The notes beneath the pieces were generated by a model. That model worked only from the letters and a program-made list of their open reading frames with translations. It was not told the DNA's origin and did no database searches. Made by a program: the position numbers and the translations under genes. This document shows, one piece after another, positions 1-64,000 of a stretch of DNA of 64,000 bases. This stretch comes from Escherichia coli (GTDB taxonomy: Bacteria > Pseudomonadota > Gammaproteobacteria > Enterobacterales > Enterobacteriaceae), in NCBI RefSeq assembly GCF_050320075.1, contig NZ_CP190018.1, one strand, 5' to 3'. Numbering within the stretch: the stretch's first letter is position 1; every line of letters starts with the position of its first letter.

Positions 1-1
1 G

Positions 2-448
2 CAATTAGGCTGGACGCCGCTTTATTATTTGAATCAGCATTTTGACCGTAAATTACTGATGAAAATATTCCGCTACTCTGACGTGGGCTTAGTGACGCCA
101 CTGCGTGACGGGATGAACCTGGTAGCAAAAGAGTATGTTGCCGCTCAGGACCCAGCCAACCCGGGCGTTCTTGTTCTTTCGCAATTTGCGGGAGCAGCAA
201 ACGAGTTAACGTCGGCGTTAATTGTTAATCCCTACGATCGTGACGAAGTTGCAGCTGCGCTGGATCGTGCCTTGACTATGTCGCTGGCGGAACGTATTTC
301 CCGTCATGCAGAGATGCTGGACGTTATCGTGAAAAACGATATTAACCACTGGCAGGAGTGCTTCATTAGCGACCTAAAGCAGATAGTTCCGCGAAGCGCG
401 GAAAGCCAGCAGCGCGATAAAGTTGCTACCTTTCCTAAGCTTGCGTAA
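2..448 (+). CDS. otsA: Trehalose-6-phosphate synthase OtsA, C-terminal part (gene begins upstream of window)
   Basis: Frame is open from the window edge. Translation ..QLGWTPLYYLNQHFDRKLLMKIFRYSDVGLVTPLRDGMNLVAKEY.. matches the remembered OtsA C-terminus. Confidence 0.9.
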   Translation, partial: QLGWTPLYYLNQHFDRKLLMKIFRYSDVGLVTPLRDGMNLVAKEYVAAQDPANPGVLVLSQFAGAANELTSALIVNPYDRDEVAAALDRALTMSLAERISRHAEMLDVIVKNDINHWQECFISDLKQIVPRSAESQQRDKVATFPKLA

Positions 449-454
449 GTGCGG

Positions 455-883
455 TTAATCTCCCGTAAGTGGAACTAACAGCACATCGACCTCACTTGAG
501 GCAATCACTCTTTTCGCCGAGCAGGATGCTCGCGAAAAGAAACTGTGATTGTGATTACCGCAAATCACCAAATCGAAATGATATTTGCGACAAACTTCCA
601 GAATATGTTCGCTTAACTCACCGTAGGCAATAAACGTCTTGTCAACGGGATACCCCGCATCCTGAATTAACTTATCAAGAAAGCTTTGCGTTTCTTCCTG
701 CATCACGCTGCGTAAATCTTCAAGCATCGGCGCAGCTAATTGATTGTACATTTCCGGGTCGGAAGCGAGAGTAATTAAACTGATGTGTCCCTTTACTGGC
801 CTGGCGATAGATACCGCTTTTGCCAGCAGTTGCTGACTTTCCGGTGTAACCGCAACGGCGACAAGAATATTGCTATAGCTCAT
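455..883 (-). CDS. uspC: Universal stress protein C
   Basis: 142-aa ORF MSYSNILVAVAVTPESQQLL.. with a Usp fold pattern, in the K-12 position between otsA and flhD. Confidence 0.9.
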   Translation of the reverse strand: MSYSNILVAVAVTPESQQLLAKAVSIARPVKGHISLITLASDPEMYNQLAAPMLEDLRSVMQEETQSFLDKLIQDAGYPVDKTFIAYGELSEHILEVCRKYHFDLVICGNHNHSFFSRASCSAKRVIASSEVDVLLVPLTGD

Positions 884-1663
884 AACCTGTTCCTTATTCT
901 GTGAACTTCAGGTGACATTAAAGCTTTACTCCTAATGGAGAAACGACGCAATCCCAACTCAGTCAAACAGGTAAATATTAGTCTGATTATTAGTAAAGAC
1001 AATTAATCAATCACTCTCGGTGATCATATGATTTCAACTGTAATTATAAGAAAATAATGTACTGATTCTCCATATTAAACAAGTGGTTAATATATGTAAA
1101 ACATTTTATTAACATTAAGTTGATTGTTGCCTTTCTTTGTATTTAATTAGTTTGTTGTGCGGTAAGTGTCTGTTTAAAAATAGCTTATCTGGTATTGCAT
1201 TAAAGCAATTATTTATAGCAGATGATTATTTACGGTGAGTTATTTTAACTGTGCGCAACATCCCATTTCGATTATTCCTGTTTCATTTTTGCTTGCTAGC
1301 GTCGCGAAAAACTTTTTAACAGATTGAAATACACCCAAAACAAAAGTATGACTTATACATTTATGTTAAGTAATTGAGCGTTTTGTGTGATCTGCATCAC
1401 ACATTATTGAAAATCGCAGCCCCCCTCCGTTGTATGTGAGTGTAGTGACGAGTAAAGTTGCGTCGATTTAGGAAAAATCTTAGATAAGTGTAAAGAACCC
1501 CTTCTATTTGTAAGGACTTATTAAATCCCAAAAAGGGGCTCTGCCTATTGCAGCTTATCGCAACTATTCTAATGCTAATTATTTTTTACCGGGGCTTCCC
1601 GGCGACATCACGGGGTGCGGTGAGACCGCATAAAAATAAAGTTGGTTATTCTGGGTGGGAATA
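884..1663 (+). promoter_or_regulatory. flhDC control region (promoter plus long leader); no IS element present
   Basis: 780-bp AT-rich non-coding stretch upstream of flhD with no transposase ORF. Known multi-regulator input region in E. coli. Confidence 0.7.
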
Positions 1664-2014
1664 ATGCATACCTCCGAGTTGCTGAAACACATTTATGACA
1701 TCAACTTGTCATATTTACTACTTGCACAGCGTCTGATTGTTCAGGACAAAGCGTCCGCAATGTTTCGTCTCGGCATAAATGAAGAAATGGCGACAACGTT
1801 AGCGGCACTGACTCTTCCGCAAATGGTTAAGCTGGCAGAAACCAATCAACTGGTTTGTCACTTTCGTTTTGACAGCCACCAGACGATTACTCAGTTGACG
1901 CAAGATTCCCGCGTTGACGATCTCCAGCAAATTCATACCGGCATCATGCTCTCAACACGCTTGCTGAATGATGTTAATCAGCCTGAAGAAGCGCTGCGCA
2001 AGAAAAGGGCCTGA
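1664..2014 (+). CDS. flhD: Flagellar master regulator subunit FlhD
   Basis: [24 protein letters not shown].. (116 aa). The ORF-track GTG at 1655 was trimmed to the ATG at 1664. Confidence 0.93.
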
Positions 2015-2016
2015 TC

Positions 2017-2595
2017 ATGAGTGAAAAAAGCATTGTTCAGGAAGCGCGGGATATTCAGCTGGCAATGGAATTGATCACCCTTGGCGCTCGTTTGCAGATG
2101 CTGGAAAGCGAAACACAGTTAAGTCGCGGACGCCTGATAAAACTCTATAAAGAACTGCGCGGAAGCCCACCGCCGAAAGGCATGCTGCCATTCTCAACCG
2201 ACTGGTTTATGACCTGGGAACAAAACGTTCATGCTTCGATGTTCTGTAACGCATGGCAGTTTTTACTGAAAACCGGTTTGTGTAATGGCGTCGATGCGGT
2301 GATCAAAGCCTACCGTTTATACCTTGAACAGTGCCCGCAAGCAGAAGACGGACCGCTGCTGGCATTAACCCGTGCCTGGACATTGGTGCGGTTTGTTGAA
2401 AGTAGATTACTGCAACTTTCCAGCTGCAACTGCTGCGGCGGCAATTTTATTACCCACGCTCACCAGCCTGTTGGCAGCTTTGCCTGCAGCTTATGTCAGC
2501 CGCCATCCCGGGCAGTAAAAAGACGTAAACTTTCCCAGAATCCTGCCGATATTATCCCACAACTGCTGGATGAACAGAGAGTACAGGCTGTTTAA
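2017..2595 (+). CDS. flhC: Flagellar master regulator subunit FlhC
   Basis: 192 aa, [27 protein letters not shown].. with a Cys4 zinc site (CNCC..CSLC). Confidence 0.95.
2526..2552 (+). promoter_or_regulatory. Sigma-28 (FliA) promoter of the motAB-cheAW operon, inside the flhC 3' end
   Basis: TAAACTTT (2526-2533), 11 nt spacer, GCCGATAT (2545-2552). Consensus is TAAAGTTT-N11-GCCGATAA. Confidence 0.7.
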
Positions 2596-2620
2596 CTTAT
2601 ACGGTGTGGCGCAACATTCC

Positions 2621-2653
2621 AGCAGCGGTAACGACGTACCGCTGCTTTTTTTT
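2621..2653 (+). terminator. Intrinsic terminator after flhC
   Basis: AGCAGCGGTA (2621-2630) pairs with TACCGCTGCT (2637-2646), followed by a T8 run. Confidence 0.8.
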
Positions 2654-2721
2654 GCCCCAATCGCGCGTTAACGCCTGACGACTGAACATCCTGTCATGGT
2701 CAACAGTGGAAGGATGATGTC

Positions 2722-3605
2722 GTGCTTATCTTATTAGGTTACCTGGTTGTTCTCGGTACAGTTTTCGGCGGTTATTTGATGACCGGTGGAAGCCTTGGAG
2801 CACTCTATCAACCCGCTGAACTGGTGATTATTGCCGGTGCAGGGATTGGGTCGTTTATCGTCGGCAATAATGGCAAAGCGATTAAAGGCACGCTGAAGGC
2901 GCTGCCGTTGCTGTTTCGTCGCTCCAAATACACCAAAGCAATGTATATGGATCTGCTGGCTCTGCTTTATCGGTTGATGGCGAAATCGCGGCAGATGGGG
3001 ATGTTTTCGCTGGAACGTGATATTGAAAATCCCCGTGAGAGCGAGATCTTCGCCAGCTACCCACGCATCCTTGCGGATAGCGTCATGCTTGATTTTATCG
3101 TCGATTATCTGCGTCTGATTATCAGCGGTCACATGAACACCTTCGAAATCGAAGCCCTGATGGATGAAGAGATTGAGACGCACGAAAGCGAGGCAGAAGT
3201 CCCGGCGAACAGTCTGGCGCTGGTCGGGGACTCACTTCCGGCGTTTGGTATTGTCGCTGCTGTGATGGGGGTCGTTCACGCGTTAGGTTCAGCCGATCGT
3301 CCTGCCGCCGAGCTGGGGGCGCTTATCGCACATGCGATGGTGGGGACTTTCCTCGGTATTTTATTGGCTTACGGATTTATTTCCCCATTAGCGAGTGTTT
3401 TACGTCAGAAAAGCGCCGAAACCAGCAAAATGATGCAGTGCGTCAAAGTCACACTGCTTTCTAATCTGAACGGTTACGCACCGCCTATCGCCGTTGAGTT
3501 TGGTCGCAAAACGCTCTATTCCAGCGAACGTCCGTCGTTTATTGAACTGGAAGAGCATGTGCGTGCGGTGAAAAATCCGCAACAACAGACGACAACCGAG
3601 GAAGC

Positions 3606-3609
<4 letters not shown>
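2722..3609 (+). CDS. motA: Flagellar stator protein MotA
   Basis: 295 aa, GTG start, [23 protein letters not shown].. Confidence 0.95.
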
Positions 3610-6501
<2,892 letters not shown>

Positions 6502-6521
6502 ATGAGTAAAAAGGTAACAAT

Positions 6522-7025
6522 ATGACCGGTATGACGAATGTAACAAAGCTGGCCAGCGAGCCGTCAGGCCAGGAATTTCTGGTATTTACCCTTGGTGATG
6601 AAGAGTACGGTATTGATATCCTGAAAGTGCAGGAGATCCGTGGCTATGATCAGGTAACACGGATTGCGAACACGCCAGCGTTTATCAAAGGCGTCACGAA
6701 TCTGCGCGGTGTTATTGTGCCGATTGTGGACTTACGAATTAAGTTCAGCCAGGTGGATGTGGACTATAACGACAACACGGTAGTTATCGTCCTGAATCTC
6801 GGACAGCGGGTGGTCGGCATCGTGGTTGACGGCGTTGCAGACGTGCTTTCATTGACGGCGGAGCAAATTCGTCCGGCACCGGAATTTGCCGTGACGCTTT
6901 CAACAGAATATCTCACTGGACTGGGCGCACTGGGCGACCGGATGTTGATTCTGGTGAACATCGAAAAACTGCTGAACAGCGAAGAGATGGCGCTGTTAGA
7001 TAGCGCGGCGTCAGAAGTGGCGTAA
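6522..7025 (+). CDS. cheW: Chemotaxis coupling protein CheW
   Basis: 167 aa, [42 protein letters not shown].. Confidence 0.95.
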
Positions 7026-7051
7026 TTCTCCCGATTTCCTCAATTGCAATG

Positions 7052-7080
7052 AACCCGATGACCTGCGCATCGGGTTTTTT
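7052..7080 (+). terminator. Intrinsic terminator after cheW
   Basis: AACCCGATG (7052-7060) pairs with CATCGGGTT (7068-7076), followed by a T run. Confidence 0.8.
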
Positions 7081-7111
7081 ATTTCAGTTTCGCGGCGGGT
7101 GGCATCAGCAA

Positions 7112-7138
7112 TAAAGTTTCCCCCTTCCTTGCCGATAA
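7112..7138 (+). promoter_or_regulatory. Sigma-28 promoter of the tar-tap-cheRBYZ operon
   Basis: TAAAGTTT (7112-7119), 11 nt spacer, GCCGATAA (7131-7138). Exact match to consensus. Confidence 0.85.
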
Positions 7139-7169
7139 CGAGATCAACTTGTTTTCAGGAAGGTGCCTT

Positions 7170-8831
7170 ATGATTAACCGTATCCGCGTAGTCACGCTGT
7201 TGGTAATGGTGCTGGGGGTATTCGCACTGTTACAGCTTATTTCCGGCAGTCTGTTTTTTTCTTCCCTTCACCATAGCCAGAAGAGCTTTGTGGTTTCCAA
7301 TCAATTACGGGAACAGCAGGGCGAGCTGACGTCAACCTGGGATTTAATGCTGCAAACGCGCATTAACCTGAGTCGTTCAGCGGTGCGGATGATGATGGAT
7401 TCCTCCAATCAACAAAGTAACGCCAAAGTTGAATTGCTCGATAGCGCCAGGAAAACATTGGCCCAGGCAGCGACGCATTATAAAAAATTCAAAAGCATGG
7501 CACCGTTACCTGAAATGGTCGCTACCAGTCGTAATATTGATGAAAAATATAAAAACTATCACACAGCGTTAACTGAACTGATTGATTATCTTGATTATGG
7601 CAATACTGGAGCTTATTTCGCTCAGCCAACCCAGGGAATGCAAAATGCAATGGGCGAAGCGTTTGCTCAGTACGCCCTCAGCAGTGAAAAAATGTATCGC
7701 GATATCATCACTGACAACGCAGATGATTACCGATTTGCCCAATGGCAACTGGCGGTTATTGCGCTGGTGGTGGTATTGATTCTGCTGGTGGCGTGGTACG
7801 GCATTCGCCGTATGTTGCTTACACCGCTGGCAAAAATTATTGCTCACATTCGCGAAATCGCCAGTGGTAACCTGGCGAATACCCTGACCATTGACGGGCG
7901 CAGTGAAATGGGCGACCTGGCGCAGAGCGTTTCACATATGCAACGCTCTTTGACTGACACCGTCACTCATGTGCGTGAAGGTTCAGATGCCATCTATGCC
8001 GGTACCCGTGAAATTGCGGCAGGCAACACCGATCTTTCCTCCCGTACTGAACAGCAGGCATCTGCGCTGGAAGAAACTGCCGCCAGCATGGAGCAGCTCA
8101 CCGCGACAGTGAAGCAAAACGCCGATAACGCCCGCCAGGCCTCACAACTGGCGCAAAGTGCCTCTGACACTGCCCAGCACGGCGGCAAAGTAGTGGATGG
8201 CGTAGTGAAAACGATGCATGAGATCGCCGATAGTTCGAAGAAAATTGCCGACATTATCAGCGTTATCGATGGTATTGCCTTCCAGACTAATATCCTCGCG
8301 CTGAATGCCGCTGTTGAAGCAGCACGAGCGGGTGAACAAGGCCGTGGTTTTGCCGTGGTGGCGGGCGAAGTGCGTAATCTTGCCAGCCGCAGCGCCCAGG
8401 CGGCAAAAGAGATCAAAGCCCTCATTGAAGACTCCGTCTCGCGCGTTGATACCGGTTCGGTGCTGGTCGAAAGCGCCGGGGAAACAATGAACAATATCGT
8501 CAATGCTGTCACTCGCGTGACTGACATTATGGGCGAGATTGCATCGGCATCGGATGAACAGAGCCGTGGCATCGATCAAGTCGCATTGGCGGTTTCGGAA
8601 ATGGATCGCGTCACGCAACAGAACGCATCGCTGGTGCAGGAATCAGCTGCCGCCGCAGCTGCGCTGGAAGAACAGGCCAGTCGTTTAACGCAAGCGGTTT
8701 CCGCGTTTCGTCTGGCAGCCAGCCCACTCACCAATAAACCGCAAACACCATCCCGTCCTGCCAGTGAGCAACCACCGGCACAGCCACGACTGCGAATTGC
8801 TGAACAAGATCCAAACTGGGAAACATTTTGA
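7170..8831 (+). CDS. tar: Methyl-accepting chemotaxis protein II (aspartate/maltose receptor)
   Basis: 553 aa from [23 protein letters not shown].. and ending in the NWETF pentapeptide. Start trimmed from 7149. Confidence 0.94.
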
Positions 8832-8876
8832 CGAGTATTTACTAACGCGGTCATTGCCGCCTGATGGGGAGCGTTG

Positions 8877-10478
8877 ATGTTTAATCGTATTCGAATTTCG
8901 ACCACGCTGTTTTTAATTTTGATTCTCTGCGGGATCTTGCAGATTGGCAGTAACGGCATGTCTTTTTGGGCATTTCGCGACGATTTGCAACGACTGAATC
9001 AGGTCGAACAGAGCAATCAGCAACGTGCGGCTTTAGCGCAAACTCGGGCGGTAATGTTACAGGCCAGTACCGCGCTGAACAAAGCGGGCACTCTGACGGC
9101 GCTTAGCTATCCGGCGGATGACATTAAAACGTTGATGACGACGGCGCGCGCCAGTCTGACGCAATCCACCACGCTGTTTAAAAGTTTTATGGCGATGACT
9201 GCGGGCAACGAGCACGTCAGGGCGTTGCAAAAAGAGACGGAGAAAAGTTTTGCCCGCTGGCACAACGATCTCGAACATCAGGCGACCTGGCTTGAAAGTA
9301 ATCAACTTTCGGATTTCCTCACTGCGCCGGTGCAGGAATCACAGAATGCGTTTGACGTTAACTTTGAGGCCTGGCAGCTGGAGATCAACCATGTGCTGGA
9401 AGCTGCCAGTGCGCAAAGCCAGCGTAACTATCACATTTCGGCGCTGGTGTTTATCAGCATGATTATTGTTGCAGCGCTCTACATCAGCAGTGCGCTGTGG
9501 TGGACGCGCAAGATGATTGTTCAACCACTGGCCATCATCGGTAGCCATTTTGACAGCATTGCTGCGGGTAATCTGGCGCGTCCGATTGCAGTGTATGGTC
9601 GCAATGAGATCACCGCCATTTTTGCCAGTCTGAAGACCATGCAGCAGGCTTTGCGTGGGACGGTAAGTGATGTGCGTAAGGGAAGCCAGGAGATGCACAT
9701 TGGTATCGCGGAGATTGTCGCAGGCAATAACGATCTCTCAAGTCGTACCGAACAGCAGGCGGCATCGCTGGCACAAACGGCCGCCAGTATGGAGCAATTA
9801 ACCGCCACGGTAGGGCAAAACGCCGATAACGCACGACAGGCGTCGGAACTGGCAAAAAATGCCGCGACAACGGCGCAGGCGGGCGGTGTTCAGGTCAGTA
9901 CCATGACTCACACCATGCAGGAGATCGCCACCAGCTCGCAAAAAATTGGCGACATTATCAGCGTTATCGACGGCATTGCTTTCCAGACCAATATTCTGGC
10001 CCTGAATGCGGCAGTGGAAGCGGCTCGCGCCGGAGAGCAGGGTCGTGGTTTTGCGGTAGTGGCAGGTGAAGTGCGCAATCTTGCCAGCCGTAGCGCCCAG
10101 GCAGCAAAAGAGATCAAAGGGCTGATCGAAGAGTCAGTCAATCGTGTCCAGCAGGGTTCGAAACTGGTGAATAACGCCGCCGCGACCATGACTGATATTG
10201 TCAGTTCGGTGACCCGCGTGAACGACATTATGGGAGAAATTGCTTCGGCCTCGGAAGAACAACGGCGGGGGATTGAGCAGGTTGCGCAGGCTGTCAGCCA
10301 GATGGATCAGGTGACACAGCAGAACGCCTCGCTGGTAGAAGAAGCGGCGGCGGCAACGGAACAACTGGCGAACCAGGCTGACCATCTTTCGTCGCGTGTG
10401 GCGGTATTTACCCTTGAAGAACATGAAGTAGCACGACATGAGTCGGCGCAGTTACATATTGCGCCAGTGGTATCCTGA
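8877..10478 (+). CDS. tap: Methyl-accepting chemotaxis protein IV (dipeptide receptor)
   Basis: 533 aa, MFNRIRISTTLFLILILCGILQIGSNG... Lacks the NWETF tail. Confidence 0.93.
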   Translation: MFNRIRISTTLFLILILCGILQIGSNGMSFWAFRDDLQRLNQVEQSNQQRAALAQTRAVMLQASTALNKAGTLTALSYPADDIKTLMTTARASLTQSTTLFKSFMAMTAGNEHVRALQKETEKSFARWHNDLEHQATWLESNQLSDFLTAPVQESQNAFDVNFEAWQLEINHVLEAASAQSQRNYHISALVFISMIIVAALYISSALWWTRKMIVQPLAIIGSHFDSIAAGNLARPIAVYGRNEITAIFASLKTMQQALRGTVSDVRKGSQEMHIGIAEIVAGNNDLSSRTEQQAASLAQTAASMEQLTATVGQNADNARQASELAKNAATTAQAGGVQVSTMTHTMQEIATSSQKIGDIISVIDGIAFQTNILALNAAVEAARAGEQGRGFAVVAGEVRNLASRSAQAAKEIKGLIEESVNRVQQGSKLVNNAAATMTDIVSSVTRVNDIMGEIASASEEQRRGIEQVAQAVSQMDQVTQQNASLVEEAAAATEQLANQADHLSSRVAVFTLEEHEVARHESAQLHIAPVVS

Positions 10479-10496
10479 AGTGATTGAGAAGGCGCT

Positions 10497-11357
10497 ATGA
10501 CTTCATCTCTGCCCTGTGGGCAAACGTCTTTATTGTTACAGATGACCGAGCGCCTGGCGCTTTCCGACGCGCATTTTCGGCGGATAAGTCAATTGATCTA
10601 TCAACGAGCCGGGATCGTCCTGGCCGACCATAAACGCGACATGGTTTACAACCGACTGGTTCGTCGTTTGCGTTCGCTGGGACTGACGGATTTCGGCCAT
10701 TACCTGAACTTGCTGGAATCTAATCAGCACAGCGGTGAGTGGCAGGCGTTTATCAATTCGCTGACCACGAATCTGACGGCATTTTTCCGTGAGGCGCATC
10801 ATTTTCCTCTGCTCGCGGATCACGCCCGGCGTCGTTCTGGCGAGTATCGCGTATGGAGCGCGGCGGCTTCGACCGGCGAAGAGCCGTACAGCATTGCGAT
10901 GACACTGGCTGACACATTGGGCACCGCGCCCGGACGCTGGAAAGTGTTTGCCAGCGACATTGACACCGAAGTGCTGGAAAAAGCCAGAAGCGGTATTTAT
11001 CGCCATGAAGAGTTGAAAAATCTGACGCCGCAGCAACTGCAGCGGTACTTCATGCGAGGGACGGGACCGCATCAAGGGCTGGTACGCGTGCGTCAGGAAT
11101 TGGCGAATTATGTTGATTTTGCCCCGCTGAATTTACTGGCGAAACAGTACACCGTGCCGGGGCCGTTTGATGCGATCTTCTGTCGTAACGTCATGATCTA
11201 CTTCGATCAAACTACCCAGCAGGAGATTTTGCGCCGCTTTGTTCCGCTCCTTAAACCCGACGGATTGCTGTTTGCGGGTCACTCTGAAAACTTTAGCCAC
11301 CTTGAGCGCCGCTTCACGCTGCGTGGTCAGACGGTGTATGCGCTAAGTAAGGATTAA
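10497..11357 (+). CDS. cheR: Chemotaxis methyltransferase CheR
   Basis: 286 aa, [30 protein letters not shown].. Confidence 0.95.
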
Positions 11358-11359
11358 CG

Positions 11360-12813
<1,454 letters not shown>

Positions 12814-12823
12814 GGATGCGACT

Positions 12824-13468
12824 ATGATGCAACCATCAATCAAACCTGCTGACGAGCATTCAGCTGGCGATATCATTGCGCGCATCGGCAGCCTGACGCG
12901 TATGCTGCGCGACAGTTTGCGGGAGCTGGGGCTGGATCAGGCCATTGCCGAAGCGGCGGAAGCCATCCCCGATGCGCGCGATCGTTTGTACTATGTTGTG
13001 CAGATGACCGCCCAGGCTGCGGAGCGGGCGCTGAACAGTGTTGAGGCGTCACAACCGCATCAGGATCAAATGGAGAAATCAGCAAAAGCGTTAACCCAAC
13101 GTTGGGATGACTGGTTTGCCGATCCGATTGACCTTGCCGACGCCCGAGAACTGGTAACAGATACGCGGCAATTTCTGGCAGATGTCCCCGCGCATACCAG
13201 CTTTACTAACGCGCAGCTGCTGGAAATCATGATGGCGCAGGATTTTCAGGATCTCACCGGACAGGTCATTAAGCGGATGATGGATGTCATTCAGGAGATC
13301 GAACGTCAGTTGCTGATGGTGCTGTTGGAAAACATCCCCGAACAGGAGTCGCGTCCAAAACGTGAAAACCAGAGTTTGCTTAATGGACCTCAGGTCGATA
13401 CCAGCAAAGCCGGTGTGGTAGCCAGTCAGGATCAGGTGGACGATTTGTTGGATAGTCTTGGATTTTGA
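12824..13468 (+). CDS. cheZ: CheY-P phosphatase CheZ
   Basis: 214 aa from [32 protein letters not shown]... Start trimmed from 12794. Confidence 0.93.
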
Positions 13469-13476
13469 TTTGTATT

Positions 13477-13541
13477 GCCTGATGTGGCGTGACTACGTCA
13501 TATCAGGCGGTCGTATAACGCGATGACGCCGCATCCGACAA
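13477..13541. repeat. REP-type extragenic palindromes
   Basis: GCCTGATG..CATATCAGGC and GATGACGCCGCATCCGACA motifs, typical of E. coli REP units. Confidence 0.55.
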
Positions 13542-13669
13542 ACGCATACTATGCTTGATGTGTGGCAGTAAAAGCCCTAAATCCCGCCTGTTTTGCCCCT
13601 TACTCAAACCATTGAACGCTTTGCGCTCTGGCATCATTTACGCTTAATACTCTTTCCAGGATTGGCGAC

Positions 13670-14818
13670 GTGTCTGACGAGAGCGACGACAAAACAGAAG
13701 CCCCCACACCTCACCGACTAGAAAAAGCGCGGGAAGAGGGGCAAATCCCGCGTTCCCGTGAACTGACTTCACTGCTGATTTTGTTAGTGGGCGTTAGTGT
13801 TATCTGGTTTGGCGGTGTGTCGCTGGCCCGTCGATTGTCGGGCATGCTCTCCGCTGGGCTGCATTTTGATCACAGTATTATCAATGACCCGAATCTGATC
13901 CTCGGGCAAATTATTCTGCTGATCAGAGAAGCCATGCTGGCGCTGCTGCCGCTGATTAGCGGCGTGGTGCTGGTGGCGCTCATTTCTCCGGTCATGCTGG
14001 GAGGGCTGGTATTTAGCGGAAAATCCTTGCAGCCGAAGTTTTCCAAACTCAACCCGCTACCGGGCATTAAACGGATATTCTCGGCTCAGACTGGCGCGGA
14101 GTTGCTTAAGGCAATTTTGAAAACCATCCTGGTTGGCAGCGTGACGGGATTTTTTCTCTGGCATCACTGGCCGCAGATGATGCGCTTAATGGCCGAGTCT
14201 CCGATTACCGCCATGGGTAATGCGATGGATCTGGTAGGGCTATGCGCGCTGCTGGTGGTACTTGGTGTTATTCCGATGGTGGGATTTGACGTCTTTTTCC
14301 AAATCTTCAGCCACCTGAAAAAGCTGCGAATGTCGCGGCAGGATATTCGTGATGAGTTCAAACAAAGCGAAGGCGACCCCCAAGTTAAAGGGCGGATCCG
14401 TCAGATGCAGCGAGCGGCCGCACGGCGTCGGATGATGGCCGATGTGCCGAAAGCGGACGTTATCGTCAATAACCCAACTCACTACTCAGTGGCTTTGCAG
14501 TACGACGAAAACAAAATGAGTGCGCCAAAAGTCGTTGCCAAGGGCGCGGGGCTGGTGGCATTACGCATTCGTGAAATTGGCGCTGAAAATAACGTCCCTA
14601 CGCTTGAAGCGCCGCCGCTGGCGCGAGCGCTGTATCGACATGCGGAGATCGGTCAACAAATCCCGGGTCAACTGTACGCCGCGGTGGCGGAAGTGCTGGC
14701 CTGGGTCTGGCAACTGAAACGCTGGCGTCTGGCTGGTGGACAGCGCCCTGTACAACCTACTCATCTTCCGGTGCCGGAAGCCCTGGATTTTATTAACGAG
14801 AAACCGACCCATGAGTAA
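13670..14818 (+). CDS. flhB: Flagellar export apparatus protein FlhB
   Basis: 382 aa, GTG start, MSDESDDKTEAPTPHRLEKAREEGQIPRSRE.. Confidence 0.95.
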   Translation: MSDESDDKTEAPTPHRLEKAREEGQIPRSRELTSLLILLVGVSVIWFGGVSLARRLSGMLSAGLHFDHSIINDPNLILGQIILLIREAMLALLPLISGVVLVALISPVMLGGLVFSGKSLQPKFSKLNPLPGIKRIFSAQTGAELLKAILKTILVGSVTGFFLWHHWPQMMRLMAESPITAMGNAMDLVGLCALLVVLGVIPMVGFDVFFQIFSHLKKLRMSRQDIRDEFKQSEGDPQVKGRIRQMQRAAARRRMMADVPKADVIVNNPTHYSVALQYDENKMSAPKVVAKGAGLVALRIREIGAENNVPTLEAPPLARALYRHAEIGQQIPGQLYAAVAEVLAWVWQLKRWRLAGGQRPVQPTHLPVPEALDFINEKPTHE

Positions 14819-16889
14819 TCTGGCCGCGATGCTGCGCCTGCCTGCAAACCTGAAATCGACACAATGGCAGATCCTTGCCGGACCGATTTTGATCCTGTTG
14901 ATTTTGTCGATGATGGTGCTGCCACTGCCCGCATTCATACTCGACCTGTTGTTTACCTTCAATATTGCCTTGTCGATCATGGTGTTGCTGGTGGCGATGT
15001 TTACCCAGCGCACGCTTGAGTTTGCTGCGTTTCCGACCATTCTATTGTTTACTACGTTGTTGCGTCTGGCACTTAACGTAGCTTCAACCCGCATCATTTT
15101 GATGGAAGGGCATACCGGCGCGGCGGCGGCTGGGAAGGTGGTCGAAGCGTTCGGTCACTTCCTCGTTGGTGGCAATTTCGCTATCGGTATCGTGGTGTTC
15201 GTCATTCTCGTGATCATCAACTTTATGGTCATTACCAAAGGTGCCGGGCGTATCGCAGAAGTGGGGGCGCGCTTTGTTCTCGATGGTATGCCGGGTAAGC
15301 AGATGGCGATTGACGCCGACCTTAACGCCGGATTGATTGGTGAAGATGAGGCGAAAAAACGCCGCTCCGAAGTGACTCAGGAAGCCGATTTTTACGGCTC
15401 AATGGACGGGGCAAGTAAGTTTGTTCGCGGCGATGCCATCGCCGGGATCCTCATCATGGTCATTAACGTTGTCGGCGGGTTGCTGGTCGGCGTGCTGCAA
15501 CATGGCATGAGCATGGGACACGCCGCGGAAAGTTATACGCTATTGACCATTGGCGACGGTCTGGTGGCACAAATCCCGGCGCTGGTGATTTCTACCGCCG
15601 CGGGGGTCATCGTTACGCGTGTCAGCACCGATCAGGATGTTGGCGAGCAGATGGTGAATCAGCTTTTCAGTAACCCGAGCGTTATGTTGTTAAGCGCCGC
15701 CGTGCTCGGTTTACTCGGCCTGGTGCCCGGAATGCCGAACCTGGTATTTTTGCTGTTCACTGCCGGATTGCTTGGGCTGGCCTGGTGGATCCGCGGACGT
15801 GAACAAAAAGCGCCTGCCGAACCAAAACCGGTAAAAATGGCAGAGAATAATACCGTTGTCGAAGCGACGTGGAACGATGTACAACTGGAAGATTCCTTGG
15901 GAATGGAAGTGGGTTATCGACTGATCCCGATGGTTGATTTCCAACAAGATGGCGAGTTGCTGGGCCGTATTCGTAGTATTCGTAAGAAATTTGCTCAGGA
16001 GATGGGGTTTCTGCCGCCGGTGGTGCACATTCGCGACAATATGGATCTGCAACCTGCACGTTATCGCATTTTGATGAAAGGCGTAGAGATTGGCACTGGC
16101 GATGCCTATCCGGGGCGCTGGCTGGCAATTAACCCAGGTACCGCTGCCGGGACGTTACCTGGTGAGGCGACCGTCGATCCGGCATTTGGCCTGAATGCTA
16201 TCTGGATTGAAAGTGCGCTTAAAGAACAGGCGCAGATTCAGGGGTACACCGTGGTTGAGGCCAGCACGGTGGTGGCAACGCATCTTAACCACCTCATTAG
16301 CCAGCATGCCGCAGAGCTGTTTGGTCGTCAGGAGGCGCAACAGCTGTTGGATCGCGTCGCCCAGGAGATGCCAAAGCTGACGGAAGATCTCGTTCCTGGC
16401 GTCGTCACGCTCACCACACTGCATAAAGTGCTGCAAAATCTGCTCGATGAAAAAGTGCCGATTCGCGATATGCGCACTATTCTCGAAACGCTGGCGGAAC
16501 ATGCGCCCATCCAAAGCGATCCACATGAATTAACCGCCGTCGTGCGCGTGGCGTTGGGACGGGCGATTACCCAGCAGTGGTTTCCTGGCAAAGATGAAGT
16601 TCATGTTATTGGCCTCGATACACCGCTGGAACGTTTGTTGCTACAGGCGTTGCAGGGCGGGGGCGGACTGGAGCCAGGGCTGGCGGATCGTTTACTGGCG
16701 CAAACTCAGGAAGCTCTATCCCGTCAGGAGATGTTGGGTGCGCCGCCAGTTTTATTGGTGAACCACGCGCTGCGACCATTATTGTCTCGCTTCCTGCGCC
16801 GCAGCTTGCCGCAGTTAGTGGTGCTGTCGAATCTGGAACTATCTGATAACCGACATATCCGCATGACGGCGACAATTGGCGGTAAATGA
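14811..16889 (+). CDS. flhA: Flagellar export apparatus protein FlhA
   Basis: 692 aa from MSNLAAMLRLPANLKSTQWQILAGP... Start trimmed from 14736; it overlaps the flhB stop. Confidence 0.94.
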   Translation: MSNLAAMLRLPANLKSTQWQILAGPILILLILSMMVLPLPAFILDLLFTFNIALSIMVLLVAMFTQRTLEFAAFPTILLFTTLLRLALNVASTRIILMEGHTGAAAAGKVVEAFGHFLVGGNFAIGIVVFVILVIINFMVITKGAGRIAEVGARFVLDGMPGKQMAIDADLNAGLIGEDEAKKRRSEVTQEADFYGSMDGASKFVRGDAIAGILIMVINVVGGLLVGVLQHGMSMGHAAESYTLLTIGDGLVAQIPALVISTAAGVIVTRVSTDQDVGEQMVNQLFSNPSVMLLSAAVLGLLGLVPGMPNLVFLLFTAGLLGLAWWIRGREQKAPAEPKPVKMAENNTVVEATWNDVQLEDSLGMEVGYRLIPMVDFQQDGELLGRIRSIRKKFAQEMGFLPPVVHIRDNMDLQPARYRILMKGVEIGTGDAYPGRWLAINPGTAAGTLPGEATVDPAFGLNAIWIESALKEQAQIQGYTVVEASTVVATHLNHLISQHAAELFGRQEAQQLLDRVAQEMPKLTEDLVPGVVTLTTLHKVLQNLLDEKVPIRDMRTILETLAEHAPIQSDPHELTAVVRVALGRAITQQWFPGKDEVHVIGLDTPLERLLLQALQGGGGLEPGLADRLLAQTQEALSRQEMLGAPPVLLVNHALRPLLSRFLRRSLPQLVVLSNLELSDNRHIRMTATIGGK

Positions 16890-17281
16890 TGAGAACCTTA
16901 TTAGCAATATTATTGTTTCCGCTGCTGGTGCAAGCCGCCGGGGAGGGGATGTGGCAGGCGAGTAGTGTGGGCGTTACGCTGAATCACCGTGGTGAGTCGA
17001 TGTCGTCAGCGCCTCTTTCTACTCGACAACCTGCTGCAGGATTGATGACGCTGGTGGCGTGGCGTTATCAGCTTATCGGCCCGACACCTGCAGGACTGCG
17101 GGTTCGCTTGTGTTCACAATCTCGTTGTGTCGAATTAGAAGGGCAGAGTGGAACCACCGTGGCCTTTTCCGGTATACCGGCGATAGAACCGTTGCGATTT
17201 ATCTGGGAAGTGCCTGGCGGTGGGCGGTTAATTCCGCCGCTAAAGGTACAACGGAATGAAGTGATTGTGAATTATCGTTAA
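16889..17281 (+). CDS. flhE: Flagellar protein FlhE
   Basis: 130 aa, MRTLLAILLFPLLVQAAGEG.. (signal peptide). An ATG at 16886 is an equally possible start. Confidence 0.88.
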   Translation: MRTLLAILLFPLLVQAAGEGMWQASSVGVTLNHRGESMSSAPLSTRQPAAGLMTLVAWRYQLIGPTPAGLRVRLCSQSRCVELEGQSGTTVAFSGIPAIEPLRFIWEVPGGGRLIPPLKVQRNEVIVNYR

Positions 17282-17287
17282 TGATAA

Positions 17288-17319
17288 AAAAGCCGATGTC
17301 TGCCATGACATCGGCTTTT
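17288..17319. terminator. Bidirectional intrinsic terminator between convergent flhE and argS
   Basis: AAAAGCCGATGTC (17288-17300) pairs with GACATCGGCTTTT (17307-17319). A/T runs on both sides. Confidence 0.8.
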
Positions 17320-17333
17320 GCCGTATAACGCGA

Positions 17334-19067
17334 TTACATACGCTCTACTGTCTCAATACCCAGCGTATCCAGACCCAGTTTCAGCGTCTTCGCCGTCAGT
17401 TGTGCCAGTTTCAGACGGCTGTTACGCACTTCTTCGTTTTCTGCGCTGAGGATCGGGCAGTGCTCGTAGAAGCCAGAGAACAGACCAGCCAGATCGTACA
17501 GGTAAGCACACATCACATGCGGCGTGCCTTCACGGGCAACCACGGTGAGGGTTTCTTCAAACTGCAGCAGGCGAGCTGCCAGTTGCGCTTCACGATCTTC
17601 ACGGATGATAACCGGAGCTGCAGCCAGTTGCTCTTCGTCAATTTCTGCTTTACGGAACACGGACAATACACGCGTGTATGCATACTGCATGTATGGCGCG
17701 GTATTACCCTCAAACGCCAGCATGTTGTCCCAGTCGAAGATGTAGTCCGTGGTGCGGTTTTTGGAGAGATCCGCATATTTCACCGCACCAATACCAACTG
17801 CGTTAGCCAGTTTTTCCAGCTCGTCGGCTGGCATATCCGGGTTCTTTTCTGCCACCAGACGACGTGCACGCTCCAGGGCTTCATCCAGCAGATCCGCCAG
17901 TTTCACTGTACCACCCGCGCGGGTTTTGAACGGTTTGCCGTCTTTGCCCAGCATCATGCCGAACATGTGGTGTTCCAGCGGTACGGATTCCGGTACATAG
18001 CCTGCTTTACGGACGATAGCCCACGCCTGCATCAGGTGTTGATGCTGACGGGAGTCGATGTAATACAGCACGCGATCGGCATGCAGTGTTTCATAACGAT
18101 ATTTCGCACAGGCGATATCAGTGGTGGTGTAGAGATAGCCACCATCTTTCTTCTGAATGATCACGCCCATCGGTTCGCCTTCCTTGTTTTTGAACTCATC
18201 AAGGAATACGACGGTCGCGCCTTCACTTTCTACTGCCAGACCTTTGGCTTTCAGGTCCGCCACGATACCCGGCAGCATTGGGTTGTAGAGACTTTCACCC
18301 ATGACGTCATCGCGGGTCAACGTCACGTTCAGACGATCGTAGGTGATCTGGTTCTGCGTCATGGTGATGTCGACCAGTTTGCGCCACATCTCGCGGAAAT
18401 ATTCGTCACCGCTTTGCAGTTTGACTACGTAGTTACGTGCACGCTCGGCAAACTCTTCATCTTCGTCGTAATGCTTTTTCGCATCGCGGTAGAAACCTTC
18501 AAGGTCAGCCAGCTCCATTTCACCGGCGTTTTCTTGCTGCTGCTTTTCCAACCACGCAATCAGCATACCGAACTGAGTACCCCAGTCGCCGACGTGGTTC
18601 GCGCGAATCACTTTGTGACCGAGGAACTCCAGAGTACGCACTGCCGCGTCACCAATAATGGTAGAGCGCAGGTGACCGACGTGCATCTCTTTCGCCACGT
18701 TCGGAGCGGAGTAGTCAACCACAATGGTCTGTTTTTCTGGCGTAGCAACACCGAGACGATCGGACGCCAGCGCCTGCTGAACATGATCAGCCAGGAAGGC
18801 TGGATCAAGAAAAATGTTGATAAAGCCTGGACCGGCGATCTCAACTTTGCTGGCGATACCGTTAAGATCCAGATGAGTCAGCACCTGCTCTGCTAATTGT
18901 CGCGGTGCCATACCCAGTTTTTTAGCAACTGCCATCATGCCGTTAGCCTGATAGTCGCCGAACTGAACTTTTGCTGACTGACGAACCTGCGGTTCGCAAT
19001 CCGCAGGCGCGCCTGCCGCAATCATGGCCTGACGGACTTTTTCTGAGAGAAGAGCCTGAATATTCAC
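17334..19067 (-). CDS. argS: Arginyl-tRNA synthetase
   Basis: 577 aa, [43 protein letters not shown].. with the HVGH motif. Confidence 0.96.
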
Positions 19068-19282
19068 CGGAATACCTTACATTGATGAAGCGAGCAAAAA
19101 TTGCCCGCACCAGTTAAAGAAATTAGGGCGGGAGTATACTGCAAATGGCTGTTTTCGTCAGCAACGTGCGCGTGGCGTATTGCCGTTTTCACTATTGCAT
19201 CAGAAGCGGCGTGAAATCAGCGGTTGGTTGGCGCAGGGCAACAGGGTAAATTAACGCTTTTACTGAAAGACGAAGAGTGATT

Positions 19283-19849
19283 ATGGCGAACTGGCAATCT
19301 ATCGACGAGCTGCAGGATATTGCATCGGATTTACCGCGATTTACCCACGCATTAGATGAACTTTCCCGCCGTTTGGGGTTGGATATCACTCCGCTGACTG
19401 CCGATCACATTTCTTTGCGTTGCCATCAAAACGCCACCGCTGAGCGCTGGCGTCGCGGGTTTGAACAGTGCGGCGAGCTTTTGTCAGAAAATATGATCAA
19501 TGGCAGGCCGATTTGTCTGTTTAAATTGCATGAACCGGTACAGGTTGCGCACTGGCAGTTTTCCATTGTGGAGCTACCGTGGCCCGGGGAAAAACGTTAC
19601 CCGCACGAAGGTTGGGAACATATTGAAATCGTTCTGCCGGGCGATCCAGAAACGCTGAATGCCCGTGCGCTGGCATTGCTTTCTGATGAAGGACTCAGCC
19701 TGCCGGGGATCTCAGTGAAAACCAGTTCGCCAAAAGGTGAGCATGAGCGATTACCGAATCCGACGCTGGCGGTCACCGATGGCAAAACAACTATTAAGTT
19801 TCATCCGTGGTCCATTGAAAAGATCGTTGCCAGCGAGCAGTCGGCGTAA
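19283..19849 (+). CDS. yecM: YecM (VOC-fold protein of unknown function)
   Basis: 188 aa from MANWQSIDELQDIASDLPRF... Start trimmed from 19277. Confidence 0.88.
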   Translation: MANWQSIDELQDIASDLPRFTHALDELSRRLGLDITPLTADHISLRCHQNATAERWRRGFEQCGELLSENMINGRPICLFKLHEPVQVAHWQFSIVELPWPGEKRYPHEGWEHIEIVLPGDPETLNARALALLSDEGLSLPGISVKTSSPKGEHERLPNPTLAVTDGKTTIKFHPWSIEKIVASEQSA

Positions 19850-19853
19850 TTAA

Positions 19854-20609
<756 letters not shown>

Positions 20610-20655
20610 TTTTTACCGTTGCATCATGTCGCCCAATATGATGCTTGCTCGTACC

Positions 20656-20688
20656 AGGCCCCTGCAATTTCAACAGGGGCCTTTTTTT
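20656..20688 (+). terminator. Intrinsic terminator after cutC
   Basis: AGGCCCCTG (20656-20664) pairs with CAGGGGCCT (20674-20682), followed by T7. Confidence 0.85.
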
Positions 20689-20994
20689 ATCCCTGAATAG
20701 TATAAAAAATGAACGATTACCGCGATCTGTTGAGCGGGTGACAGTGCACATAGCGTTGTGCTAAAAATTTTTATATATTCATATTAATTATGTAATTTAA
20801 ATTACTAAAACTGACAAATATGTATTCTAAATAACAACTGGGTTATTCCTTAGCAATTAATGATTACATTGTAATAAATCATATTCTTTATCGATTATTT
20901 CAGGCAGTGTTGTGCCGAATTATGCAAGCGGTCAATTCGTTGTATATTTAATTATACAATGATTTCGGTGTTCTGGAATTAATTAGAGGAATCT

Positions 20995-22095
20995 ATGCGA
21001 GGGAAAAAACGCATTGGGTTAATGTTTTTGCTGATAGCGGTTGTGGTTGGTGGCGGCGGGTTATTGCTGGCGCAAAAAGCCTTACATAAAACGTCGGATA
21101 CAGCATTTTGCCTTTCCTGCCACTCGATGAGTAAACCTTTTGAGGAATATCAGGGAACTGTCCACTTTTCGAACCAGAAAGGGATACGTGCGGAATGTGC
21201 CGATTGCCATATTCCAAAGTCAGGGATGGATTATTTATTTGCTAAATTAAAAGCATCTAAAGATATTTATCATGAATTTGTTAGCGGCAAAATAGACAGT
21301 GACGATAAGTTCGAAGCGCATCGTCAGGAAATGGCCGAAACAGTATGGAAAGAATTAAAAGCCACTGACTCTGCAACGTGCCGTAGTTGCCATTCTTTTG
21401 ATGCCATGGATATTGCCTCGCAAAGTGAATCTGCGCAGAAAATGCATAACAAAGCACAAAAGGGCGGCGAAACCTGTATCGATTGTCATAAAGGCATTGC
21501 TCATTTTCCGCCAGAAATAAAAATGGATGACAACGCGGCGCATGAGCTGGAAAGTCAGGCCGCTACTTCAGTGACTAATGGCGTACATATTTATCCTTTC
21601 AAAACTTCTCGCATAGGCGAGCTGGCTACCGTGAATCCTGGTACCGATCTCATCGTCGTTGATGCCAGTGGCAAACAGCCGATCGTTCTGTTGCAGGGTT
21701 ATCAAATGCAGGGCAGTGAAAACACGCTCTACCTGGCGGCAGGTCAACGGCTGGCACTAGCCACATTAAGTGAAGAAGGTATCAAGGCGCTCACGGTAAA
21801 CGGGGAATGGCAGGCTGACGAATACGGCAATCAATGGCGTCAGGCGTCTTTACAGGGTGCGCTTACCGATCCCGCATTAGCGGACCGTAAACCGCTATGG
21901 CAATACGCTGAAAAACTTGACGATACCTATTGCGCTGGTTGCCATGCCCCTATTGCCTCCGACCATTACACCGTCAATGCATGGCCGTCCATTGCCAAAG
22001 GAATGGGGGCGCGAACCAGCATGAGCGAAAACGAACTGGACATTTTGACGCGGTACTTCCAGTACAACGCCAAAGATATTACCGAGAAACAGTGA
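20995..22095 (+). CDS. torY: Pentahaem c-type cytochrome TorY
   Basis: 366 aa with five CxxCH motifs (CLSCH, CADCH, CRSCH, CIDCH, CAGCH). Confidence 0.93.
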
Positions 22096-22119
22096 TCCTC
22101 GTTGATCAGGGAGGAAGTT

Positions 22120-24549
22120 ATGACATTAACAAGACGTGAATTTATTAAACACAGCGGTATTGCCGCTGGGGCGCTGGTGGTGACATCGGCTGCACCGCTA
22201 CCCGCATGGGCAGAAGAGAAGGGTGGCAAAATCCTCACCGCGGGCCGTTGGGGAGCGATGAACGTAGAAGTGAAGGACGGCAAGATTGTTTCTTCAACAG
22301 GCGCGCTGGCGAAAACTATACCGAACTCCTTACAGTCTACGGCGGTGGATCAGGTACACACCACGGCGCGTATTCAGCATCCGATGGTGAGAAAAAGCTA
22401 TCTCGATAATCCACTGCAACCGGCGAAAGGTCGTGGCGAAGATACCTATGTACAGGTGAGCTGGGAACAAGCATTAAAACTGATTCATGAGCAACACGAT
22501 CGTATTCGTAAAGCTAACGGACCATCGGCCATTTTTGCCGGATCTTACGGCTGGCGATCTTCTGGCGTGTTGCATAAAGCGCAAACCTTACTGCAACGTT
22601 ATATGAACCTTGCGGGCGGTTATTCCGGGCATAGCGGCGATTATTCAACCGGGGCAGCACAGGTGATCATGCCGCATGTGGTCGGTTCTGTAGAGGTGTA
22701 TGAACAGCAGACCTCCTGGCCGCTGATTCTGGAAAACAGCCAGGTTGTGGTGCTGTGGGGGATGAACCCGCTGAATACCTTGAAAATTGCCTGGAGCAGT
22801 ACCGATGAGCAAGGGCTGGAATACTTCCATCAGCTGAAAAAATCTGGCAAACCCGTGATTGCCATTGATCCTATTCGCTCCGAAACCATCGAATTCTTTG
22901 GCGATAATGCCACCTGGATCGCGCCGAATATGGGCACCGACGTGGCACTGATGTTAGGGATCGCGCATACCCTGATGACACAAGGCAAACACGATAAAGT
23001 GTTCCTTGAAAAATACACTACCGGATATCCGCAGTTTGAAGAGTATCTGGCAGGCAAAAGCGATAATACGCCGAAGAGCGCGGCCTGGGCGGCGGAAATT
23101 TCTGGCGTACCGGAAGCGCAGATAGTCAAACTCGCTGAACTGATGGCGGCAAATCGCACAATACTGATGGCAGGCTGGGGAATTCAGCGCCAGCAATATG
23201 GTGAACAGAAACACTGGATGCTGGTGACGCTGGCGGCGATGTTAGGGCAGATTGGTACACCGGGCGGCGGGTTTGGTTTCTCTTATCATTACTCCAATGG
23301 TGGCAACCCGACGCGTGTTGGCGGCGTGCTGCCGGAAATGTCTGCGGCGATTGCCGGACAGGCCAGCGAGGCCGCTGATGATGGCGGAATGACGGCGATT
23401 CCTGTTGCCCGTATCGTCGATGCGCTGGAAAATCCTGGCGGCAAATATCAGCATAACGGTAAAGAGCAAACGTACCCAAATATCAAAATGATCTGGTGGG
23501 CGGGTGGCGGTAACTTTACCCATCACCAGGATACTAATCGTCTGATTAAAGCATGGCAGAAACCGGAGATGATCGTCGTTTCTGAATGCTACTGGACCGC
23601 AGCTGCTAAACATGCAGATATCGTATTACCGATCACCACATCGTTTGAGCGCAATGACTTGACGATGACCGGTGATTACAGCAACCAGCATATTGTACCG
23701 ATGAAGCAGGCTGTCGCTGCGCAATTTGAAGCGCGTAACGATTTTGACGTGTTTGCCGATCTTGCTGAATTACTCAAACCTGGCGGAAAAGAGATCTATA
23801 CCGAAGGTAGAGATGAAATGGCGTGGCTGAAATTTTTCTATGATGCCGCTCAGAAAGGTGCGCGTGCGCAACGCGTGACTATGCCGATGTTTAATGCTTT
23901 CTGGCAGCAAAATAAACTGATCGAAATGCGCCGCAGCGAGAAGAACGAACAGTACGTTCGTTATGGTGATTTCCGCGCCGATCCGGTGAAAAATGCGCTG
24001 GGTACGCCAAGCGGCAAAATTGAGATTTACTCCAAAACGCTGGAAAAATTTGGCTATAAGGATTGCCCGGCACACCCAACCTGGCTTGCGCCTGATGAGT
24101 GGAAAGGTTCCGCCGACGAGAAGCAGTTGCAGCTTCTGACCGCACATCCGGCACACCGTTTACACAGTCAGCTTAACTATGCGGAACTGCGTAAAAAATA
24201 TGCGGTTGCCGATCGTGAACCGATCACTATTCACACCGAAGATGCTGCTCGCTTTGGTATTGCGAATGGCGATCTGGTGCGTGTCTGGAACAGACGTGGT
24301 CAGATTCTGACAGGCGCGGTGGTGACTGACGGGATCAAAAAAGGCGTGGTATGCGTGCATGAAGGTGCATGGCCAGATCTGGAAAATGGCTTGTGTAAAA
24401 ACGGCAGTGCGAACGTGTTAACGGCGGATATCCCCAGCTCTCAGCTGGCAAATGCCTGTGCCGGTAACTCTGCGCTGGTGTATATCGAAAAATATACGGG
24501 CAATGCACCGAAGTTAACGGCGTTTGATCAGCCAGCTGTTCAGGCATAA
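22120..24549 (+). CDS. torZ: TMAO/biotin-sulfoxide reductase TorZ (molybdoenzyme, Tat signal)
   Basis: 809 aa from [31 protein letters not shown]... Start trimmed from 22102. Confidence 0.93.
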
Positions 24550-24558
24550 GACGTGAAA

Positions 24559-24578
24559 AGCGCCCGGAAACGGGCGCT
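24559..24578. terminator. Hairpin between convergent torZ and cmoB
   Basis: AGCGCCCG (24559-24566), GAAA loop, CGGGCGCT (24571-24578). Confidence 0.7.
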
Positions 24579-24583
24579 AATCT

Positions 24584-26731
<2,148 letters not shown>

Positions 26732-26783
26732 ACAAACTCCCTTTAAAATGGCCGATGGCACCTGTCTATGATAGGTGGCAAAT

Positions 26784-27140
26784 TCAGAAAAGAGAAGATT
26801 GCTGTGGAATAGCCGGAACTGCTCCGATCTCTGGAAGCGTTTTACGTAAGTCTTCCCACAGGGTATGTACCAGTTCCGGGGCCTGGGCAATATCTGGCGT
26901 ATGTAAAAAAAGATAAGGCGTAGTGGTCTGATGCCACTGCGCTAATTTTTGTAACCAGACCTGAAATAATTCCCGGTTTTGCGTCATATCATCACTACCG
27001 ATAAAACGGATCAGCGGATTTGTCGCCGTCAGTACAGCATGTACCGGAACTTTAGGTTTTTTTCGTTGAGCGTCGCGAATAGCTTCACTGTGTGGACGTG
27101 CTGCATGAACCGGGCGGCTGTCTAAAATCATCAAGGTCTA
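26784..27140 (-). pseudogene. yecE: yecE (DUF72) C-terminal fragment, separated from its N-terminal part by the 12.2-kb insertion
   Basis: ..ILDSRPVHAARPHSEAIRDAQRKKPKVPVHAVL..PQQSSLF continues exactly from the fragment ending ..GVNRVI at 39363-39841. Confidence 0.9.
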
Positions 27141-27157
27141 AATGCACTACATGGGCA
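27125..27157. other. attL (attB left half / AAAATCA core / attP right arm GTCTAAATGCAC)
   Basis: Chromosomal CTGTCT + AAAATCA + element TCAAGGTCTAAATGCAC. See the att reconstruction finding. Confidence 0.75.
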
Positions 27158-27193
27158 CCTAAACATATACATGTGATGTTGAGGTGTTAGAAA

Positions 27194-27209
27194 GGGGGCT
27201 GTTCAGCCC
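27194..27209 (-). terminator. Hairpin downstream of the 306-aa gene
   Basis: GGGGCTG (27194-27200) pairs with CAGCCCC (27203-27209). On the minus strand it is followed by CTTTCT. Confidence 0.5.
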
Positions 27210-27218
27210 CTGATAGAC

Positions 27219-28139
27219 TTAGTAATTATCCCTGACAACTTCATCATATCTTTCAATGAAGGTTAGTTGTTTATTACTTCCATTATAACTATCAACCCAT
27301 TTGTCTACAGCTTCATCGAATAGAAATAAAAAATCCGTATAATTTATATACACTACATTATCATAATATTGGGTTGGGTGACCTCTTTTACATACAGCAA
27401 TACTAAGACGTCTTTCTTTACCCTGAGTAACTTTGTGTGAATTAAGATTAGTCATGTGAAGCAATGAGTTCCTTAATTCATATAATTCGTCGGAAGTTAC
27501 TCCAAGTTTTTGTATATCTGAGTATGTATCTAACCAATTTTGAAAGACTCTTCTTTTGTTTCCAAACTCAATATAAGCTATAGTATCAATAAATGACATT
27601 AATAGCTTGAAGCTTGACAAGTAATGTTTTTTGTTAAACAGAAGCTTTATTGGTTCCATATGGTCATCATTAAGAAGTTCCTTAATGTGAAAACCATCAT
27701 CTTTCATATACTTATCAAGATAGTCTGGCAAGTCTTTTACACCTTCAATGTGATAGTTAGGTGTGTGCTTATTCCTTAATTGCTCTGACATTGATAACTG
27801 AATATCATATTGTAATTTGCCTTTAACAACGGGGGTGACTATAGCTAAAGGGTTTTCAGGTGCATTTTGAGCTTCTAATGCTAATTCAAACGGAGCAAAA
27901 GGATTACCAATCCGCAAATTTGCATTATATCTTTCAAGTGTCAATTTGTCATTTTCTAAAACAGAAGGGTGTATCCCATAAAATAAACGACAAGAAGCTA
28001 AGTCAATCTCCAAATTCCGCTTTAAAAAATCTAATTTTTGCGCATCATCGCCATCATGTTCGTGAGGTACTATTCCGGCATGTGTGATATGAACTCCATC
28101 AGGACTAAAGCAAAATATGTTGTAGATAATCTCTTTCAT
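27219..28139 (-). CDS. Hypothetical accessory protein with a C-terminal HEPN-like RNSLLH (Rx4H) motif; possible Abi-type RNase
   Basis: 306-aa ORF, very AT-rich, at the element edge. R223-N-S-L-L-H228 is encoded at 27456-27473, within a helical C-terminal half. The N-terminus has a His/Asp cluster, HITHAGIVPHEHDGDD. Confidence 0.35.
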   Translation of the reverse strand: MKEIIYNIFCFSPDGVHITHAGIVPHEHDGDDAQKLDFLKRNLEIDLASCRLFYGIHPSVLENDKLTLERYNANLRIGNPFAPFELALEAQNAPENPLAIVTPVVKGKLQYDIQLSMSEQLRNKHTPNYHIEGVKDLPDYLDKYMKDDGFHIKELLNDDHMEPIKLLFNKKHYLSSFKLLMSFIDTIAYIEFGNKRRVFQNWLDTYSDIQKLGVTSDELYELRNSLLHMTNLNSHKVTQGKERRLSIAVCKRGHPTQYYDNVVYINYTDFLFLFDEAVDKWVDSYNGSNKQLTFIERYDEVVRDNY

Positions 28140-28400
28140 ACCATTCTAACCTTCAGTGAAAATAAAGTTTTAACTATCATTAGATTATGAACAATCACAA
28201 TTGGCCTGTAAATAACAGGGCATAAACAGGTTCGTTTAGCTTGATTTTATCACTATAACTGTCTGATTTAACGGTAACTCACCAAGTATACACACAGTAA
28301 TTACACAATCCTGTTATTATGTAACTTATTGAAATATATAAATAATTTTTACATTCTTTGTTTGGGGTAAGCTGTGTAATGTTAGTCGTCCCTCTCCAGA

Positions 28401-28444
28401 CACTATATATAGTGCTATATACAGGACTATATAACGATATATAG
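28401..28444. repeat. CTATATA box array (12-bp period), including the 14-bp palindrome CACTATATATAGTG
   Basis: CTATATA at 28403, 28415 and 28427, plus an inverted copy at 28438-28444. Palindrome at 28401-28414. Confidence 0.7.
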
Positions 28445-28742
28445 ATGTTTGGTCACATGGTATAACTATCAAACCACTTAACGATTTCCTACGTGAAAGT
28501 TAGAAAGTGATAGTTATAGTTACCTTGTCAAATCTTCGTAGTCCCTTCTTAAAAAATCGTGAAAGGTAATCTTGTTATCTATACAGAATCTACGTAGATG
28601 CTTCTTAGTGCGCAAAACAGCTATTATGTTAAAAACGCACTGTATACGTATCAGTACTGATTTATAAGGGTTTTGTGTATTGGCTGATAAGAGGCTATAC
28701 AGCACCTTGAGAGCATGTCTTCTAAGTCATTGACATATAAGG

Positions 28743-28820
28743 TCACAGAAGTTTGTAGCTGTTACAGAGAAAACTGGATAGGACTTCACAGAACTATAAA
28801 ATGTTACAGCTATTGATAGG
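28743..28820 (+). repeat. Two tandem 43-bp units TCACAGAA..GTTACAG..GATAGG
   Basis: TCACAGAA at 28743 and 28786; GTTACAG at 28761 and 28803; GATAGG at 28777 and 28815. Confidence 0.65.
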
Positions 28821-28832
28821 TGAAATCTTCTT

Positions 28833-29050
28833 GATAGATGCTTTGAAGTGTGGTGAAGGCTTTTTGAGGTGGGGCTAAACAGATATCATGAAGAAAGTCA
28901 ATAGTTGATTCGGTTTATCGAATAAACCTCATAGATATTTTAAAATTCTGCAAAGGGGGTCACATAGCTGGTGTGACGGGTACTTAGCAGCTACAGACAT
29001 CTATCAGATATTTTTGAAGATTTTTAGAAGGGGAATTTGAAGAGGGGCTA
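28833..29050 (+). repeat. Two ~45-bp degenerate direct repeats ending in TTTGARGWGGGGCTA, 172 bp apart
   Basis: Copies at 28833-28877 and 29005-29050 align over TTTGAAG..GAAGG..TTTGA(G/A)G(T/A)GGGGCTA. Confidence 0.6.
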
Positions 29051-29249
29051 CTACGATTTTATAAAAATTTTCAGATTCTGAAAAGTTACTGTACAGAATA
29101 TGTACAGATATCTTTAAAGTATCTGTAAAAACTTTTAAGATAAAAGATAGATATCCCAGAAAGGATATCCGTTTAGAAAACCTATTAAGTATCTCTTAAA
29201 AGAGAGTAAACCTTGTCAAGAGTGATTGCAATAAAAATTTTTATTTCTT

Positions 29250-29912
29250 ATGTCAATTGAGTGTATTTTAATCGGGAAACATCATGGGGGTTCTGATTAC
29301 TGGAGAACTCCATTTTTGTTATTTAAGAACTTACACCGTGAATTTATTTTCAGTCTGGATGGTGCTGCAACTAAGCACGATACGTTATTACCCCGCTTTA
29401 CGGATGATATTCACAATCAGTCATGGGATGGTGAACGGGTATTCTGTAACCCACCATACAGCGACACTAAAACATTCCTCGTAAAAGCGTCTGAGGCAGA
29501 TTTATCGGTATTCCTGATACCGTACCGACCCCAAACCATATACTGGCTTAAGCACATCTTCACAAACCCGCTTTGCCATGAAATCCGTATTCTTCATCGT
29601 GCAGTTAAATACCTTCCACCAGCAGGGCATAACAGGCTTACTATTAGGTCGCCGTTTCCAAGTGCAGTCGTTGTTTTTAAAAAAGAACCACGCAGGCATG
29701 AAATTACGCAGATGGTTTGCTGTGCTGATACATTGCTACCGTTAACCATCATTAACAGAGGAGGCTTGAGAGGAAGGCCCACCATTTACCCACCTGAGAC
29801 GCTCGACAGCTTCATAAAACTATACAGGCAAGGCAAACCCATTAAGTGCATTGCAGATGCTCTCAGAATGCCTCTGAGCACGTCATACAGGATTGCTCAA
29901 AGGTTGAGCTAG
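29250..29912 (+). CDS. Phage Dam-family N6-adenine DNA methyltransferase with a C-terminal HTH extension
   Basis: GSDYWRTPFLLF..FSLDGAAT..W.GERVFCNPPYSD matches the phage N6A-MTase family (DxWxTP, LDxAA, NPPY). Residues ~170-220 (GRPTIYPPETLDSFIKLYRQGKPIKCIADALRMPLSTSYRIAQRL) look like a resolvase-type HTH. Confidence 0.75.
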   Translation: MSIECILIGKHHGGSDYWRTPFLLFKNLHREFIFSLDGAATKHDTLLPRFTDDIHNQSWDGERVFCNPPYSDTKTFLVKASEADLSVFLIPYRPQTIYWLKHIFTNPLCHEIRILHRAVKYLPPAGHNRLTIRSPFPSAVVVFKKEPRRHEITQMVCCADTLLPLTIINRGGLRGRPTIYPPETLDSFIKLYRQGKPIKCIADALRMPLSTSYRIAQRLS

Positions 29913-30016
29913 AATTCTCATAAATATGGTCATTTACAAGACAGGTGATTTAGATATTAAGAGGTATCCCTGTGAACAATAAATGACCAATCAGTAATTA
30001 TCCTGTGAAATAATTG

Positions 30017-30045
30017 TTGCAATTTATAATCACACATGGTATAGT
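30017..30045 (+). promoter_or_regulatory. Sigma-70 promoter with extended -10
   Basis: TTGCAA (30017-30022), 17 nt spacer containing TGg, then TATAGT (30040-30045). Confidence 0.6.
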
Positions 30046-30052
30046 TTCATAG

Positions 30053-30255
30053 TGGACTGATAAAAAAGTTCATGTCTTGAAGTGGTAACACTTGGGGAGG
30101 TGTCAGATGATTGACGTATATTAACCTCTCATTCATGGTAATACCTCAGCGTTTTAATCATCGTACTGTTTCAGGCATGGACTTCTTTATCAGTCCATCA
30201 ATCCCCCAGATATTTTAATCACACAGGCTAATCGGTTTTATCCGGTTGGCCTTTT
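30053..30255 (+). ncRNA. Structured ~200-nt leader or small RNA ending in an intrinsic terminator just upstream of rep
   Basis: 22-nt closing helix 30053-30074 / 30176-30197 (20 WC pairs, 1 GU, 1 AC). GNRA hairpin at 30080-30093. Hairpin at 30095-30130. Terminator stem 30226-30235 / 30242-30251 followed by TTTT. Confidence 0.5.
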
Positions 30256-30276
30256 CACGTATGAGGTAATTTATGA

Positions 30277-31245
30277 ATGAAAAAAGAAACTAATGCTTTT
30301 ATTATGGTAGATAAACGAGTTGCACAATTCCCTAAAACATTAAAGCCAATTGACCGCTTGGTATATTTCACTATGCTGGATGGTGCTGATTATTACGAAT
30401 CTAAGTTCGGGAGATACGCACCAAGTATTGACTATTTGATGGTTATGTCTGGTGCTACACGTAATACAGTTATTGATTCACTTAAGAGACTTGAGTCACA
30501 CAGACTTATCGAAAAGACCAATGTAAAGGGTCAGCAAAGTATTTTTAAAGTATTCACGTTGGATGAGCGTCCAGAGGTCTTATCAGAACCTACCCTTGAT
30601 GAGCGTCGTAGAGCTAAATTATCAGGTCAACCAGAATCTGACAGTAACCCAACCAAAAATTGGTTACCTACCCAACCAGAATTTGGTTACCTACCTAACC
30701 AGAATTTGGTTACATGTAATACTGAATATAAAGACAAAAATATAAATACTGAAGAAGAAAGACTAAAAGGGAACTTTGAAGAAGAATCTCTTAAGAAGGG
30801 AGCTTCGCTCTGTGATTCACATGAATGTGATATTAAAGAAGATGACTTTCTTTCTTTGGATGAATTAAATGATTTTCTCTCTATGAATGAATCTGGCCTT
30901 GATAGTGAAGCTACTAAAGAGGCTGTTAAAAAGGAAGATAAAATCTCTGATGTGAATATCGATAGTGACCATAAAAACACACAGTGCCCCGCCACTGATG
31001 ATGAGATGGACCCCTTCGATGATTACCTTGATGAAGAGTCAGAGCGTGAAAAAGCCATTAAGAGGGTAGAGAAGAAAAAGAGATTCGAGCTTGCAAGACA
31101 AAAGAACAAAGTATCGGGTTTAGACCCATTCGATGACAGTGACGATGATGACTTTTCTTTCACACCAAGAAAGAAACAAACTCAGGATGACAAGAAGCAA
31201 AAAATTAAACCGAAGATGTATTTTGCTGGTGGAGGTATGCGCTAA
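30277..31245 (+). CDS. Replication initiator (N-terminal winged-HTH, acidic C-terminal tail)
   Basis: 322 aa. The N-terminus ..IDRLVYFTMLDGADYY..YLMVMSGATRNTVIDSLKRLESHRLIEK.. resembles HTH_36-type Rep or lambda-O-like initiators. Iterons lie inside the ORF. SD GAGGT at 30263-30267. Confidence 0.55.
   Translation: MKKETNAFIMVDKRVAQFPKTLKPIDRLVYFTMLDGADYYESKFGRYAPSIDYLMVMSGATRNTVIDSLKRLESHRLIEKTNVKGQQSIFKVFTLDERPEVLSEPTLDERRRAKLSGQPESDSNPTKNWLPTQPEFGYLPNQNLVTCNTEYKDKNINTEEERLKGNFEEESLKKGASLCDSHECDIKEDDFLSLDELNDFLSMNESGLDSEATKEAVKKEDKISDVNIDSDHKNTQCPATDDEMDPFDDYLDEESEREKAIKRVEKKKRFELARQKNKVSGLDPFDDSDDDDFSFTPRKKQTQDDKKQKIKPKMYFAGGGMR
30629..30719 (+). repeat. Iteron array (candidate ori): three 23-bp units plus one degenerate unit, each with an AACCAnAAnTTGGTT palindrome, followed by an AT-rich tract
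   Basis: Units start at 30651, 30674 and 30697 (AACCA(A/G)AATTTGGTTACCTACC). Degenerate unit at 30629-30650. AT-rich tract at 30715-30760. Confidence 0.65.
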
Positions 31246-31541
31246 TGAAAGAATATCACGGTGAAAAGAGATACAAAGATTACCTGTTAAAGCGTTATAG
31301 CATTTCTCGTGAAGGCCACTTAATGAAGGATACTCACGGGGAAGTTTACCGGATTAGACCGAAGAAAGAAGGGAGGGATTATTTCTTTTACGATGGTGTG
31401 ACAGATTTAAAGATTGATGCTTTGAAGTTTGCGGCGCTGTATCATTATGATATCTGGGACTCAGTCCACCAGCTACGATTAAAAGACGGTGACCCCGGTA
31501 ATCTGAGGGCCACCAATATTATCAAGGGAAAGTGCCGGTAA
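31245..31541 (+). CDS. Hypothetical 98-aa protein, weakly NUMOD4/HNH_3-like (degenerate)
   Basis: ATGA overlap with the rep stop; GGAGG SD. YSISREGHL.. and VHQLRLKDGDPGNLRATNI loosely recall homing-endonuclease-type DNA-binding modules. Confidence 0.3.
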   Translation: MKEYHGEKRYKDYLLKRYSISREGHLMKDTHGEVYRIRPKKEGRDYFFYDGVTDLKIDALKFAALYHYDIWDSVHQLRLKDGDPGNLRATNIIKGKCR

Positions 31542-31550
31542 GTCCACCAG

Positions 31551-31727
31551 CTATTTATTTATTGAAATCTCTATCTCAACACGAAGAAGTTTAAGTCGAA
31601 TTGTAAGCTTTGTCTTTTTTGTAATGACTCGATTCATAACGCAAAACACCAATAGCACAATAAATACCGCAAAGCCCAACGAGCTAAAACGATGAGATTC
31701 AATAATTGCTGTGAAAAAATCATGCAT
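31551..31727 (-). CDS. Small single-pass membrane protein (58 aa)
   Basis: MHDFFTAIIESHRFSSLGFAVFIVLLVFCVMNRVITKKTKLTIRLK... AAGGA SD 6 nt upstream. Own promoter at 31778-31806 on the minus strand. Confidence 0.45.
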   Translation of the reverse strand: MHDFFTAIIESHRFSSLGFAVFIVLLVFCVMNRVITKKTKLTIRLKLLRVEIEISINK

Positions 31728-31777
31728 TAATTTTCCTTTTGCGAAAGGAAACAGCACCTGTATCAGCCCCTATAACC

Positions 31778-31828
31778 ATAATATCATGTAAATGAGATGT
31801 TGACAATATGTTAAATAAATGTTATGAT
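31778..31828. promoter_or_regulatory. Back-to-back divergent sigma-70 promoters with overlapping -35 hexamers
   Basis: Plus strand: TTGACA (31800-31805), 17 nt, TATGAT (31823-31828). Minus strand: TTGTCA (complement of 31801-31806), 17 nt, TATTAT (complement of 31778-31783). Confidence 0.65.
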
Positions 31829-31864
31829 TGTAGTATGAGTAAGAGATTTAAGGAGATTTTTACA

Positions 31865-32155
31865 ATGACTCACACAGTTACGCGCCTTTTGCCAGAGGCA
31901 TTTGAACGACTGGCAGCAATCAAAGCCAAATATCCCGATATGAAGCACACAGCGCTTGTTGGAGAGCTTTTAAAAGAGTCGGTAACCCTGACCCCTTTCG
32001 ATAACGTTAAGGGCGTTGCAGAGGGTTCTAAGGCCATCAGAATCACAACGGACCAACTGGAACTACTCAAAGCACAGTCCGCAGTAGCAGGTTGCTCAAT
32101 GATTCAGGTGTTAAGCGCAAAGGTCCATCAATTAGCGGATAGGCTGGGGGTTTAA
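31865..32155 (+). CDS. Tandem ribbon-helix-helix (RHH) protein, candidate switch repressor
   Basis: 96 aa. Two strand-helix-helix patterns (TVTRLLPEAFERLAAIKAKY..HTALVGELLKES and AIRITTDQLELLKAQSAVAG.SMIQVLSAKVHQLADRL). AAGGAG SD at 31850-31855. Confidence 0.4.
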   Translation: MTHTVTRLLPEAFERLAAIKAKYPDMKHTALVGELLKESVTLTPFDNVKGVAEGSKAIRITTDQLELLKAQSAVAGCSMIQVLSAKVHQLADRLGV

Positions 32156-32580
32156 TGCTATGCACATTTGATTATCATGCGTTTTATCGCCATAGAGGCC
32201 ACCTTGTCCGTGAGAATAGCGGAACATGGAAAGATTTAACTCGTAATGCTGAACCCTTCACACACCAGCAATTAAAATCCCGCTTCTCCAGATGGAAGAA
32301 TGCACCAGCAGATACTGGTGATTTTGAGATTATCCATACCTTCGATTATGCCTCAGAAGATGACCTTCACGATGCAATTAAGCTGATTGAAGACTTCAAT
32401 ACCTCAGAAGATGTGGATGGTGACAAATATAAATCCCGTGGTAACCGCTATAACCGTGATGATATCACTCAGGCCATAAATGCTGGTCAATCTCAGCGAT
32501 ACATTACAGAAAAATATGGTATTTCACGGAGACAGTATTTCTACGTTAAATCATTGATTAATAAAGACAATTCAAAATAA
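32155..32580 (+). CDS. Hypothetical 141-aa protein with C-terminal HTH
   Basis: TAATG overlap with the upstream gene. The C-terminus DDITQAINAGQSQRYITEKYGISRRQYFYVKSL resembles a resolvase/terminase-small-type HTH. Confidence 0.4.
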   Translation: MLCTFDYHAFYRHRGHLVRENSGTWKDLTRNAEPFTHQQLKSRFSRWKNAPADTGDFEIIHTFDYASEDDLHDAIKLIEDFNTSEDVDGDKYKSRGNRYNRDDITQAINAGQSQRYITEKYGISRRQYFYVKSLINKDNSK

Positions 32581-32741
32581 CCATCTCAGTAACGGTAGAA
32601 TGCACTTTACAGGCAGAGTTGCACCTTAATTTGATAAATTACCTTACCAGCCAGTGCAACTCCCTCTGTAACCCGCATGATTACTGGTCTCAGAATGGCT
32701 ATTTTAAGAGGTCTGAGATGTGTTTTGTAGGAGATTTAAAA

Positions 32742-33065
32742 ATGAACAACTTCCCATTACAGATTTTCGTTGATAACGACACCGCTATGATGGTGCAAAG
32801 CTTCAGTGATGCAGGTATTAGCATTGATTTTGACAGGCTGTTAAAGCTAATGGCTGATAATGAAGAAAACGTCTCTGACTTTATTCACTCGGTGGAGTTT
32901 AACGAGCCTCGAATGATGTTACCAATTACAGACAGTAATATGAAAAGATTGGTTATTGAGCAAACGAACAAATACAGTATTTCCCCAGAGCAATTTTTGA
33001 AAGGTGCTGTGACAATCCTGTACAGCGATAATATTTTGGTTACGGATTCCGTGAGGGTTCACTAA
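32742..33065 (+). CDS. Hypothetical 107-aa protein
   Basis: ATG at 32742 preceded by GTAGGAG. The longer ORF-track start (32619) lies in a structured non-coding leader. Confidence 0.45.
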   Translation: MNNFPLQIFVDNDTAMMVQSFSDAGISIDFDRLLKLMADNEENVSDFIHSVEFNEPRMMLPITDSNMKRLVIEQTNKYSISPEQFLKGAVTILYSDNILVTDSVRVH

Positions 33066-33142
33066 TGGGCTTAATAATTGCTTGGACGTTGCTTGGCTTA
33101 TTTGTTGGTTGCTGGGTAGGCAGCACAGTAAATAGAAATTGA
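33065..33142 (+). CDS. Possible 25-aa hydrophobic peptide MGLIIAWTLLGLFVGCWVGSTVNRN
   Basis: TAATG stop-start overlap with the upstream ORF. GAGGG lies 7 nt upstream. One predicted TM helix. Confidence 0.3.
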   Translation: MGLIIAWTLLGLFVGCWVGSTVNRN

Positions 33143-33166
33143 TGTTACCAATCTGTTAAAAAGCTG

Positions 33167-33195
33167 TTGACAAATAACCTTAAGCATGAGATGAT
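33167..33195 (+). promoter_or_regulatory. Candidate promoter, paralogous to the 31800 promoter
   Basis: TGTTGACAA..17 nt..GATGAT, compared with TGTTGACAA..17 nt..TATGAT at 31798-31828. Confidence 0.4.
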
Positions 33196-33636
33196 GGTAA
33201 TAGGGGAGAGCAACTCTCTCTTATTTTTCTTTCAAAATAATCCGATGGATGGATATTCTGAATTGGAAAGGTGCAATGCTTTTCGTCATGGCCTTTCAGT
33301 TTAGTCTGAGAGGCTATCTCAAAAAGTGCTTAATCATTCATTGAACCCTTTACAGCTTTGCCCTAACTCATGATTAGGGCTTTCTTTAAGAGTTTTTAAA
33401 CAGAGCTTTTAAAGAAAGTTTTTCCTGAAACTTCGTTAACGTTAAAGCAAACCTTCAAAGCCCTTCACAGATGAGGATGATTCCATGAATATCCGAATCA
33501 CCTATGTTTAGGGCTTTTTTCAGCTTTTAAAAAGCATACTTGGCAAACGCCTTTTAAGCCTCTTCTAAGTTCGAGGATGTCAGGTGTGCTTTTTAAAAAC
33601 TGAAACATAAATTATCTTAGAAGAGGAAAGGTATTA

Positions 33637-34341
33637 ATGGCTATCCGTGATGAAAATGAAATGATTATTGAAAACAAACCAAGTGCACTTGATATTCACG
33701 AATTAAGTTTGCGTGAATCTTTTGATAGAGCTTGGCGGGAATCACACGAAGTAAATAAAGGTCCATATATTCCACCAGAACCACTCGAGATTCCAAGAGT
33801 TGAAATTGATTTTTCTATGAACGAACGGTGTGAACTTGATTTGAAGTTGAAGCTACAACGCCGATATTTCCAAGCTATTAAAGACTCTCAAGAAGCAATG
33901 AGAAGTGTTTATGAGAAAATTCAGTCCAAGCTTGAAGACGAAATTGACGAAATGGCTATTTTGATGGAGCTTCAAACCAATCCTTATGCTTATTTCTCTC
34001 GACTAGACCGTGACGGTTGGGGGTATGACCCTGTAGAGATTGGTAAAGTGATTGCAGATTTACCAGAAGGTCAAAGGGTTATTCGTACGGAAAGGGCCAT
34101 CAGAGCGCCACATCAACTGTCTCTAATTGTTGCTGATAAATCACAAGCTGAGCTTGAAGAAATTGCCAAAGAGAAACTGATGAAAGCAAGAGAAAATGAG
34201 ATTAATTTGCTGAAATCAAGACTGGCTAAGCTGATTAGTGACCATCAAGCGCTGGCTAAGGAGTACCGTCAAGAGTTGGCACAGATTATCAGCTTCAATG
34301 ATTTTCTGAGTGTTCCACGAGAATTTAGCAAGGCTGTTTGA
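33637..34341 (+). CDS. Hypothetical 234-aa coiled-coil-rich protein
   Basis: Good SD (GAGGAAAGG). Charged heptad-like C-terminal third. No family recognised. Confidence 0.5.
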   Translation: MAIRDENEMIIENKPSALDIHELSLRESFDRAWRESHEVNKGPYIPPEPLEIPRVEIDFSMNERCELDLKLKLQRRYFQAIKDSQEAMRSVYEKIQSKLEDEIDEMAILMELQTNPYAYFSRLDRDGWGYDPVEIGKVIADLPEGQRVIRTERAIRAPHQLSLIVADKSQAELEEIAKEKLMKARENEINLLKSRLAKLISDHQALAKEYRQELAQIISFNDFLSVPREFSKAV

Positions 34342-34364
34342 TTATGAATTAAAAGAGGTGATTA

Positions 34365-34583
34365 ATGTATGAAGACCGTTTGGAAACTATCAAGGCAGTT
34401 TGTGAAAAACTTAAAAACCAACCACGTAAACCAAAAACGGTAAAGAGTAAGCATCAGCCTGTCACCTCAAACAGCAAAATAAAGATTCGCAAAATTCCTT
34501 CGTGGTGCATTGACCGTATTCCGGTTGGTTCAAGAATTATTCGTGAAGATGGTGATTATCATTGGGTATCAGTTGTTGGTTAG
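34365..34583 (+). CDS. Hypothetical 72-aa basic protein
   Basis: AAGAGGTG SD. No family recognised. Confidence 0.45.
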   Translation: MYEDRLETIKAVCEKLKNQPRKPKTVKSKHQPVTSNSKIKIRKIPSWCIDRIPVGSRIIREDGDYHWVSVVG

Positions 34584-34598
34584 TTAGTAAAAATCTAC

Positions 34599-34638
34599 GG
34601 GAGAGATTATCGAGTGATATCGGTAGCTCTCCCTTTTT
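34599..34638 (+). terminator. Intrinsic terminator immediately upstream of the tape-measure gene
   Basis: GGGAGAG (34599-34605) pairs with CTCTCCC (34627-34633), with an inner helix, followed by TTTTT. Confidence 0.7.
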
Positions 34639-34671
34639 CGTATATGAACACTTAAGAGGTGAAAAATATGA

Positions 34672-36804
34672 ATGAGCAAATTCACAGTTGATAGTTTTAT
34701 CGTTGAATTAAGCTTCAATGAAAACATTATTAAGGGCTTGCAAAGAGTTGAAAAGGCAGCTTTGCAGTCAGCACAAAGAATTGAAAAGAACCTAAATAAA
34801 GGTTTCAGGATTAATACAAAGCAGCTTGATAGTAATTTAACGGCTTCTTTAGGGCAGCTTGAAAGGAAGTTTAATAAGGCCTTTGACAAGATTGAACAGA
34901 GAGCAAGAAATACTAAAGCTTTCCAGTTTACCACCAGATTTAATGACACTGTTAATCCTCCAAAACAACCGAGACAGCCACGAATTAGCGGCAACAGAGC
35001 AATCACAGCAGCTTACTCAGCGAATATGAGCAAGCTAAAAGGCTTTGACCCTATTTTGCAGAAATACATCAAATCTCAGTTTTACGGGCTATCTGCTAAA
35101 GCCGGTTCAATGGATTCTTCAAAATTCAATGAGAAGTTAGCTCAGTTAAACGCTTCAGTCAGAGAAGCAATTGCTAAAGCCAGAGGTCATACATCCACCA
35201 GCATTAATGGTGACAGAGCAGCTAATAGTCTTGATAACCTGTCTTCAGCAGCAGTTAAAACAGCAGGTGCATTTATCTCAATGCAGGCTGTATTAGCCAG
35301 TTATCAGAAGATTATGGAAATTGGTTTACAGCGTGCAAGTGCTGAACGTTCAATTGATTTCGTATTTGATAAAGATGCAGGTCAAGTAAAAGAGTTCACA
35401 AAGTCATTAGCTCAAACAACGGGTTTAGATATCGCTGAACTGCAATCACAGTTTGCTGGTTTTGGTGCTTCAGCTAAAGAGTCTATGGGCATTCAAGGTT
35501 CTGAAGAACTTTTTAAAAATATGATTGGCTATGCTCGTCTGATGGGGAGAAGTGAAGAAGAGATTAAGCGAGCACTGACAGCATTATCACAGATGGCTGG
35601 TAAGGGTCAGGTTATGGCTGAAGAGCTTAAGGGGCAATTAGCTGAAGCTGTTCCTGGTATGGTTCAGGTATTCGCTAAAGCAACCGGAAGGAATGAACAA
35701 GAGCTATTTGATGCCATGAAGAAGGGGGCTTTAAAATCTGCCGATACTCTTCAGAAGGTCACTCAGGAACTGAATAAACAAATCACCGCTAAAGGTGGCT
35801 GGAAAGCTATTTCAGAAAGTACACAGGCACAACTAGGGAACCTGAAAAACTCTTGGAATACCACGCTTGATAGTATCTTCAGAGGTTCTGAAGATGGTCT
35901 GCAAGATTTTACAAGAAGCTTAACAACGCTTTTAAACGCTCTTGGTGGAAGTGGTAAAAGTCTTGGTGAATCTCTTGGTAGTCTCATGACTTCTATGTCA
36001 CATGGTGTCGATTCATTGACTGATATCAGCTACAGGGTAAGAGCATTCTTCGATGAGGTGACATTAGCTTACCGTTCACTAAATGACACTCAGAAAAAAA
36101 TTGTTGATGGTTTATCTGATGGGTTAATTGATGGTTTGAAGATGCTTGCCGTAGCTGTTACTGCTCAAAAGGCTGCAAATGTAGCTGGAGGCTTGTTAAA
36201 CCTTGCAAATGCTGTTACTTCATTCGGTGATGCTGTTAATAAAGCTAAAGCTGGCAAGGCTGGTTCTTCAGGTGGTGCGCTAAATAAAGTTGGTAGAGTT
36301 GTTCTTTATGCTGAGTTGGTGAACTTTGCTCTTGATAATTTAAACCCTGAAGCGGCTAAGAATCCGAACTTACACCAATCAGGTATTGGAACAGAGACAA
36401 ACTTCAACCCTGAATACAAAGGCGATTCATCTAAACCAAACCAAATTAATGATGGATGGGCTAAGATTGGTAGTTCTATCGCTGACTGGTTTAATGGTGC
36501 GGCTAATAAAATTGCTAACTTCCAAGACCCGATGAATAACTTTGTTAATAACACACAATCAACTCCACCAGCTATCACAGGTGACATGGTTAATAGCAAT
36601 GCTCAACTTGCTATGGCTGTATCAGAGTTAGGAAGAAAGGTAGACGCTTTAACAGTAGAAGCTAAGAAGCCTTTATCAGTTAATATCAAAGGTGAAGCAA
36701 TTGTTAGACCGGATGAACCAGCTTTCTTTACTTTCAATCAATCAGCTAATGACCAGTTCACGCAGGATATGCTCTTAAGTTCAAGCTATCCAGAGGAAGA
36801 ATGA
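34672..36804 (+). CDS. Phage tail tape measure protein
   Basis: 710 aa. The segment ..RALTALSQMAGKGQVMAEELKGQLAEAVPGMVQVFAKATGRNEQELFDAMKKGALKS.. matches the conserved tape-measure core (lambda-type tape_meas domain). Long helical, Gly/Ala-rich remainder. Confidence 0.8.
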   Translation: MSKFTVDSFIVELSFNENIIKGLQRVEKAALQSAQRIEKNLNKGFRINTKQLDSNLTASLGQLERKFNKAFDKIEQRARNTKAFQFTTRFNDTVNPPKQPRQPRISGNRAITAAYSANMSKLKGFDPILQKYIKSQFYGLSAKAGSMDSSKFNEKLAQLNASVREAIAKARGHTSTSINGDRAANSLDNLSSAAVKTAGAFISMQAVLASYQKIMEIGLQRASAERSIDFVFDKDAGQVKEFTKSLAQTTGLDIAELQSQFAGFGASAKESMGIQGSEELFKNMIGYARLMGRSEEEIKRALTALSQMAGKGQVMAEELKGQLAEAVPGMVQVFAKATGRNEQELFDAMKKGALKSADTLQKVTQELNKQITAKGGWKAISESTQAQLGNLKNSWNTTLDSIFRGSEDGLQDFTRSLTTLLNALGGSGKSLGESLGSLMTSMSHGVDSLTDISYRVRAFFDEVTLAYRSLNDTQKKIVDGLSDGLIDGLKMLAVAVTAQKAANVAGGLLNLANAVTSFGDAVNKAKAGKAGSSGGALNKVGRVVLYAELVNFALDNLNPEAAKNPNLHQSGIGTETNFNPEYKGDSSKPNQINDGWAKIGSSIADWFNGAANKIANFQDPMNNFVNNTQSTPPAITGDMVNSNAQLAMAVSELGRKVDALTVEAKKPLSVNIKGEAIVRPDEPAFFTFNQSANDQFTQDMLLSSSYPEEE

Positions 36805-36967
36805 TTTCTTATATATCCGTGTGCTACGTGATTTCTTCTGAACAGATATACCCACTAAAAATTATTTTTTACGTAGCTCACGCTTAACAGAGAAAATACT
36901 TATATATCAAAGGCTTGGTTAAAAATGATTAAAATACACTAAGCCTTTGAAATCAAAGGAGAATTTA

Positions 36968-37741
36968 ATGATTTACTCTAATCAGATTCGTTACAGTGGT
37001 AAAGATGGCGTTTACTTTCATCTACAAGGCCAGCCAGATAATTTCTTGTCACTATCAGCTACTGAGAACATGGAATTTGACAGCCCTATGATGGTTACCA
37101 CTCAAAATATGCAATCAGGGCAGACTGTCACAGATAATGTAATGCGTTCACCCAGAACTATTTCAATCAGTGGTGTGGTTGTAGTTGGTGAATCCGGTAG
37201 TATCCTTATCTCAAGAGATAATAAGCTGGTGGAAAACTTCATAGACACTCTTGAAAACTGGCGTGACCAGAAGCAAATTATCTCAGTTGTCTGTAAAGAT
37301 GGTATTAAGATTGACGACTCAATTATTACAAACTTTAAAGCCTCTAAAGATGTTGGTATTGCCAATGGTCTTAGAATCCAATTAACTTTTCAGGAAATTA
37401 ACTTTAAAGCTATTGTGGGTCAGACTGATATCTCGGCTGCGACCGGAAGGACTTCTACCACAAGTGATGGTGGTGCTACCAGTAAAAAGAATACAGGGAA
37501 CACTACGACAAGCTTAGGTAACGGTATGTTGATGTGTCAGGAGCTATATAATCGCTCTACGAGTGAACTTACTAATGAGCAACTTCAAGCCCGTATCAAT
37601 TGTGGTAAAAATGTCAGAGTTAAGAACGGAAAAAGCACCTTCTCAGATGCCGCTAATGAGCAAGCTTCAAAGGTGCTTAATAATGCTGGTACAGGTAGTA
37701 CTTTGAAGAAGTATTCTGTTAATCCTAACAAGCGATACTGA
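36968..37741 (+). CDS. Tail-tip or distal-tail-like protein (family usually encoded just after tape-measure genes)
   Basis: 257 aa from [14 protein letters not shown].. (AAGGAG SD at 36956). The pattern [30 protein letters not shown] .. [12 protein letters not shown] resembles Dit-like tail proteins. Confidence 0.4.
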
Positions 37742-37755
37742 CGATAGAATCTCAA

Positions 37756-39279
37756 CTATATGATAACCTCATCAACATCTATTAAACCCCTCTCAGTGAC
37801 TTCAGAAAGCGACTGTATAGCCTCTGTAACGTTGTCTGAGGGGTTTTCTGTTATTGGTAAGGTGATTGCTTTACCGTTGTGAAAAGTTACTTTACAGCGA
37901 CGTTTAGCAGTATTTAAAACGACCTCTTTAACAGCACTTTTGATTATCAGTTGTGCTTCAATCCTTCCCGCCTTTGTAGTCAAGTCACAATCAGACAAAC
38001 AACCCACATCAATAGATTTAAGGCGTTGTGTCTCCTTCTCGATATCCGCATCAACTTGTGATAGCTCATTCTTTAGTTGTCTTAGTTTGCTGGTAATAGC
38101 GGACAAGTCTTCAATTTCAAGTGATAGCTGTACCAGCTTTTCAATATTGCTTGAGATGTGTTCACGGTGTAGCTTCAGTGTGTCTATGGTATTCGTCATA
38201 TCGCTATCAAATCGGTCAAGACGAGATAGCAGGGCAAGCAATGTACCATCGGTTTGCTTACGTGAAAGTCCTTTAGCACTACAACGGTTTTCATTACGAA
38301 GAGGACAACGATAAATCCCGTTTCTTGTATCGCTAAAGCCTGTGATAATCAAAGCATGACCACATTCAGAACAACGGATAACACCTTTGAAAAGATTCAC
38401 AGCCATTGGCTTATCTGAAGCAGGTTTTCTACCGTAACGAGCATATGATAGTTGTTGAACTTTGTAGAATGTTGTTTCATCTATAATTGCAGGATAATAA
38501 CCAGATATCTCCTCACAGCCTTTAGGTGTGAAGTAACCAATTACAGAGCGATTCTTCAAAAGGTCTTGCACTGAGGTTTGACCAAACTTACCTGCTTTGT
38601 ACTGGTTAAGCGTCTGGTGACCTTCAGCATTAAGAGTTCTGACAATCTCCCAGATAGACTTACCCTCTAACCGTAGCTGAAAGCACCTCTTCACAGTCTC
38701 CACTTTCTCAGGTATCACAGAGAAGCTTTTACGGTCATCATTAAGCTTAAGCCATGCAGGACAACGCCTAGAAATCTTGATACCAGCTTTAGCAGCTTCT
38801 TTCTTTGCATCCCATGCAGCTTGTATACGCTCAGCCTTACGTAATGATTCCTCATGCGCCCTTTGCATTATCAAAATGCTTTTAATCAGAGCTAACGGGT
38901 CTTTAAGAGATTCCCTTGTGTAATGTTCACCATCGGACAGGGTGACTACATCTACACCAGAGCGAAGAATGTTTCTGAGTAGCTCACTTGCTTGGTCTAC
39001 GTCCTGACGTGAGAGACGGTCTAAACTCTCGATTAGTAGTGTATCACCAGCTTTAACAAGCCCTTTCTCGATAGCGGTTAAAAAGTCACCTAAGCCACCT
39101 TTCAAGTGCTTACCAGTGAACCCGCTAACGCCTAAATCACGAAAAGTAAGGGATTCATCCAGATAGTACTCAGGATGAGCCTTAAGCCAATCAGTGACCA
39201 TCTTAGCCTGTCGTCTTAATGAGTCGCCTCTGGATTGCTTCTCAGATGAAAACCGGATGTAACTGATTGCACGTTTCAT
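37756..39279 (-). CDS. Large serine recombinase (integrase)
   Basis: 507 aa. N-terminal resolvase catalytic domain (AISYIRFSSEKQSRGDSLRRQ), recombinase domain, Cys-rich zinc ribbon (CSECGH..YRCP..C), and C-terminal coiled coil. Confidence 0.9.
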   Translation of the reverse strand: MKRAISYIRFSSEKQSRGDSLRRQAKMVTDWLKAHPEYYLDESLTFRDLGVSGFTGKHLKGGLGDFLTAIEKGLVKAGDTLLIESLDRLSRQDVDQASELLRNILRSGVDVVTLSDGEHYTRESLKDPLALIKSILIMQRAHEESLRKAERIQAAWDAKKEAAKAGIKISRRCPAWLKLNDDRKSFSVIPEKVETVKRCFQLRLEGKSIWEIVRTLNAEGHQTLNQYKAGKFGQTSVQDLLKNRSVIGYFTPKGCEEISGYYPAIIDETTFYKVQQLSYARYGRKPASDKPMAVNLFKGVIRCSECGHALIITGFSDTRNGIYRCPLRNENRCSAKGLSRKQTDGTLLALLSRLDRFDSDMTNTIDTLKLHREHISSNIEKLVQLSLEIEDLSAITSKLRQLKNELSQVDADIEKETQRLKSIDVGCLSDCDLTTKAGRIEAQLIIKSAVKEVVLNTAKRRCKVTFHNGKAITLPITENPSDNVTEAIQSLSEVTERGLIDVDEVII

Positions 39280-39340
39280 TGTTCACCTCACCAATAGCAG
39301 TTGGGCTTGTACCAACCCCTAGATTGTATCGCTTTAGATG

Positions 39341-39369
39341 GTGTATTTAAACGTGTCTAATAAAAATCA
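39341..39369. other. attR (attP left arm GTGTATTTAAAC / AAAATCA core / attB right half follows)
   Basis: Element GTGTATTTAAACGTGTCTAAT + AAAATCA, then chromosomal CCCGATTAACG. Confidence 0.75.
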
Positions 39370-39841
39370 CCCGATTAACGCCGCGCTGATGTAAACCGCG
39401 ATTAAGCGTTTGTTCCTCTTCCCCTTTGGCGAAAAACTGTGGATGGCGGACTTCCACACCATAATTAAATTCGCCGGGAAGGGAATCGAGAAAATGCCAA
39501 AGCGCAGGCAGATCCCGTGGGCCAAATGTGGCAGGCAGTTGCAGCCAGTATTGCCCAATGCGCGGCGCTAACGGTGACATGCGGGTCAAAAATTCAGTCA
39601 CTAAATCATCGCAATGCCGTAATGCTGCCTGATGCGAAATGGTCGCCGGAAACTTAAAACAGAAGCGAAAATTATCTGTGGTCTGCTCACGCCAGCGCAG
39701 GACAACCTCGGATTTCGGCAGGGCGTAAAGCGTGGTGTTGCCCTCCACACAGTTAAAGTGGCGGGCATACTCTTCAAGGCTGGTGATCCCCAACCGCACC
39801 CATTTAGGATGCGACCATTGCGGCAGACCGATGTAAATCAT
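39363..39841 (-). pseudogene. yecE: yecE N-terminal fragment (159 native codons, then 5 element-encoded codons and a stop)
   Basis: [48 protein letters not shown] followed by FIRHV-stop read from element DNA. Confidence 0.9.
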
Positions 39842-40404
39842 AATGCGTTGAGGATCTCTTCCACACTGCGCACACGGGCGATGCGTGGGTAGATATGGTT
39901 GATGCTGTTATTGTGCTGCTCGGCGCTGGCGGCGCTGCAGGCGTCTTCGGCAATCACCAGATTAAAACCGAGTTCCCAGGCATTGCGGGCGGTGGATTCA
40001 ACACCGATATTGGTCGAGATCCCACATAATACTATTGTATCGATACCCCGGCGGCGTAATTGCAACTCCAGATCTGTACCGTAAAACGCCCCCCACTGAC
40101 GTTTGATGATTTCGATATCACTGTCAGTTGCACCTAATGCAGCAGGATGTTGCCACCAGTTTTCGGGCAACACTTTAGCGGGGGAAGGGGCATCAACCGG
40201 CTGTTTTAATGCTTCGGCGTAATCGGCAGACCAGCCAACGCGCACCAGAAACACGGGCTGACCGCTGGCGCGAAATTTCACCGCCAGCTTCCCGGCGCGA
40301 TTAACCACCTCATCGGCAGTATGTGGACCTCCGGCAAAAGGTAAGATGCCTTCTTGTAAATCAATCACCACCAGCGCGGTGGTTTTAGCATTAAGTTCAA
40401 GCAT
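39838..40404 (-). CDS. yecD: Isochorismatase-family hydrolase YecD
   Basis: 188 aa from [34 protein letters not shown]... Start trimmed from 40419. Confidence 0.9.
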
Positions 40405-40713
40405 GATGACTCCTGACAAAACAAAATCGTGCCTCTCACCTTAATGCGATTAGCCGATGGCGGAACGACAAATTTTGTTAATTTTTATGAGTTCGGGCAA
40501 CACCTTTATAGCAAACTGGCGTAGAGTCTGATTTCAGGCCCGATATAAAGTGGTAACGAGGCGTTCCAGCGCGGGCCAGACTCTTACGGTGCGGCAGAAT
40601 TTCCAGTATAATAGCCGCCTTTTTTCATTCAGTTGTGACATACAGCTAACGCTGCGACTTGGTCACCTGCGCAGCAGGGGGCATCCGCCGGCAGCTAAGT
40701 TAAGGGATATCTC

Positions 40714-42486
40714 ATGCGTACAGAATATTGTGGACAGCTCCGTTTGTCCCACGTGGGGCAGCAGGTGACTCTGTGTGGTTGGGTCAACCGTCGTCGTGAT
40801 CTTGGTAGCCTGATCTTCATCGATATGCGCGACCGCGAAGGTATCGTGCAGGTATTTTTCGATCCGGATCGTGCGGACGCGTTAAAGCTGGCCTCTGAAC
40901 TGCGTAATGAGTTCTGCATTCAGGTCACGGGCACCGTACGTGCGCGTGACGAAAAAAATATTAACCGCGATATGGCGACTGGCGAAATCGAAGTACTGGC
41001 GTCCTCGCTGACTATCATCAACCGTGCAGATGTTCTGCCGCTTGACTCTAACCACGTCAACACCGAAGAAGCGCGTCTGAAATACCGCTACCTCGACCTG
41101 CGTCGCCCGGAAATGGCTCAGCGCCTGAAAACCCGCGCTAAAATCACCAGCCTGGTGCGCCGTTTTATGGATGACCACGGCTTCCTCGACATCGAAACTC
41201 CGATGCTGACCAAAGCCACGCCGGAAGGCGCGCGTGACTACCTGGTGCCTTCTCGTGTGCACAAAGGTAAATTCTACGCACTGCCGCAATCCCCACAGTT
41301 GTTCAAACAGCTGCTGATGATGTCCGGCTTTGACCGTTACTATCAGATCGTTAAATGCTTCCGTGACGAAGACCTGCGCGCTGATCGTCAGCCTGAATTT
41401 ACTCAGATCGATGTGGAAACTTCTTTCATGACCGCGCCGCAAGTGCGTGAAGTGATGGAAGCGCTGGTGCGTCATCTGTGGCTGGAAGTGAAGGGCGTGG
41501 ATCTGGGCGATTTCCCGATAATGACCTTTGCGGAAGCAGAACGCCGTTATGGTTCTGATAAACCGGATCTGCGTAACCCGATGGAACTGACTGACGTTGC
41601 CGATCTGCTGAAATCTGTTGAATTTGCAGTATTTGCAGGTCCGGCGAACAATCCGAAAGGGCGCGTTGCCGCTCTGCGTGTTCCGGGTGGCGCATCGCTG
41701 ACCCGTAAGCAGATCGACGAATACGGTAACTTCGTTAAAATCTACGGCGCGAAAGGTCTGGCTTACATCAAAGTTAACGAACGCGCGAAAGGTCTGGAAG
41801 GTATCAACAGCCCGGTAGCGAAGTTCCTTAATGCAGAAATCATCGAAGCCATCCTGGATCGTACTGCCGCGCAAGATGGCGATATGATTTTCTTCGGTGC
41901 CGACAACAAGAAAATTGTTGCCGACGCGATGGGCGCACTGCGCCTGAAAGTGGGTAAAGACCTTGGTCTGACCGACGAAAGCAAATGGGCACCGCTGTGG
42001 GTTATCGATTTCCCGATGTTTGAAGACGACGGTGAAGGCGGCCTGACGGCAATGCACCATCCGTTCACCTCACCGAAAGACATGACTGCTGCAGAACTGA
42101 AAGCTGCACCAGAAAATGCGGTGGCGAACGCTTACGATATGGTCATCAATGGTTACGAAGTGGGCGGTGGTTCTGTGCGTATCCATAATGGTGATATGCA
42201 GCAGACGGTGTTTGGTATTCTGGGTATCAACGAAGAGGAACAGCGCGAGAAATTCGGCTTCCTGCTCGACGCCCTGAAATACGGTACTCCGCCGCACGCA
42301 GGTCTGGCATTCGGTCTTGACCGTCTGACGATGCTGCTGACCGGCACCGACAATATCCGTGACGTTATCGCCTTCCCGAAAACCACGGCGGCGGCGTGTC
42401 TGATGACTGAAGCACCGAGCTTTGCTAACCCGACTGCACTGGCTGAGCTGAGCATTCAGGTTGTGAAGAAGGCAGAGAATAACTGA
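40714..42486 (+). CDS. aspS: Aspartyl-tRNA synthetase
   Basis: 590 aa, [43 protein letters not shown].. Confidence 0.96.
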
Positions 42487-42603
42487 TATGACTCAAATAC
42501 ACGAAATCATTCGCGTTGCATCGAGGCGGCAACTGAGTGAACTCCCATGAGCATAGATAACTATGTGAATGGGATGAGCGAAGGCAGTCAACGAAGAGGC
42601 AGC

Positions 42604-43056
42604 GTGAAGGATAAAGTGTATAAGCGTCCCGTTTCGATCTTAGTGGTCATCTATGCGCAAGATACGAAACGGGTGCTGATGTTGCAGCGGCGTGACGATC
42701 CCGATTTCTGGCAGTCGGTAACCGGCAGCGTGGAAGAGGGTGAAACCGCGCCGCAAGCTGCCATGCGCGAAGTAAAGGAAGAGGTCACCATCGATGTTGT
42801 CGCTGAACAACTGACCTTAATTGACTGTCAGCGCACGGTAGAATTTGAAATTTTTTCACATTTACGTCATCGCTATGCGCCGGGCGTGACGCGTAATACG
42901 GAATCATGGTTCTGTCTTGCGCTCCCGCACGAACGCCAGGTCGTCTTCACTGAACATCTGGCCTACAAGTGGCTTGATGCGCCTGCTGCGGCGGCGCTCA
43001 CTAAGTCCTGGAGCAACCGGCAGGCGATTGAACAGTTTGTAATTAACGCTGCCTGA
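42604..43056 (+). CDS. nudB: Dihydroneopterin triphosphate pyrophosphatase (Nudix)
   Basis: 150 aa from GTG: [30 protein letters not shown].. with the Nudix box [20 protein letters not shown]. Confidence 0.9.
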
Positions 43057-43084
43057 ACAGGCAGGGCTATCTGGAGATATTTTT

Positions 43085-43825
43085 ATGGCAGGTCATAGTA
43101 AATGGGCCAACACCAGACATCGTAAAGCTGCGCAGGATGCTAAGCGCGGTAAAATCTTCACTAAAATCATTCGTGAGCTGGTAACCGCGGCTAAGCTGGG
43201 CGGTGGTGACCCGGACGCTAACCCGCGTCTGCGTGCAGCAATTGATAAAGCATTGTCTAACAACATGACCCGTGACACTCTGAACCGCGCAATTGCACGT
43301 GGTGTGGGCGGTGATGATGATGCAAACATGGAAACCATCATCTACGAAGGTTACGGTCCTGGCGGCACGGCAATCATGATTGAATGTCTGTCTGACAACC
43401 GCAACCGTACCGTTGCTGAAGTGCGTCATGCATTCAGCAAATGTGGTGGTAACCTCGGTACTGATGGTTCCGTAGCCTATCTGTTCAGCAAAAAAGGCGT
43501 GATCTCCTTCGAGAAAGGCGATGAAGACACCATCATGGAAGCAGCTCTGGAAGCGGGTGCTGAAGACGTTGTGACCTATGATGACGGCGCGATTGACGTC
43601 TACACTGCATGGGAAGAAATGGGTAAAGTACGCGACGCTCTGGAAGCGGCAGGTCTGAAAGCAGACAGCGCGGAAGTTTCCATGATCCCGTCCACCAAAG
43701 CTGATATGGATGCTGAAACCGCACCGAAACTGATGCGTCTGATCGATATGCTGGAAGATTGCGACGACGTGCAGGAAGTCTACCATAACGGTGAAATCTC
43801 CGATGAGGTTGCAGCGACTCTCTGA
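43085..43825 (+). CDS. yebC: YebC/PmpR-family transcriptional regulator
   Basis: 246 aa, [43 protein letters not shown].. Confidence 0.95.
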
Positions 43826-43859
43826 TGGGGCCTGCTAAACAGCAAAACGGAGACGCGTG

Positions 43860-44381
43860 ATGGCTATTATTCTCGGCATTGACCCGGGTTCGCGCGTGAC
43901 CGGCTATGGCGTCATCCGCCAGGTAGGCAGGCAACTCTCCTACCTGGGTAGCGGATGCATACGCACCAAAGTGGATGATTTACCGTCTCGTCTGAAGCTC
44001 ATCTATGCGGGCGTGACGGAAATCATCACCCAGTTCGAGCCTGATTATTTCGCCATTGAACAAGTCTTTATGGCGAAGAACGCTGACTCAGCCCTGAAAC
44101 TGGGTCAGGCGCGCGGCGTGGCGATTGTGGCGGCGGTGAATCAGGAATTGCCGGTATTTGAATATGCGGCACGTCAGGTAAAGCAAACGGTGGTAGGTAT
44201 TGGTAGTGCTGAAAAAAGCCAGGTGCAGCATATGGTCCGCACCTTGCTGAAACTGCCCGCTAATCCACAGGCGGATGCTGCCGATGCATTAGCTATCGCG
44301 ATTACCCATTGTCACGTCAGTCAGAATGCGATGCAGATGAGCGAATCGCGGCTGAACCTGGCGAGAGGGCGACTGCGTTAA
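43860..44381 (+). CDS. ruvC: Holliday junction resolvase RuvC
   Basis: 173 aa, [36 protein letters not shown].. Confidence 0.95.
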
Positions 44382-44382
44382 G

Positions 44383-44985
44383 TTATACCGCCTCGGTCAG
44401 TTCCGGCTGAGGCGTTTCCACTCCCTCCGCATGAATCAACACCAAACCCGGATGATGCCACAAACTGGCTGGCGTGACGGTTTTACGCTCCCACGGAATA
44501 GAACCCAGGAACCAGAATTTCCAGAAAGTGAGTTTTGCATTCGGATTGCTATTTAACAATTCTCCAAACGTCTCTATTTCACCCACCGGAATACATAGCG
44601 CCTCTTTATAAATATCAAAAACAAATTTTGAACAGAACTGGCGCGAAGATTCGTATTTAAAACCGGTGTGGTAAAGTTTGCGTAGCCGGGAGGGAACCTG
44701 TTCAACAATTCGTTGTTTTTGTTGTTCTGTCAGCCCAGCGTCTAATCGCTTTATAGCATAGCGTTGATTAGACGAACGTTTAATAAAACGAGATAGCGTG
44801 GTGATGGTTGAAAGGGGAACCCGGCTTTCTGCAACCAGGAAGTCTTCACCGTTATGACCGATAATGATCCCGACGTGATTACTCCAGCAATTTGATGCAG
44901 CTGATATTTGACCAAATAAGGCAGCACCTATACATGTAAAGACGATATCTCCAATTTCATATTCAGCAGGGTAATTAATATTCAC
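44383..44985 (-). CDS. yebB: YebB (NlpC/P60-like, permuted papain fold)
   Basis: 200 aa if started at the GTG ([20 protein letters not shown]..), matching the remembered K-12 length. The 233-aa ORF-track version is probably too long. Confidence 0.8.
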
Positions 44986-45192
44986 GTTGTCATTCCATTG
45001 AAATAGATACGAATATACGTAATAGCATAAAAAATTTATTTTTTCAGGAGGCGCAATGTATATTTTTATTACGCATTTCTTCACTGAATATGTAATATTA
45101 AAATATTTGCTTCCAATATAACCTGTAGAACAAATTATACTGTGCCATTTTTCAGATCATCGGGACACCTCGCAAGTTTTCTTCATCCTTCG

Positions 45193-45208
45193 CTGGATAT
45201 CTATCCAG
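45193..45208. promoter_or_regulatory. LexA (SOS) box of ruvAB
   Basis: CTGGATATCTATCCAG fits CTG-N10-CAG, 52 nt upstream of ruvA. Confidence 0.8.
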
Positions 45209-45259
45209 CATTTTTTTATCATACAGCATTATCTTTGATTCATTACGCAGGAGCGTCAT

Positions 45260-45871
45260 GTGATAGGCAGACTCAGAGGCATCATCATTGAAAAACAACC
45301 CCCGCTGGTGTTAATTGAAGTGGGCGGCGTAGGCTATGAAGTGCATATGCCGATGACCTGTTTTTATGAACTCCCTGAAGCGGGTCAGGAAGCGATCGTT
45401 TTCACCCACTTTGTGGTGCGTGAAGACGCGCAACTGCTGTACGGTTTTAACAATAAACAAGAGCGCACATTGTTCAAAGAGTTGATCAAAACCAACGGCG
45501 TCGGCCCGAAGTTAGCGCTGGCGATCCTCTCCGGAATGTCAGCGCAGCAGTTCGTTAATGCCGTTGAGCGTGAAGAAGTGGGGGCACTGGTGAAACTGCC
45601 GGGTATTGGCAAAAAAACCGCCGAACGCTTGATTGTTGAAATGAAAGACCGATTTAAAGGTTTGCATGGCGATCTCTTTACGCCAGCCGCCGACCTGGTA
45701 CTCACGTCTCCTGCCAGCCCGGCGACCGACGATGCTGAACAAGAAGCGGTTGCCGCGCTGGTGGCGCTGGGCTATAAACCACAAGAAGCAAGCCGCATGG
45801 TGAGCAAAATCGCTCGCCCTGACGCCAGCAGTGAAACATTAATTCGCGAAGCCCTACGCGCCGCGTTATGA
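45260..45871 (+). CDS. ruvA: Holliday junction branch migration protein RuvA
   Basis: 203 aa, GTG start, [40 protein letters not shown].. Confidence 0.95.
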
Positions 45872-45876
45872 GGTAA

Positions 45877-46890
<1,014 letters not shown>

Positions 46891-46892
46891 GT

Positions 46893-47030
46893 CGGATCGG
46901 TCGCTCGCGGCGCATCCGACACTGGCAGTGTTGCCTGATGCGCCGCTATTCGCGTCTTATCAGGCATATACCAGAGATAGCGAACCACAGGTCGGATAAG
47001 GCGCTCGCGCCGCATCCGACAAATGTGTTC
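46893..47030. repeat. BIME/REP cluster
   Basis: Repeated ..GCGCATCCGACA.., GCCTGATGCG..CTTATCAGGC and GCCGCATCCGACAA motifs. Confidence 0.6.
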
Positions 47031-47039
47031 AGCGAAAGA

Positions 47040-47825
47040 TTAGCTGGCCTGTTTTTTCATCATACTGAGAATAAATAACAGTGCCGCGCATAGCACCACC
47101 GACGGGCCTGCTGGTGTATCGTAAAATGCGGAAAAGGTTAAACCGCCAGTCACTGCCACCATCCCCACCAAAACAGCGACACCTGCCATCTGTTCCGGCG
47201 TGCGGGCAAAGCGACGTGCAGTAGCAGCAGGAATAATTAGCAACGAAGTAATAATCAACGCGCCGACAAATTTCATCGCTACACCAATCGTCAATGCCGT
47301 CACCAGCATCAACAACAATTTCACGCGCTGTAATTTCACACCATCAACAAACGCCAGATCCGGGCTAATCGTCATCGACAGCAAATTGCGCCATTGCCAG
47401 AACAAAATCGCCACCACGATGACCACGCCAATTGCAATAGAGATGAGATCTTCTGGCGTCACTGCCAGCAAATCACCGAACAGGTAAGCCATCAAATCAA
47501 CACGAATATTAGACATCAGACTAACGACCACCAGGCCCAGCGACAGGGCACTGTGCGCCATTATCCCTAATAACGTGTCGATCGCCAGCTGTGGACGCTT
47601 CTCCAGCCATACCAGACCGCCCGCCAGCAGCAGCGTAACTGCAATCACCGCATAGAATGGATTCACGTCCAGCAACAAACCAAACGCGACACCAAGTAAT
47701 GAGGCATGGGCCAGCGTATCACCGAAATAAGACATACGACGCCAGACCACAAACGAACCCAGCGGACCCGCGGCACAGGCGAGCATGATCCCGGCTAACC
47801 AACCGGGAAATAATAATTCAATCAT
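47040..47825 (-). CDS. znuB: Zinc ABC transporter permease ZnuB
   Basis: 261 aa, [41 protein letters not shown].. Confidence 0.95.
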
Positions 47826-48577
47826 GAGCGATCATTTCCCCGACGCAAAACAATTCGTCCCTGTAAATCGTGACGATGATTATGATGATGGCGATAGATA
47901 CCCAGTTGTTCAGCACCACGAGGACCAAACATAGAAATAAACTCCGGATGCAGGGAAACAACTTCCGGTGTACCGGAACAACAAATGTGGTGATTCAGGC
48001 AAAGCACTTCATCGGTTTTTGCCATTACCAGATGCAGATCGTGAGAGACCATTAAAACGCCACAATCCAGTTCGCGACGCAACTGGTCAATAAGGTCATA
48101 TAACGCCACCTGACCATTCACATCCACGCCCTGAGTGGGTTCATCCAGCACTAATAATTGCGGTCGATTTAACAATGCTCGCGCTAACAATACACGCTGT
48201 GTTTCGCCACCCGAGAGCTTTTGCATCGGTGCGTTAATCAGATGCCCGGCCTGGACACGTTTCAGTGCAGGCAAAATATCTTCTTTATGTGTGCCAGGGC
48301 GTAAGCGTAAAAAACGGTTTACGGTAAGTGGCAACGTGGTGTCGAGATACAGCTTCTGCGGTACATAGCCGATGCGCAGTTTTCCGTTGCGCTTGATAAC
48401 CCCTTCATCGGGTGTTACCAGCCCGAGCACTACCCGTACCAGTGTCGACTTACCTGCGCCATTTGGCCCAAGTAAAGTCAAAATTTTTCCAGGTTTAAGT
48501 TCCAGCGACACATCAGAGAGGACGCGGCGTTGGCCAAAAGAAACCGAGACATTTTCCAGGGAAACCAGACTTGTCAT
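47822..48577 (-). CDS. znuC: Zinc ABC transporter ATPase ZnuC
   Basis: 251 aa with Walker [10 protein letters not shown] and the LSGGE signature. Confidence 0.95.
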
Positions 48578-48603
48578 GTTAATTTTAGTCTTGCAGTAGT
48601 CAT

Positions 48604-48626
48604 GAAATGTTATAATATCACACTTC
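48604..48626. promoter_or_regulatory. Zur box in the znuA / znuCB divergent promoter region
   Basis: GAAATGTTATAATATCACACTTC, compared with the remembered Zur consensus GAAATGTTATAWTATAACATTTC. Confidence 0.75.
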
Positions 48627-48655
48627 TCATATTCATTACGATGATTGGTCGCATT

Positions 48656-49588
48656 ATGTTACATAAAAAAACGCTTCTTTTCGCAGCATTATCCGCCGCT
48701 CTCTGGGGCGGTGCAACACAGGCCGCAGATGCTGCCGTTGTCGCTTCGCTTAAACCCGTTGGGTTCATCGCTTCTGCCATTGCTGATGGGGTAACAGAAA
48801 CGGAGGTTTTACTACCTGACGGCGCTTCAGAACATGATTATTCACTGCGTCCATCAGATGTAAAACGCTTACAGAACGCGGACTTAGTCGTTTGGGTTGG
48901 CCCGGAGATGGAAGCGTTCATGCAAAAACCGGTAAGTAAATTACCTGAAGCGAAACAGGTAACGATTGCGCAGCTAGAGAATGTGAAACCGCTGCTGATG
49001 AAAAGTATTCACGGCGATGATGATGATCACGACCACGCGGAAAAAAGTGACGAAGATCACCATCACGGCGATTTCAACATGCATCTTTGGCTTTCCCCAG
49101 AGATAGCGCGGGCTACAGCGGTTGCAATCCATGGAAAATTAGTGGAACTTATGCCGCAAAGTCGAGCCAAACTTGACGCCAACCTGAAGGATTTTGAGGC
49201 ACAATTAGCCTCAACCGAAAAGCAGGTTGGTAACGAGCTCGCGCCGCTCAAGGGGAAAGGTTATTTCGTTTTTCACGATGCTTACGGCTATTTCGAAAAA
49301 CAGTTCGGACTGACACCGCTTGGTCATTTTACCGTTAACCCTGAGATTCAACCTGGCGCGCAGCGTTTACATGAAATAAGAACACAGTTGGTTGAGCAAA
49401 AAGCAACCTGCGTTTTTGCTGAGCCACAGTTCAGGCCAGCGGTCGTTGAGAGCGTCGCACGAGGGACATCCGTTCGTATGGGAACGTTGGATCCCCTGGG
49501 GACGAATATCAAACTGGGTAAAACAAGCTATTCAGAATTCCTGAATCAATTAGCCAACCAGTATGCGAGCTGCCTGAAAGGAGATTAA
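48656..49588 (+). CDS. znuA: Periplasmic zinc-binding protein ZnuA
   Basis: 310 aa from [23 protein letters not shown].. with a His/Asp-rich loop ([21 protein letters not shown]). Start trimmed from 48530. Confidence 0.93.
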
Positions 49589-49603
49589 TGAGGAAGTGAT
49601 TAC

Positions 49604-50926
49604 GTGCAACAGATAGCCCGCTCTGTCGCCCTGGCGTTTAATAATTTACCGCGACCACACCGCGTTATGTTGGGGTCGCTCACCGTTCTTACTCTGGCCG
49701 TCGCTGTCTGGCGGCCCTATGTTTATCACCGCGATGCCACGCCAATTGTCAAAACCATTGAGCTGGAACAGAACGAAATTCGTTCGCTCTTACCTGAAGC
49801 CAGTGAGCCGATTGATCAAGCTGCACAAGAAGATGAAGCCATTCCCCAGGATGAACTGGATGACAAAATCGCCGGTGAAGCGGGCGTGCATGAATATGTT
49901 GTTTCCACTGGCGATACGCTAAGCAGCATTCTCAATCAGTATGGTATTGATATGGGTGATATCACCCAACTGGCTGCTGCCGACAAAGAATTGCGTAACC
50001 TGAAAATCGGTCAACAACTCTCCTGGACATTAACCGCGGACGGCGAACTGCAGCGCCTCACCTGGGAAGTGTCTCGTCGTGAAACCCGAACCTATGACCG
50101 TACTGCCGCTAACGGTTTTAAAATGACCAGCGAAATGCAGCAAGGAGAGTGGGTCAACAATCTGCTGAAAGGTACCGTCGGGGGAAGCTTTGTTGCCAGC
50201 GCCAGAAACGCCGGTTTAACCAGCGCCGAAGTGAGCGCAGTGATTAAAGCCATGCAGTGGCAAATGGATTTCCGCAAACTGAAAAAAGGCGATGAATTTG
50301 CGGTGTTAATGTCACGAGAAATGCTTGATGGTAAACGTGAGCAAAGCCAACTGCTGGGCGTACGTTTGCGTTCAGAAGGTAAAGATTATTACGCAATCCG
50401 CGCTGAAGATGGCAAATTCTATGATCGTAACGGTACTGGTCTGGCGAAAGGATTCTTGCGATTCCCGACGGCGAAACAGTTCCGTATCTCGTCTAACTTT
50501 AACCCGCGTCGTACTAATCCGGTGACTGGTCGTGTTGCGCCACACAGAGGTGTTGATTTCGCCATGCCACAGGGTACGCCGGTGCTTTCAGTGGGTGACG
50601 GTGAAGTGGTGGTTGCCAAACGCAGTGGCGCAGCAGGTTATTATGTGGCTATTCGTCATGGTCGCAGCTACACCACGCGTTATATGCACTTGCGCAAGAT
50701 TCTGGTGAAACCGGGACAGAAGGTGAAACGTGGCGACCGTATCGCGCTTTCCGGTAATACCGGACGTTCAACCGGGCCGCATCTGCACTATGAAGTATGG
50801 ATAAACCAGCAGGCCGTAAACCCGCTGACGGCAAAACTGCCGCGTACCGAAGGGCTGACCGGCTCCGATCGTCGCGAATTCCTGGCGCAGGCCAAAGAGA
50901 TTGTGCCGCAGCTACGGTTTGATTAA
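49604..50926 (+). CDS. mepM: Murein DD-endopeptidase MepM (YebA; LysM + M23)
   Basis: 440 aa, GTG start, with M23 motifs HRGVD and [14 protein letters not shown]. Confidence 0.93.
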
Positions 50927-50941
50927 TTAACATCCATTCGC

Positions 50942-50972
50942 AGCCGGTACGCAGTCAGTACCGGCTTTTTTT
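50942..50972 (+). terminator. Intrinsic terminator after mepM
   Basis: AGCCGGTAC (50942-50950) pairs with GTACCGGCT (50958-50966), followed by T7. Confidence 0.85.
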
Positions 50973-51045
50973 ATTTGGTGCGGGGCAAGTTGCGCCGCTA
51001 CACTATCACCAGATTGATTTTTGCCTTATCCGAAACTGGAAAAGC

Positions 51046-52017
51046 ATGGAAACGAAAAAAAATAATAGCGAATACATTCCTGAGTTTGATAAATCCTTTC
51101 GCCACCCGCGCTACTGGGGAGCATGGCTGGGCGTAGCAGCGATGGCGGGTATTGCTTTAACGCCGCCAAAGTTTCGCGACCCCATTCTGGCACGGCTGGG
51201 ACGTTTTGCCGGACGCCTGGGAAAAAGCTCACGCCGTCGTGCGTTAATCAATTTGTCGCTCTGCTTTCCAGAACGTAGTGAAGCTGAACGCGAAGCGATT
51301 GTTGATGAGATGTTTGCCACCGCGCCGCAAGCGATGGCAATGATGGCTGAGTTGGCAATACGCGGGCCGGAGAAAATTCAGCCGCGCGTTGACTGGCAAG
51401 GGCTGGAGATTATCGAAGAGATGCGACGTAATAACGAGAAAGTGATCTTTCTGGTGCCGCACGGTTGGGCCGTCGATATTCCTGCCATGCTGATGGCCTC
51501 GCAAGGGCAGAAAATGGCAGCGATGTTCCATAATCAGGGCAACCCGGTTTTTGATTATGTCTGGAACACGGTGCGTCGTCGTTTTGGCGGTCGTCTGCAT
51601 GCGAGAAATGATGGTATTAAACCATTCATCCAGTCGGTACGTCAGGGGTACTGGGGATATTATTTACCCGATCAGGATCATGGCCCAGAGCACAGCGAAT
51701 TTGTTGATTTCTTTGCCACCTATAAAGCGACGTTGCCCGCGATTGGTCGTTTGATGAAAGTGTGCCGTGCGCACGTTGTACCGCTGTTTCCGATTTATGA
51801 TGGCAAGACGCATCGCCTGACGATTCAGGTGCGCCCACCGATGGATGATCTGTTAGAGGCAGATGACCATACGATTGCGCGGCGGATGAATGAAGAAGTC
51901 GAGATTTTTGTTGGTCCGCGACCAGAACAATACACCTGGATATTAAAATTGCTGAAAACTCGCAAGCCGGGCGAAATCCAACCGTATAAGCGCAAAGATC
52001 TTTATCCCATCAAATAA
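51046..52017 (+). CDS. lpxM: Lipid A myristoyltransferase LpxM (MsbB)
   Basis: 323 aa, [35 protein letters not shown].. Confidence 0.94.
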
Positions 52018-52041
52018 AAAAAGCCTCTCGCGAGGAGAGGC
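52014..52041. terminator. Hairpin between lpxM and pykA; the T-run is on the minus strand (pykA terminator)
   Basis: GCCTCTC (52023-52029) pairs with GAGAGGC (52035-52041). The A7 run at 52016-52022 reads as T7 after the hairpin on the minus strand. Confidence 0.65.
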
Positions 52042-52106
52042 CTCCGCCTTGTGATAAGTTCAAGTTTGCTTCAGAAGATTCGAAATCTGTTGAACTATAA
52101 TTGAAC

Positions 52107-52143
52107 TGTAGGCCGGATGAGGCGTTTTCGCCGCATCCGGCAA
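52107..52143. repeat. REP element
   Basis: TGTAGGCCGGATGAGGCGTTTTCGCCGCATCCGGCAA. Confidence 0.7.
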
Positions 52144-52148
52144 CGTAC

Positions 52149-53591
52149 TTACTCTACCGTTAAAATACGCGTGGTATTAGTAGAACCCACGGTACTCATC
52201 ACGTCGCCCTGGGTGACAATCACCAGGTCACCAGACATCAAGTAACCTTTATCGCGCAGCAGATTAACCGCTTCGCTGGCAGCTGCTACGCCGTCATTAG
52301 CGCTATCAAAGTGCACCGGCGTAACGCCGCGATAGAGAGCAGTCAGGTTCAGCGTACGTTCATGGCGTGACATGGCGAAAATTGGCAGACCAGAGCTGAT
52401 ACGGGAGGTCATCAGCGCCGTACGACCCGATTCGGTCATGGTGATGATCGCCGTAACGCCTTTCAGGTGGTTAGCCGCGTACATTGCTGACATGGCAATA
52501 GCTTCTTCCACATTGTCGAACTGCACGTCCAGACGGTGTTTAGAAACGTTGATGCTCGGGATTTTTTCCGCACCCAGGCAAACGCGCGCCATGGCTGCAA
52601 CAGTTTCTGAAGGATACTGACCAGCAGCAGTTTCTGCAGAAAGCATCACAGCGTCAGTACCATCCAGAACGGCGTTTGCTACGTCCATGACTTCTGCACG
52701 CGTCGGCATCGGGTTAGTAATCATTGACTCCATCATCTGGGTCGCCGTGATTACTGCGCGGTTAAGCTGACGCGCACGACGGATCAACGCTTTCTGAATG
52801 CCGACCAGTTCCGGGTCGCCAATTTCCACACCGAGGTCGCCACGTGCAACCATTACCACGTCAGAGGCGAGGATGATGTCATCCATTGCATCCTGGCTGC
52901 AAACGGCTTCCGCACGTTCAACCTTGGCAACAATTTTCGCATCACAGCCTGCATCGCGTGCCAGGCGACGGGCATAGTTCAGATCTTCGCCGCAGCGTGG
53001 GAAGGAGACAGCCAGGTAATCTACGCCAATTAACGCCGCAGTCTTAATGTCTGCTTTGTCTTTTTCGGTCAGCGCTTCAGCCGACAAACCGCCGCCAAGT
53101 TTGTTGATACCTTTATTGTTGGAGAGGGGACCACCGACGGTGACTTCGGTGAACACTTTCATGCCCTGAACTTCCAGTACTTTTAACTGGACGCGACCAT
53201 CGTCCAGCAGCAGGATGTCACCAGGCACGACGTCAGCAGGCAGGCCTTTGTAGTCGATACCGACTTTTTCTTTGTCGCCTTCACCTTTACCCAGGTTGGC
53301 GTCGAGCAGGAATTTATCCCCAATATTGAGGAAAACTTTGCCTTCTTTAAAGGTGGATACACGAATTTTGGGCCCCTGGAGGTCACCCAGAATAGCCACA
53401 TGACGCCCCAGTTTTGCGGCAATTTCACGAACTTTATCCGCGCGCATTTTGTGATCTTCAGGCGAGCCGTGAGAAAAGTTCATACGTACAACGTTGGCAC
53501 CCGCTGCGATAACTTTTTCAAGATTATTATCGCGATCTGTTGCTGGGCCTAACGTGGTAACGATTTTTGTTCTGCGAAGCCTTCTGGACAT
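52149..53591 (-). CDS. pykA: Pyruvate kinase II
   Basis: 480 aa from [42 protein letters not shown]... Start trimmed from 53615. Confidence 0.95.
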
Positions 53592-53718
53592 GTAATACTC
53601 CGTTGACTGAAACAACCAGGTGTTGCTTGAACATGAAATCCGAATGAAATAACGCCGCGATGGCTATAAATTAATCTCATTCGGATGTCGTATAAGATTA
53701 GGACAGTGACAGTCGTTT

Positions 53719-54588
53719 TTAGCGATCGTCACTTAAATTAAGTAACTGCTTATCAAAACGCGATTCCTTCAGCGCTTCCTTGACCCGCTTCAAGTTATCT
53801 CTGAATTTTGCACCGCGTCGCAAAGTAAATCCTGTCGCCAGCACATCTATCACGGTCAGCTGTGCAAGTCGAGAAACCATGGGCATATAAATGTCAGTAT
53901 CTTCCGGTACGTCGAGGGTAATTGCTAGCGTGGCTTCCCGGGCGAGCGGGGTACCTGCAGAGGTGAGGGCAATCACCATGGCGTCGTTTTCGCGTGCCAG
54001 CTGCGCCAGCTCGACCAGATTTTTTGTTCTTCCCGTGTGAGAAATCAGCACCACCACGTCTCCGTCGCTACAATTCATACAACTCATGCGTTGCAGCACA
54101 ATATCATCGGAGTACACCACCGGAACATTAAAACGAAAGAACTTATTCATCGCATCGTGGGCAACAGCGGCAGAAGAGCCTAATCCGAAAAAGGCGATTT
54201 TTTTTGCCTGAGTGAGTAAGTCGACGGCGCGGTTGATGGCAGATTTATCCAATGAATGACGGACATGATCGAGCGTTGCCATTGCGGACTCAAATATTTT
54301 CCCCGTGTATGATTCAACGCTGTCATCTTCATTGACGTTGCGATTAACATAGGGAGTGCCATTCGCCAGACTTTGTGCCAGATGAAGTTTAAAATCAGGA
54401 AAACCGCGCGTGTCCATGCTGCGACAGAAACGATTCACCGTCGGTTCGCTAACATTGGCTTCCAGCGCCAGAGCAGCAATACTCGAATGGATCGCGTTAT
54501 CGGGCGAAGCCAGAATGACCTCGGCAACTTTGCGCTCTGATTTGCTCAAATGTTCCAGCTGAGACTGGATTTTTTCCAGCATATTCAT
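53719..54588 (-). CDS. hexR: RpiR-family regulator HexR (YebK)
   Basis: 289 aa, MNMLEKIQSQLEHLSKSERKVAEVILASPDNAIHSSIAALA... HTH plus SIS domain. Confidence 0.92.
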   Translation of the reverse strand: MNMLEKIQSQLEHLSKSERKVAEVILASPDNAIHSSIAALALEANVSEPTVNRFCRSMDTRGFPDFKLHLAQSLANGTPYVNRNVNEDDSVESYTGKIFESAMATLDHVRHSLDKSAINRAVDLLTQAKKIAFFGLGSSAAVAHDAMNKFFRFNVPVVYSDDIVLQRMSCMNCSDGDVVVLISHTGRTKNLVELAQLARENDAMVIALTSAGTPLAREATLAITLDVPEDTDIYMPMVSRLAQLTVIDVLATGFTLRRGAKFRDNLKRVKEALKESRFDKQLLNLSDDR

Positions 54589-54925
54589 GATGTAAAGAGA
54601 CTCACGGGTAATGACGATTTCCGCACTGAAAGAAATCGAAATGCAGTTTTGTCAGATATTACGCCTGTGTGCTGTGTTAATGACAAAAGCAGATAAAAAA
54701 GTTGTTATTTTTTTTCATAACATGATCAGTGTCAGATTTTTACCCAATGGAAAACGATGATTTTTTTATCAGTTTTGCCGCACTTTGCGCGCTTTTACCG
54801 TAATCGCACGGGTGGATAAGCGTTTACAGTTTTCGCAAGCTCGTAAAAGCAGTACAGTGCACCGTAAGAAAATTACAAGTATACCCTGGCTTAAGTACCG
54901 GGATAGTTAACTTAAGGAGAATGAC

Positions 54926-56401
54926 ATGGCGGTAACGCAAACAGCCCAGGCCTGTGACCTGGTCATTTTCGGCGCGAAAGGCGACCTTGCGCGTCGTAAA
55001 TTGCTGCCTTCCCTGTATCAACTGGAAAAAGCCGGTCAGCTCAACCCGGACACCCGGATTATCGGCGTAGGGCGTGCTGACTGGGATAAAGCGGCTTATA
55101 CCAAAGTTGTCCGCGAGGCGCTCGAAACTTTCATGAAAGAAACCATTGATGAAGGTTTATGGGACACCCTGAGTGCACGTCTGGATTTTTGTAATCTCGA
55201 TGTCAATGACACTGCTGCATTCAGCCGTCTCGGCGCGATGCTGGATCAAAAAAATCGTATCACCATTAACTACTTTGCCATGCCGCCCAGCACTTTTGGC
55301 GCAATTTGCAAAGGGCTTGGCGAGGCAAAACTGAATGCTAAACCGGCACGCGTAGTCATGGAGAAACCGCTGGGGACGTCGCTGGCGACCTCGCAGGAAA
55401 TCAACGATCAGGTTGGCGAATACTTCGAGGAGTGCCAGGTTTACCGTATCGACCACTATCTTGGTAAAGAAACGGTGCTGAACCTGTTGGCGCTGCGTTT
55501 TGCTAACTCTCTGTTTGTGAACAACTGGGACAATCGCACCATCGATCATGTTGAGATTACCGTGGCAGAAGAAGTGGGGATCGAAGGGCGCTGGGGCTAT
55601 TTTGATAAAGCCGGTCAGATGCGCGACATGATCCAGAACCACCTGCTGCAAATTCTTTGCATGATTGCGATGTCTCCGCCGTCTGACCTGAGTGCAGACA
55701 GCATCCGCGATGAAAAAGTGAAAGTACTGAAGTCTCTGCGCCGTATTGACCGCTCCAACGTACGCGAAAAAACCGTACGCGGGCAATATACTGCGGGCTT
55801 CGCCCAGGGCAAAAAAGTGCCGGGATATCTGGAAGAAGAGGGCGCGAACAAGAGCAGCAATACAGAAACCTTCGTGGCGATCCGCGTCGACATTGATAAC
55901 TGGCGCTGGGCCGGTGTGCCATTCTACCTGCGTACTGGTAAACGTCTGCCGACCAAATGCTCTGAAGTCGTGGTCTATTTCAAAACACCTGAACTGAATC
56001 TGTTTAAAGAGTCGTGGCAGGATCTACCGCAAAATAAACTGACTATCCGTCTGCAACCTGATGAAGGCGTGGATATCCAGGTACTGAATAAAGTTCCTGG
56101 CCTTGACCACAAACATAACCTGCAAATCACCAAGCTGGACCTGAGCTATTCAGAAACCTTTAATCAGACGCATCTGGCGGATGCCTATGAACGTCTGCTG
56201 CTGGAAACCATGCGTGGTATTCAGGCACTGTTTGTTCGTCGTGATGAAGTGGAAGAAGCCTGGAAATGGGTAGACTCCATTACTGAGGCGTGGGCGATGG
56301 ACAATGATGCGCCGAAACCGTATCAGGCCGGAACCTGGGGACCCGTTGCCTCGGTGGCAATGATTACCCGTGATGGTCGTTCCTGGAATGAGTTTGAGTA
56401 A
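54926..56401 (+). CDS. zwf: Glucose-6-phosphate dehydrogenase
   Basis: 491 aa, [37 protein letters not shown].. with the RIDHYLGKE motif. Confidence 0.96.
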
Positions 56402-56480
56402 TATCTGCGCTTATCCTTTATGGTTATTTTACCGGTAACATGATCTTGCACAGATTGTAGAACAATTTTTACACTTTCAG

Positions 56481-56513
56481 GCCTCGTGCGGATTCACCCA
56501 CGAGGCTTTTTTT
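56481..56513 (+). terminator. Intrinsic terminator after zwf
   Basis: GCCTCGTG (56481-56488) pairs with CACGAGGC (56499-56506), followed by T7. Confidence 0.85.
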
Positions 56514-56635
56514 ATTACACTGACTGAAACGTTTTTGCCCTATGAGCTCCGGTTACAGGCGTTTCAGTCATAAATCCTCTGAATGAAGCGCGTTGTGAAT
56601 CATCCTGCTCTGACAACTCAATTTCAGGAGCCTTT

Positions 56636-58447
56636 ATGAATCCACAATTGTTACGCGTAACAAATCGAATCATTGAACGTTCGCGCGAGACTCGCTCTGC
56701 TTACCTCGCCCGGATAGAACAAGCGAAAACTTCGACCGTTCATCGTTCGCAGTTGGCATGTGGTAACCTGGCACACGGTTTCGCTGCCTGCCAGCCAGAA
56801 GACAAAGCCTCTTTGAAAAGCATGTTGCGTAACAATATCGCCATCATCACCTCCTATAACGACATGCTCTCCGCGCACCAGCCTTATGAACACTATCCAG
56901 AAATCATTCGTAAAGCCCTGCATGAAGCAAATGCGGTTGGTCAGGTTGCGGGCGGTGTTCCGGCGATGTGTGATGGTGTCACCCAGGGGCAGGATGGAAT
57001 GGAATTGTCGCTGTTAAGCCGCGAAGTGATTGCGATGTCTGCGGCGGTGGGGTTGTCCCATAACATGTTTGATGGTGCGCTGTTCCTCGGAGTGTGCGAC
57101 AAGATTGTTCCGGGTCTGACTATGGCAGCCCTGTCGTTTGGGCATTTGCCTGCGGTGTTTGTGCCGTCTGGACCGATGGCAAGCGGTTTGCCAAATAAAG
57201 AAAAAGTGCGTATTCGCCAGCTTTATGCCGAAGGTAAAGTGGACCGCATGGCATTACTGGAGTCAGAAGCCGCGTCTTATCATGCGCCGGGAACATGTAC
57301 TTTCTACGGTACTGCCAACACCAACCAGATGGTGGTGGAGTTTATGGGGATGCAGTTGCCAGGCTCTTCTTTTGTTCATCCGGATTCTCCGCTGCGCGAT
57401 GCTTTGACCGCAGCCGCTGCGCGCCAGGTTACACGCATGACCGGTAATGGTAATGAATGGATGCCGATCGGTAAGATGATCGATGAGAAAGTGGTGGTGA
57501 ACGGTATCGTTGCACTGCTGGCGACCGGTGGTTCCACTAACCACACCATGCACCTGGTGGCGATGGCTCGCGCGGCCGGTATTCAGATTAACTGGGATGA
57601 CTTCTCTGACCTTTCTGATGTTGTACCGCTGATGGCACGTCTCTACCCGAACGGTCCGGCCGATATTAACCACTTCCAGGCGGCAGGTGGCGTACCGGTT
57701 CTGGTGCGTGAACTGCTCAAAGCAGGCCTGCTGCATGAAGATGTCAATACGGTGGCTGGTTTTGGTCTGTCTCGTTATACCCTTGAACCATGGCTGAATA
57801 ATGGTGAACTGGACTGGCGGGAAGGGGCGGAAAAATCACTCGACAGCAATGTGATCGCTTCCTTCGAACAACCTTTCTCTCATCATGGTGGGACAAAAGT
57901 GTTAAGCGGTAACCTGGGCCGTGCGGTTATGAAAACCTCTGCCGTGCCGGTTGAGAACCAGGTGATTGAAGCGCCTGCGGTTGTTTTTGAAAGCCAGCAT
58001 GACGTTATGCCGGCTTTTGAAGCGGGTTTGCTGGACCGCGATTGTGTCGTTGTTGTCCGTCATCAGGGGCCAAAAGCGAACGGAATGCCAGAATTACATA
58101 AACTCATGCCGCCACTTGGTGTATTATTGGACCGGTGTTTCAAAATTGCGTTAGTTACTGATGGACGACTCTCCGGCGCTTCAGGTAAAGTGCCGTCAGC
58201 TATCCACGTAACACCAGAAGCCTACGATGGCGGGCTGCTGGCAAAAGTGCGCGACGGGGACATCATTCGTGTGAATGGACAGACAGGCGAACTGACGCTG
58301 CTGGTAGACGAAGCGGAACTGGCTGCTCGCGAACCACACATTCCTGACCTGAGCGCGTCACGCGTGGGAACAGGACGTGAATTATTCAGCGCCTTGCGTG
58401 AAAAACTGTCCGGTGCCGAACAGGGCGCAACCTGTATCACTTTTTAA
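56636..58447 (+). CDS. edd: Phosphogluconate dehydratase (Entner-Doudoroff)
   Basis: 603 aa, [31 protein letters not shown].. Confidence 0.95.
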
Positions 58448-58483
58448 GACGACAAATTTGTAATCAGGCGAGAGAAAACTCTG

Positions 58484-59125
58484 ATGAAAAACTGGAAAAC
58501 AAGTGCAGAATCAATCCTGACCACCGGCCCGGTTGTACCGGTTATCGTGGTAAAAAAACTGGAACACGCGGTGCCGATGGCTAAAGCGTTGGTTGCTGGT
58601 GGGGTGCGCGTTCTGGAAGTGACTCTGCGTACCGAGTGTGCAGTTGACGCTATCCGTGCTATCGCCAAAGAAGTGCCTGAAGCGATTGTGGGTGCCGGTA
58701 CGGTGCTGAATCCACAGCAGCTGGCAGAAGTCACCGAAGCGGGTGCACAGTTCGCAATTAGCCCGGGTCTGACCGAGCCGCTGCTGAAGGCTGCTACCGA
58801 AGGGACTATTCCTCTGATTCCGGGGATCAGCACTGTTTCCGAACTGATGCTGGGTATGGACTACGGTTTGAAAGAGTTCAAATTCTTCCCGGCTGAAGCT
58901 AACGGCGGTGTGAAAGCCCTGCAGGCGATCGCGGGTCCGTTCTCCCAGGTCCGTTTCTGCCCGACGGGTGGTATTTCTCCGGCTAACTACCGTGACTACC
59001 TGGCGCTGAAAAGCGTGCTGTGCATCGGTGGTTCCTGGCTGGTTCCGGCAGATGCGCTGGAAGCGGGCGATTACGACCGCATTACTAAGCTGGCGCGTGA
59101 AGCTGTAGAAGGCGCTAAGCTGTAA
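58484..59125 (+). CDS. eda: KDPG/KHG aldolase
   Basis: 213 aa, [50 protein letters not shown].. Confidence 0.96.
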
Positions 59126-59130
59126 AAGTC

Positions 59131-59159
59131 AAAATGCCCGATCCTCGATCGGGCATTTT
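59131..59159. terminator. Bidirectional terminator between convergent eda and purT
   Basis: AAAATGCCCGATC pairs with GATCGGGCATTTT. Confidence 0.85.
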
Positions 59160-59179
59160 GGTAGCGTTTTTCGCCGGGG

Positions 59180-60358
59180 TTAAGCTTGTACTTTTATCTG
59201 TGCTGCGGCGTGCTTTGCGCGCTCAATCGCTTCATCAACACTCTCAGCGGTCGCCAGCGCAACACCCAGACGACGGCTGCCATCAATTTCCGGCTTACCA
59301 AATAAACGAATCTGTAGGCCTGCGCCTACGGCATTCTGCACATTATCAAACGTGACATTCTCACTGGTCAGTTGTGGCAGGATAACGGCAGAAGCTGCAG
59401 GACCATACTGACGGATCCCGCCAACCGGAAGTCCGAGAAAGGCTCGCACATGCAGGGCAAACTCCGAGAGATCCTGAGAAATTAACGTCACCATCCCGGT
59501 ATCATGTGGGCGAGGGGAGACCTCACTGAAAATCACCTCATCACCACAGACAAACAGCTCGACACCAAACAGCCCATAACCGCCCAGTGCCAGCACCACT
59601 TTACGGGCAATTTCTTGCGCACGTTCCAAAGCCAGCTGGCTCATTTGCTGTGGTTGCCAGGATTCACGATAGTCGCCATCTTCCTGGCGATGACCTACCG
59701 GTGCACAGAAATGGACGCCATCCACCGCGCTGACGGTTAGCAGGGTAATTTCGAAATCAAACTTGACGACGCCTTCAACAATTACGCGGCCCGCTCCGGC
59801 GCGACCGCCTTGCTGAGCGTACTCCCATGCATGAGCAAGTTGCTCTGCAGAACGAATAAACGTCTGCCCCTTGCCGGAGGAACTCATCACCGGTTTAACA
59901 ATGCAGGGATAGCCGATTTCAGCAACCGCCTTGCGGAAAAGGTTTTCGTTATCGGCAAAACGATAAGTGGAAGTGGGCAGCTGCAGCTCTTCTGCCGCCA
60001 GGCGACGGATACCCTCGCGATTCATCGTTAATTTCGTTGCGCGCGCGCAGGGGACAACATTCAGTCCTTCCTCTTCAAGTTGGATCAGCATATCGGTGGC
60101 AATAGCTTCGATCTCCGGCACGATATAATGTGGTTTTTCCAGTTCAACCACACGGCGTAATGCATCACCATCAAGCATATTAATGACATGGGAGCGATGC
60201 GCGACATGCATAGCTGGCGCGTCGGCATAGCGATCGACGGCAATCACCTCTACGCCGAGACGCTGACACTCGATTGCCACTTCTTTACCCAGTTCACCGG
60301 AGCCTAATAACATCACGCGAGTTGCTGCCGGACGCAGCGCAGTGCCTAATAACGTCAT
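59180..60358 (-). CDS. purT: Formate-dependent GAR transformylase PurT
   Basis: 392 aa, [44 protein letters not shown].. Confidence 0.95.
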
Positions 60359-60456
60359 AACGAATATCCCCTGATTAATTCCGCGCGCAGTATAAACGAA
60401 AACGTTTGCGCGTGTCTTTATTGCTGATATTGATTTTCCAACCGAAAAGAAATATA

Positions 60457-60472
60457 CTGTATAAAATCACAG
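60457..60472. promoter_or_regulatory. LexA (SOS) box of yebG
   Basis: CTGTATAAAATCACAG, 20 nt upstream of the yebG start. Confidence 0.8.
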
Positions 60473-60491
60473 TTATTATGAGAGGCTGCAA

Positions 60492-60782
60492 ATGGCGGTT
60501 GAAGTTAAATACGTAGTCATTCGTGAGGGCGAAGAGAAAATGTCGTTTACCAGCAAAAAGGAAGCCGATGCTTATGACAAAATGCTTGATACGGCGGATC
60601 TGCTTGACACCTGGCTGACAAATTCTCCAGTGCAAATGGAAGACGAGCAACGTGAAGCCCTTTCGCTATGGCTGGCAGAACAAAAAGATGTGCTGAGCAC
60701 CATTCTGAAAACCGGCAAATTACCGTCCCCACAGGTCGTCGGTGCTGAATCCGAAGAGGAAGATGCCTCACACGCGGCCTGA
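60492..60782 (+). CDS. yebG: SOS-inducible protein YebG
   Basis: 96 aa, MAVEVKYVVIREGEEKMSFTSKKEADAYDKMLD.. Confidence 0.93.
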   Translation: MAVEVKYVVIREGEEKMSFTSKKEADAYDKMLDTADLLDTWLTNSPVQMEDEQREALSLWLAEQKDVLSTILKTGKLPSPQVVGAESEEEDASHAA

Positions 60783-60800
60783 AGCAACTTGCGCTCCTGA

Positions 60801-61205
<405 letters not shown>

Positions 61206-61531
61206 TGGCTTCTGATAATTCGATTGACCGTTGGCGGATGCGGCGCGAGTGCCTTATCCGCCCCACAACGCACCACAATCGTAGGCCTGAGAAGACGCAA
61301 CAGCGTCGCATCGGGCAATCAGCATCAAACAGTGCTACTCAAAACGTCAAACTACTTTCACCTAAAATACCCTTATCATCTGATATACAGTGAACACCTT
61401 ACCTGGCGGGAATTTCTTTGAATAACGGCCAACCGCCCCGCTTATTTGCGCATCTTTTGTCTCGATATACATTTTCTGACATCCTCATCCGCTATGCTAC
61501 AGGCACTAAAAATGGTTATTGAGGAGCAAAT

Positions 61532-62191
61532 ATGGCTAACTGGTTAAATCAACTGCAATCCCTGCTTGGGCAAAGCAGTTCTTCTGCCTCCTCGTCTGCG
61601 GATCAGGGATTGGGCAAACTTTTAGTGCCGGGCGCATTAGGCGGACTGGCTGGGCTGCTGGTCGCAAATAAATCAGCACGTAAACTTCTTACGAAATATG
61701 GCACCAACGCGTTGCTGGTTGGCGGCGGAGCGGTAGCGGGTACGGTGCTGTGGAATAAATACAAAGATAAAATTCGCGCGGCGCATCAGGACGAACCGCA
61801 GTTTGGCGCGCAAAGTACGCCGCTGGATGAGCGTACTGAACGTTTGATCCTTGCGCTGGTCTTTGCCGCTAAAAGTGATGGTCATATTGATGCCAAAGAA
61901 CGTGCGGCAATCGATCAGCAATTGCGTGAAGCCGGCGTGGAAGAGCAGGGGCGTGTACTCATTGAGCAGGCAATCGAACAACCGCTGGATCCACAACGCC
62001 TGGCTACCGGGGTCCGCAATGAAGAAGAGGCGCTGGAAATCTATTTCCTGAGCTGCGCGGCTATTGATATTGACCATTTTATGGAACGCAGTTACCTGAA
62101 TGCACTGGGTGACGCGCTGAAAATCCCCCAGGACGTTCGTGAAGGCATTGAACGCGATCTCGAACAACAAAAACGCACTTTGGCGGAATAA
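61532..62191 (+). CDS. yebE: Inner membrane protein YebE (DUF533)
   Basis: 219 aa, [38 protein letters not shown].. Confidence 0.92.
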
Positions 62192-62354
62192 TTCCGCTCT
62201 CTGGATAGCCTGAAGTTGACTATTTCGGGCTATCCAGAACCGCACAGCCATTTGAGCAGGCTGATTTTCTCTGTCTGCATAACATTCGATATCCGCGCCA
62301 TTACCTGTCATCATGTGACTGCTCCCCGCCCTGTCGGGCGAGGCTTCCCACTTC

Positions 62355-63524
62355 TTAAGCCGCAACCGTCTGTGTGACGGATTTACGCTGGCCTCCATGG
62401 GCAGAAACGACGAGTCCCGCCGCTTGTAATTCCAGTATGCCCTTGCGTTTGATGTTGAGCGCCGCGTTGATATCGCGGTCATGTTCAACTCCACACTCTG
62501 GACACTGCCAGATGCGCTTATGTAATGGCATCTCCGACATTTTGTGACCGCAGCAGTGGCAGGTCTTCGAACTGGCGAACCATTGATCCAGTTTCACCAG
62601 ATGCACACCTTTCTCTGTTGCTTTGTATTCCAGTTTTGTGATGAATCCAGACCATCCAGCATCGCCTATCGCACGAGCCAGATGGTGATTTTTCATCATA
62701 TTTGCCATTTTCAATGTCTCGACAATTACCGCTTGGTTTTCGTCAACAATTGCGCGAGATAACTTGTGCTGGAAATCGGCACGGGCACCGGCTACCCGTT
62801 CGTGAACGGCTGCAAGTTGTATTCTGGCTTTGCGCCTGTTTGCGCTCCCTTTTTTCTTACGGGACAGTGCTTTCTGCTTCCGGCGCAGGTTGCGACTTGC
62901 ATTGATTAGGTGGCGGGGACTGGCAATTTTATTGCCGTCCGATTTGATGACAAAATGCGCCAGCCCCATATCCAGCCCTGTCACATTTGATATCAGTGCG
63001 GGCTTTGCCGGCGCTTCCATCCCGTCGTCACAGAGTAACGACGCGTAGTATTTCCCGGTTGCGCTGCGGCTCAACGTGATACTTTTCAGCATTCCCGTAA
63101 TTTCACGATGTAAACGCGCTTCAATCGGCAAGATTTTCGGTATTTTTATCGCAGCATCAAGGACTTTTATGCCAACACAATGGTAGCTCGATTGTCTGCC
63201 GTGTTTACTTTTAAAGGTAGGTTTACCTGCTTTCAGTTTCGGATTGAAAAAGTTAGAAAAAGCCACGTCGAGGTTAATTACCGCCTGCTGCAACGCAATA
63301 GAATCATATTCTTTAAGCCATCCATACCGGCGGGATTTCTTCGCCACTGCAAGCAGTGGTTTGAGGTCTTTACGCGGGTTTAAATTTACGCGGTGCCGCT
63401 GGTAAGAATGTTTCTTGATATGCAGAGCTTTGTTGTACGCAAAACGCACTGCACCGAACTGGGCGTTGATAAATTCAGCCTGTTCTGGTGTCGGGTAGAT
63501 GCGTACTTTTGTTGCTCTTAACAT
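62355..63524 (-). CDS. tnpB: TnpB (RuvC-like, RNA-guided nuclease family; OrfB zinc ribbon)
   Basis: 389 aa, MLRATKVRIYPTPEQAEFINAQFGAVRFAYNKAL.. with C-terminal CHCCGH..CPECG..DRDINAALNI. Confidence 0.9.
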   Translation of the reverse strand: MLRATKVRIYPTPEQAEFINAQFGAVRFAYNKALHIKKHSYQRHRVNLNPRKDLKPLLAVAKKSRRYGWLKEYDSIALQQAVINLDVAFSNFFNPKLKAGKPTFKSKHGRQSSYHCVGIKVLDAAIKIPKILPIEARLHREITGMLKSITLSRSATGKYYASLLCDDGMEAPAKPALISNVTGLDMGLAHFVIKSDGNKIASPRHLINASRNLRRKQKALSRKKKGSANRRKARIQLAAVHERVAGARADFQHKLSRAIVDENQAVIVETLKMANMMKNHHLARAIGDAGWSGFITKLEYKATEKGVHLVKLDQWFASSKTCHCCGHKMSEMPLHKRIWQCPECGVEHDRDINAALNIKRKGILELQAAGLVVSAHGGQRKSVTQTVAA

Positions 63525-63580
63525 AATCAGCGCTCATTGATATAATGCTTTTATTTTAACACTTTAGGTAAATATATCAA

Positions 63581-64000
63581 TTGAGTAATCATGATGATTT
63601 ACTGGCGGGATTTCTCCGCAAACGACACAGTGTCAGTAAGCTGGTTGTGCACCTTATTTTTACGACAAAGTATCGACGCAAACTATTCGACAGTCAGATG
63701 ATCGCTCAGTTGCGTGAGGCTTTTGGCTCCGCTGCGGCAAAGCTTGAATGCGAAATTATTGAGATGGACGGGGAGCCAGACCATGTACACCTGCTGGTTG
63801 CCTACCCGCCAAAACTGGCGGTCAGTGTGATGGTCAATAATTTAAAATCGGTATCATCACGTTTGCTACGCCAGCAGAACGCGCATTTACGCATGCAGAG
63901 TAAAACGGGGCTTTTGTGGTCGAGATCGTACTTTGTCTGTAGCACCGGAGAGGCAACGATTGAAACGCTCAGAGCCTACGTTCAGAGTCAGTCAACACCT
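63581..64000 (+). CDS. tnpA: IS200/IS605 Y1 (HUH) transposase TnpA, truncated by window end; start codon uncertain (TTG at 63581 is a candidate)
   Basis: Open frame ..RHSVSKLVVHLIFTTKYRRKLFDSQMIAQLREAFG..GEPDHVHLLVAYPPKLAVS..LWSRSYFVCSTGEATIETLRAYVQSQ.. with the HUH motif HVH and a C-terminal Tyr region. Confidence 0.8.
   Translation, partial: MSNHDDLLAGFLRKRHSVSKLVVHLIFTTKYRRKLFDSQMIAQLREAFGSAAAKLECEIIEMDGEPDHVHLLVAYPPKLAVSVMVNNLKSVSSRLLRQQNAHLRMQSKTGLLWSRSYFVCSTGEATIETLRAYVQSQSTP

Follow-up and report, generated by a model that had tools for sequence, protein, structure and literature searches.

The closest known circuit to the one described here is that of the immI region of phage P22, in which a single operator allows the ribbon-helix-helix (RHH) repressor Arc to repress the divergent, overlapping promoters Pant and Pmnt (PMC2724298). 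Arc, of 53 residues, acts as a homodimer on inverted TAGA half-sites, the leftward gene of immI encodes a second repressor (Mnt), and the rightward operon has an antirepressor. Two RHH units carried by one chain are found in TraY, the relaxosome protein of the F plasmid, in AvtR of the archaeal lipothrixvirus AFV6, in VirC2 and DndE, and in engineered single-chain Arc. AvtR, of viral origin, regulates transcription and binds at its own promoter; the functions of DndE and VirC2 lie outside promoter regulation. Omega (pSM19035, heptads) and MetJ (8-bp met boxes) are RHH homodimers that bind cooperatively, side by side, on direct repeats overlapping promoters, with units of 7 or 8 bp. Among mobile elements, the PLE of Vibrio cholerae, a parasite of the virulent myovirus ICP1, integrates as a small island and encodes a large serine recombinase and its own replication initiator.

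The locus studied here lies in a stretch of 64,000 nucleotides of an Escherichia coli chromosome (the window, to which coordinates refer unless another sequence is named), within a low-GC segment of 12.2 kb (approximately 27135-39346, ~37-40% against ~52%) that splits yecE; its features are collected in Table 1. As in immI, it comprises divergent, overlapping sigma-70 promoters (here recognised from sequence and conservation), an RHH gene placed first on the stronger transcript, and a candidate operator inside the promoter core. Unlike immI, it combines a 96-aa chain holding two RHH units with direct 11-bp repeats, its leftward gene encodes a 58-aa membrane protein, no antirepressor was recognised downstream, and what would be a second copy of the operator is found at a distant promoter. 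The analysis confirms this anatomy, part of which had been described in a first-pass annotation, and strengthens the finding beyond its first description. In the favoured reading, to which about an even chance is given, one protein seated on phased repeats in the early control region of the island shuts both divergent promoters (P_R and P_L) and sets a third one (P2), the RHH protein being the likeliest to do so. The most interesting aspect is the tie of this region to what is probably a satellite-helper system so far undescribed.

Table 1. Features of the island and of its control region (window coordinates; aa, amino acids; SD, Shine-Dalgarno sequence)
Feature	Position	Strand	Characteristics
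yecE halves	26784-27134 and 39347-39841		
DNA adenine methylase gene	29250-29912		After a variable leftmost gene
O-like replication initiator gene	30277-31245		Followed by a 98-aa gene
58-aa single-pass membrane protein gene	31551-31727	-	Leftward, after the 98-aa gene and before the RHH gene; short N-terminus, hydrophobic segment, basic C-tail
5' UTR hairpin of the 58-aa gene	31732-31751	-	Arms UUUCCUUU / AAAGGAAA; UTR of 44 nt; 3' arm is the SD
P_L	31778-31806	-	-35 TTGTCA (complement of 31801-31806), 17-bp spacer, TGn-extended -10 TATTAT (complement of 31778-31783); predicted start ~31771
P1 repeats, candidate operator	31787-31824	+	TGTAA/TGTTG/TGTTA/TGTTA starting at 31787, 31798, 31809 and 31820, exactly 11 bp apart
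P_R	31800-31828	+	-35 TTGACA (31800-31805), 17-bp spacer, extended -10 TATGAT (31823-31828); predicted start ~31835
96-aa single-chain double RHH gene	31865-32155	+	SD AAGGAG (31850-31855); agrees with the RefSeq gene call
141-aa gene	32155-32580	+	Coupled to the RHH gene, start overlapping its stop (TAATG)
107-aa gene	32742-33065	+	Last gene before P2; in all relatives, 26-30% identical in distant ones
234-aa and 72-aa genes			After 570 nt of non-coding sequence 3' of the 107-aa gene
P2	33143-33195	+	TGTTA (33143), TGTTA (33154), TGTTG (33165), 11 bp apart, at -59/-48/-37
P2 core	33167-33195	+	-35 TTGACA (33167-33172), 17 bp, -10 GATGAT (33190-33195; CATAAT in most relatives), TGn kept
Structured leader or small RNA 3' of P2	33199-33387	+	5' hairpin 33199-33225, invariant hairpin ~33269-33288, hairpin 33291-33317, terminator-like hairpin 33360-33380
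Tape-measure protein (TMP) gene	34672-36804		
Dit-like protein gene	36947-37741		
Large serine recombinase gene	37756-39279	-	

Both hexamer pairs and their spacers lie where the first-pass annotation had placed them, every coordinate being right. From sequence reading and a consensus scan, P_R has a TG at 31820-31821 and 11 of 12 consensus matches, and P_L, in which TG is also present, has 10 of 12. They are the top two promoter-like sites of a consensus scan of 29000-35000, the third being located at 33167-33195. Promoter-like sites are not enriched across this interval (14 seen against 16.8 expected), so that the evidence of promoter function comes from conservation and not from the scan. 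The conservation set comprised 43 related loci (35 distinct intergenic versions), which were gathered using the RHH protein, hence blind to the promoter, and aligned. The -35 TTGACA is constant in this set save for one TTTACA, and both spacers measure 17 bp in 43/43 loci. Most loci have TAAGAT as the -10 of P_R, a second clade has TAAAGT, TAATAT also occurs, and TATGAT is confined to this window; the -10 of P_L is TATTAT, TAATAT or TACTAT. The TGn, T1, A2 and T6 are fixed in both -10 elements; A5 is kept as well in P_L and is lost by P_R in TAAAGT. Variation in both promoters thus falls mostly at hexamer positions 3-4 and at the n of TGn, which are the least important positions and the only ones substituted in P_L, as should be the case for extended -10 promoters that function. 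In the core (31772-31829), nucleotide diversity is 0.078 as compared to 0.18-0.25 in the flanking UTRs and coding sequences, and the core remains 78-90% identical where clades differ in the adjacent RHH gene by a synonymous divergence of 0.94-1.2; judged on these alignments, it is much less diverged than the neutral expectation. P_R and P_L are thus very probably real promoters, with activity predicted for both.

The description of the two promoters as back to back, overlapping and not jointly occupiable holds for the conserved elements of the 43 loci, and the predicted starts are 64 bp apart, a distance at which two polymerases are predicted not to occupy both together. A common -35 had been put forward as the essential feature of the arrangement, and this does not extend to distant islands: in one (L010) the two -35 hexamers are 6 bp apart instead of superimposed, the leftward one being the complement of a TGTTAA repeat, and in another (L007), in which the start codons are ~58 nt apart, an equivalent promoter pair was looked for and not found. 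The suggestion of a leaderless longer isoform starting from the ATG at 31835 was likewise not retained; the ATG is indeed present at that position, but it is open and in frame in only 13/43 loci, being ATA in about half of them, with indels breaking the frame in others.

The core is also a mosaic junction, on which left alleles (small membrane gene) and right alleles (RHH gene) are combined differently among genomes. One locus (L005) has a left half as in the window and a right half of the other clade, and the reverse is found in L002; recombination may therefore add to the conservation of the core. Within the leader of the leftward gene, CCTGTATCAG (31758-31767, about +5 to +14 of the predicted P_L transcript) has no variant in the 43 loci although the surrounding leader varies. 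The sequence CTGTATCAG was considered as a LexA-type box and rejected on inspection as too short.

The candidate operator is formed by the four P1 repeats, which are positioned at -48, -37, -26 and -15 relative to the P_R start and also span the -35 and spacer of P_L. The four repeats are intact in 42/43 loci, and the promoter core is devoid of dyad symmetry, the repeats being direct and spaced by 11 bp. The pattern ATGT-N7 repeated four times has one match in the 64 kb and 0 in 100 shuffles; the exact pattern TGTTR-N6-TGTTR-N6-TGTTR has two matches in the 64 kb, at P1 and P2 only, and 0 in 100 shuffles. Among 54 relatives, most of those covering both regions give two triplet matches, which map to the P1 and P2 positions and always to the plus strand; a third match is found in none. 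The 9-mer TGTTGACAA had been reported to recur at 33165-33173 and to suggest a shared operator. The recurrence was found again, whereas the 9-mer alone is weak, at least 2 copies occurring in 11/100 shuffles; since it belongs to the phased TGTTR array, it is best seen as the visible part of a stronger signal, the common cis-element being this array at 11-bp spacing.

It could be argued that real promoters are present and are subject to essentially no regulation, that promoter-like sequence (TG-TTGACA, TGT-TAnnAT) brings about the TGTTR periodicity as a side effect, and that the conservation is that of a recombination junction. Such an explanation would account for the coincidence of 2/4 P1 repeats with the -35 and the extended -10, for the reassortment of left and right alleles across the core, and for the superposition of the two -35 elements, as TTGACAA automatically gives 5/6 of a -35 on the opposite strand. 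It is nevertheless considered improbable: at P2, the -59 and -48 repeats are invariant without having any part in the promoter itself, the exact three-unit pattern is absent from the shuffled sequences, the triplet is restricted to the two promoters in relatives, and TGTTA is not enriched island-wide (27 observed against 19.7 +/- 4.3 expected).

The first-pass annotation had also assigned two RHH-like repeats to the 96-aa protein and had named structure prediction as a check, and the predicted structure agrees with this assignment. The model comprises a strand (residues 3-8), two helices (10-22 and 28-37), a linker, a second strand (56-61) and two further helices (62-75 and 79-94), i.e. two beta-alpha-alpha units whose strands are paired into an antiparallel ribbon, as in an RHH domain. 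Confidence in the model is medium (70.6 for the best of five, 54-60 for the others), and a single-sequence AlphaFold prediction was too poor for use (pLDDT 49). The best structural match is TraY of the F plasmid, followed by dozens of ordinary RHH domains (PutA, AmrZ, CopG, NikR, ParD, MazE, Arc, Omega), and Foldseek concurs; AvtR, VirC2, DndE and engineered single-chain Arc are also structural neighbours. Since the top neighbours mostly hold two RHH units per chain, the tandem character is backed at the fold level, and the protein very likely has an RHH fold, as far as a model can tell. At the sequence level, the two halves resemble each other only marginally (hhalign E 0.06), no curated RHH profile of Pfam, NCBIfam or PHROGs was matched (E <= 0.1 or 0.01), and a sequence profile search of the PDB returned spurious matches only and no relative. 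Membership of the TraY family was rejected (hhalign probability 0.5%, no Pfam TraY match, no relaxase or conjugation genes among those scanned), the island protein having no sequence homology with TraY. AvtR differs as well, as it belongs to another domain of life, has no sequence similarity to the island protein and acts on a different operator organisation, and the role proposed here for the island protein is not that of DndE and VirC2.

Six of the 15 family-invariant residues (H3, T4, R7, R59, I60 and T61) fall among the 12 residues of the predicted beta-strands (Fisher p = 0.003), which matches what an unchanged DNA target would be expected to leave in a protein that has otherwise diverged down to 37% identity. 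The family appears narrow, since an exhaustive HMMER search of 1.84 billion proteins yielded just 10 representatives, from Escherichia and Citrobacter; a scan of species-representative genomes gave one locus. Purifying selection acts on both the RHH gene and the 58-aa gene.

From these elements, the following mechanism is proposed for the region, which would act as the early control of the 12.2-kb integrative island. RNA polymerase would be engaged on one at a time of two sigma-70 extended -10 promoters whose -35 elements share 31800-31806. P_R would serve the RHH gene together with the 141-aa gene coupled to it, and probably also the 107-aa gene; P_L would transcribe the gene of the small membrane protein, the translation of which would be further limited by a hairpin hiding its ribosome-binding site; and P2 would head the leader of the TMP/Dit operon. 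A single sequence-specific protein would occupy the repeats in adjacent positions, all on one DNA face, and the bound protein would shut both divergent promoters and, via the upstream array, set the level of P2. The P1 array is placed in a way that suits repression of P_R and P_L, and the placement of the P2 array (-59 to -37) could serve activation or repression. The likeliest binder would be the single-chain double RHH protein, as the first product of P_R, the stronger transcript; it is a candidate whose chances are put slightly below even. Because each molecule would have one complete beta-ribbon, it could read the asymmetric repeat as a monomer, and P_R would therefore be negatively autoregulated, as is the case with Arc at Pant/Pmnt. 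The predicted mode of binding is akin to that of Omega and MetJ, from which it would differ by the 11-bp unit, equal to one helical turn, so that successive proteins would sit on the same DNA face.

Such a circuit would be a natural variant of the classic Arc-type design, in which a whole RHH pseudo-dimer is contained in one polypeptide and used with direct repeats at helical-turn spacing; three promoters would be controlled from two sites, and the region would offer a clean system for studying how asymmetric RHH proteins read and spread along DNA. The term "switch" used in the first-pass annotation is not appropriate, the leftward product being a membrane protein and not a regulator; for this reason there is no hint of bistability, and the arrangement is not a two-repressor switch.

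The leftward gene does encode a single-TM protein, as had been supposed. Its homologues (37-76% identical) have the same layout, with an N-terminal ESHRF motif, one hydrophobic segment and a basic tail of alternating residues, its dN/dS is 0.36-0.40, and it is annotated in some RefSeq genomes. The anti-SD stem of its 5' UTR is kept in three allelic versions with 2 compensatory pairs, evidence that is modest because it comes from only three independent lineages. At its other end, the gene converges with the 98-aa gene (plus strand) at 31541-31551, with 9 nt between the stops and no convincing terminator, so that transcription of the replication operon could run antisense through it. These traits could also indicate that the leftward unit is an own toxin-like or exclusion module, nearly silenced by the SD hairpin and by convergent transcription and only loosely linked to RHH regulation, for which about one chance in four is estimated. 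A type I toxin-like trait was found as a predicted structure, namely a small hydrophobic peptide with a ribosome-binding site masked by an mRNA hairpin, and distant islands also have a leftward small membrane gene; on the other hand, the general promoter scan identified no antisense RNA promoter, no known toxin or defence family was matched in Pfam, PHROGs, NCBIfam or PADLOC, and P_L overlaps the repeat array, which argues for co-regulation. Searches of the same four databases gave nothing useful for the 96-aa, 141-aa and 107-aa proteins either.

On the other side, the coupling of a downstream gene to the RHH gene was correctly reported. The genes downstream of the RHH gene belong to no recognisable family. 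Some relatives have other small genes instead of the 141-aa gene and yet keep the repeats, which disfavours the 141-aa protein as the repeat binder.

The region 33199-33387, 3' of P2, folds strongly (z-score -3.7) with some compensatory pairs (40 sequences): the 5' hairpin and the 33291-33317 hairpin covary, and the invariant hairpin corresponds to GAAAGGTGCAATGCTTTTC. It has no Rfam match, and some relatives carry another sequence in place of the terminator-like hairpin. From its sequence and predicted folding, it may be an RNA of ~180 nt or a regulated leader of the tail-gene operon. The hairpin 33199-33225 was rejected as a terminator immediately following P2, since its stem covaries but the T-run is absent in many relatives, and it is more likely the 5' stem of the P2 transcript.

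By its gene order (Table 1), the island places the control region at the junction of a replication module and of an operon leading to tail genes. Relatives of the island are also found at other chromosomal sites and are highly mosaic; matches to this region were obtained in 126 complete E. coli genomes, and to the wider 2.7 kb in 469. For the island proteins that were scanned, neither a capsid or terminase match nor a Pfam match to relaxase or conjugation proteins was found, and an Rfam search of the island gave no match. The nearest relatives of the island TMP are in Felixounavirus phages. With reference to phage vB_EcoM_AYO145A, the Dit-like protein is 68% identical (78% nucleotide identity over 544 nt) and the TMP is 27% identical over its full length, with both gene ends conserved at the nucleotide level and the same TMP/Dit order. 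The ends of the TMP gene and most of the Dit-like gene (34661-34801, 36776-36805 and 36992-37526) have 75-97% nucleotide identity with the phage, while the middle of the TMP is at 27% amino acid identity, which suggests that the parts contacting phage partners were retained.

A link outside the structural genes is provided by the non-coding segment 28934-29096, which matches a 1.55-kb gene-free region located between convergent terminators in 254 Felixounavirus records. This segment (also found at 2501-2664 of L058) includes a run of 27/27 identical positions, GATATTTTAAAATTCTGCAAAGGGGGT, with the phage block; the block common to island and phage is a candidate origin, packaging site or protein-binding site. 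In AYO145A, the gene-free region (14879-16433, i.e. 1.55 kb of 87 kb) contains 6 of the 7 phased TGTTR triplets of the phage (<=1 mismatch) and 26 of the 110 plus-strand TGTTA[AG] sites of the genome, densely arranged with 11-bp spacing. The motif and phasing of the island operator are thus those of the iterons of the presumed helper. The island is integrative, lacks a full set of virion genes, and has cis sequence and structural genes in common with a helper phage, as phage satellites do; a satellite or parasite relationship with FelixO1-like phages is probable, helper dependence being inferred here. Like PLE, the island is small and integrative and encodes a large serine recombinase and its own replication initiator, without capsid or terminase match among the proteins scanned and with sequence ties to a virulent myovirus; unlike PLE, it carries its own tape-measure and Dit genes. 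Literature searches on the island, on yecE insertions and on Felixounavirus satellites found no description of such an element and no paper connecting satellites with Felixounavirus.

The abundance of the 11-bp TGTTA repeat in the gene-free region of Felixounavirus means that a phage protein could be the natural ligand of the repeats. The repeats might then serve to sense the helper, an iteron binder of Felixounavirus, or else another island or host factor, binding P1 and P2 on infection and, for example, activating P2, with the RHH protein acting elsewhere (phage DNA, excision, replication). P2 and its repeats are identical even in islands with an RHH protein just 37% identical and a 107-aa protein 26-29% identical, an identity across very different regulators that counts against the RHH protein as the binder; the concentration of phased triplets in the phage array, the homology of 28934-29096 to sequence beside this array and the homology and synteny of the island TMP and Dit with those of the phage also speak for helper sensing. 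It is a serious rival, although less likely than not, as no candidate phage binder was found, and the invariance of the RHH beta-strand residues is that expected if the RHH protein reads a conserved site. The annotated Felixounavirus regulator was rejected as a counterpart of the RHH protein, being an unrelated, ordinary HTH_3 protein. No RHH homologue was found in phages, so that mimicry of a phage protein is not supported.

A broader proposal, given one chance in four, takes the control region to be the master regulatory node in E. coli satellites of FelixO1-like virulent phages, which would form a family not described before; the phased TGTTA operator would be the iteron motif of the helper, and hence either the satellite RHH protein would also target helper DNA (to interfere with or hijack it) or the iteron-binding protein of the helper would flip the satellite promoters on infection. 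Felixounavirus phages are widely used in phage therapy and typing, and a coupling of the island to its helper through the repeats, if it exists, could be tested directly in this small control region.

A further possible DNA-binding candidate is the methylase, because it is 86-88% identical between islands with identical P2 repeats; it has a C-terminal extension resembling a resolvase-type helix-turn-helix (weak HTH_7 match, on relatives). In two distant islands, two non-coding tandem repeats of ~100 nt, which are possibly origin iterons, lie in the interval separating the methylase gene from the leftward gene of a small membrane protein (L009, 6600-6830; L011, 7030-7230). The sequence TGTTGACA was tried as a promoter signature of Felixounavirus and rejected as weak, TG being present at 11/103 TTGACA sites against ~6 expected and 0 having flanking phased repeats. 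Just upstream of the island methylase gene, the segment 29132-29189, which contains GATATC palindromes, is 86% identical, in inverted orientation, to AYO145A 24261-24316, located just 3' of an annotated phage promoter preceded by TGTTGACAA.

Follow-up and report, generated by a model that had tools for sequence, protein, structure and literature searches.

The 64,000-nt Escherichia coli window analysed here (the window) contains a conserved and highly folded RNA region in front of two FelixO1-type tail genes, in which a putatively regulated promoter is combined with predicted terminators and with a hairpin predicted to mask a ribosome-binding site. Promoter, start site and termination are predictions from the sequence, and the features they define are given below in 5' to 3' order. 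The 28-nt inverted repeat (33518-45/33578-605) and the 11-nt anti-Shine-Dalgarno/Shine-Dalgarno (anti-SD/SD) pair (33559-69/33616-26) were absent from an earlier note on this DNA.

33065-33142, + strand: open reading frame of a 25-aa hydrophobic (membrane) peptide, MGLIIAWTLLGLFVGCWVGSTVNRN, unannotated in RefSeq
33143-33169, + strand: operator-like triple direct repeat TGTTA-N6-TGTTA-N6-TGTTG with 11-nt phasing (TGTTR x3), the last unit overlapping the -35 element
33167-33195, + strand: predicted sigma70-type promoter with extended -10, TG-n-GATGAT; predicted start at ~33202
33199-33225, + strand: 5'-terminal stem-loop of the predicted transcript, core 33204-33220; -13.2 kcal/mol, z -5.0
33265-33285, + strand: invariant 21-nt block GGAAAGGTGCAATGCTTTTCG, SD/AUG-like, 91-100% conserved over 93 variants
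33270-33347, + strand: three-tier stem P2, with P2a at 33270-78/33339-47, P2b at 33279-85/33320-26 and apical P2c at 33288-99/33306-17
33360-33387, + strand: T2, weaker intrinsic-terminator-like hairpin, GCCCUAA/UUAGGGC followed by UUUCUUU; -10.4 kcal/mol, z -3.0
33389-33436, + strand: pair of small, conserved hairpins separating T2 from T3, among them the tandem AGAGTTTTTAAAC/AGAGCTTTTAAAG
33457-33520, + strand: T3, conserved intrinsic-terminator-like hairpin, AAAGCCCU/AGGGCUUU followed by U6
33518-33605, + strand: long hairpin (27 bp) in the 234-aa gene's 5' UTR, stem 33518-45/33578-605, apical loop 33546-33577
33559-33569, + strand: anti-SD CCUCUUCUAAG in the loop of the long hairpin, perfect 11-nt complement of 33616-33626
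33616-33639, + strand: SD region CUUAGAAGAGGAAAGG and ATG (33637) of the 234-aa gene

The 450-nt RNA from 33201 to 33650 showed a folding energy of -142.7 kcal/mol, compared with -104.2 +/- 6.4 kcal/mol for shuffled sequences (z -6.06; 0 of 100 shuffles). A covariation analysis in homologs, suggested in the earlier note as a check, bore out the hairpins. Across the 93 variants, a set of closely related sequences compared against a structure derived from the window sequence, 85.7% of cells were paired, versus 36-56% with slid partners. The covariation score was 0.119, versus 0.03-0.05 in the controls, and was reached by none of 500 shuffles. Additionally, 31 pairs carried changes on both sides, and the slid-partner controls were far lower. 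G-U exceeded A-C by 1106:289 (3.8 to 1), an excess that points to + strand RNA and is unlike duplex DNA sites. The structures therefore exist, are conserved and covary, on RNA of the + strand.

The non-coding stretch was matched in 477 of 5426 complete E. coli genomes (~9%), mostly at 80-90% identity, and was without annotation in every matching E. coli genome; carrier strains include YZLc1-3 (NZ_CP123240), EC20017429 and O55:H7 TB182A. The leader sits in a conserved backbone block (32729-33629), and the replication genes flanking this block, as well as the 234-aa gene, are exchanged among relatives. The 107-aa gene just upstream (32742-33065) is inherited together with the leader. The best conserved part of the locus is the core from the promoter to P2 (33142-33480). 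A genome-wide exact-pattern scan recovered the promoter in Escherichia only (E. albertii and Escherichia sp.), the remaining matches being chance 19-mers. As the alignment was gathered with the exact promoter 19-mer, conservation of these 19 nt is by construction; a second probe, taken from the invariant block, returned 4 loci with the same promoter, each with one mismatch in the 19-mer. Comparison of the leader with phage sequences gave no match at E<=1e-5 and chance matches only at E<=10, and a local word-7 blastn against FelixO1 gave chance-level matches only. A cmscan of 26000-40500 at E<=1 detected no Rfam family in the leader, including the C4 antisense RNA (RF01695); two chance eukaryotic matches both lay outside it. 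The leader RNA is a structured RNA with no Rfam match and represents a new family.

The candidate promoter proposed in the earlier note was recovered with all its elements: TTGACA at 33167-72, a 17-nt spacer, TG at 33187-88 and GATGAT at 33190-95 (10/12 plus TG). The -10 element is CATAAT in most relatives (11/12), and the region 33140-33195 is 93-100% conserved. By eye, the TGTATATAT that follows the -10 in relatives could hold a -10-like repeat, which the window lacks. The TGTTR x3 pattern occurs exactly twice in the 64 kb, against 0.00 expected, with no copy on the minus strand; it is non-random and common to two promoters. The other copy (31798-31824) lies on a TTGACA-17-TATGAT promoter of a tandem-RHH-like regulator gene, and both copies are on strong promoters. 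In related loci, the pattern was observed at the leader promoter in 91 of 112 and at about -1.3 to -1.45 kb in 26 of 74. The first gene after the other copy encodes a 96-aa protein (31865-32155) with a predicted beta-alpha-alpha x2 fold, whose best fold matches were F-plasmid relaxosome chains (which we take to be TraY), DndE and single-chain Arc; the model is of medium confidence (pLDDT 65) and the Foldseek E-values are non-significant (0.06-2.5). Since TGTTR x3 is also present on the promoter of this gene, initiation at the leader is probably repressed or tuned by the RHH-like protein. Control of the leader would thus probably be multilayered and partly self-encoded by the island that carries it.

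The hairpin reported earlier (33204-33220) was confirmed and is longer than described, with 12 bp spanning 33199-33225 and then UUUUUCUUUC. This stem-loop is paired in 96.5% of cells, with compensatory changes (GC/GU/AU) in 4 of its 9 pairs and a flipped loop in some variants. The U-run after it was scored as terminator-like in 50 of 93 variants by the scan; with this U-run, the stem-loop of the window is predicted to be able to terminate read-in from the upstream operon as well. A second hairpin of the window MFE (33226-33269) was discarded as not conserved, with 32-56% of cells paired. The invariant block either folds on itself (GAAAGGU/GCUUUUC) or builds the lower tiers of P2; the local hairpin was predicted by RNAalifold, and the single-sequence MFE gave P2b in 68 of 71 cases. 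The 9-bp hairpin at 33291-99/33306-14, also described before, extends to the 12 bp of P2c, which folds in all 71 unique sequences with 30 different stem sequences. P2a and P2b are 94-100% paired and almost invariant. A pure terminator and occlusion model leaves the invariant block and its invariant partners unexplained, which suggests an additional sequence-specific partner. The block has no role as a conserved ORF start. One arm of P2c is complementary over 9 nt to the end of the long hairpin; this was treated as chance, since P2c types and leader types assort independently in the few alignment rows that were read.

The sequence GCCCTAA/TTAGGGC (33360-80) with TTTCTTT, here T2, was flagged as terminator-like by the scan, in line with its first description. 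Its stem is weak; it is present in 64 of 93 variants and 99.8% paired where present. The small hairpins that follow are 97-99% paired and absent from the short leader form, and their covariation counts are uninformative because they are nearly invariant. For T3, the reported pairing of AAGCCCT (33458-64) with AGGGCTT stands, while the downstream coordinates were off by one (3' arm 33510-16, T6 33515-20). A T3-like hairpin was identified in 92 of 93 variants, with 97% of cells paired and one compensatory pair (CG in 64, UA in 28), and it was predicted independently by RNAalifold. Folding energies are -14 kcal/mol for the majority form (z -5.6) and -15 kcal/mol for the short form, with U5-6 behind the stem; the U-tract is poor in 13 of the 92 (TATTCAG or CATTCAG tails). 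In this window, the T3 loop holds a 30-nt hairpin insertion (33473-33502).

On the transcribed strand, both T2 and T3 have a G+C-rich stem-loop with a U-rich tract directly behind it, as in intrinsic terminators; on the minus strand, the same hairpins have no U-tract. The two terminator modules are direct repeats, as had been noticed, with 88% identity between 33370-86 and 33504-20. The stacking of terminators emphasized in the earlier note is seen here, but it is not a conserved property: T2 and T3 occur together in 63 of 93 variants and T3 alone in 29. The broader layout of a strong promoter and then terminator-like hairpins ahead of phage-structural ("late-like") genes was confirmed, with hairpins that are conserved and covarying.

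The 141-nt segment 33510-33650, which holds the long hairpin, has an MFE of -38.8 kcal/mol (z -2.9). This hairpin occurs in three sequence versions, with 88% of cells paired and compensatory changes in 11 of 27 pairs, and it was also predicted independently by RNAalifold. Its 27-bp stem lies within the length of near-perfect dsRNA (~20 bp or more) expected for RNase III, and cleavage is hypothetically possible. Complementarity of 6-12 nt between loop and SD was found in 69 of 79 variants (CUUCUAA/UUAGAGG, CCUCUUCUAAG/CUUAGAAGAGG and UUCACCUCU/AGAGGUGAA), and in 49 of the 79 at most 5 of 200 loop shuffles reached the observed length. Across the three leader types, the complementarity has two independent sequence versions, because versions a and b share sequence. 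The anti-SD loop may thus mask the ribosome site of the 234-aa gene. By a geometric estimate, the 10-nt linker seems too short for a loop-SD pseudoknot with the full stem, so masking may need partial opening; the lower stem is A-U-rich.

The operon that follows has the order orf234-orf72-TMP-Dit, the last two genes matching TMP_3 and Dit_like. The structure prediction for the 234-aa protein was all-helical, of low confidence and uninformative. Between T3 and the start codon of the 234-aa gene, no sigma70-like promoter was found. As no other operon promoter was detected downstream, the leader RNA and the tail operon are physically one transcription unit.

The leader is carried by a 12.2-kb island in yecE. 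A 507-aa protein of the island is annotated as "recombinase family protein" in RefSeq and matches two large serine recombinases, XisF and CcrA, in NCBIfam below threshold. Resemblance to FelixO1 is seen in the Dit-like protein (70% identity), in the homologous TMP and in two non-coding segments. The island therefore shows the marks of a PLE-type satellite, namely small size, integration, a large serine recombinase and helper-derived genes or sites; it appears satellite-like, with putative mobility and helper dependence. A literature search for a FelixO1/Ounavirinae satellite, or for such a yecE island, returned nothing relevant, and the 12-kb island is apparently undescribed. PADLOC and NCBIfam scans of the island proteins also returned nothing relevant. 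The earlier impression that the element encodes no obvious Q or N was upheld, as no island protein had a Pfam, PHROG or NCBIfam match to Q or an antiterminator. The helper is probably a FelixO1-like virulent myophage and not a lambdoid phage, because the TMP and Dit-like genes resemble those of FelixO1-like virulent phages; the proposed reporter test with lambdoid Q/N proteins would thus be aimed at the wrong partner. In FelixO1 itself, ORF51/terminase is directly preceded by a promoter-like site and by two hairpins resembling terminators, with U6 behind each (30218-30270 and 30343-30360); in 256 Felixounavirus genomes, conservation of this packaging/structural leader is 85% or higher. With such a terminator-bearing leader in the phage, helper-driven read-through is conceivable.

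We propose, with about even confidence for and against, that the leader is a multilayer off-switch acting through operator, termination and SD occlusion, which also yields a 190-320-nt ncRNA. The near-consensus sigma70 promoter of the tail operon (genes for the 234-aa and 72-aa proteins, the tape-measure protein and the Dit-like protein) would be repressed or tuned via TGTTR x3. The transcript would start with a protective 5' stem-loop, followed by the three-tier stem with its invariant 21-nt block. Most transcripts would stop at T3, with the weaker T2 ahead of it in two thirds of variants. Predicted 3' ends lie near 33385 and 33521, which would leave an ncRNA of ~190 nt (short form or stop at T2) or of ~320 nt (stop at T3, as in this window). 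In transcripts that read through, the loop of the 27-bp hairpin, complementary to the SD of the first gene, would also hold translation down. In uninfected cells, the three layers together would silence these tail genes of phage origin, and infection by a FelixO1-like phage would lift the block by way of derepression, read-through and/or long-hairpin cleavage. In this model, we infer the termination efficiency, the masking of the SD, the identity of the repressor and the trigger. A wider version, which we consider doubtful, makes the leader the RNA-based switch of a previously undescribed E. coli satellite family that parasitises virulent FelixO1-like (Ounavirinae) phages. The new RNA would then be both an abundant regulator and the gate to stolen tail genes, and a factor encoded by the helper or the satellite would recognise the 21-nt block and turn termination into read-through on infection.

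Known systems offer partial parallels to the proposed off-switch. In P4 immunity (CI RNA, PLE leader, RF01695), a satellite holds an operon off by a constitutive leader RNA and termination, as proposed here. Unlike P4, no C4-family match was obtained, and, the two terminator stems aside, internal complementarity of the seqA/seqB/seqC type was not seen; furthermore, P4 controls replication genes, whereas the controlled genes here are tail-gene homologues. Hairpins in the 5' UTR that are processed by RNase III and occlude the SD are familiar from phage mRNAs, such as the lambda N leader and the T7 R sites. The leader shares with them a long near-perfect duplex (27 bp) beside the ribosome-binding site, whose cleavage could alter translation, but the SD-masking element here is in the apical loop and not in the stem. 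If the model holds, the leader is a compact three-layer off-switch (operator, terminator and RBS masking) guarding phage-derived tail genes, and in E. coli the island seems to correspond to the PLE satellites of Vibrio, with FelixO1-type phages as its targets. Phages of this type are widely proposed for biocontrol and therapy; with ~9% of complete E. coli genomes carrying the island, it could affect how well they work. Tests of the RNA family are also easy, as the transcript ends (5' and 3'), the outcome of compensatory mutants and a candidate repressor site are all sharply predicted.

The unit from promoter to terminator could instead be a stand-alone gene for a trans-acting regulatory RNA, like SviR or the P4 CI RNA, that pairs with or binds helper-phage, island or host targets. 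We consider this possible but unlikely. The terminators would then form the 3' end of the RNA and its place before the tail genes would be secondary, which is compatible with the off-switch leader. SviR of the Vibrio cholerae PLE is intergenic, with a single phage-induced promoter and, after ~210 nt, an intrinsic terminator; its seed regions and targets have been demonstrated, and its conservation is highest in promoter, seeds and terminator (bioRxiv 10.1101/2022.04.08.487710). The architecture here is parallel: an intergenic ncRNA of ~200 nt in a predicted serine-recombinase satellite of a virulent myophage, with promoter, short internal blocks and terminator most conserved. A near-consensus promoter, a 5' stem-loop and an intrinsic terminator suit such a gene, the invariant block could be a seed or protein-binding site, and the promoter-P2 core occurs with three leader types downstream and two peptide types upstream, a mix to be expected if the module is autonomous. 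A 14-nt inverted repeat flanks the unit in the window (33153-66/33521-34), but this SviR-like feature was set aside as it is not kept in leader type b. Unlike that of SviR, the promoter here has the look of a strong promoter of host type that carries an operator, and no targets were found: complementarity of at least 11 nt elsewhere in the island was not recurrent (at most 9 of 110 loci), and no FelixO1 match rose above chance. The invariant block is moreover predicted to be base-paired and not exposed, and no separate promoter of the tail operon was found downstream. Alternatively, T2 and T3 could be the substrate of a processive antiterminator (Q-, N- or put-like) supplied by the helper, with read-through from a constitutive promoter as in lambda PR'-6S RNA-tR'; this we judge improbable. 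The leader is laid out as in lambda, with a strong sigma70 promoter (33167-95), a terminated RNA of ~200 nt with T2 ending at 33387 and T3 at 33520, and structural-gene homologues from 33637, and in lambda the virion-structure genes are expressed only past the terminator. The island's lack of a recognisable antiterminator and the terminator-like hairpins before ORF51/terminase in FelixO1 are in keeping with this idea. However, no Q- or N-like protein is annotated in FelixO1, the island and FelixO1 leaders have no common sequence, and boxA (YGCTCTTTAAC-like) had no match at <=1 mismatch on the + strand of 33066-33636, with 35 matches window-wide against 31.6 expected. Unlike in lambda, no Q-family gene was found beside the promoter (Pfam gave nothing above noise for the 107-aa protein encoded upstream), the -35 is overlapped by an operator-like repeat that points to control of initiation by an island protein, an anti-SD hairpin follows the terminator, and the likely helper is not lambdoid. 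The variable terminator stacking also argues against it.

Two further readings dispense with a regulatory RNA. The region might act as DNA, as a pac/cos site, replication origin or recombination site in which the hairpins are cruciforms or protein-binding palindromes. An HNH endonuclease is encoded two genes upstream in many relatives, and HNH endonuclease genes adjoin cos sites in HK97-like phages; the region is also A+T-rich with several TTTTAAAA-type palindromes. This reading is very improbable, as the compensatory changes keep the stems and the G-U excess disfavours a cos/pac site, and the segments resembling FelixO1 non-coding DNA sit elsewhere in the island (28934-29189). The palindrome was rejected as a repeated protein site in view of its weak enrichment (7 vs 2.2 expected in the window). 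Even less credible is a region conserved at the protein level through small proteins, such as the possible 22-aa ORF of the earlier note (33276-33344). An invariant SD-like GGAAAGG does precede its ATG by 4 nt, and the ORF is present in the window; over the 93 variants, however, it ranges from 5 to 58 aa with shifting frames, and the ATG at 33276 is base-paired in both predicted conformations. No ORF of at least 18 aa on either strand of the leader was common to more than 30 of the 93 variants, and conserved ORFs within the leader were therefore rejected. The exception lies at the 5' edge, where the description of 33066-33636 as non-coding fails for 33065-33142: the 25-aa peptide gene found there is real, intact in 90 of 94 unique variants and of two amino-acid types. 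Peptide and RNA do not form a type I toxin-antitoxin pair, the RNA being encoded on the same strand and downstream of the peptide gene, and no recurrent complementarity of at least 11 nt was detected between the leader and the upstream peptide region. The ATG of the peptide overlaps the stop of the upstream 107-aa gene (TAATG) in every case, and its own stop lies 16-18 nt ahead of the promoter 19-mer in 90 variants.

A match to the stretch ahead of the 234-aa gene (33066–33636) was found in 477 of 5426 complete E. coli genomes, in most cases at 80–90% identity, and the leader region occurs in ~9% of complete genomes at up to 3 places per genome. None of the matched records among these genomes carried an annotation at the stretch, and no Rfam family matched the leader. 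Homologous loci, 109 in total, were gathered with the exact 19-mer of the promoter; they come from metagenomes, IMG/VR and Escherichia genomes. When the invariant block served as an independent second probe, it retrieved this promoter again, differing at no more than one position. The window's own fold was tested on an alignment of 93 distinct leader variants. The RNA family is new and common, as is the element that hosts it, and sharp predictions follow for a function that we infer. From 5′ to 3′, the leader contains the following elements.

33065–33142, + strand: peptide ORF, the first element
33143–33169, + strand: repeat TGTTA-N6-TGTTA-N6-TGTTG, its 3′ end running into the −35
+ strand: promoter TTGACA-17-TGnGATGAT (CATAAT in most relatives, 11/12 plus TG)
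+ strand: 5′ stem-loop at the predicted start site
+ strand: variable spacer with (GATG)n repeats and, in some variants, 26–30-nt hairpin insertions
33265–33285, + strand: invariant block, then the three-tier stem P2
+ strand, 3′ of P2: terminator-like hairpin T2 (33360–33387), two small hairpins, then terminator-like hairpin T3 (33457–33520)
+ strand, 3′ of T3: 27-bp hairpin (33518–33605) with an anti-SD in its loop, then the SD and the ATG at 33637

All hairpins, terminator-like modules and the promoter listed in the earlier note were found in the sequence, the last hairpin with its 3′ arm one base away from the position first assigned. The folding energy of 33201–33650 was far below that of shuffled sequences (z −6.06). 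Across the 93 variants, the window fold left 85.7% of cells paired, compared with 36–56% for slid partners, and its covariation score of 0.119, against 0.03–0.05, was reached by 0 of 500 shuffles.

Pairing and covariation by element (the counts come from closely related sequences, and the tested structure derives from one of them)
5′ hairpin: 96.5% of cells paired; 4 of 9 pairs with compensatory changes
Long 27-bp hairpin: 88% of cells paired; 11 of 27 pairs with compensatory changes
T3: 97% of cells paired; one CG/UA swap
T2: 99.8% of cells paired where present; one loop-closure pair, UA in 52 and CG in 11
P2 apical hairpin: 81% of cells paired, limited by the alignment; formed by 71/71 unique sequences, whose stems come in 30 different versions

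Without the window fold as input, RNAalifold recovered the 5′ hairpin, T3 and the long hairpin, and it placed a local hairpin (GAAAGGU/GCUUUUC) on the invariant block. G-U pairs outnumbered A-C mismatches by 1106 to 289, an excess that implicates the + strand RNA as the molecule that folds. A second hairpin of the window's minimum-free-energy fold (33226–33269) was not conserved, with 32–56% of cells paired.

Two architectures were observed, a long one with T2, spacer and T3 (63/93 variants) and a short one with a single T3-like terminator (29/93). Stacked terminators before late genes had been emphasized previously; one good terminator ahead of the late-like genes is indeed conserved, but stacking is not the conserved property, since the short architecture has a single terminator. 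Additionally, a scan detected a U-run after the 5′ stem-loop in 50 of the 93 variants, including the window, and this combination could additionally halt transcription entering from the operon upstream. Complementarity between the long-hairpin loop and the SD is seen in each of the three leader versions (CCUCUUCUAAG/CUUAGAAGAGG, CUUCUAA/UUAGAGG and UUCACCUCU/AGAGGUGAA). For 49 of 79 variants, complementarity of the observed length arose in no more than 5 of 200 loop shuffles.

The best-supported reading of these features is a multilayer off-switch for phage-derived tail genes. Transcription would be repressed at the promoter; T3, with T2 as an accessory, would terminate escaping transcripts and leave an RNA of ~190–320 nt; and in read-through transcripts the SD would be occluded, an occlusion possibly lifted through cleavage of the 27-bp duplex. 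As no sigma70-type promoter was detected between T3 and the start codon, expression of the tail operon apparently requires transcription to get past the terminators. The locus would specify a satellite's leader or regulatory RNA that is gated by a terminator and occluded in translation, and functionally it resembles lambda PR′-6S RNA-tR′, the CI leader of satellite phage P4 and SviR, the small RNA of the Vibrio cholerae satellite PLE. By their defining tests, it is not a member of the Q, N or C4 families.

The triple TGTTR repeat with 11-nt phasing is present in 2 copies in 64 kb, against 0.00 expected. One copy lies at the leader promoter and the other at the island's second strong promoter (31798–31824), where a fourth unit is found at 31787; the two-site arrangement is also seen in relatives. 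This second promoter is of the sigma70 type (TTGACA-17-TATGAT, 11/12 plus TG), and four phased TGTWR repeats cover 31787–31828. The first gene after it (31865–32155) encodes a 96-aa protein with 37% identity in a divergent relative, a weak Omega-repressor match (E 0.18) and a predicted fold of beta-alpha-alpha twice (pLDDT 65). Its top fold matches, all with non-significant E-values, were F-plasmid relaxosome chains, DndE and single-chain Arc. The relaxosome chains are presumably TraY, a tandem ribbon-helix-helix protein. With moderate confidence, we propose that the 96-aa protein is a putative tandem ribbon-helix-helix repressor acting at both promoters.

The leader lies in an island of ~12.2 kb (~27150–39340) with low G+C (35–42%), inserted in yecE (DUF72) of the E. 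coli chromosome. At least one other integration site exists in relatives, between yciI and a recombinase gene (locus L003). The island carries the following genes.

+ strand: Dam-like methyltransferase gene
+ strand: gene with weak replication-initiator matches
+ strand: several small genes with no assignment
+ strand, 3′ of the leader: 234-aa gene, then 72-aa gene
+ strand: tape-measure protein (TMP) gene (TMP_3, PHROG 4036)
+ strand: Dit-like gene
− strand: 507-aa recombinase gene (RefSeq "recombinase family protein"; matches below threshold to XisF and CcrA, both large serine recombinases)

The Dit-like protein shares 70% identity with its counterparts in FelixO1 and ~300 other Ounavirinae, and its gene (36992–37540) is 80% identical to FelixO1 DNA. 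The ends of the TMP gene (34661–34754 and 36776–36805) show 81% and 97% DNA identity to FelixO1. Close similarity within TMP is confined to these two ends; protein identity in the middle is ~34%, and the lengths differ (710 aa in the island, 742 aa in FelixO1). This pattern suggests a changed length ruler flanked by either recombination arms or conserved interaction ends. Outside the leader, non-coding DNA at 28934–29096 and 29132–29189 shows 70–86% identity to two non-coding places in FelixO1 (NC_005282), 13289–13452 within a 1.6-kb gene-free gap and 21578–21633 within a divergent intergenic region. The non-coding DNA at 28934–29189 matches 254 Felixounavirus records, most of them twice (334 places in total), and its two segments are candidates for ori, pac or promoter sites that mimic the helper. 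Because Dit, TMP and these segments resemble FelixO1-like phages, the island has the look of a satellite, or of a defence element, linked to these virulent phages. A literature search found no paper describing such an island, and it appears undescribed.

The earlier note proposed that a helper-phage antiterminator drives read-through into the tail genes. Speaking for it, FelixO1 phages carry a conserved leader of their own before ORF51/terminase and the structural operon (NC_005282 30185–30410, at least 85% conserved in 256 genomes), with a promoter-like site (TAGACA-17-TATACT) and two terminator-like hairpins that both run into U6, which hints that FelixO1 late genes may themselves be read-through dependent. 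However, the island has no evident Q/N-like protein and the FelixO1 annotation lists none, the leader contains no boxA, and the island and FelixO1 leaders have no common sequence. We regard this reading as unlikely. A DNA-level role as pac, cos or ori is disfavoured, given that compensatory changes and the G-U excess speak against it and that the FelixO1-like non-coding DNA sits elsewhere in the island.

Alongside the off-switch, a second function as a trans-acting, SviR-like RNA is plausible because the promoter–P2 core behaves as an autonomous, most-conserved module, although complementarity searches of the island and FelixO1 found no recurrent target of 11 nt or more.

The leader had been described as non-coding throughout; its first 78 nt are coding. 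The 25-aa hydrophobic ORF at 33065–33142, which overlaps the upstream stop (TAATG), is intact in 90 of 94 variants and exists in two amino-acid versions. This unannotated gene for a single-helix peptide is translationally coupled to the 107-aa gene. A 22-aa ORF suggested from ATG 33276 did not hold up, varying from 5 to 58 aa with frame shifts, and no other leader ORF of at least 18 aa on either strand was common to more than 30 of the 93 variants. The 107-aa protein immediately upstream (32742–33065) is co-inherited with the leader in a conserved block (32729–33629). Its very diversified family falls into 3399 distinct clusters at 90% identity in the protein database, none of them named, and the protein is a candidate partner of the leader.

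Variants differ in whether they carry 26–30-nt hairpin insertions of one family (GAGG(A)TA...TA(T)CCGAA) at three leader positions: directly 3′ of the −10, directly 5′ of the invariant block and within the T3 loop. Examples are found at 33473–33502 in the window (T3 loop), ~8124–8150 in the relative L004 and ~8190–8217 in L003. The loose pattern has two further matches in the whole window, one per strand, and no copy in FelixO1; the insertion may be a miniature mobile hairpin. Furthermore, alignment rows read by eye showed ~2–6 copies of (GATG)n among variants in the spacer after the 5′ hairpin (33243–33254) and differing copy numbers of (TCAT)n in the P2 internal loop (33331–33341). Both represent slippage-type length variation within the transcribed RNA.

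Follow-up and report, generated by a model that had tools for sequence, protein, structure and literature searches.

Tape measure and tube initiator genes in a family of mobile Escherichia coli islands suggest a probable satellite of virulent Felixounaviruses

The stretch of Escherichia coli DNA that we analyzed (64,000 nucleotides of contig NZ_CP190018.1, assembly GCF_050320075.1; hereafter, the window) contains a cleanly bounded, 12,232-bp mobile element at positions 27131 to 39362, where it interrupts yecE. The K-12 copy of yecE, in which this site is empty, aligned to 26298-27130 and 39363-40236 with a 7-nucleotide overlap at both junctions, and both halves of the gene are intact. The crossover core AAAATCA, to which no strand is assigned, lies at 27124-27130 (attL, immediately before the first island base) and at 39363-39369 (attR, immediately after the last). 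The element is intact and integrated site-specifically. Besides two tail genes, it encodes a large serine recombinase, a Rep protein whose gene contains iterons, and a Dam methylase, and it has a slot for variable cargo.

The cargo slot is occupied by a gene on the minus strand (27219-28139) for a 306-amino-acid (aa), probable HEPN-type (Rx4H) protein. On the plus strand, a Dam-type N6-adenine methyltransferase with a C-terminal HTH (29250-29912; Pfam Dam at 3e-14 and HTH_7, PHROG 111) provided the sole PADLOC match in the island, as an orphan methyltransferase. The replication-initiator-like gene (30277-31245, plus strand) matched HTH_36 weakly and the replication-initiation (O-like) families PHROG 270, 428, and 678 at 1e-6 to 1e-7, and it encloses putative origin iterons, three tandem 23-nucleotide (nt) repeats at 30647-30715. 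Four small, island-specific ORFs of 98, 115, 141, and 148 aa (31245-33065, plus strand) had no match in Pfam, PHROGs, PADLOC, NCBIfam, or the helper genome. At 33167-33380 (plus strand), 5' of what looks like a late operon, a sigma-70-like promoter (33167-33195; TTGACA-17-GATGAT with a TG) is directly followed by two terminator hairpins (33199-33225 and 33360-33380). Neither Rfam nor tRNA scans gave any match in the island.

The late-looking operon includes a 234-aa coiled-coil protein (33637-34341, plus strand) that had no family match in Pfam or PHROGs and is restricted to this island family: its 40 homologues all come from islands of E. coli, Shigella, or Citrobacter. An AF2 model shows two long helices at low confidence (pLDDT 60). 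A 72-aa ORF (34365-34583, plus strand) lies directly 5' of the next large gene, and an ORF of 67-72 aa occupies the same position in all island variants inspected. Between them, at 34599-34638 (plus strand), is a hairpin with a T-run (GGGAGAG...CTCTCCC TTTTTC), a terminator or attenuator that a simple terminator scan missed because of its 22-nt loop. An earlier note on this DNA had placed a terminator here, and the structure is present in the sequence. However, phage garuso, a Felixounavirus, has a comparable hairpin 5' of its chaperone-tape measure genes, so the hairpin by itself is no mark of an isolated unit.

The large gene that follows (34672-36804, plus strand) encodes a 710-aa tape measure protein (TMP) of an island-specific lineage with phage-like termini. 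The identification, already made in the earlier note, is borne out by matches to Pfam TMP_3 (PF20155; E = 1.1e-18, 68.1 bits against a cut-off of 41), TIGR02675 (3e-12, 46.6 bits against 21.35), PHROG 4036 (1e-79), and PDB chain 9ndy_F, the TMP gp017 of phage Bas63 (4e-65). Felixounavirus TMPs are about 30% identical to the island protein overall. For garuso, this figure is 28%, rising to 70% over residues 1-30 and 60% over the last 20. The phage-like portions are the first ~45 residues and the C-terminal ...LLSSSYPEEE; elsewhere, identity to phage is 13-37%, except in the tape-measure core at ~50%. In the Bas63 TMP, the final 25 residues are located in the hub (PMC12609058). Judged from the alignment, the island TMP retains exactly the ends predicted to dock into the helper tail, including the putative hub-docking peptide at the C terminus. 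Most copies are 705-710 aa long (682-717 aa among variants inspected). The protein falls 25-32 aa short of the phage TMP, and in variant L009 the difference is 53-60 aa. An island-type TMP was absent from all 50,697 phage records, the best phage TMP being 32% identical.

The second tail gene (36968-37741, plus strand) encodes a 257-aa, Dit-like baseplate tube initiator (TI). It matched Pfam Dit_like (PF21821; 3.5e-19, 69.6 bits against a cut-off of 24.2) and PHROG 3721 (5.5e-128), and its residues 5-256 matched PDB chain 9ndy_A, the "Tube initiator protein gp018" of Felixounavirus Bas63 (6e-114). Translation most likely begins from the ATG at 36968, where AGGAG lies 7 nt upstream and where RefSeq also places the start, rather than from the TTG at 36947. 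The earlier note had called this gene distal-tail-like and normally located after TMP genes; the position holds, and the label can be sharpened to a myophage baseplate tube initiator. In the solved Bas63 virion, the tube initiator forms a hexamer between hub and tube (PMC12609058). Bas63 gp17 (TMP) and gp18 (TI) are direct homologues of the island pair in the same gene order (PDB 9ndy; PMC12609058), although the island pair sits in a chromosomal island from which the neighboring chaperone and hub genes are absent.

The TI is considerably closer to phage than the TMP, and its aa identity to every Felixounavirus counterpart is 70-73%; conservation extends over the tube-like domain at the N terminus, while the C-terminal ~70 aa diverge. 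At the nucleotide level, identity of the N-terminal domain to Felixounaviruses is 74%, 80%, or 93%, depending on the island variant, and this range indicates, from sequence comparison, exchange between the TI genes of islands and phages. Whereas the phage counterparts abut, the island TMP and TI genes are separated by a 163-nt spacer containing a 73-nt element (36819-36892, plus strand) that is absent in phage. In variant L013, this element occurs on both sides of the TMP gene, in copies that are 97% identical. Both tail genes are under purifying selection, with dN/dS of 0.20-0.43 among island copies for the TMP and 0.11-0.17 between three other island copies for the TI, a comparison to which the window copy did not belong.

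We searched the island for further virion and helper-type functions. The two ORFs 5' of the TMP gene (234 and 72 aa) had no tail-assembly-chaperone (TAC) family match in PHROG, Pfam, or BLASTP searches, while the phage proteins gp116 and gp117, run as a positive comparison, matched PHROG TAC families at 1e-49 and 3e-55. A chaperone role for the 72-aa ORF thus gained no support from these searches, and the ORF has no similarity to the phage chaperone gp117. Across the whole element, Pfam, PHROGs, and comparison with the garuso genome revealed no tube, sheath, fiber, head, or terminase gene, and no chaperone, small terminase, capsid, or capsid-size gene was detectable. Several steps of the mechanism proposed below would consequently rest on small ORFs or helper functions. 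The gene that follows the TI encodes, on the opposite strand, the 507-aa large serine recombinase (37756-39279, minus strand), with the Pfam domains Resolvase, Recombinase, and Zn_ribbon_recom and a match to the PHROG 95 integrase family at 2e-79. Thus, the earlier observations that no frameshifted chaperone pair precedes the TMP, that no other tail or head genes are present, and that an integrase gene comes next all agree with our searches.

When all 13 island proteins were compared with the garuso genome, only the TMP and TI produced matches, and the resemblance to Felixounavirus is confined to these two genes and short noncoding stretches. The earlier note had looked to siphophages for relatives; the closest phages are instead Felixounaviruses, which are contractile-tailed and virulent and have no integrases. 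One noncoding stretch (28934-29096, plus strand) resembles the Felixounavirus terminal-repeat region, with ~71% identity over ~164 nt to 254 phage records, all of Felixounavirus type and always in unannotated DNA. On Pr103Blw, it is placed 30-50 nt within and 72-113 nt past the inner edge of the 581-bp direct terminal repeat (DTR) annotated there. This right boundary of the DTR comes from a single PhageTerm annotation, and other assemblies are broken at other points. The stretch is conserved in variants L009 and L013. A second noncoding feature (29132-29220, minus strand) is a promoter like an early one of the phage, with a palindromic hairpin/operator (TTGACAAGGT ... GGATATCC-n-GGGATATC ... 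T-rich). Over 58 nt it is 86% identical to the region 5' of garuso gp96, with one 25-mer matching perfectly, and part of the motif also occurs 5' of garuso gp22. The hairpin has the same fold in island and phage, and the feature is present in variants L009, L013, and L021. By its sequence, this promoter looks sigma-70-dependent and alone would not account for phage-specific induction. We identified no late-promoter motif common to the island tail genes and the phage structural operon, and the short noncoding matches (22-164 nt) could be regulatory instead of packaging signals.

Related TMP/TI pairs are widespread. They occur in 478 of 5,426 complete E. coli genomes (about 9%), never on plasmids in that set, and in islands of Shigella, Salmonella, E. 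albertii, and Citrobacter as well. A scan of the genome collection with the TI returned only two loci because it required exact peptide words. This layout uses three or more att sites; one gene order recurs at yecE, yciI/tonB, and ymdF/wrbA, with a different serine recombinase at each, and island size stays within 11.3-12.2 kb across the three. Two contigs, one from an isolate (L013) and one from a metagenome (L026), are circular permutations that contain true attP junctions and lack flanking chromosomal DNA, the form that excised circles or tandem copies should take. The attP that we reconstructed for the yecE island was matched exactly in L026, and this contig breaks exactly at the Rep-internal iterons. 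Neither attP type was found in IMG/VR, where the scan returned four provirus calls, all from isolates, and no virome evidence. Shigella sonnei contigs of 11.29 kb that we considered as free circles proved to be integrated copies whose 234-aa gene is split by an insertion.

The closest parallel that we found is provided by the PLEs of Vibrio cholerae, which encode a TMP, a TAC, and sometimes a hub protein and build chimeric tails; the PLE TMP is needed for transduction and, like the PLE hub protein, is present in virions (Mathur et al., Nature 2026, PMC12987554). The earlier statement that no satellite was known to supply its own tape measure is therefore outdated. In gene content and description, the island shares with PLEs a large serine recombinase integrase, its own replication initiator, a virulent contractile-tailed phage as helper (proposed, for the island), a TMP with little identity to that of the helper (20% for PLE, 28-30% for the island), a less diverged hub-associated protein (BhuB at 41%, island TI at 71%), a lack of capsid or other tail genes, and a modest length (about 18 kb for PLEs, about 12 kb for the island). 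The two systems also differ: host and helper genus are not the same, all PLEs have a TAC while none is detectable in the island, the second protein is a hub protein in PLEs and a tube initiator here, and no PLE gene is recognizable in the island, a TcaP-like capsid scaffold included. Among satellites of virulent phages, PICMI and the marine VEIME-type elements are likewise small and integrative and have no capsid genes, and their concatemers are reported to be packaged in full-size helper heads (PMC10803314; bioRxiv 10.1101/2022.07.26.501625); unlike the island, they encode no tail proteins, and their integrases and core genes are dissimilar. Two other classes were rejected. A P4-like satellite does not fit, as Pfam and PHROGs revealed no alpha primase-helicase or Sid/Psu/Delta and the integrase is a serine, not a tyrosine, recombinase; nor does a PICI or capsid-forming PICI, with no terminase, capsid, portal, protease, or AlpA match.

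We consider it reasonably likely that the TMP and TI genes form a conserved module for tail substitution, carried by a 12.2-kb element that integrates and replicates itself and is probably a satellite of virulent Felixounaviruses. Upon Felixounavirus infection, the island would excise and replicate. Its TMP and TI would be expressed and would draw on the chaperones, hub, tube, and sheath of the helper to yield chimeric tails with an island-encoded inner core. Island DNA would be packaged in helper capsids, probably as concatemers and through sequences that mimic the phage terminal-repeat region, and a lower helper yield would be a by-product. By analogy, this is the strategy that has been demonstrated for PLE and phage ICP1. 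An 11-12-kb genome in a ~86-kb head would require about 7-mer concatemers or unseen capsid remodeling, and concatemer packaging of the kind reported for PICMI/VEIME-type satellites is plausible. We discarded an exact 1:7 ratio of island to helper genome length as evidence: 12,232 x 7 = 85.6 kb fits, but the 11.3-11.5-kb variants do not. The proposal that a mobile element substitutes tail parts, which the earlier note had advanced, is the best supported of the readings considered, given the intact, integrated, and widespread state of the element, its attP forms, the selection on its tail genes, and the docking ends of the TMP; substitution of TMP and TI into helper tails itself we infer from sequence.

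Alternatively, the island could serve defense only, its diverged TMP and TI acting as dominant-negative subunits that poison Felixounavirus tail assembly via hub docking, with the population protected and the island spreading, unpackaged, by other routes. A protein that keeps its docking ends while its middle diverges could poison a tail as readily as replace a part of it, the cargo slot is defense-like, and no packaging or capsid gene is detectable. Tab is reportedly a defense of this tail-assembly-interference kind, and the strategy is established through Tai (PMC11364771) and Rta. The expected effect on the helper, fewer functional tails, is the same, and Tai, Tab, and Rta are often found on satellites or prophages. 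However, these proteins are small and unrelated to tail components, whereas the island pair are full-length structural homologues, and the tightly kept length of the TMP, together with strong purifying selection on the TI, suggests that they function as structural parts. A pure defense pair would also make the replication module, the excised attP forms, and the terminal-repeat-like DNA superfluous, and interference and piracy coexist in PLE. We regard a defense-only island as unlikely, while giving it more weight than either of the following alternatives.

It is quite improbable, in our view, that the TMP-TI cassette, with its phage-homologous ends, is mainly a donor for homologous exchange that diversifies the tails of infecting Felixounaviruses, with little role for the island-encoded proteins themselves. 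Such a role would suit the 74-93% range of TI nucleotide identity among islands and the paired 73-nt elements around the TMP gene of L013, yet it gives no account of the integrase, Rep, and attP biology, and flow of the TMP into phages is not seen, given that no island-type TMP exists among the 50,697 phage records (best, 32%). Orphan tail genes adjoining an integrase are a common pattern in prophage remnants, and the earlier note had raised the alternative that a late operon, here that of a temperate relative, was deleted and only this pair survived. This origin is effectively refuted and has next to no credence: the island has clean att junctions and keeps to 11.3-12.2 kb across three sites, its ORFs are unbroken and their dN/dS stays well under 1, the related phages are without exception virulent and have no integrases, no pseudogenized structural genes are present, contigs bearing attP exist, and the TMP occurs in 0 of 50,697 phage records.

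Returning to the satellite explanation, we found no paper that links satellites to Felixounavirus or describes this island family. The principle of tail substitution is known from PLE, and chimeric-tail piracy has so far been demonstrated only there; the E. coli island family is new. More tentatively, and at somewhat less than even odds, these islands may be the first satellites of the Felix O1 group of virulent phages of E. coli and Salmonella, swapping the two innermost tail parts, borrowing helper chaperones, being packaged via a DTR mimic, probably as concatemers, and continually re-matching their TI to the helpers in circulation by recombination.

Felix-O1-like phages are staple tools for typing Salmonella, for biocontrol, and for phage therapy against E. 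coli. If the satellite explanation is correct, a dedicated hyperparasite present in about 9% of complete E. coli genomes would affect the efficacy and host range of these phages, and the island family would also move genes between strains. It is possible that mimicry of the DTR region would constitute a satellite packaging route not yet described. An independent system with phages compatible with E. coli K-12 would be genetically tractable, with the BASEL collection available, and because Bas63 offers an atomic model of exactly the replaced parts, the question of chimeric tails would be directly testable.

A low-GC block at about 27-39 kb of the window (GC of ~0.38, against ~0.52 in the flanks) splits yecE cleanly, since the K-12 gene aligns to 26298-27130 and 39363-40236, and the 7-nt sequence AAAATCA is found at each of the two junctions. 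From the limits of the K-12 match and this repeat, we placed the island at 27131-39362 (12,232 bp); the annotated genome of E. coli YZLc1-3 has an identical copy, located between yecN and yecD. The island is integrative and intact, and it includes a replication module. Read from the left, it has a minus-strand variable cargo gene and 1.1 kb of non-coding DNA, followed by genes for a Dam-type methyltransferase and a replication-initiator-like protein (the latter with three 23-nt iterons within its own gene), four small orphan ORFs, a promoter/terminator-rich gap, genes for a 234-aa coiled-coil protein and then a 72-aa protein, and, at the right end, genes for a tape measure protein (TMP), a tube initiator (TI), and an integrase. 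At 33167-33605, upstream of the 234-aa, 72-aa, TMP and TI genes, a strong terminator starts within 4 nt of a near-consensus sigma-70 promoter (TTGACA-17-TG-GATGAT) and is followed by another terminator and an inverted repeat of 28 nt; this segment resembles the source of a very short transcript, or else a point of entry to a late-looking operon under antitermination control.

The earlier note had described a tape measure and a distal-tail-like gene accompanied by no other virion genes, and profile matches bore this out. The 710-aa ORF at 34672-36804 is a TMP (Pfam TMP_3, E = 1.1e-18; PHROG 4036, 1e-79; TIGR02675, 3e-12) that matches the solved TMP of the Felixounavirus Bas63 (PDB 9ndy_F, 4e-65). 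The ORF after it, which most likely starts at the ATG at 36968 (this start has a Shine-Dalgarno sequence and is the one used by RefSeq), matches Pfam Dit_like (3.5e-19) and PHROG 3721 (5.5e-128). It is indeed a tail protein next to the TMP, although its identity can be refined to a myophage baseplate tube initiator, as it matches 9ndy_A (“Tube initiator protein gp018” of Bas63) at 6e-114 over nearly its full length. We found no virion genes in the island other than these two. The hairpin and T-run noted upstream of the TMP gene (34599-34638) are real, and the integrase gene that directly follows the tail pair encodes a large serine recombinase on the opposite strand. The TMP-TI spacer contains a 73-nt element (36819-36892), which may represent a promoter/operator or be left over from recombination; in the variant contig L013, copies that are 97% identical lie on both sides of the TMP gene (4116-4188 and 6351-6423). 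Unlike those of the island, phage TMP and TI genes have no spacer between them.

Both virion genes derive from Felixounaviruses, the Felix-O1-like virulent myophages, and retain their docking surfaces. When 50,697 phage records were searched by megablast with the island as query, the matches lay in the TI gene (~83% identical at the nucleotide level) and at either end of the TMP gene, and almost all of them were in these phages; short matches of at least 95% to Stx1a- and Stx2a-converting phages, which probably reflect the yecE flanks (39347-39841 and 26784-27134), were set aside. In the phage garuso, the homologues gp118 (TMP, 735 aa) and gp119 are adjacent inside a full structural operon, and when all 13 island proteins were compared with the whole garuso genome by tblastn, only TMP and TI matched. 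The TI shares 70-73% amino acid identity with every Felixounavirus, 64-68% with Moogle- and Susp-viruses, and 41-46% with Erwinia Ounavirinae. Likeness to the garuso TMP is strongly uneven: 70% identity at residues 1-30, 50% at 31-60, ~50% in the tape-measure core (301-360), 60% in the last 20 residues (with ...LLSSSYPEEE identical), and 13-37% over most of the protein. In the Bas63 cryo-EM structure, the TI hexamer is placed between the trimeric hub and the tube, and the C-terminal 25 residues of the TMP are docked in the hub against the puncturing device (PMC12609058). Taken with this structure, the uneven conservation indicates that the island proteins keep precisely the parts that plug into helper phage components.

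The island also shares non-coding DNA with these phages. Segment 28934-29096 has a counterpart of ~71% identity in unannotated DNA of 254 phage records, every one of them of Felixounavirus type. The phage Pr103Blw has an annotated, PhageTerm-determined direct terminal repeat of 581 bp (PMC8303462). Matches in this genome lie 30-50 nt within the repeat's inner edge and 72-113 nt past it, and a further island variant is similar to some other part of the repeat. The humlepung assembly starts at the repeat's left edge, as do, judging from match offsets, two more assemblies; the right edge is less certain, as the dune assembly breaks ~400 nt further on. On the minus strand, segment 29132-29220 carries a promoter (CTTGACAAGGT...) and a palindromic hairpin/operator as found upstream of garuso gp96, with an uninterrupted identity of 25 nt; gp22, too, is preceded by part of the motif. 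These phage-like motifs, which are kept in variants L009, L013 and L021, may act in packaging, regulation, or both.

DNA related to the TMP-TI region occurred in 478 of 5,426 complete E. coli genomes, in every case on the chromosome, and a protein search with the TMP returned thousands of relatives, with E. coli, Shigella and Salmonella supplying the closest ones (705-710 aa). A common gene order was found at three sites, each with a different large serine recombinase: yecE (strain C2), the start of tonB (AH50 and a Logan contig), and beside wrbA (97-3250). Stx-converting phages also integrate at yecE and wrbA, and rivalry for attachment sites between the islands and Stx prophages is possible. 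Insertion of tonB-type islands falls exactly at the start codon (contig L020, 4385-4418 and 15700-15722), where the 13-nt core CAATGACCCTTGA regenerates ATGACCCTTGA, so that the first tonB codons are retained but the upstream region is island DNA. In many Shigella sonnei assemblies (L022-L025), the island is broken inside the 234-aa gene at contig ends, presumably by IS insertion, which suggests that it is decaying in this lineage.

Pairwise dN/dS was 0.20-0.43 for the TMP (dS of up to 1.1 between island copies) and 0.11-0.17 for the TI, as computed between three island copies other than the window's; by these values, both genes have long been kept functional. The islands and Felixounaviruses have exchanged genes: nucleotide identity of the TI N-terminal domain to >200 Felixounaviruses is 74% for the tonB type, ~80% for the window's island, and 93-94% for the wrbA type, which we read as repeated recombination with infecting phages, such that the two must meet in one cell. 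Two contigs hold an island in circularly permuted form, with a genuine attP junction and no chromosomal flanks, fitting excised circles, tandem copies or concatemers. L013, from an isolate, has an 11,256-bp unit joining the left of the tonB-type attR to the right of attL at their common core; L026 (ERZ1090866 NODE_760, 11,473 bp, metagenomic) is a complete permutation of a yecE-type island that holds the exact attP reconstructed from the window, its sole break lying within the rep iterons.

Several readings of the two tail genes can be weighed against these results. That they are the last survivors of a deleted late operon, as the earlier note alternatively proposed, fails on the island's clean boundaries, the selection on TMP and TI, the distribution of the family, and the virulence of all relatives. 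If the TMP-TI cassette were instead a donor for exchange with phages, island-type TMPs should occur in them, yet the TMPs of sequenced phages are at most 32% identical to the island's, with Felixounaviruses again giving the highest matches. A purely defensive island deploying TMP and TI as poison subunits would suit their conserved ends, but gives no account of the replication module, the attP forms or the terminal-repeat-like DNA; moreover, defence and piracy coexist in the PLEs, Vibrio cholerae satellites of the virulent myophage ICP1. The earlier note knew of no described satellite with its own tape measure; however, every PLE encodes a TMP together with a chaperone, and some encode a hub protein as well; in PLE11 virions the PLE TMP and hub protein replace those of ICP1, with tails 10 nm shorter; tmp deletion lowers transduction by 96-99.9%; and putative tmp genes occur in PLE-like Vibrio elements and some cf-PICIs (Mathur et al., Nature 2026, PMC12987554). 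Our islands share the PLEs' logic and integrase class (large serine recombinase), but differ in host, helper, chaperone content and partner protein, and Pfam and PHROG searches found no hallmarks of P4-like, PICI or cf-PICI satellites.

We therefore favor a satellite whose excision and replication would follow Felixounavirus infection. Its TMP and TI would join the hub, tube, sheath and chaperones of the helper (no tail chaperone is detectable in the island) to form chimeric tails, and its DNA would be packaged in helper heads via the terminal-repeat-like region, probably as concatemers, at the expense of helper yield. Phage TMPs are 25-32 residues longer than that of the island, so at the usual 1.5 Å per residue such tails are predicted to be ~4 nm, or about one tube ring, shorter. 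A literature search found no paper tying satellites to Felixounavirus or describing this island family. The principle of the chimeric tail is already known from the PLEs. The islands form a real and coherent family that has apparently not been described before; they are putative satellites of Felix-O1-like phages, and their TMP-TI module most likely builds chimeric tails.
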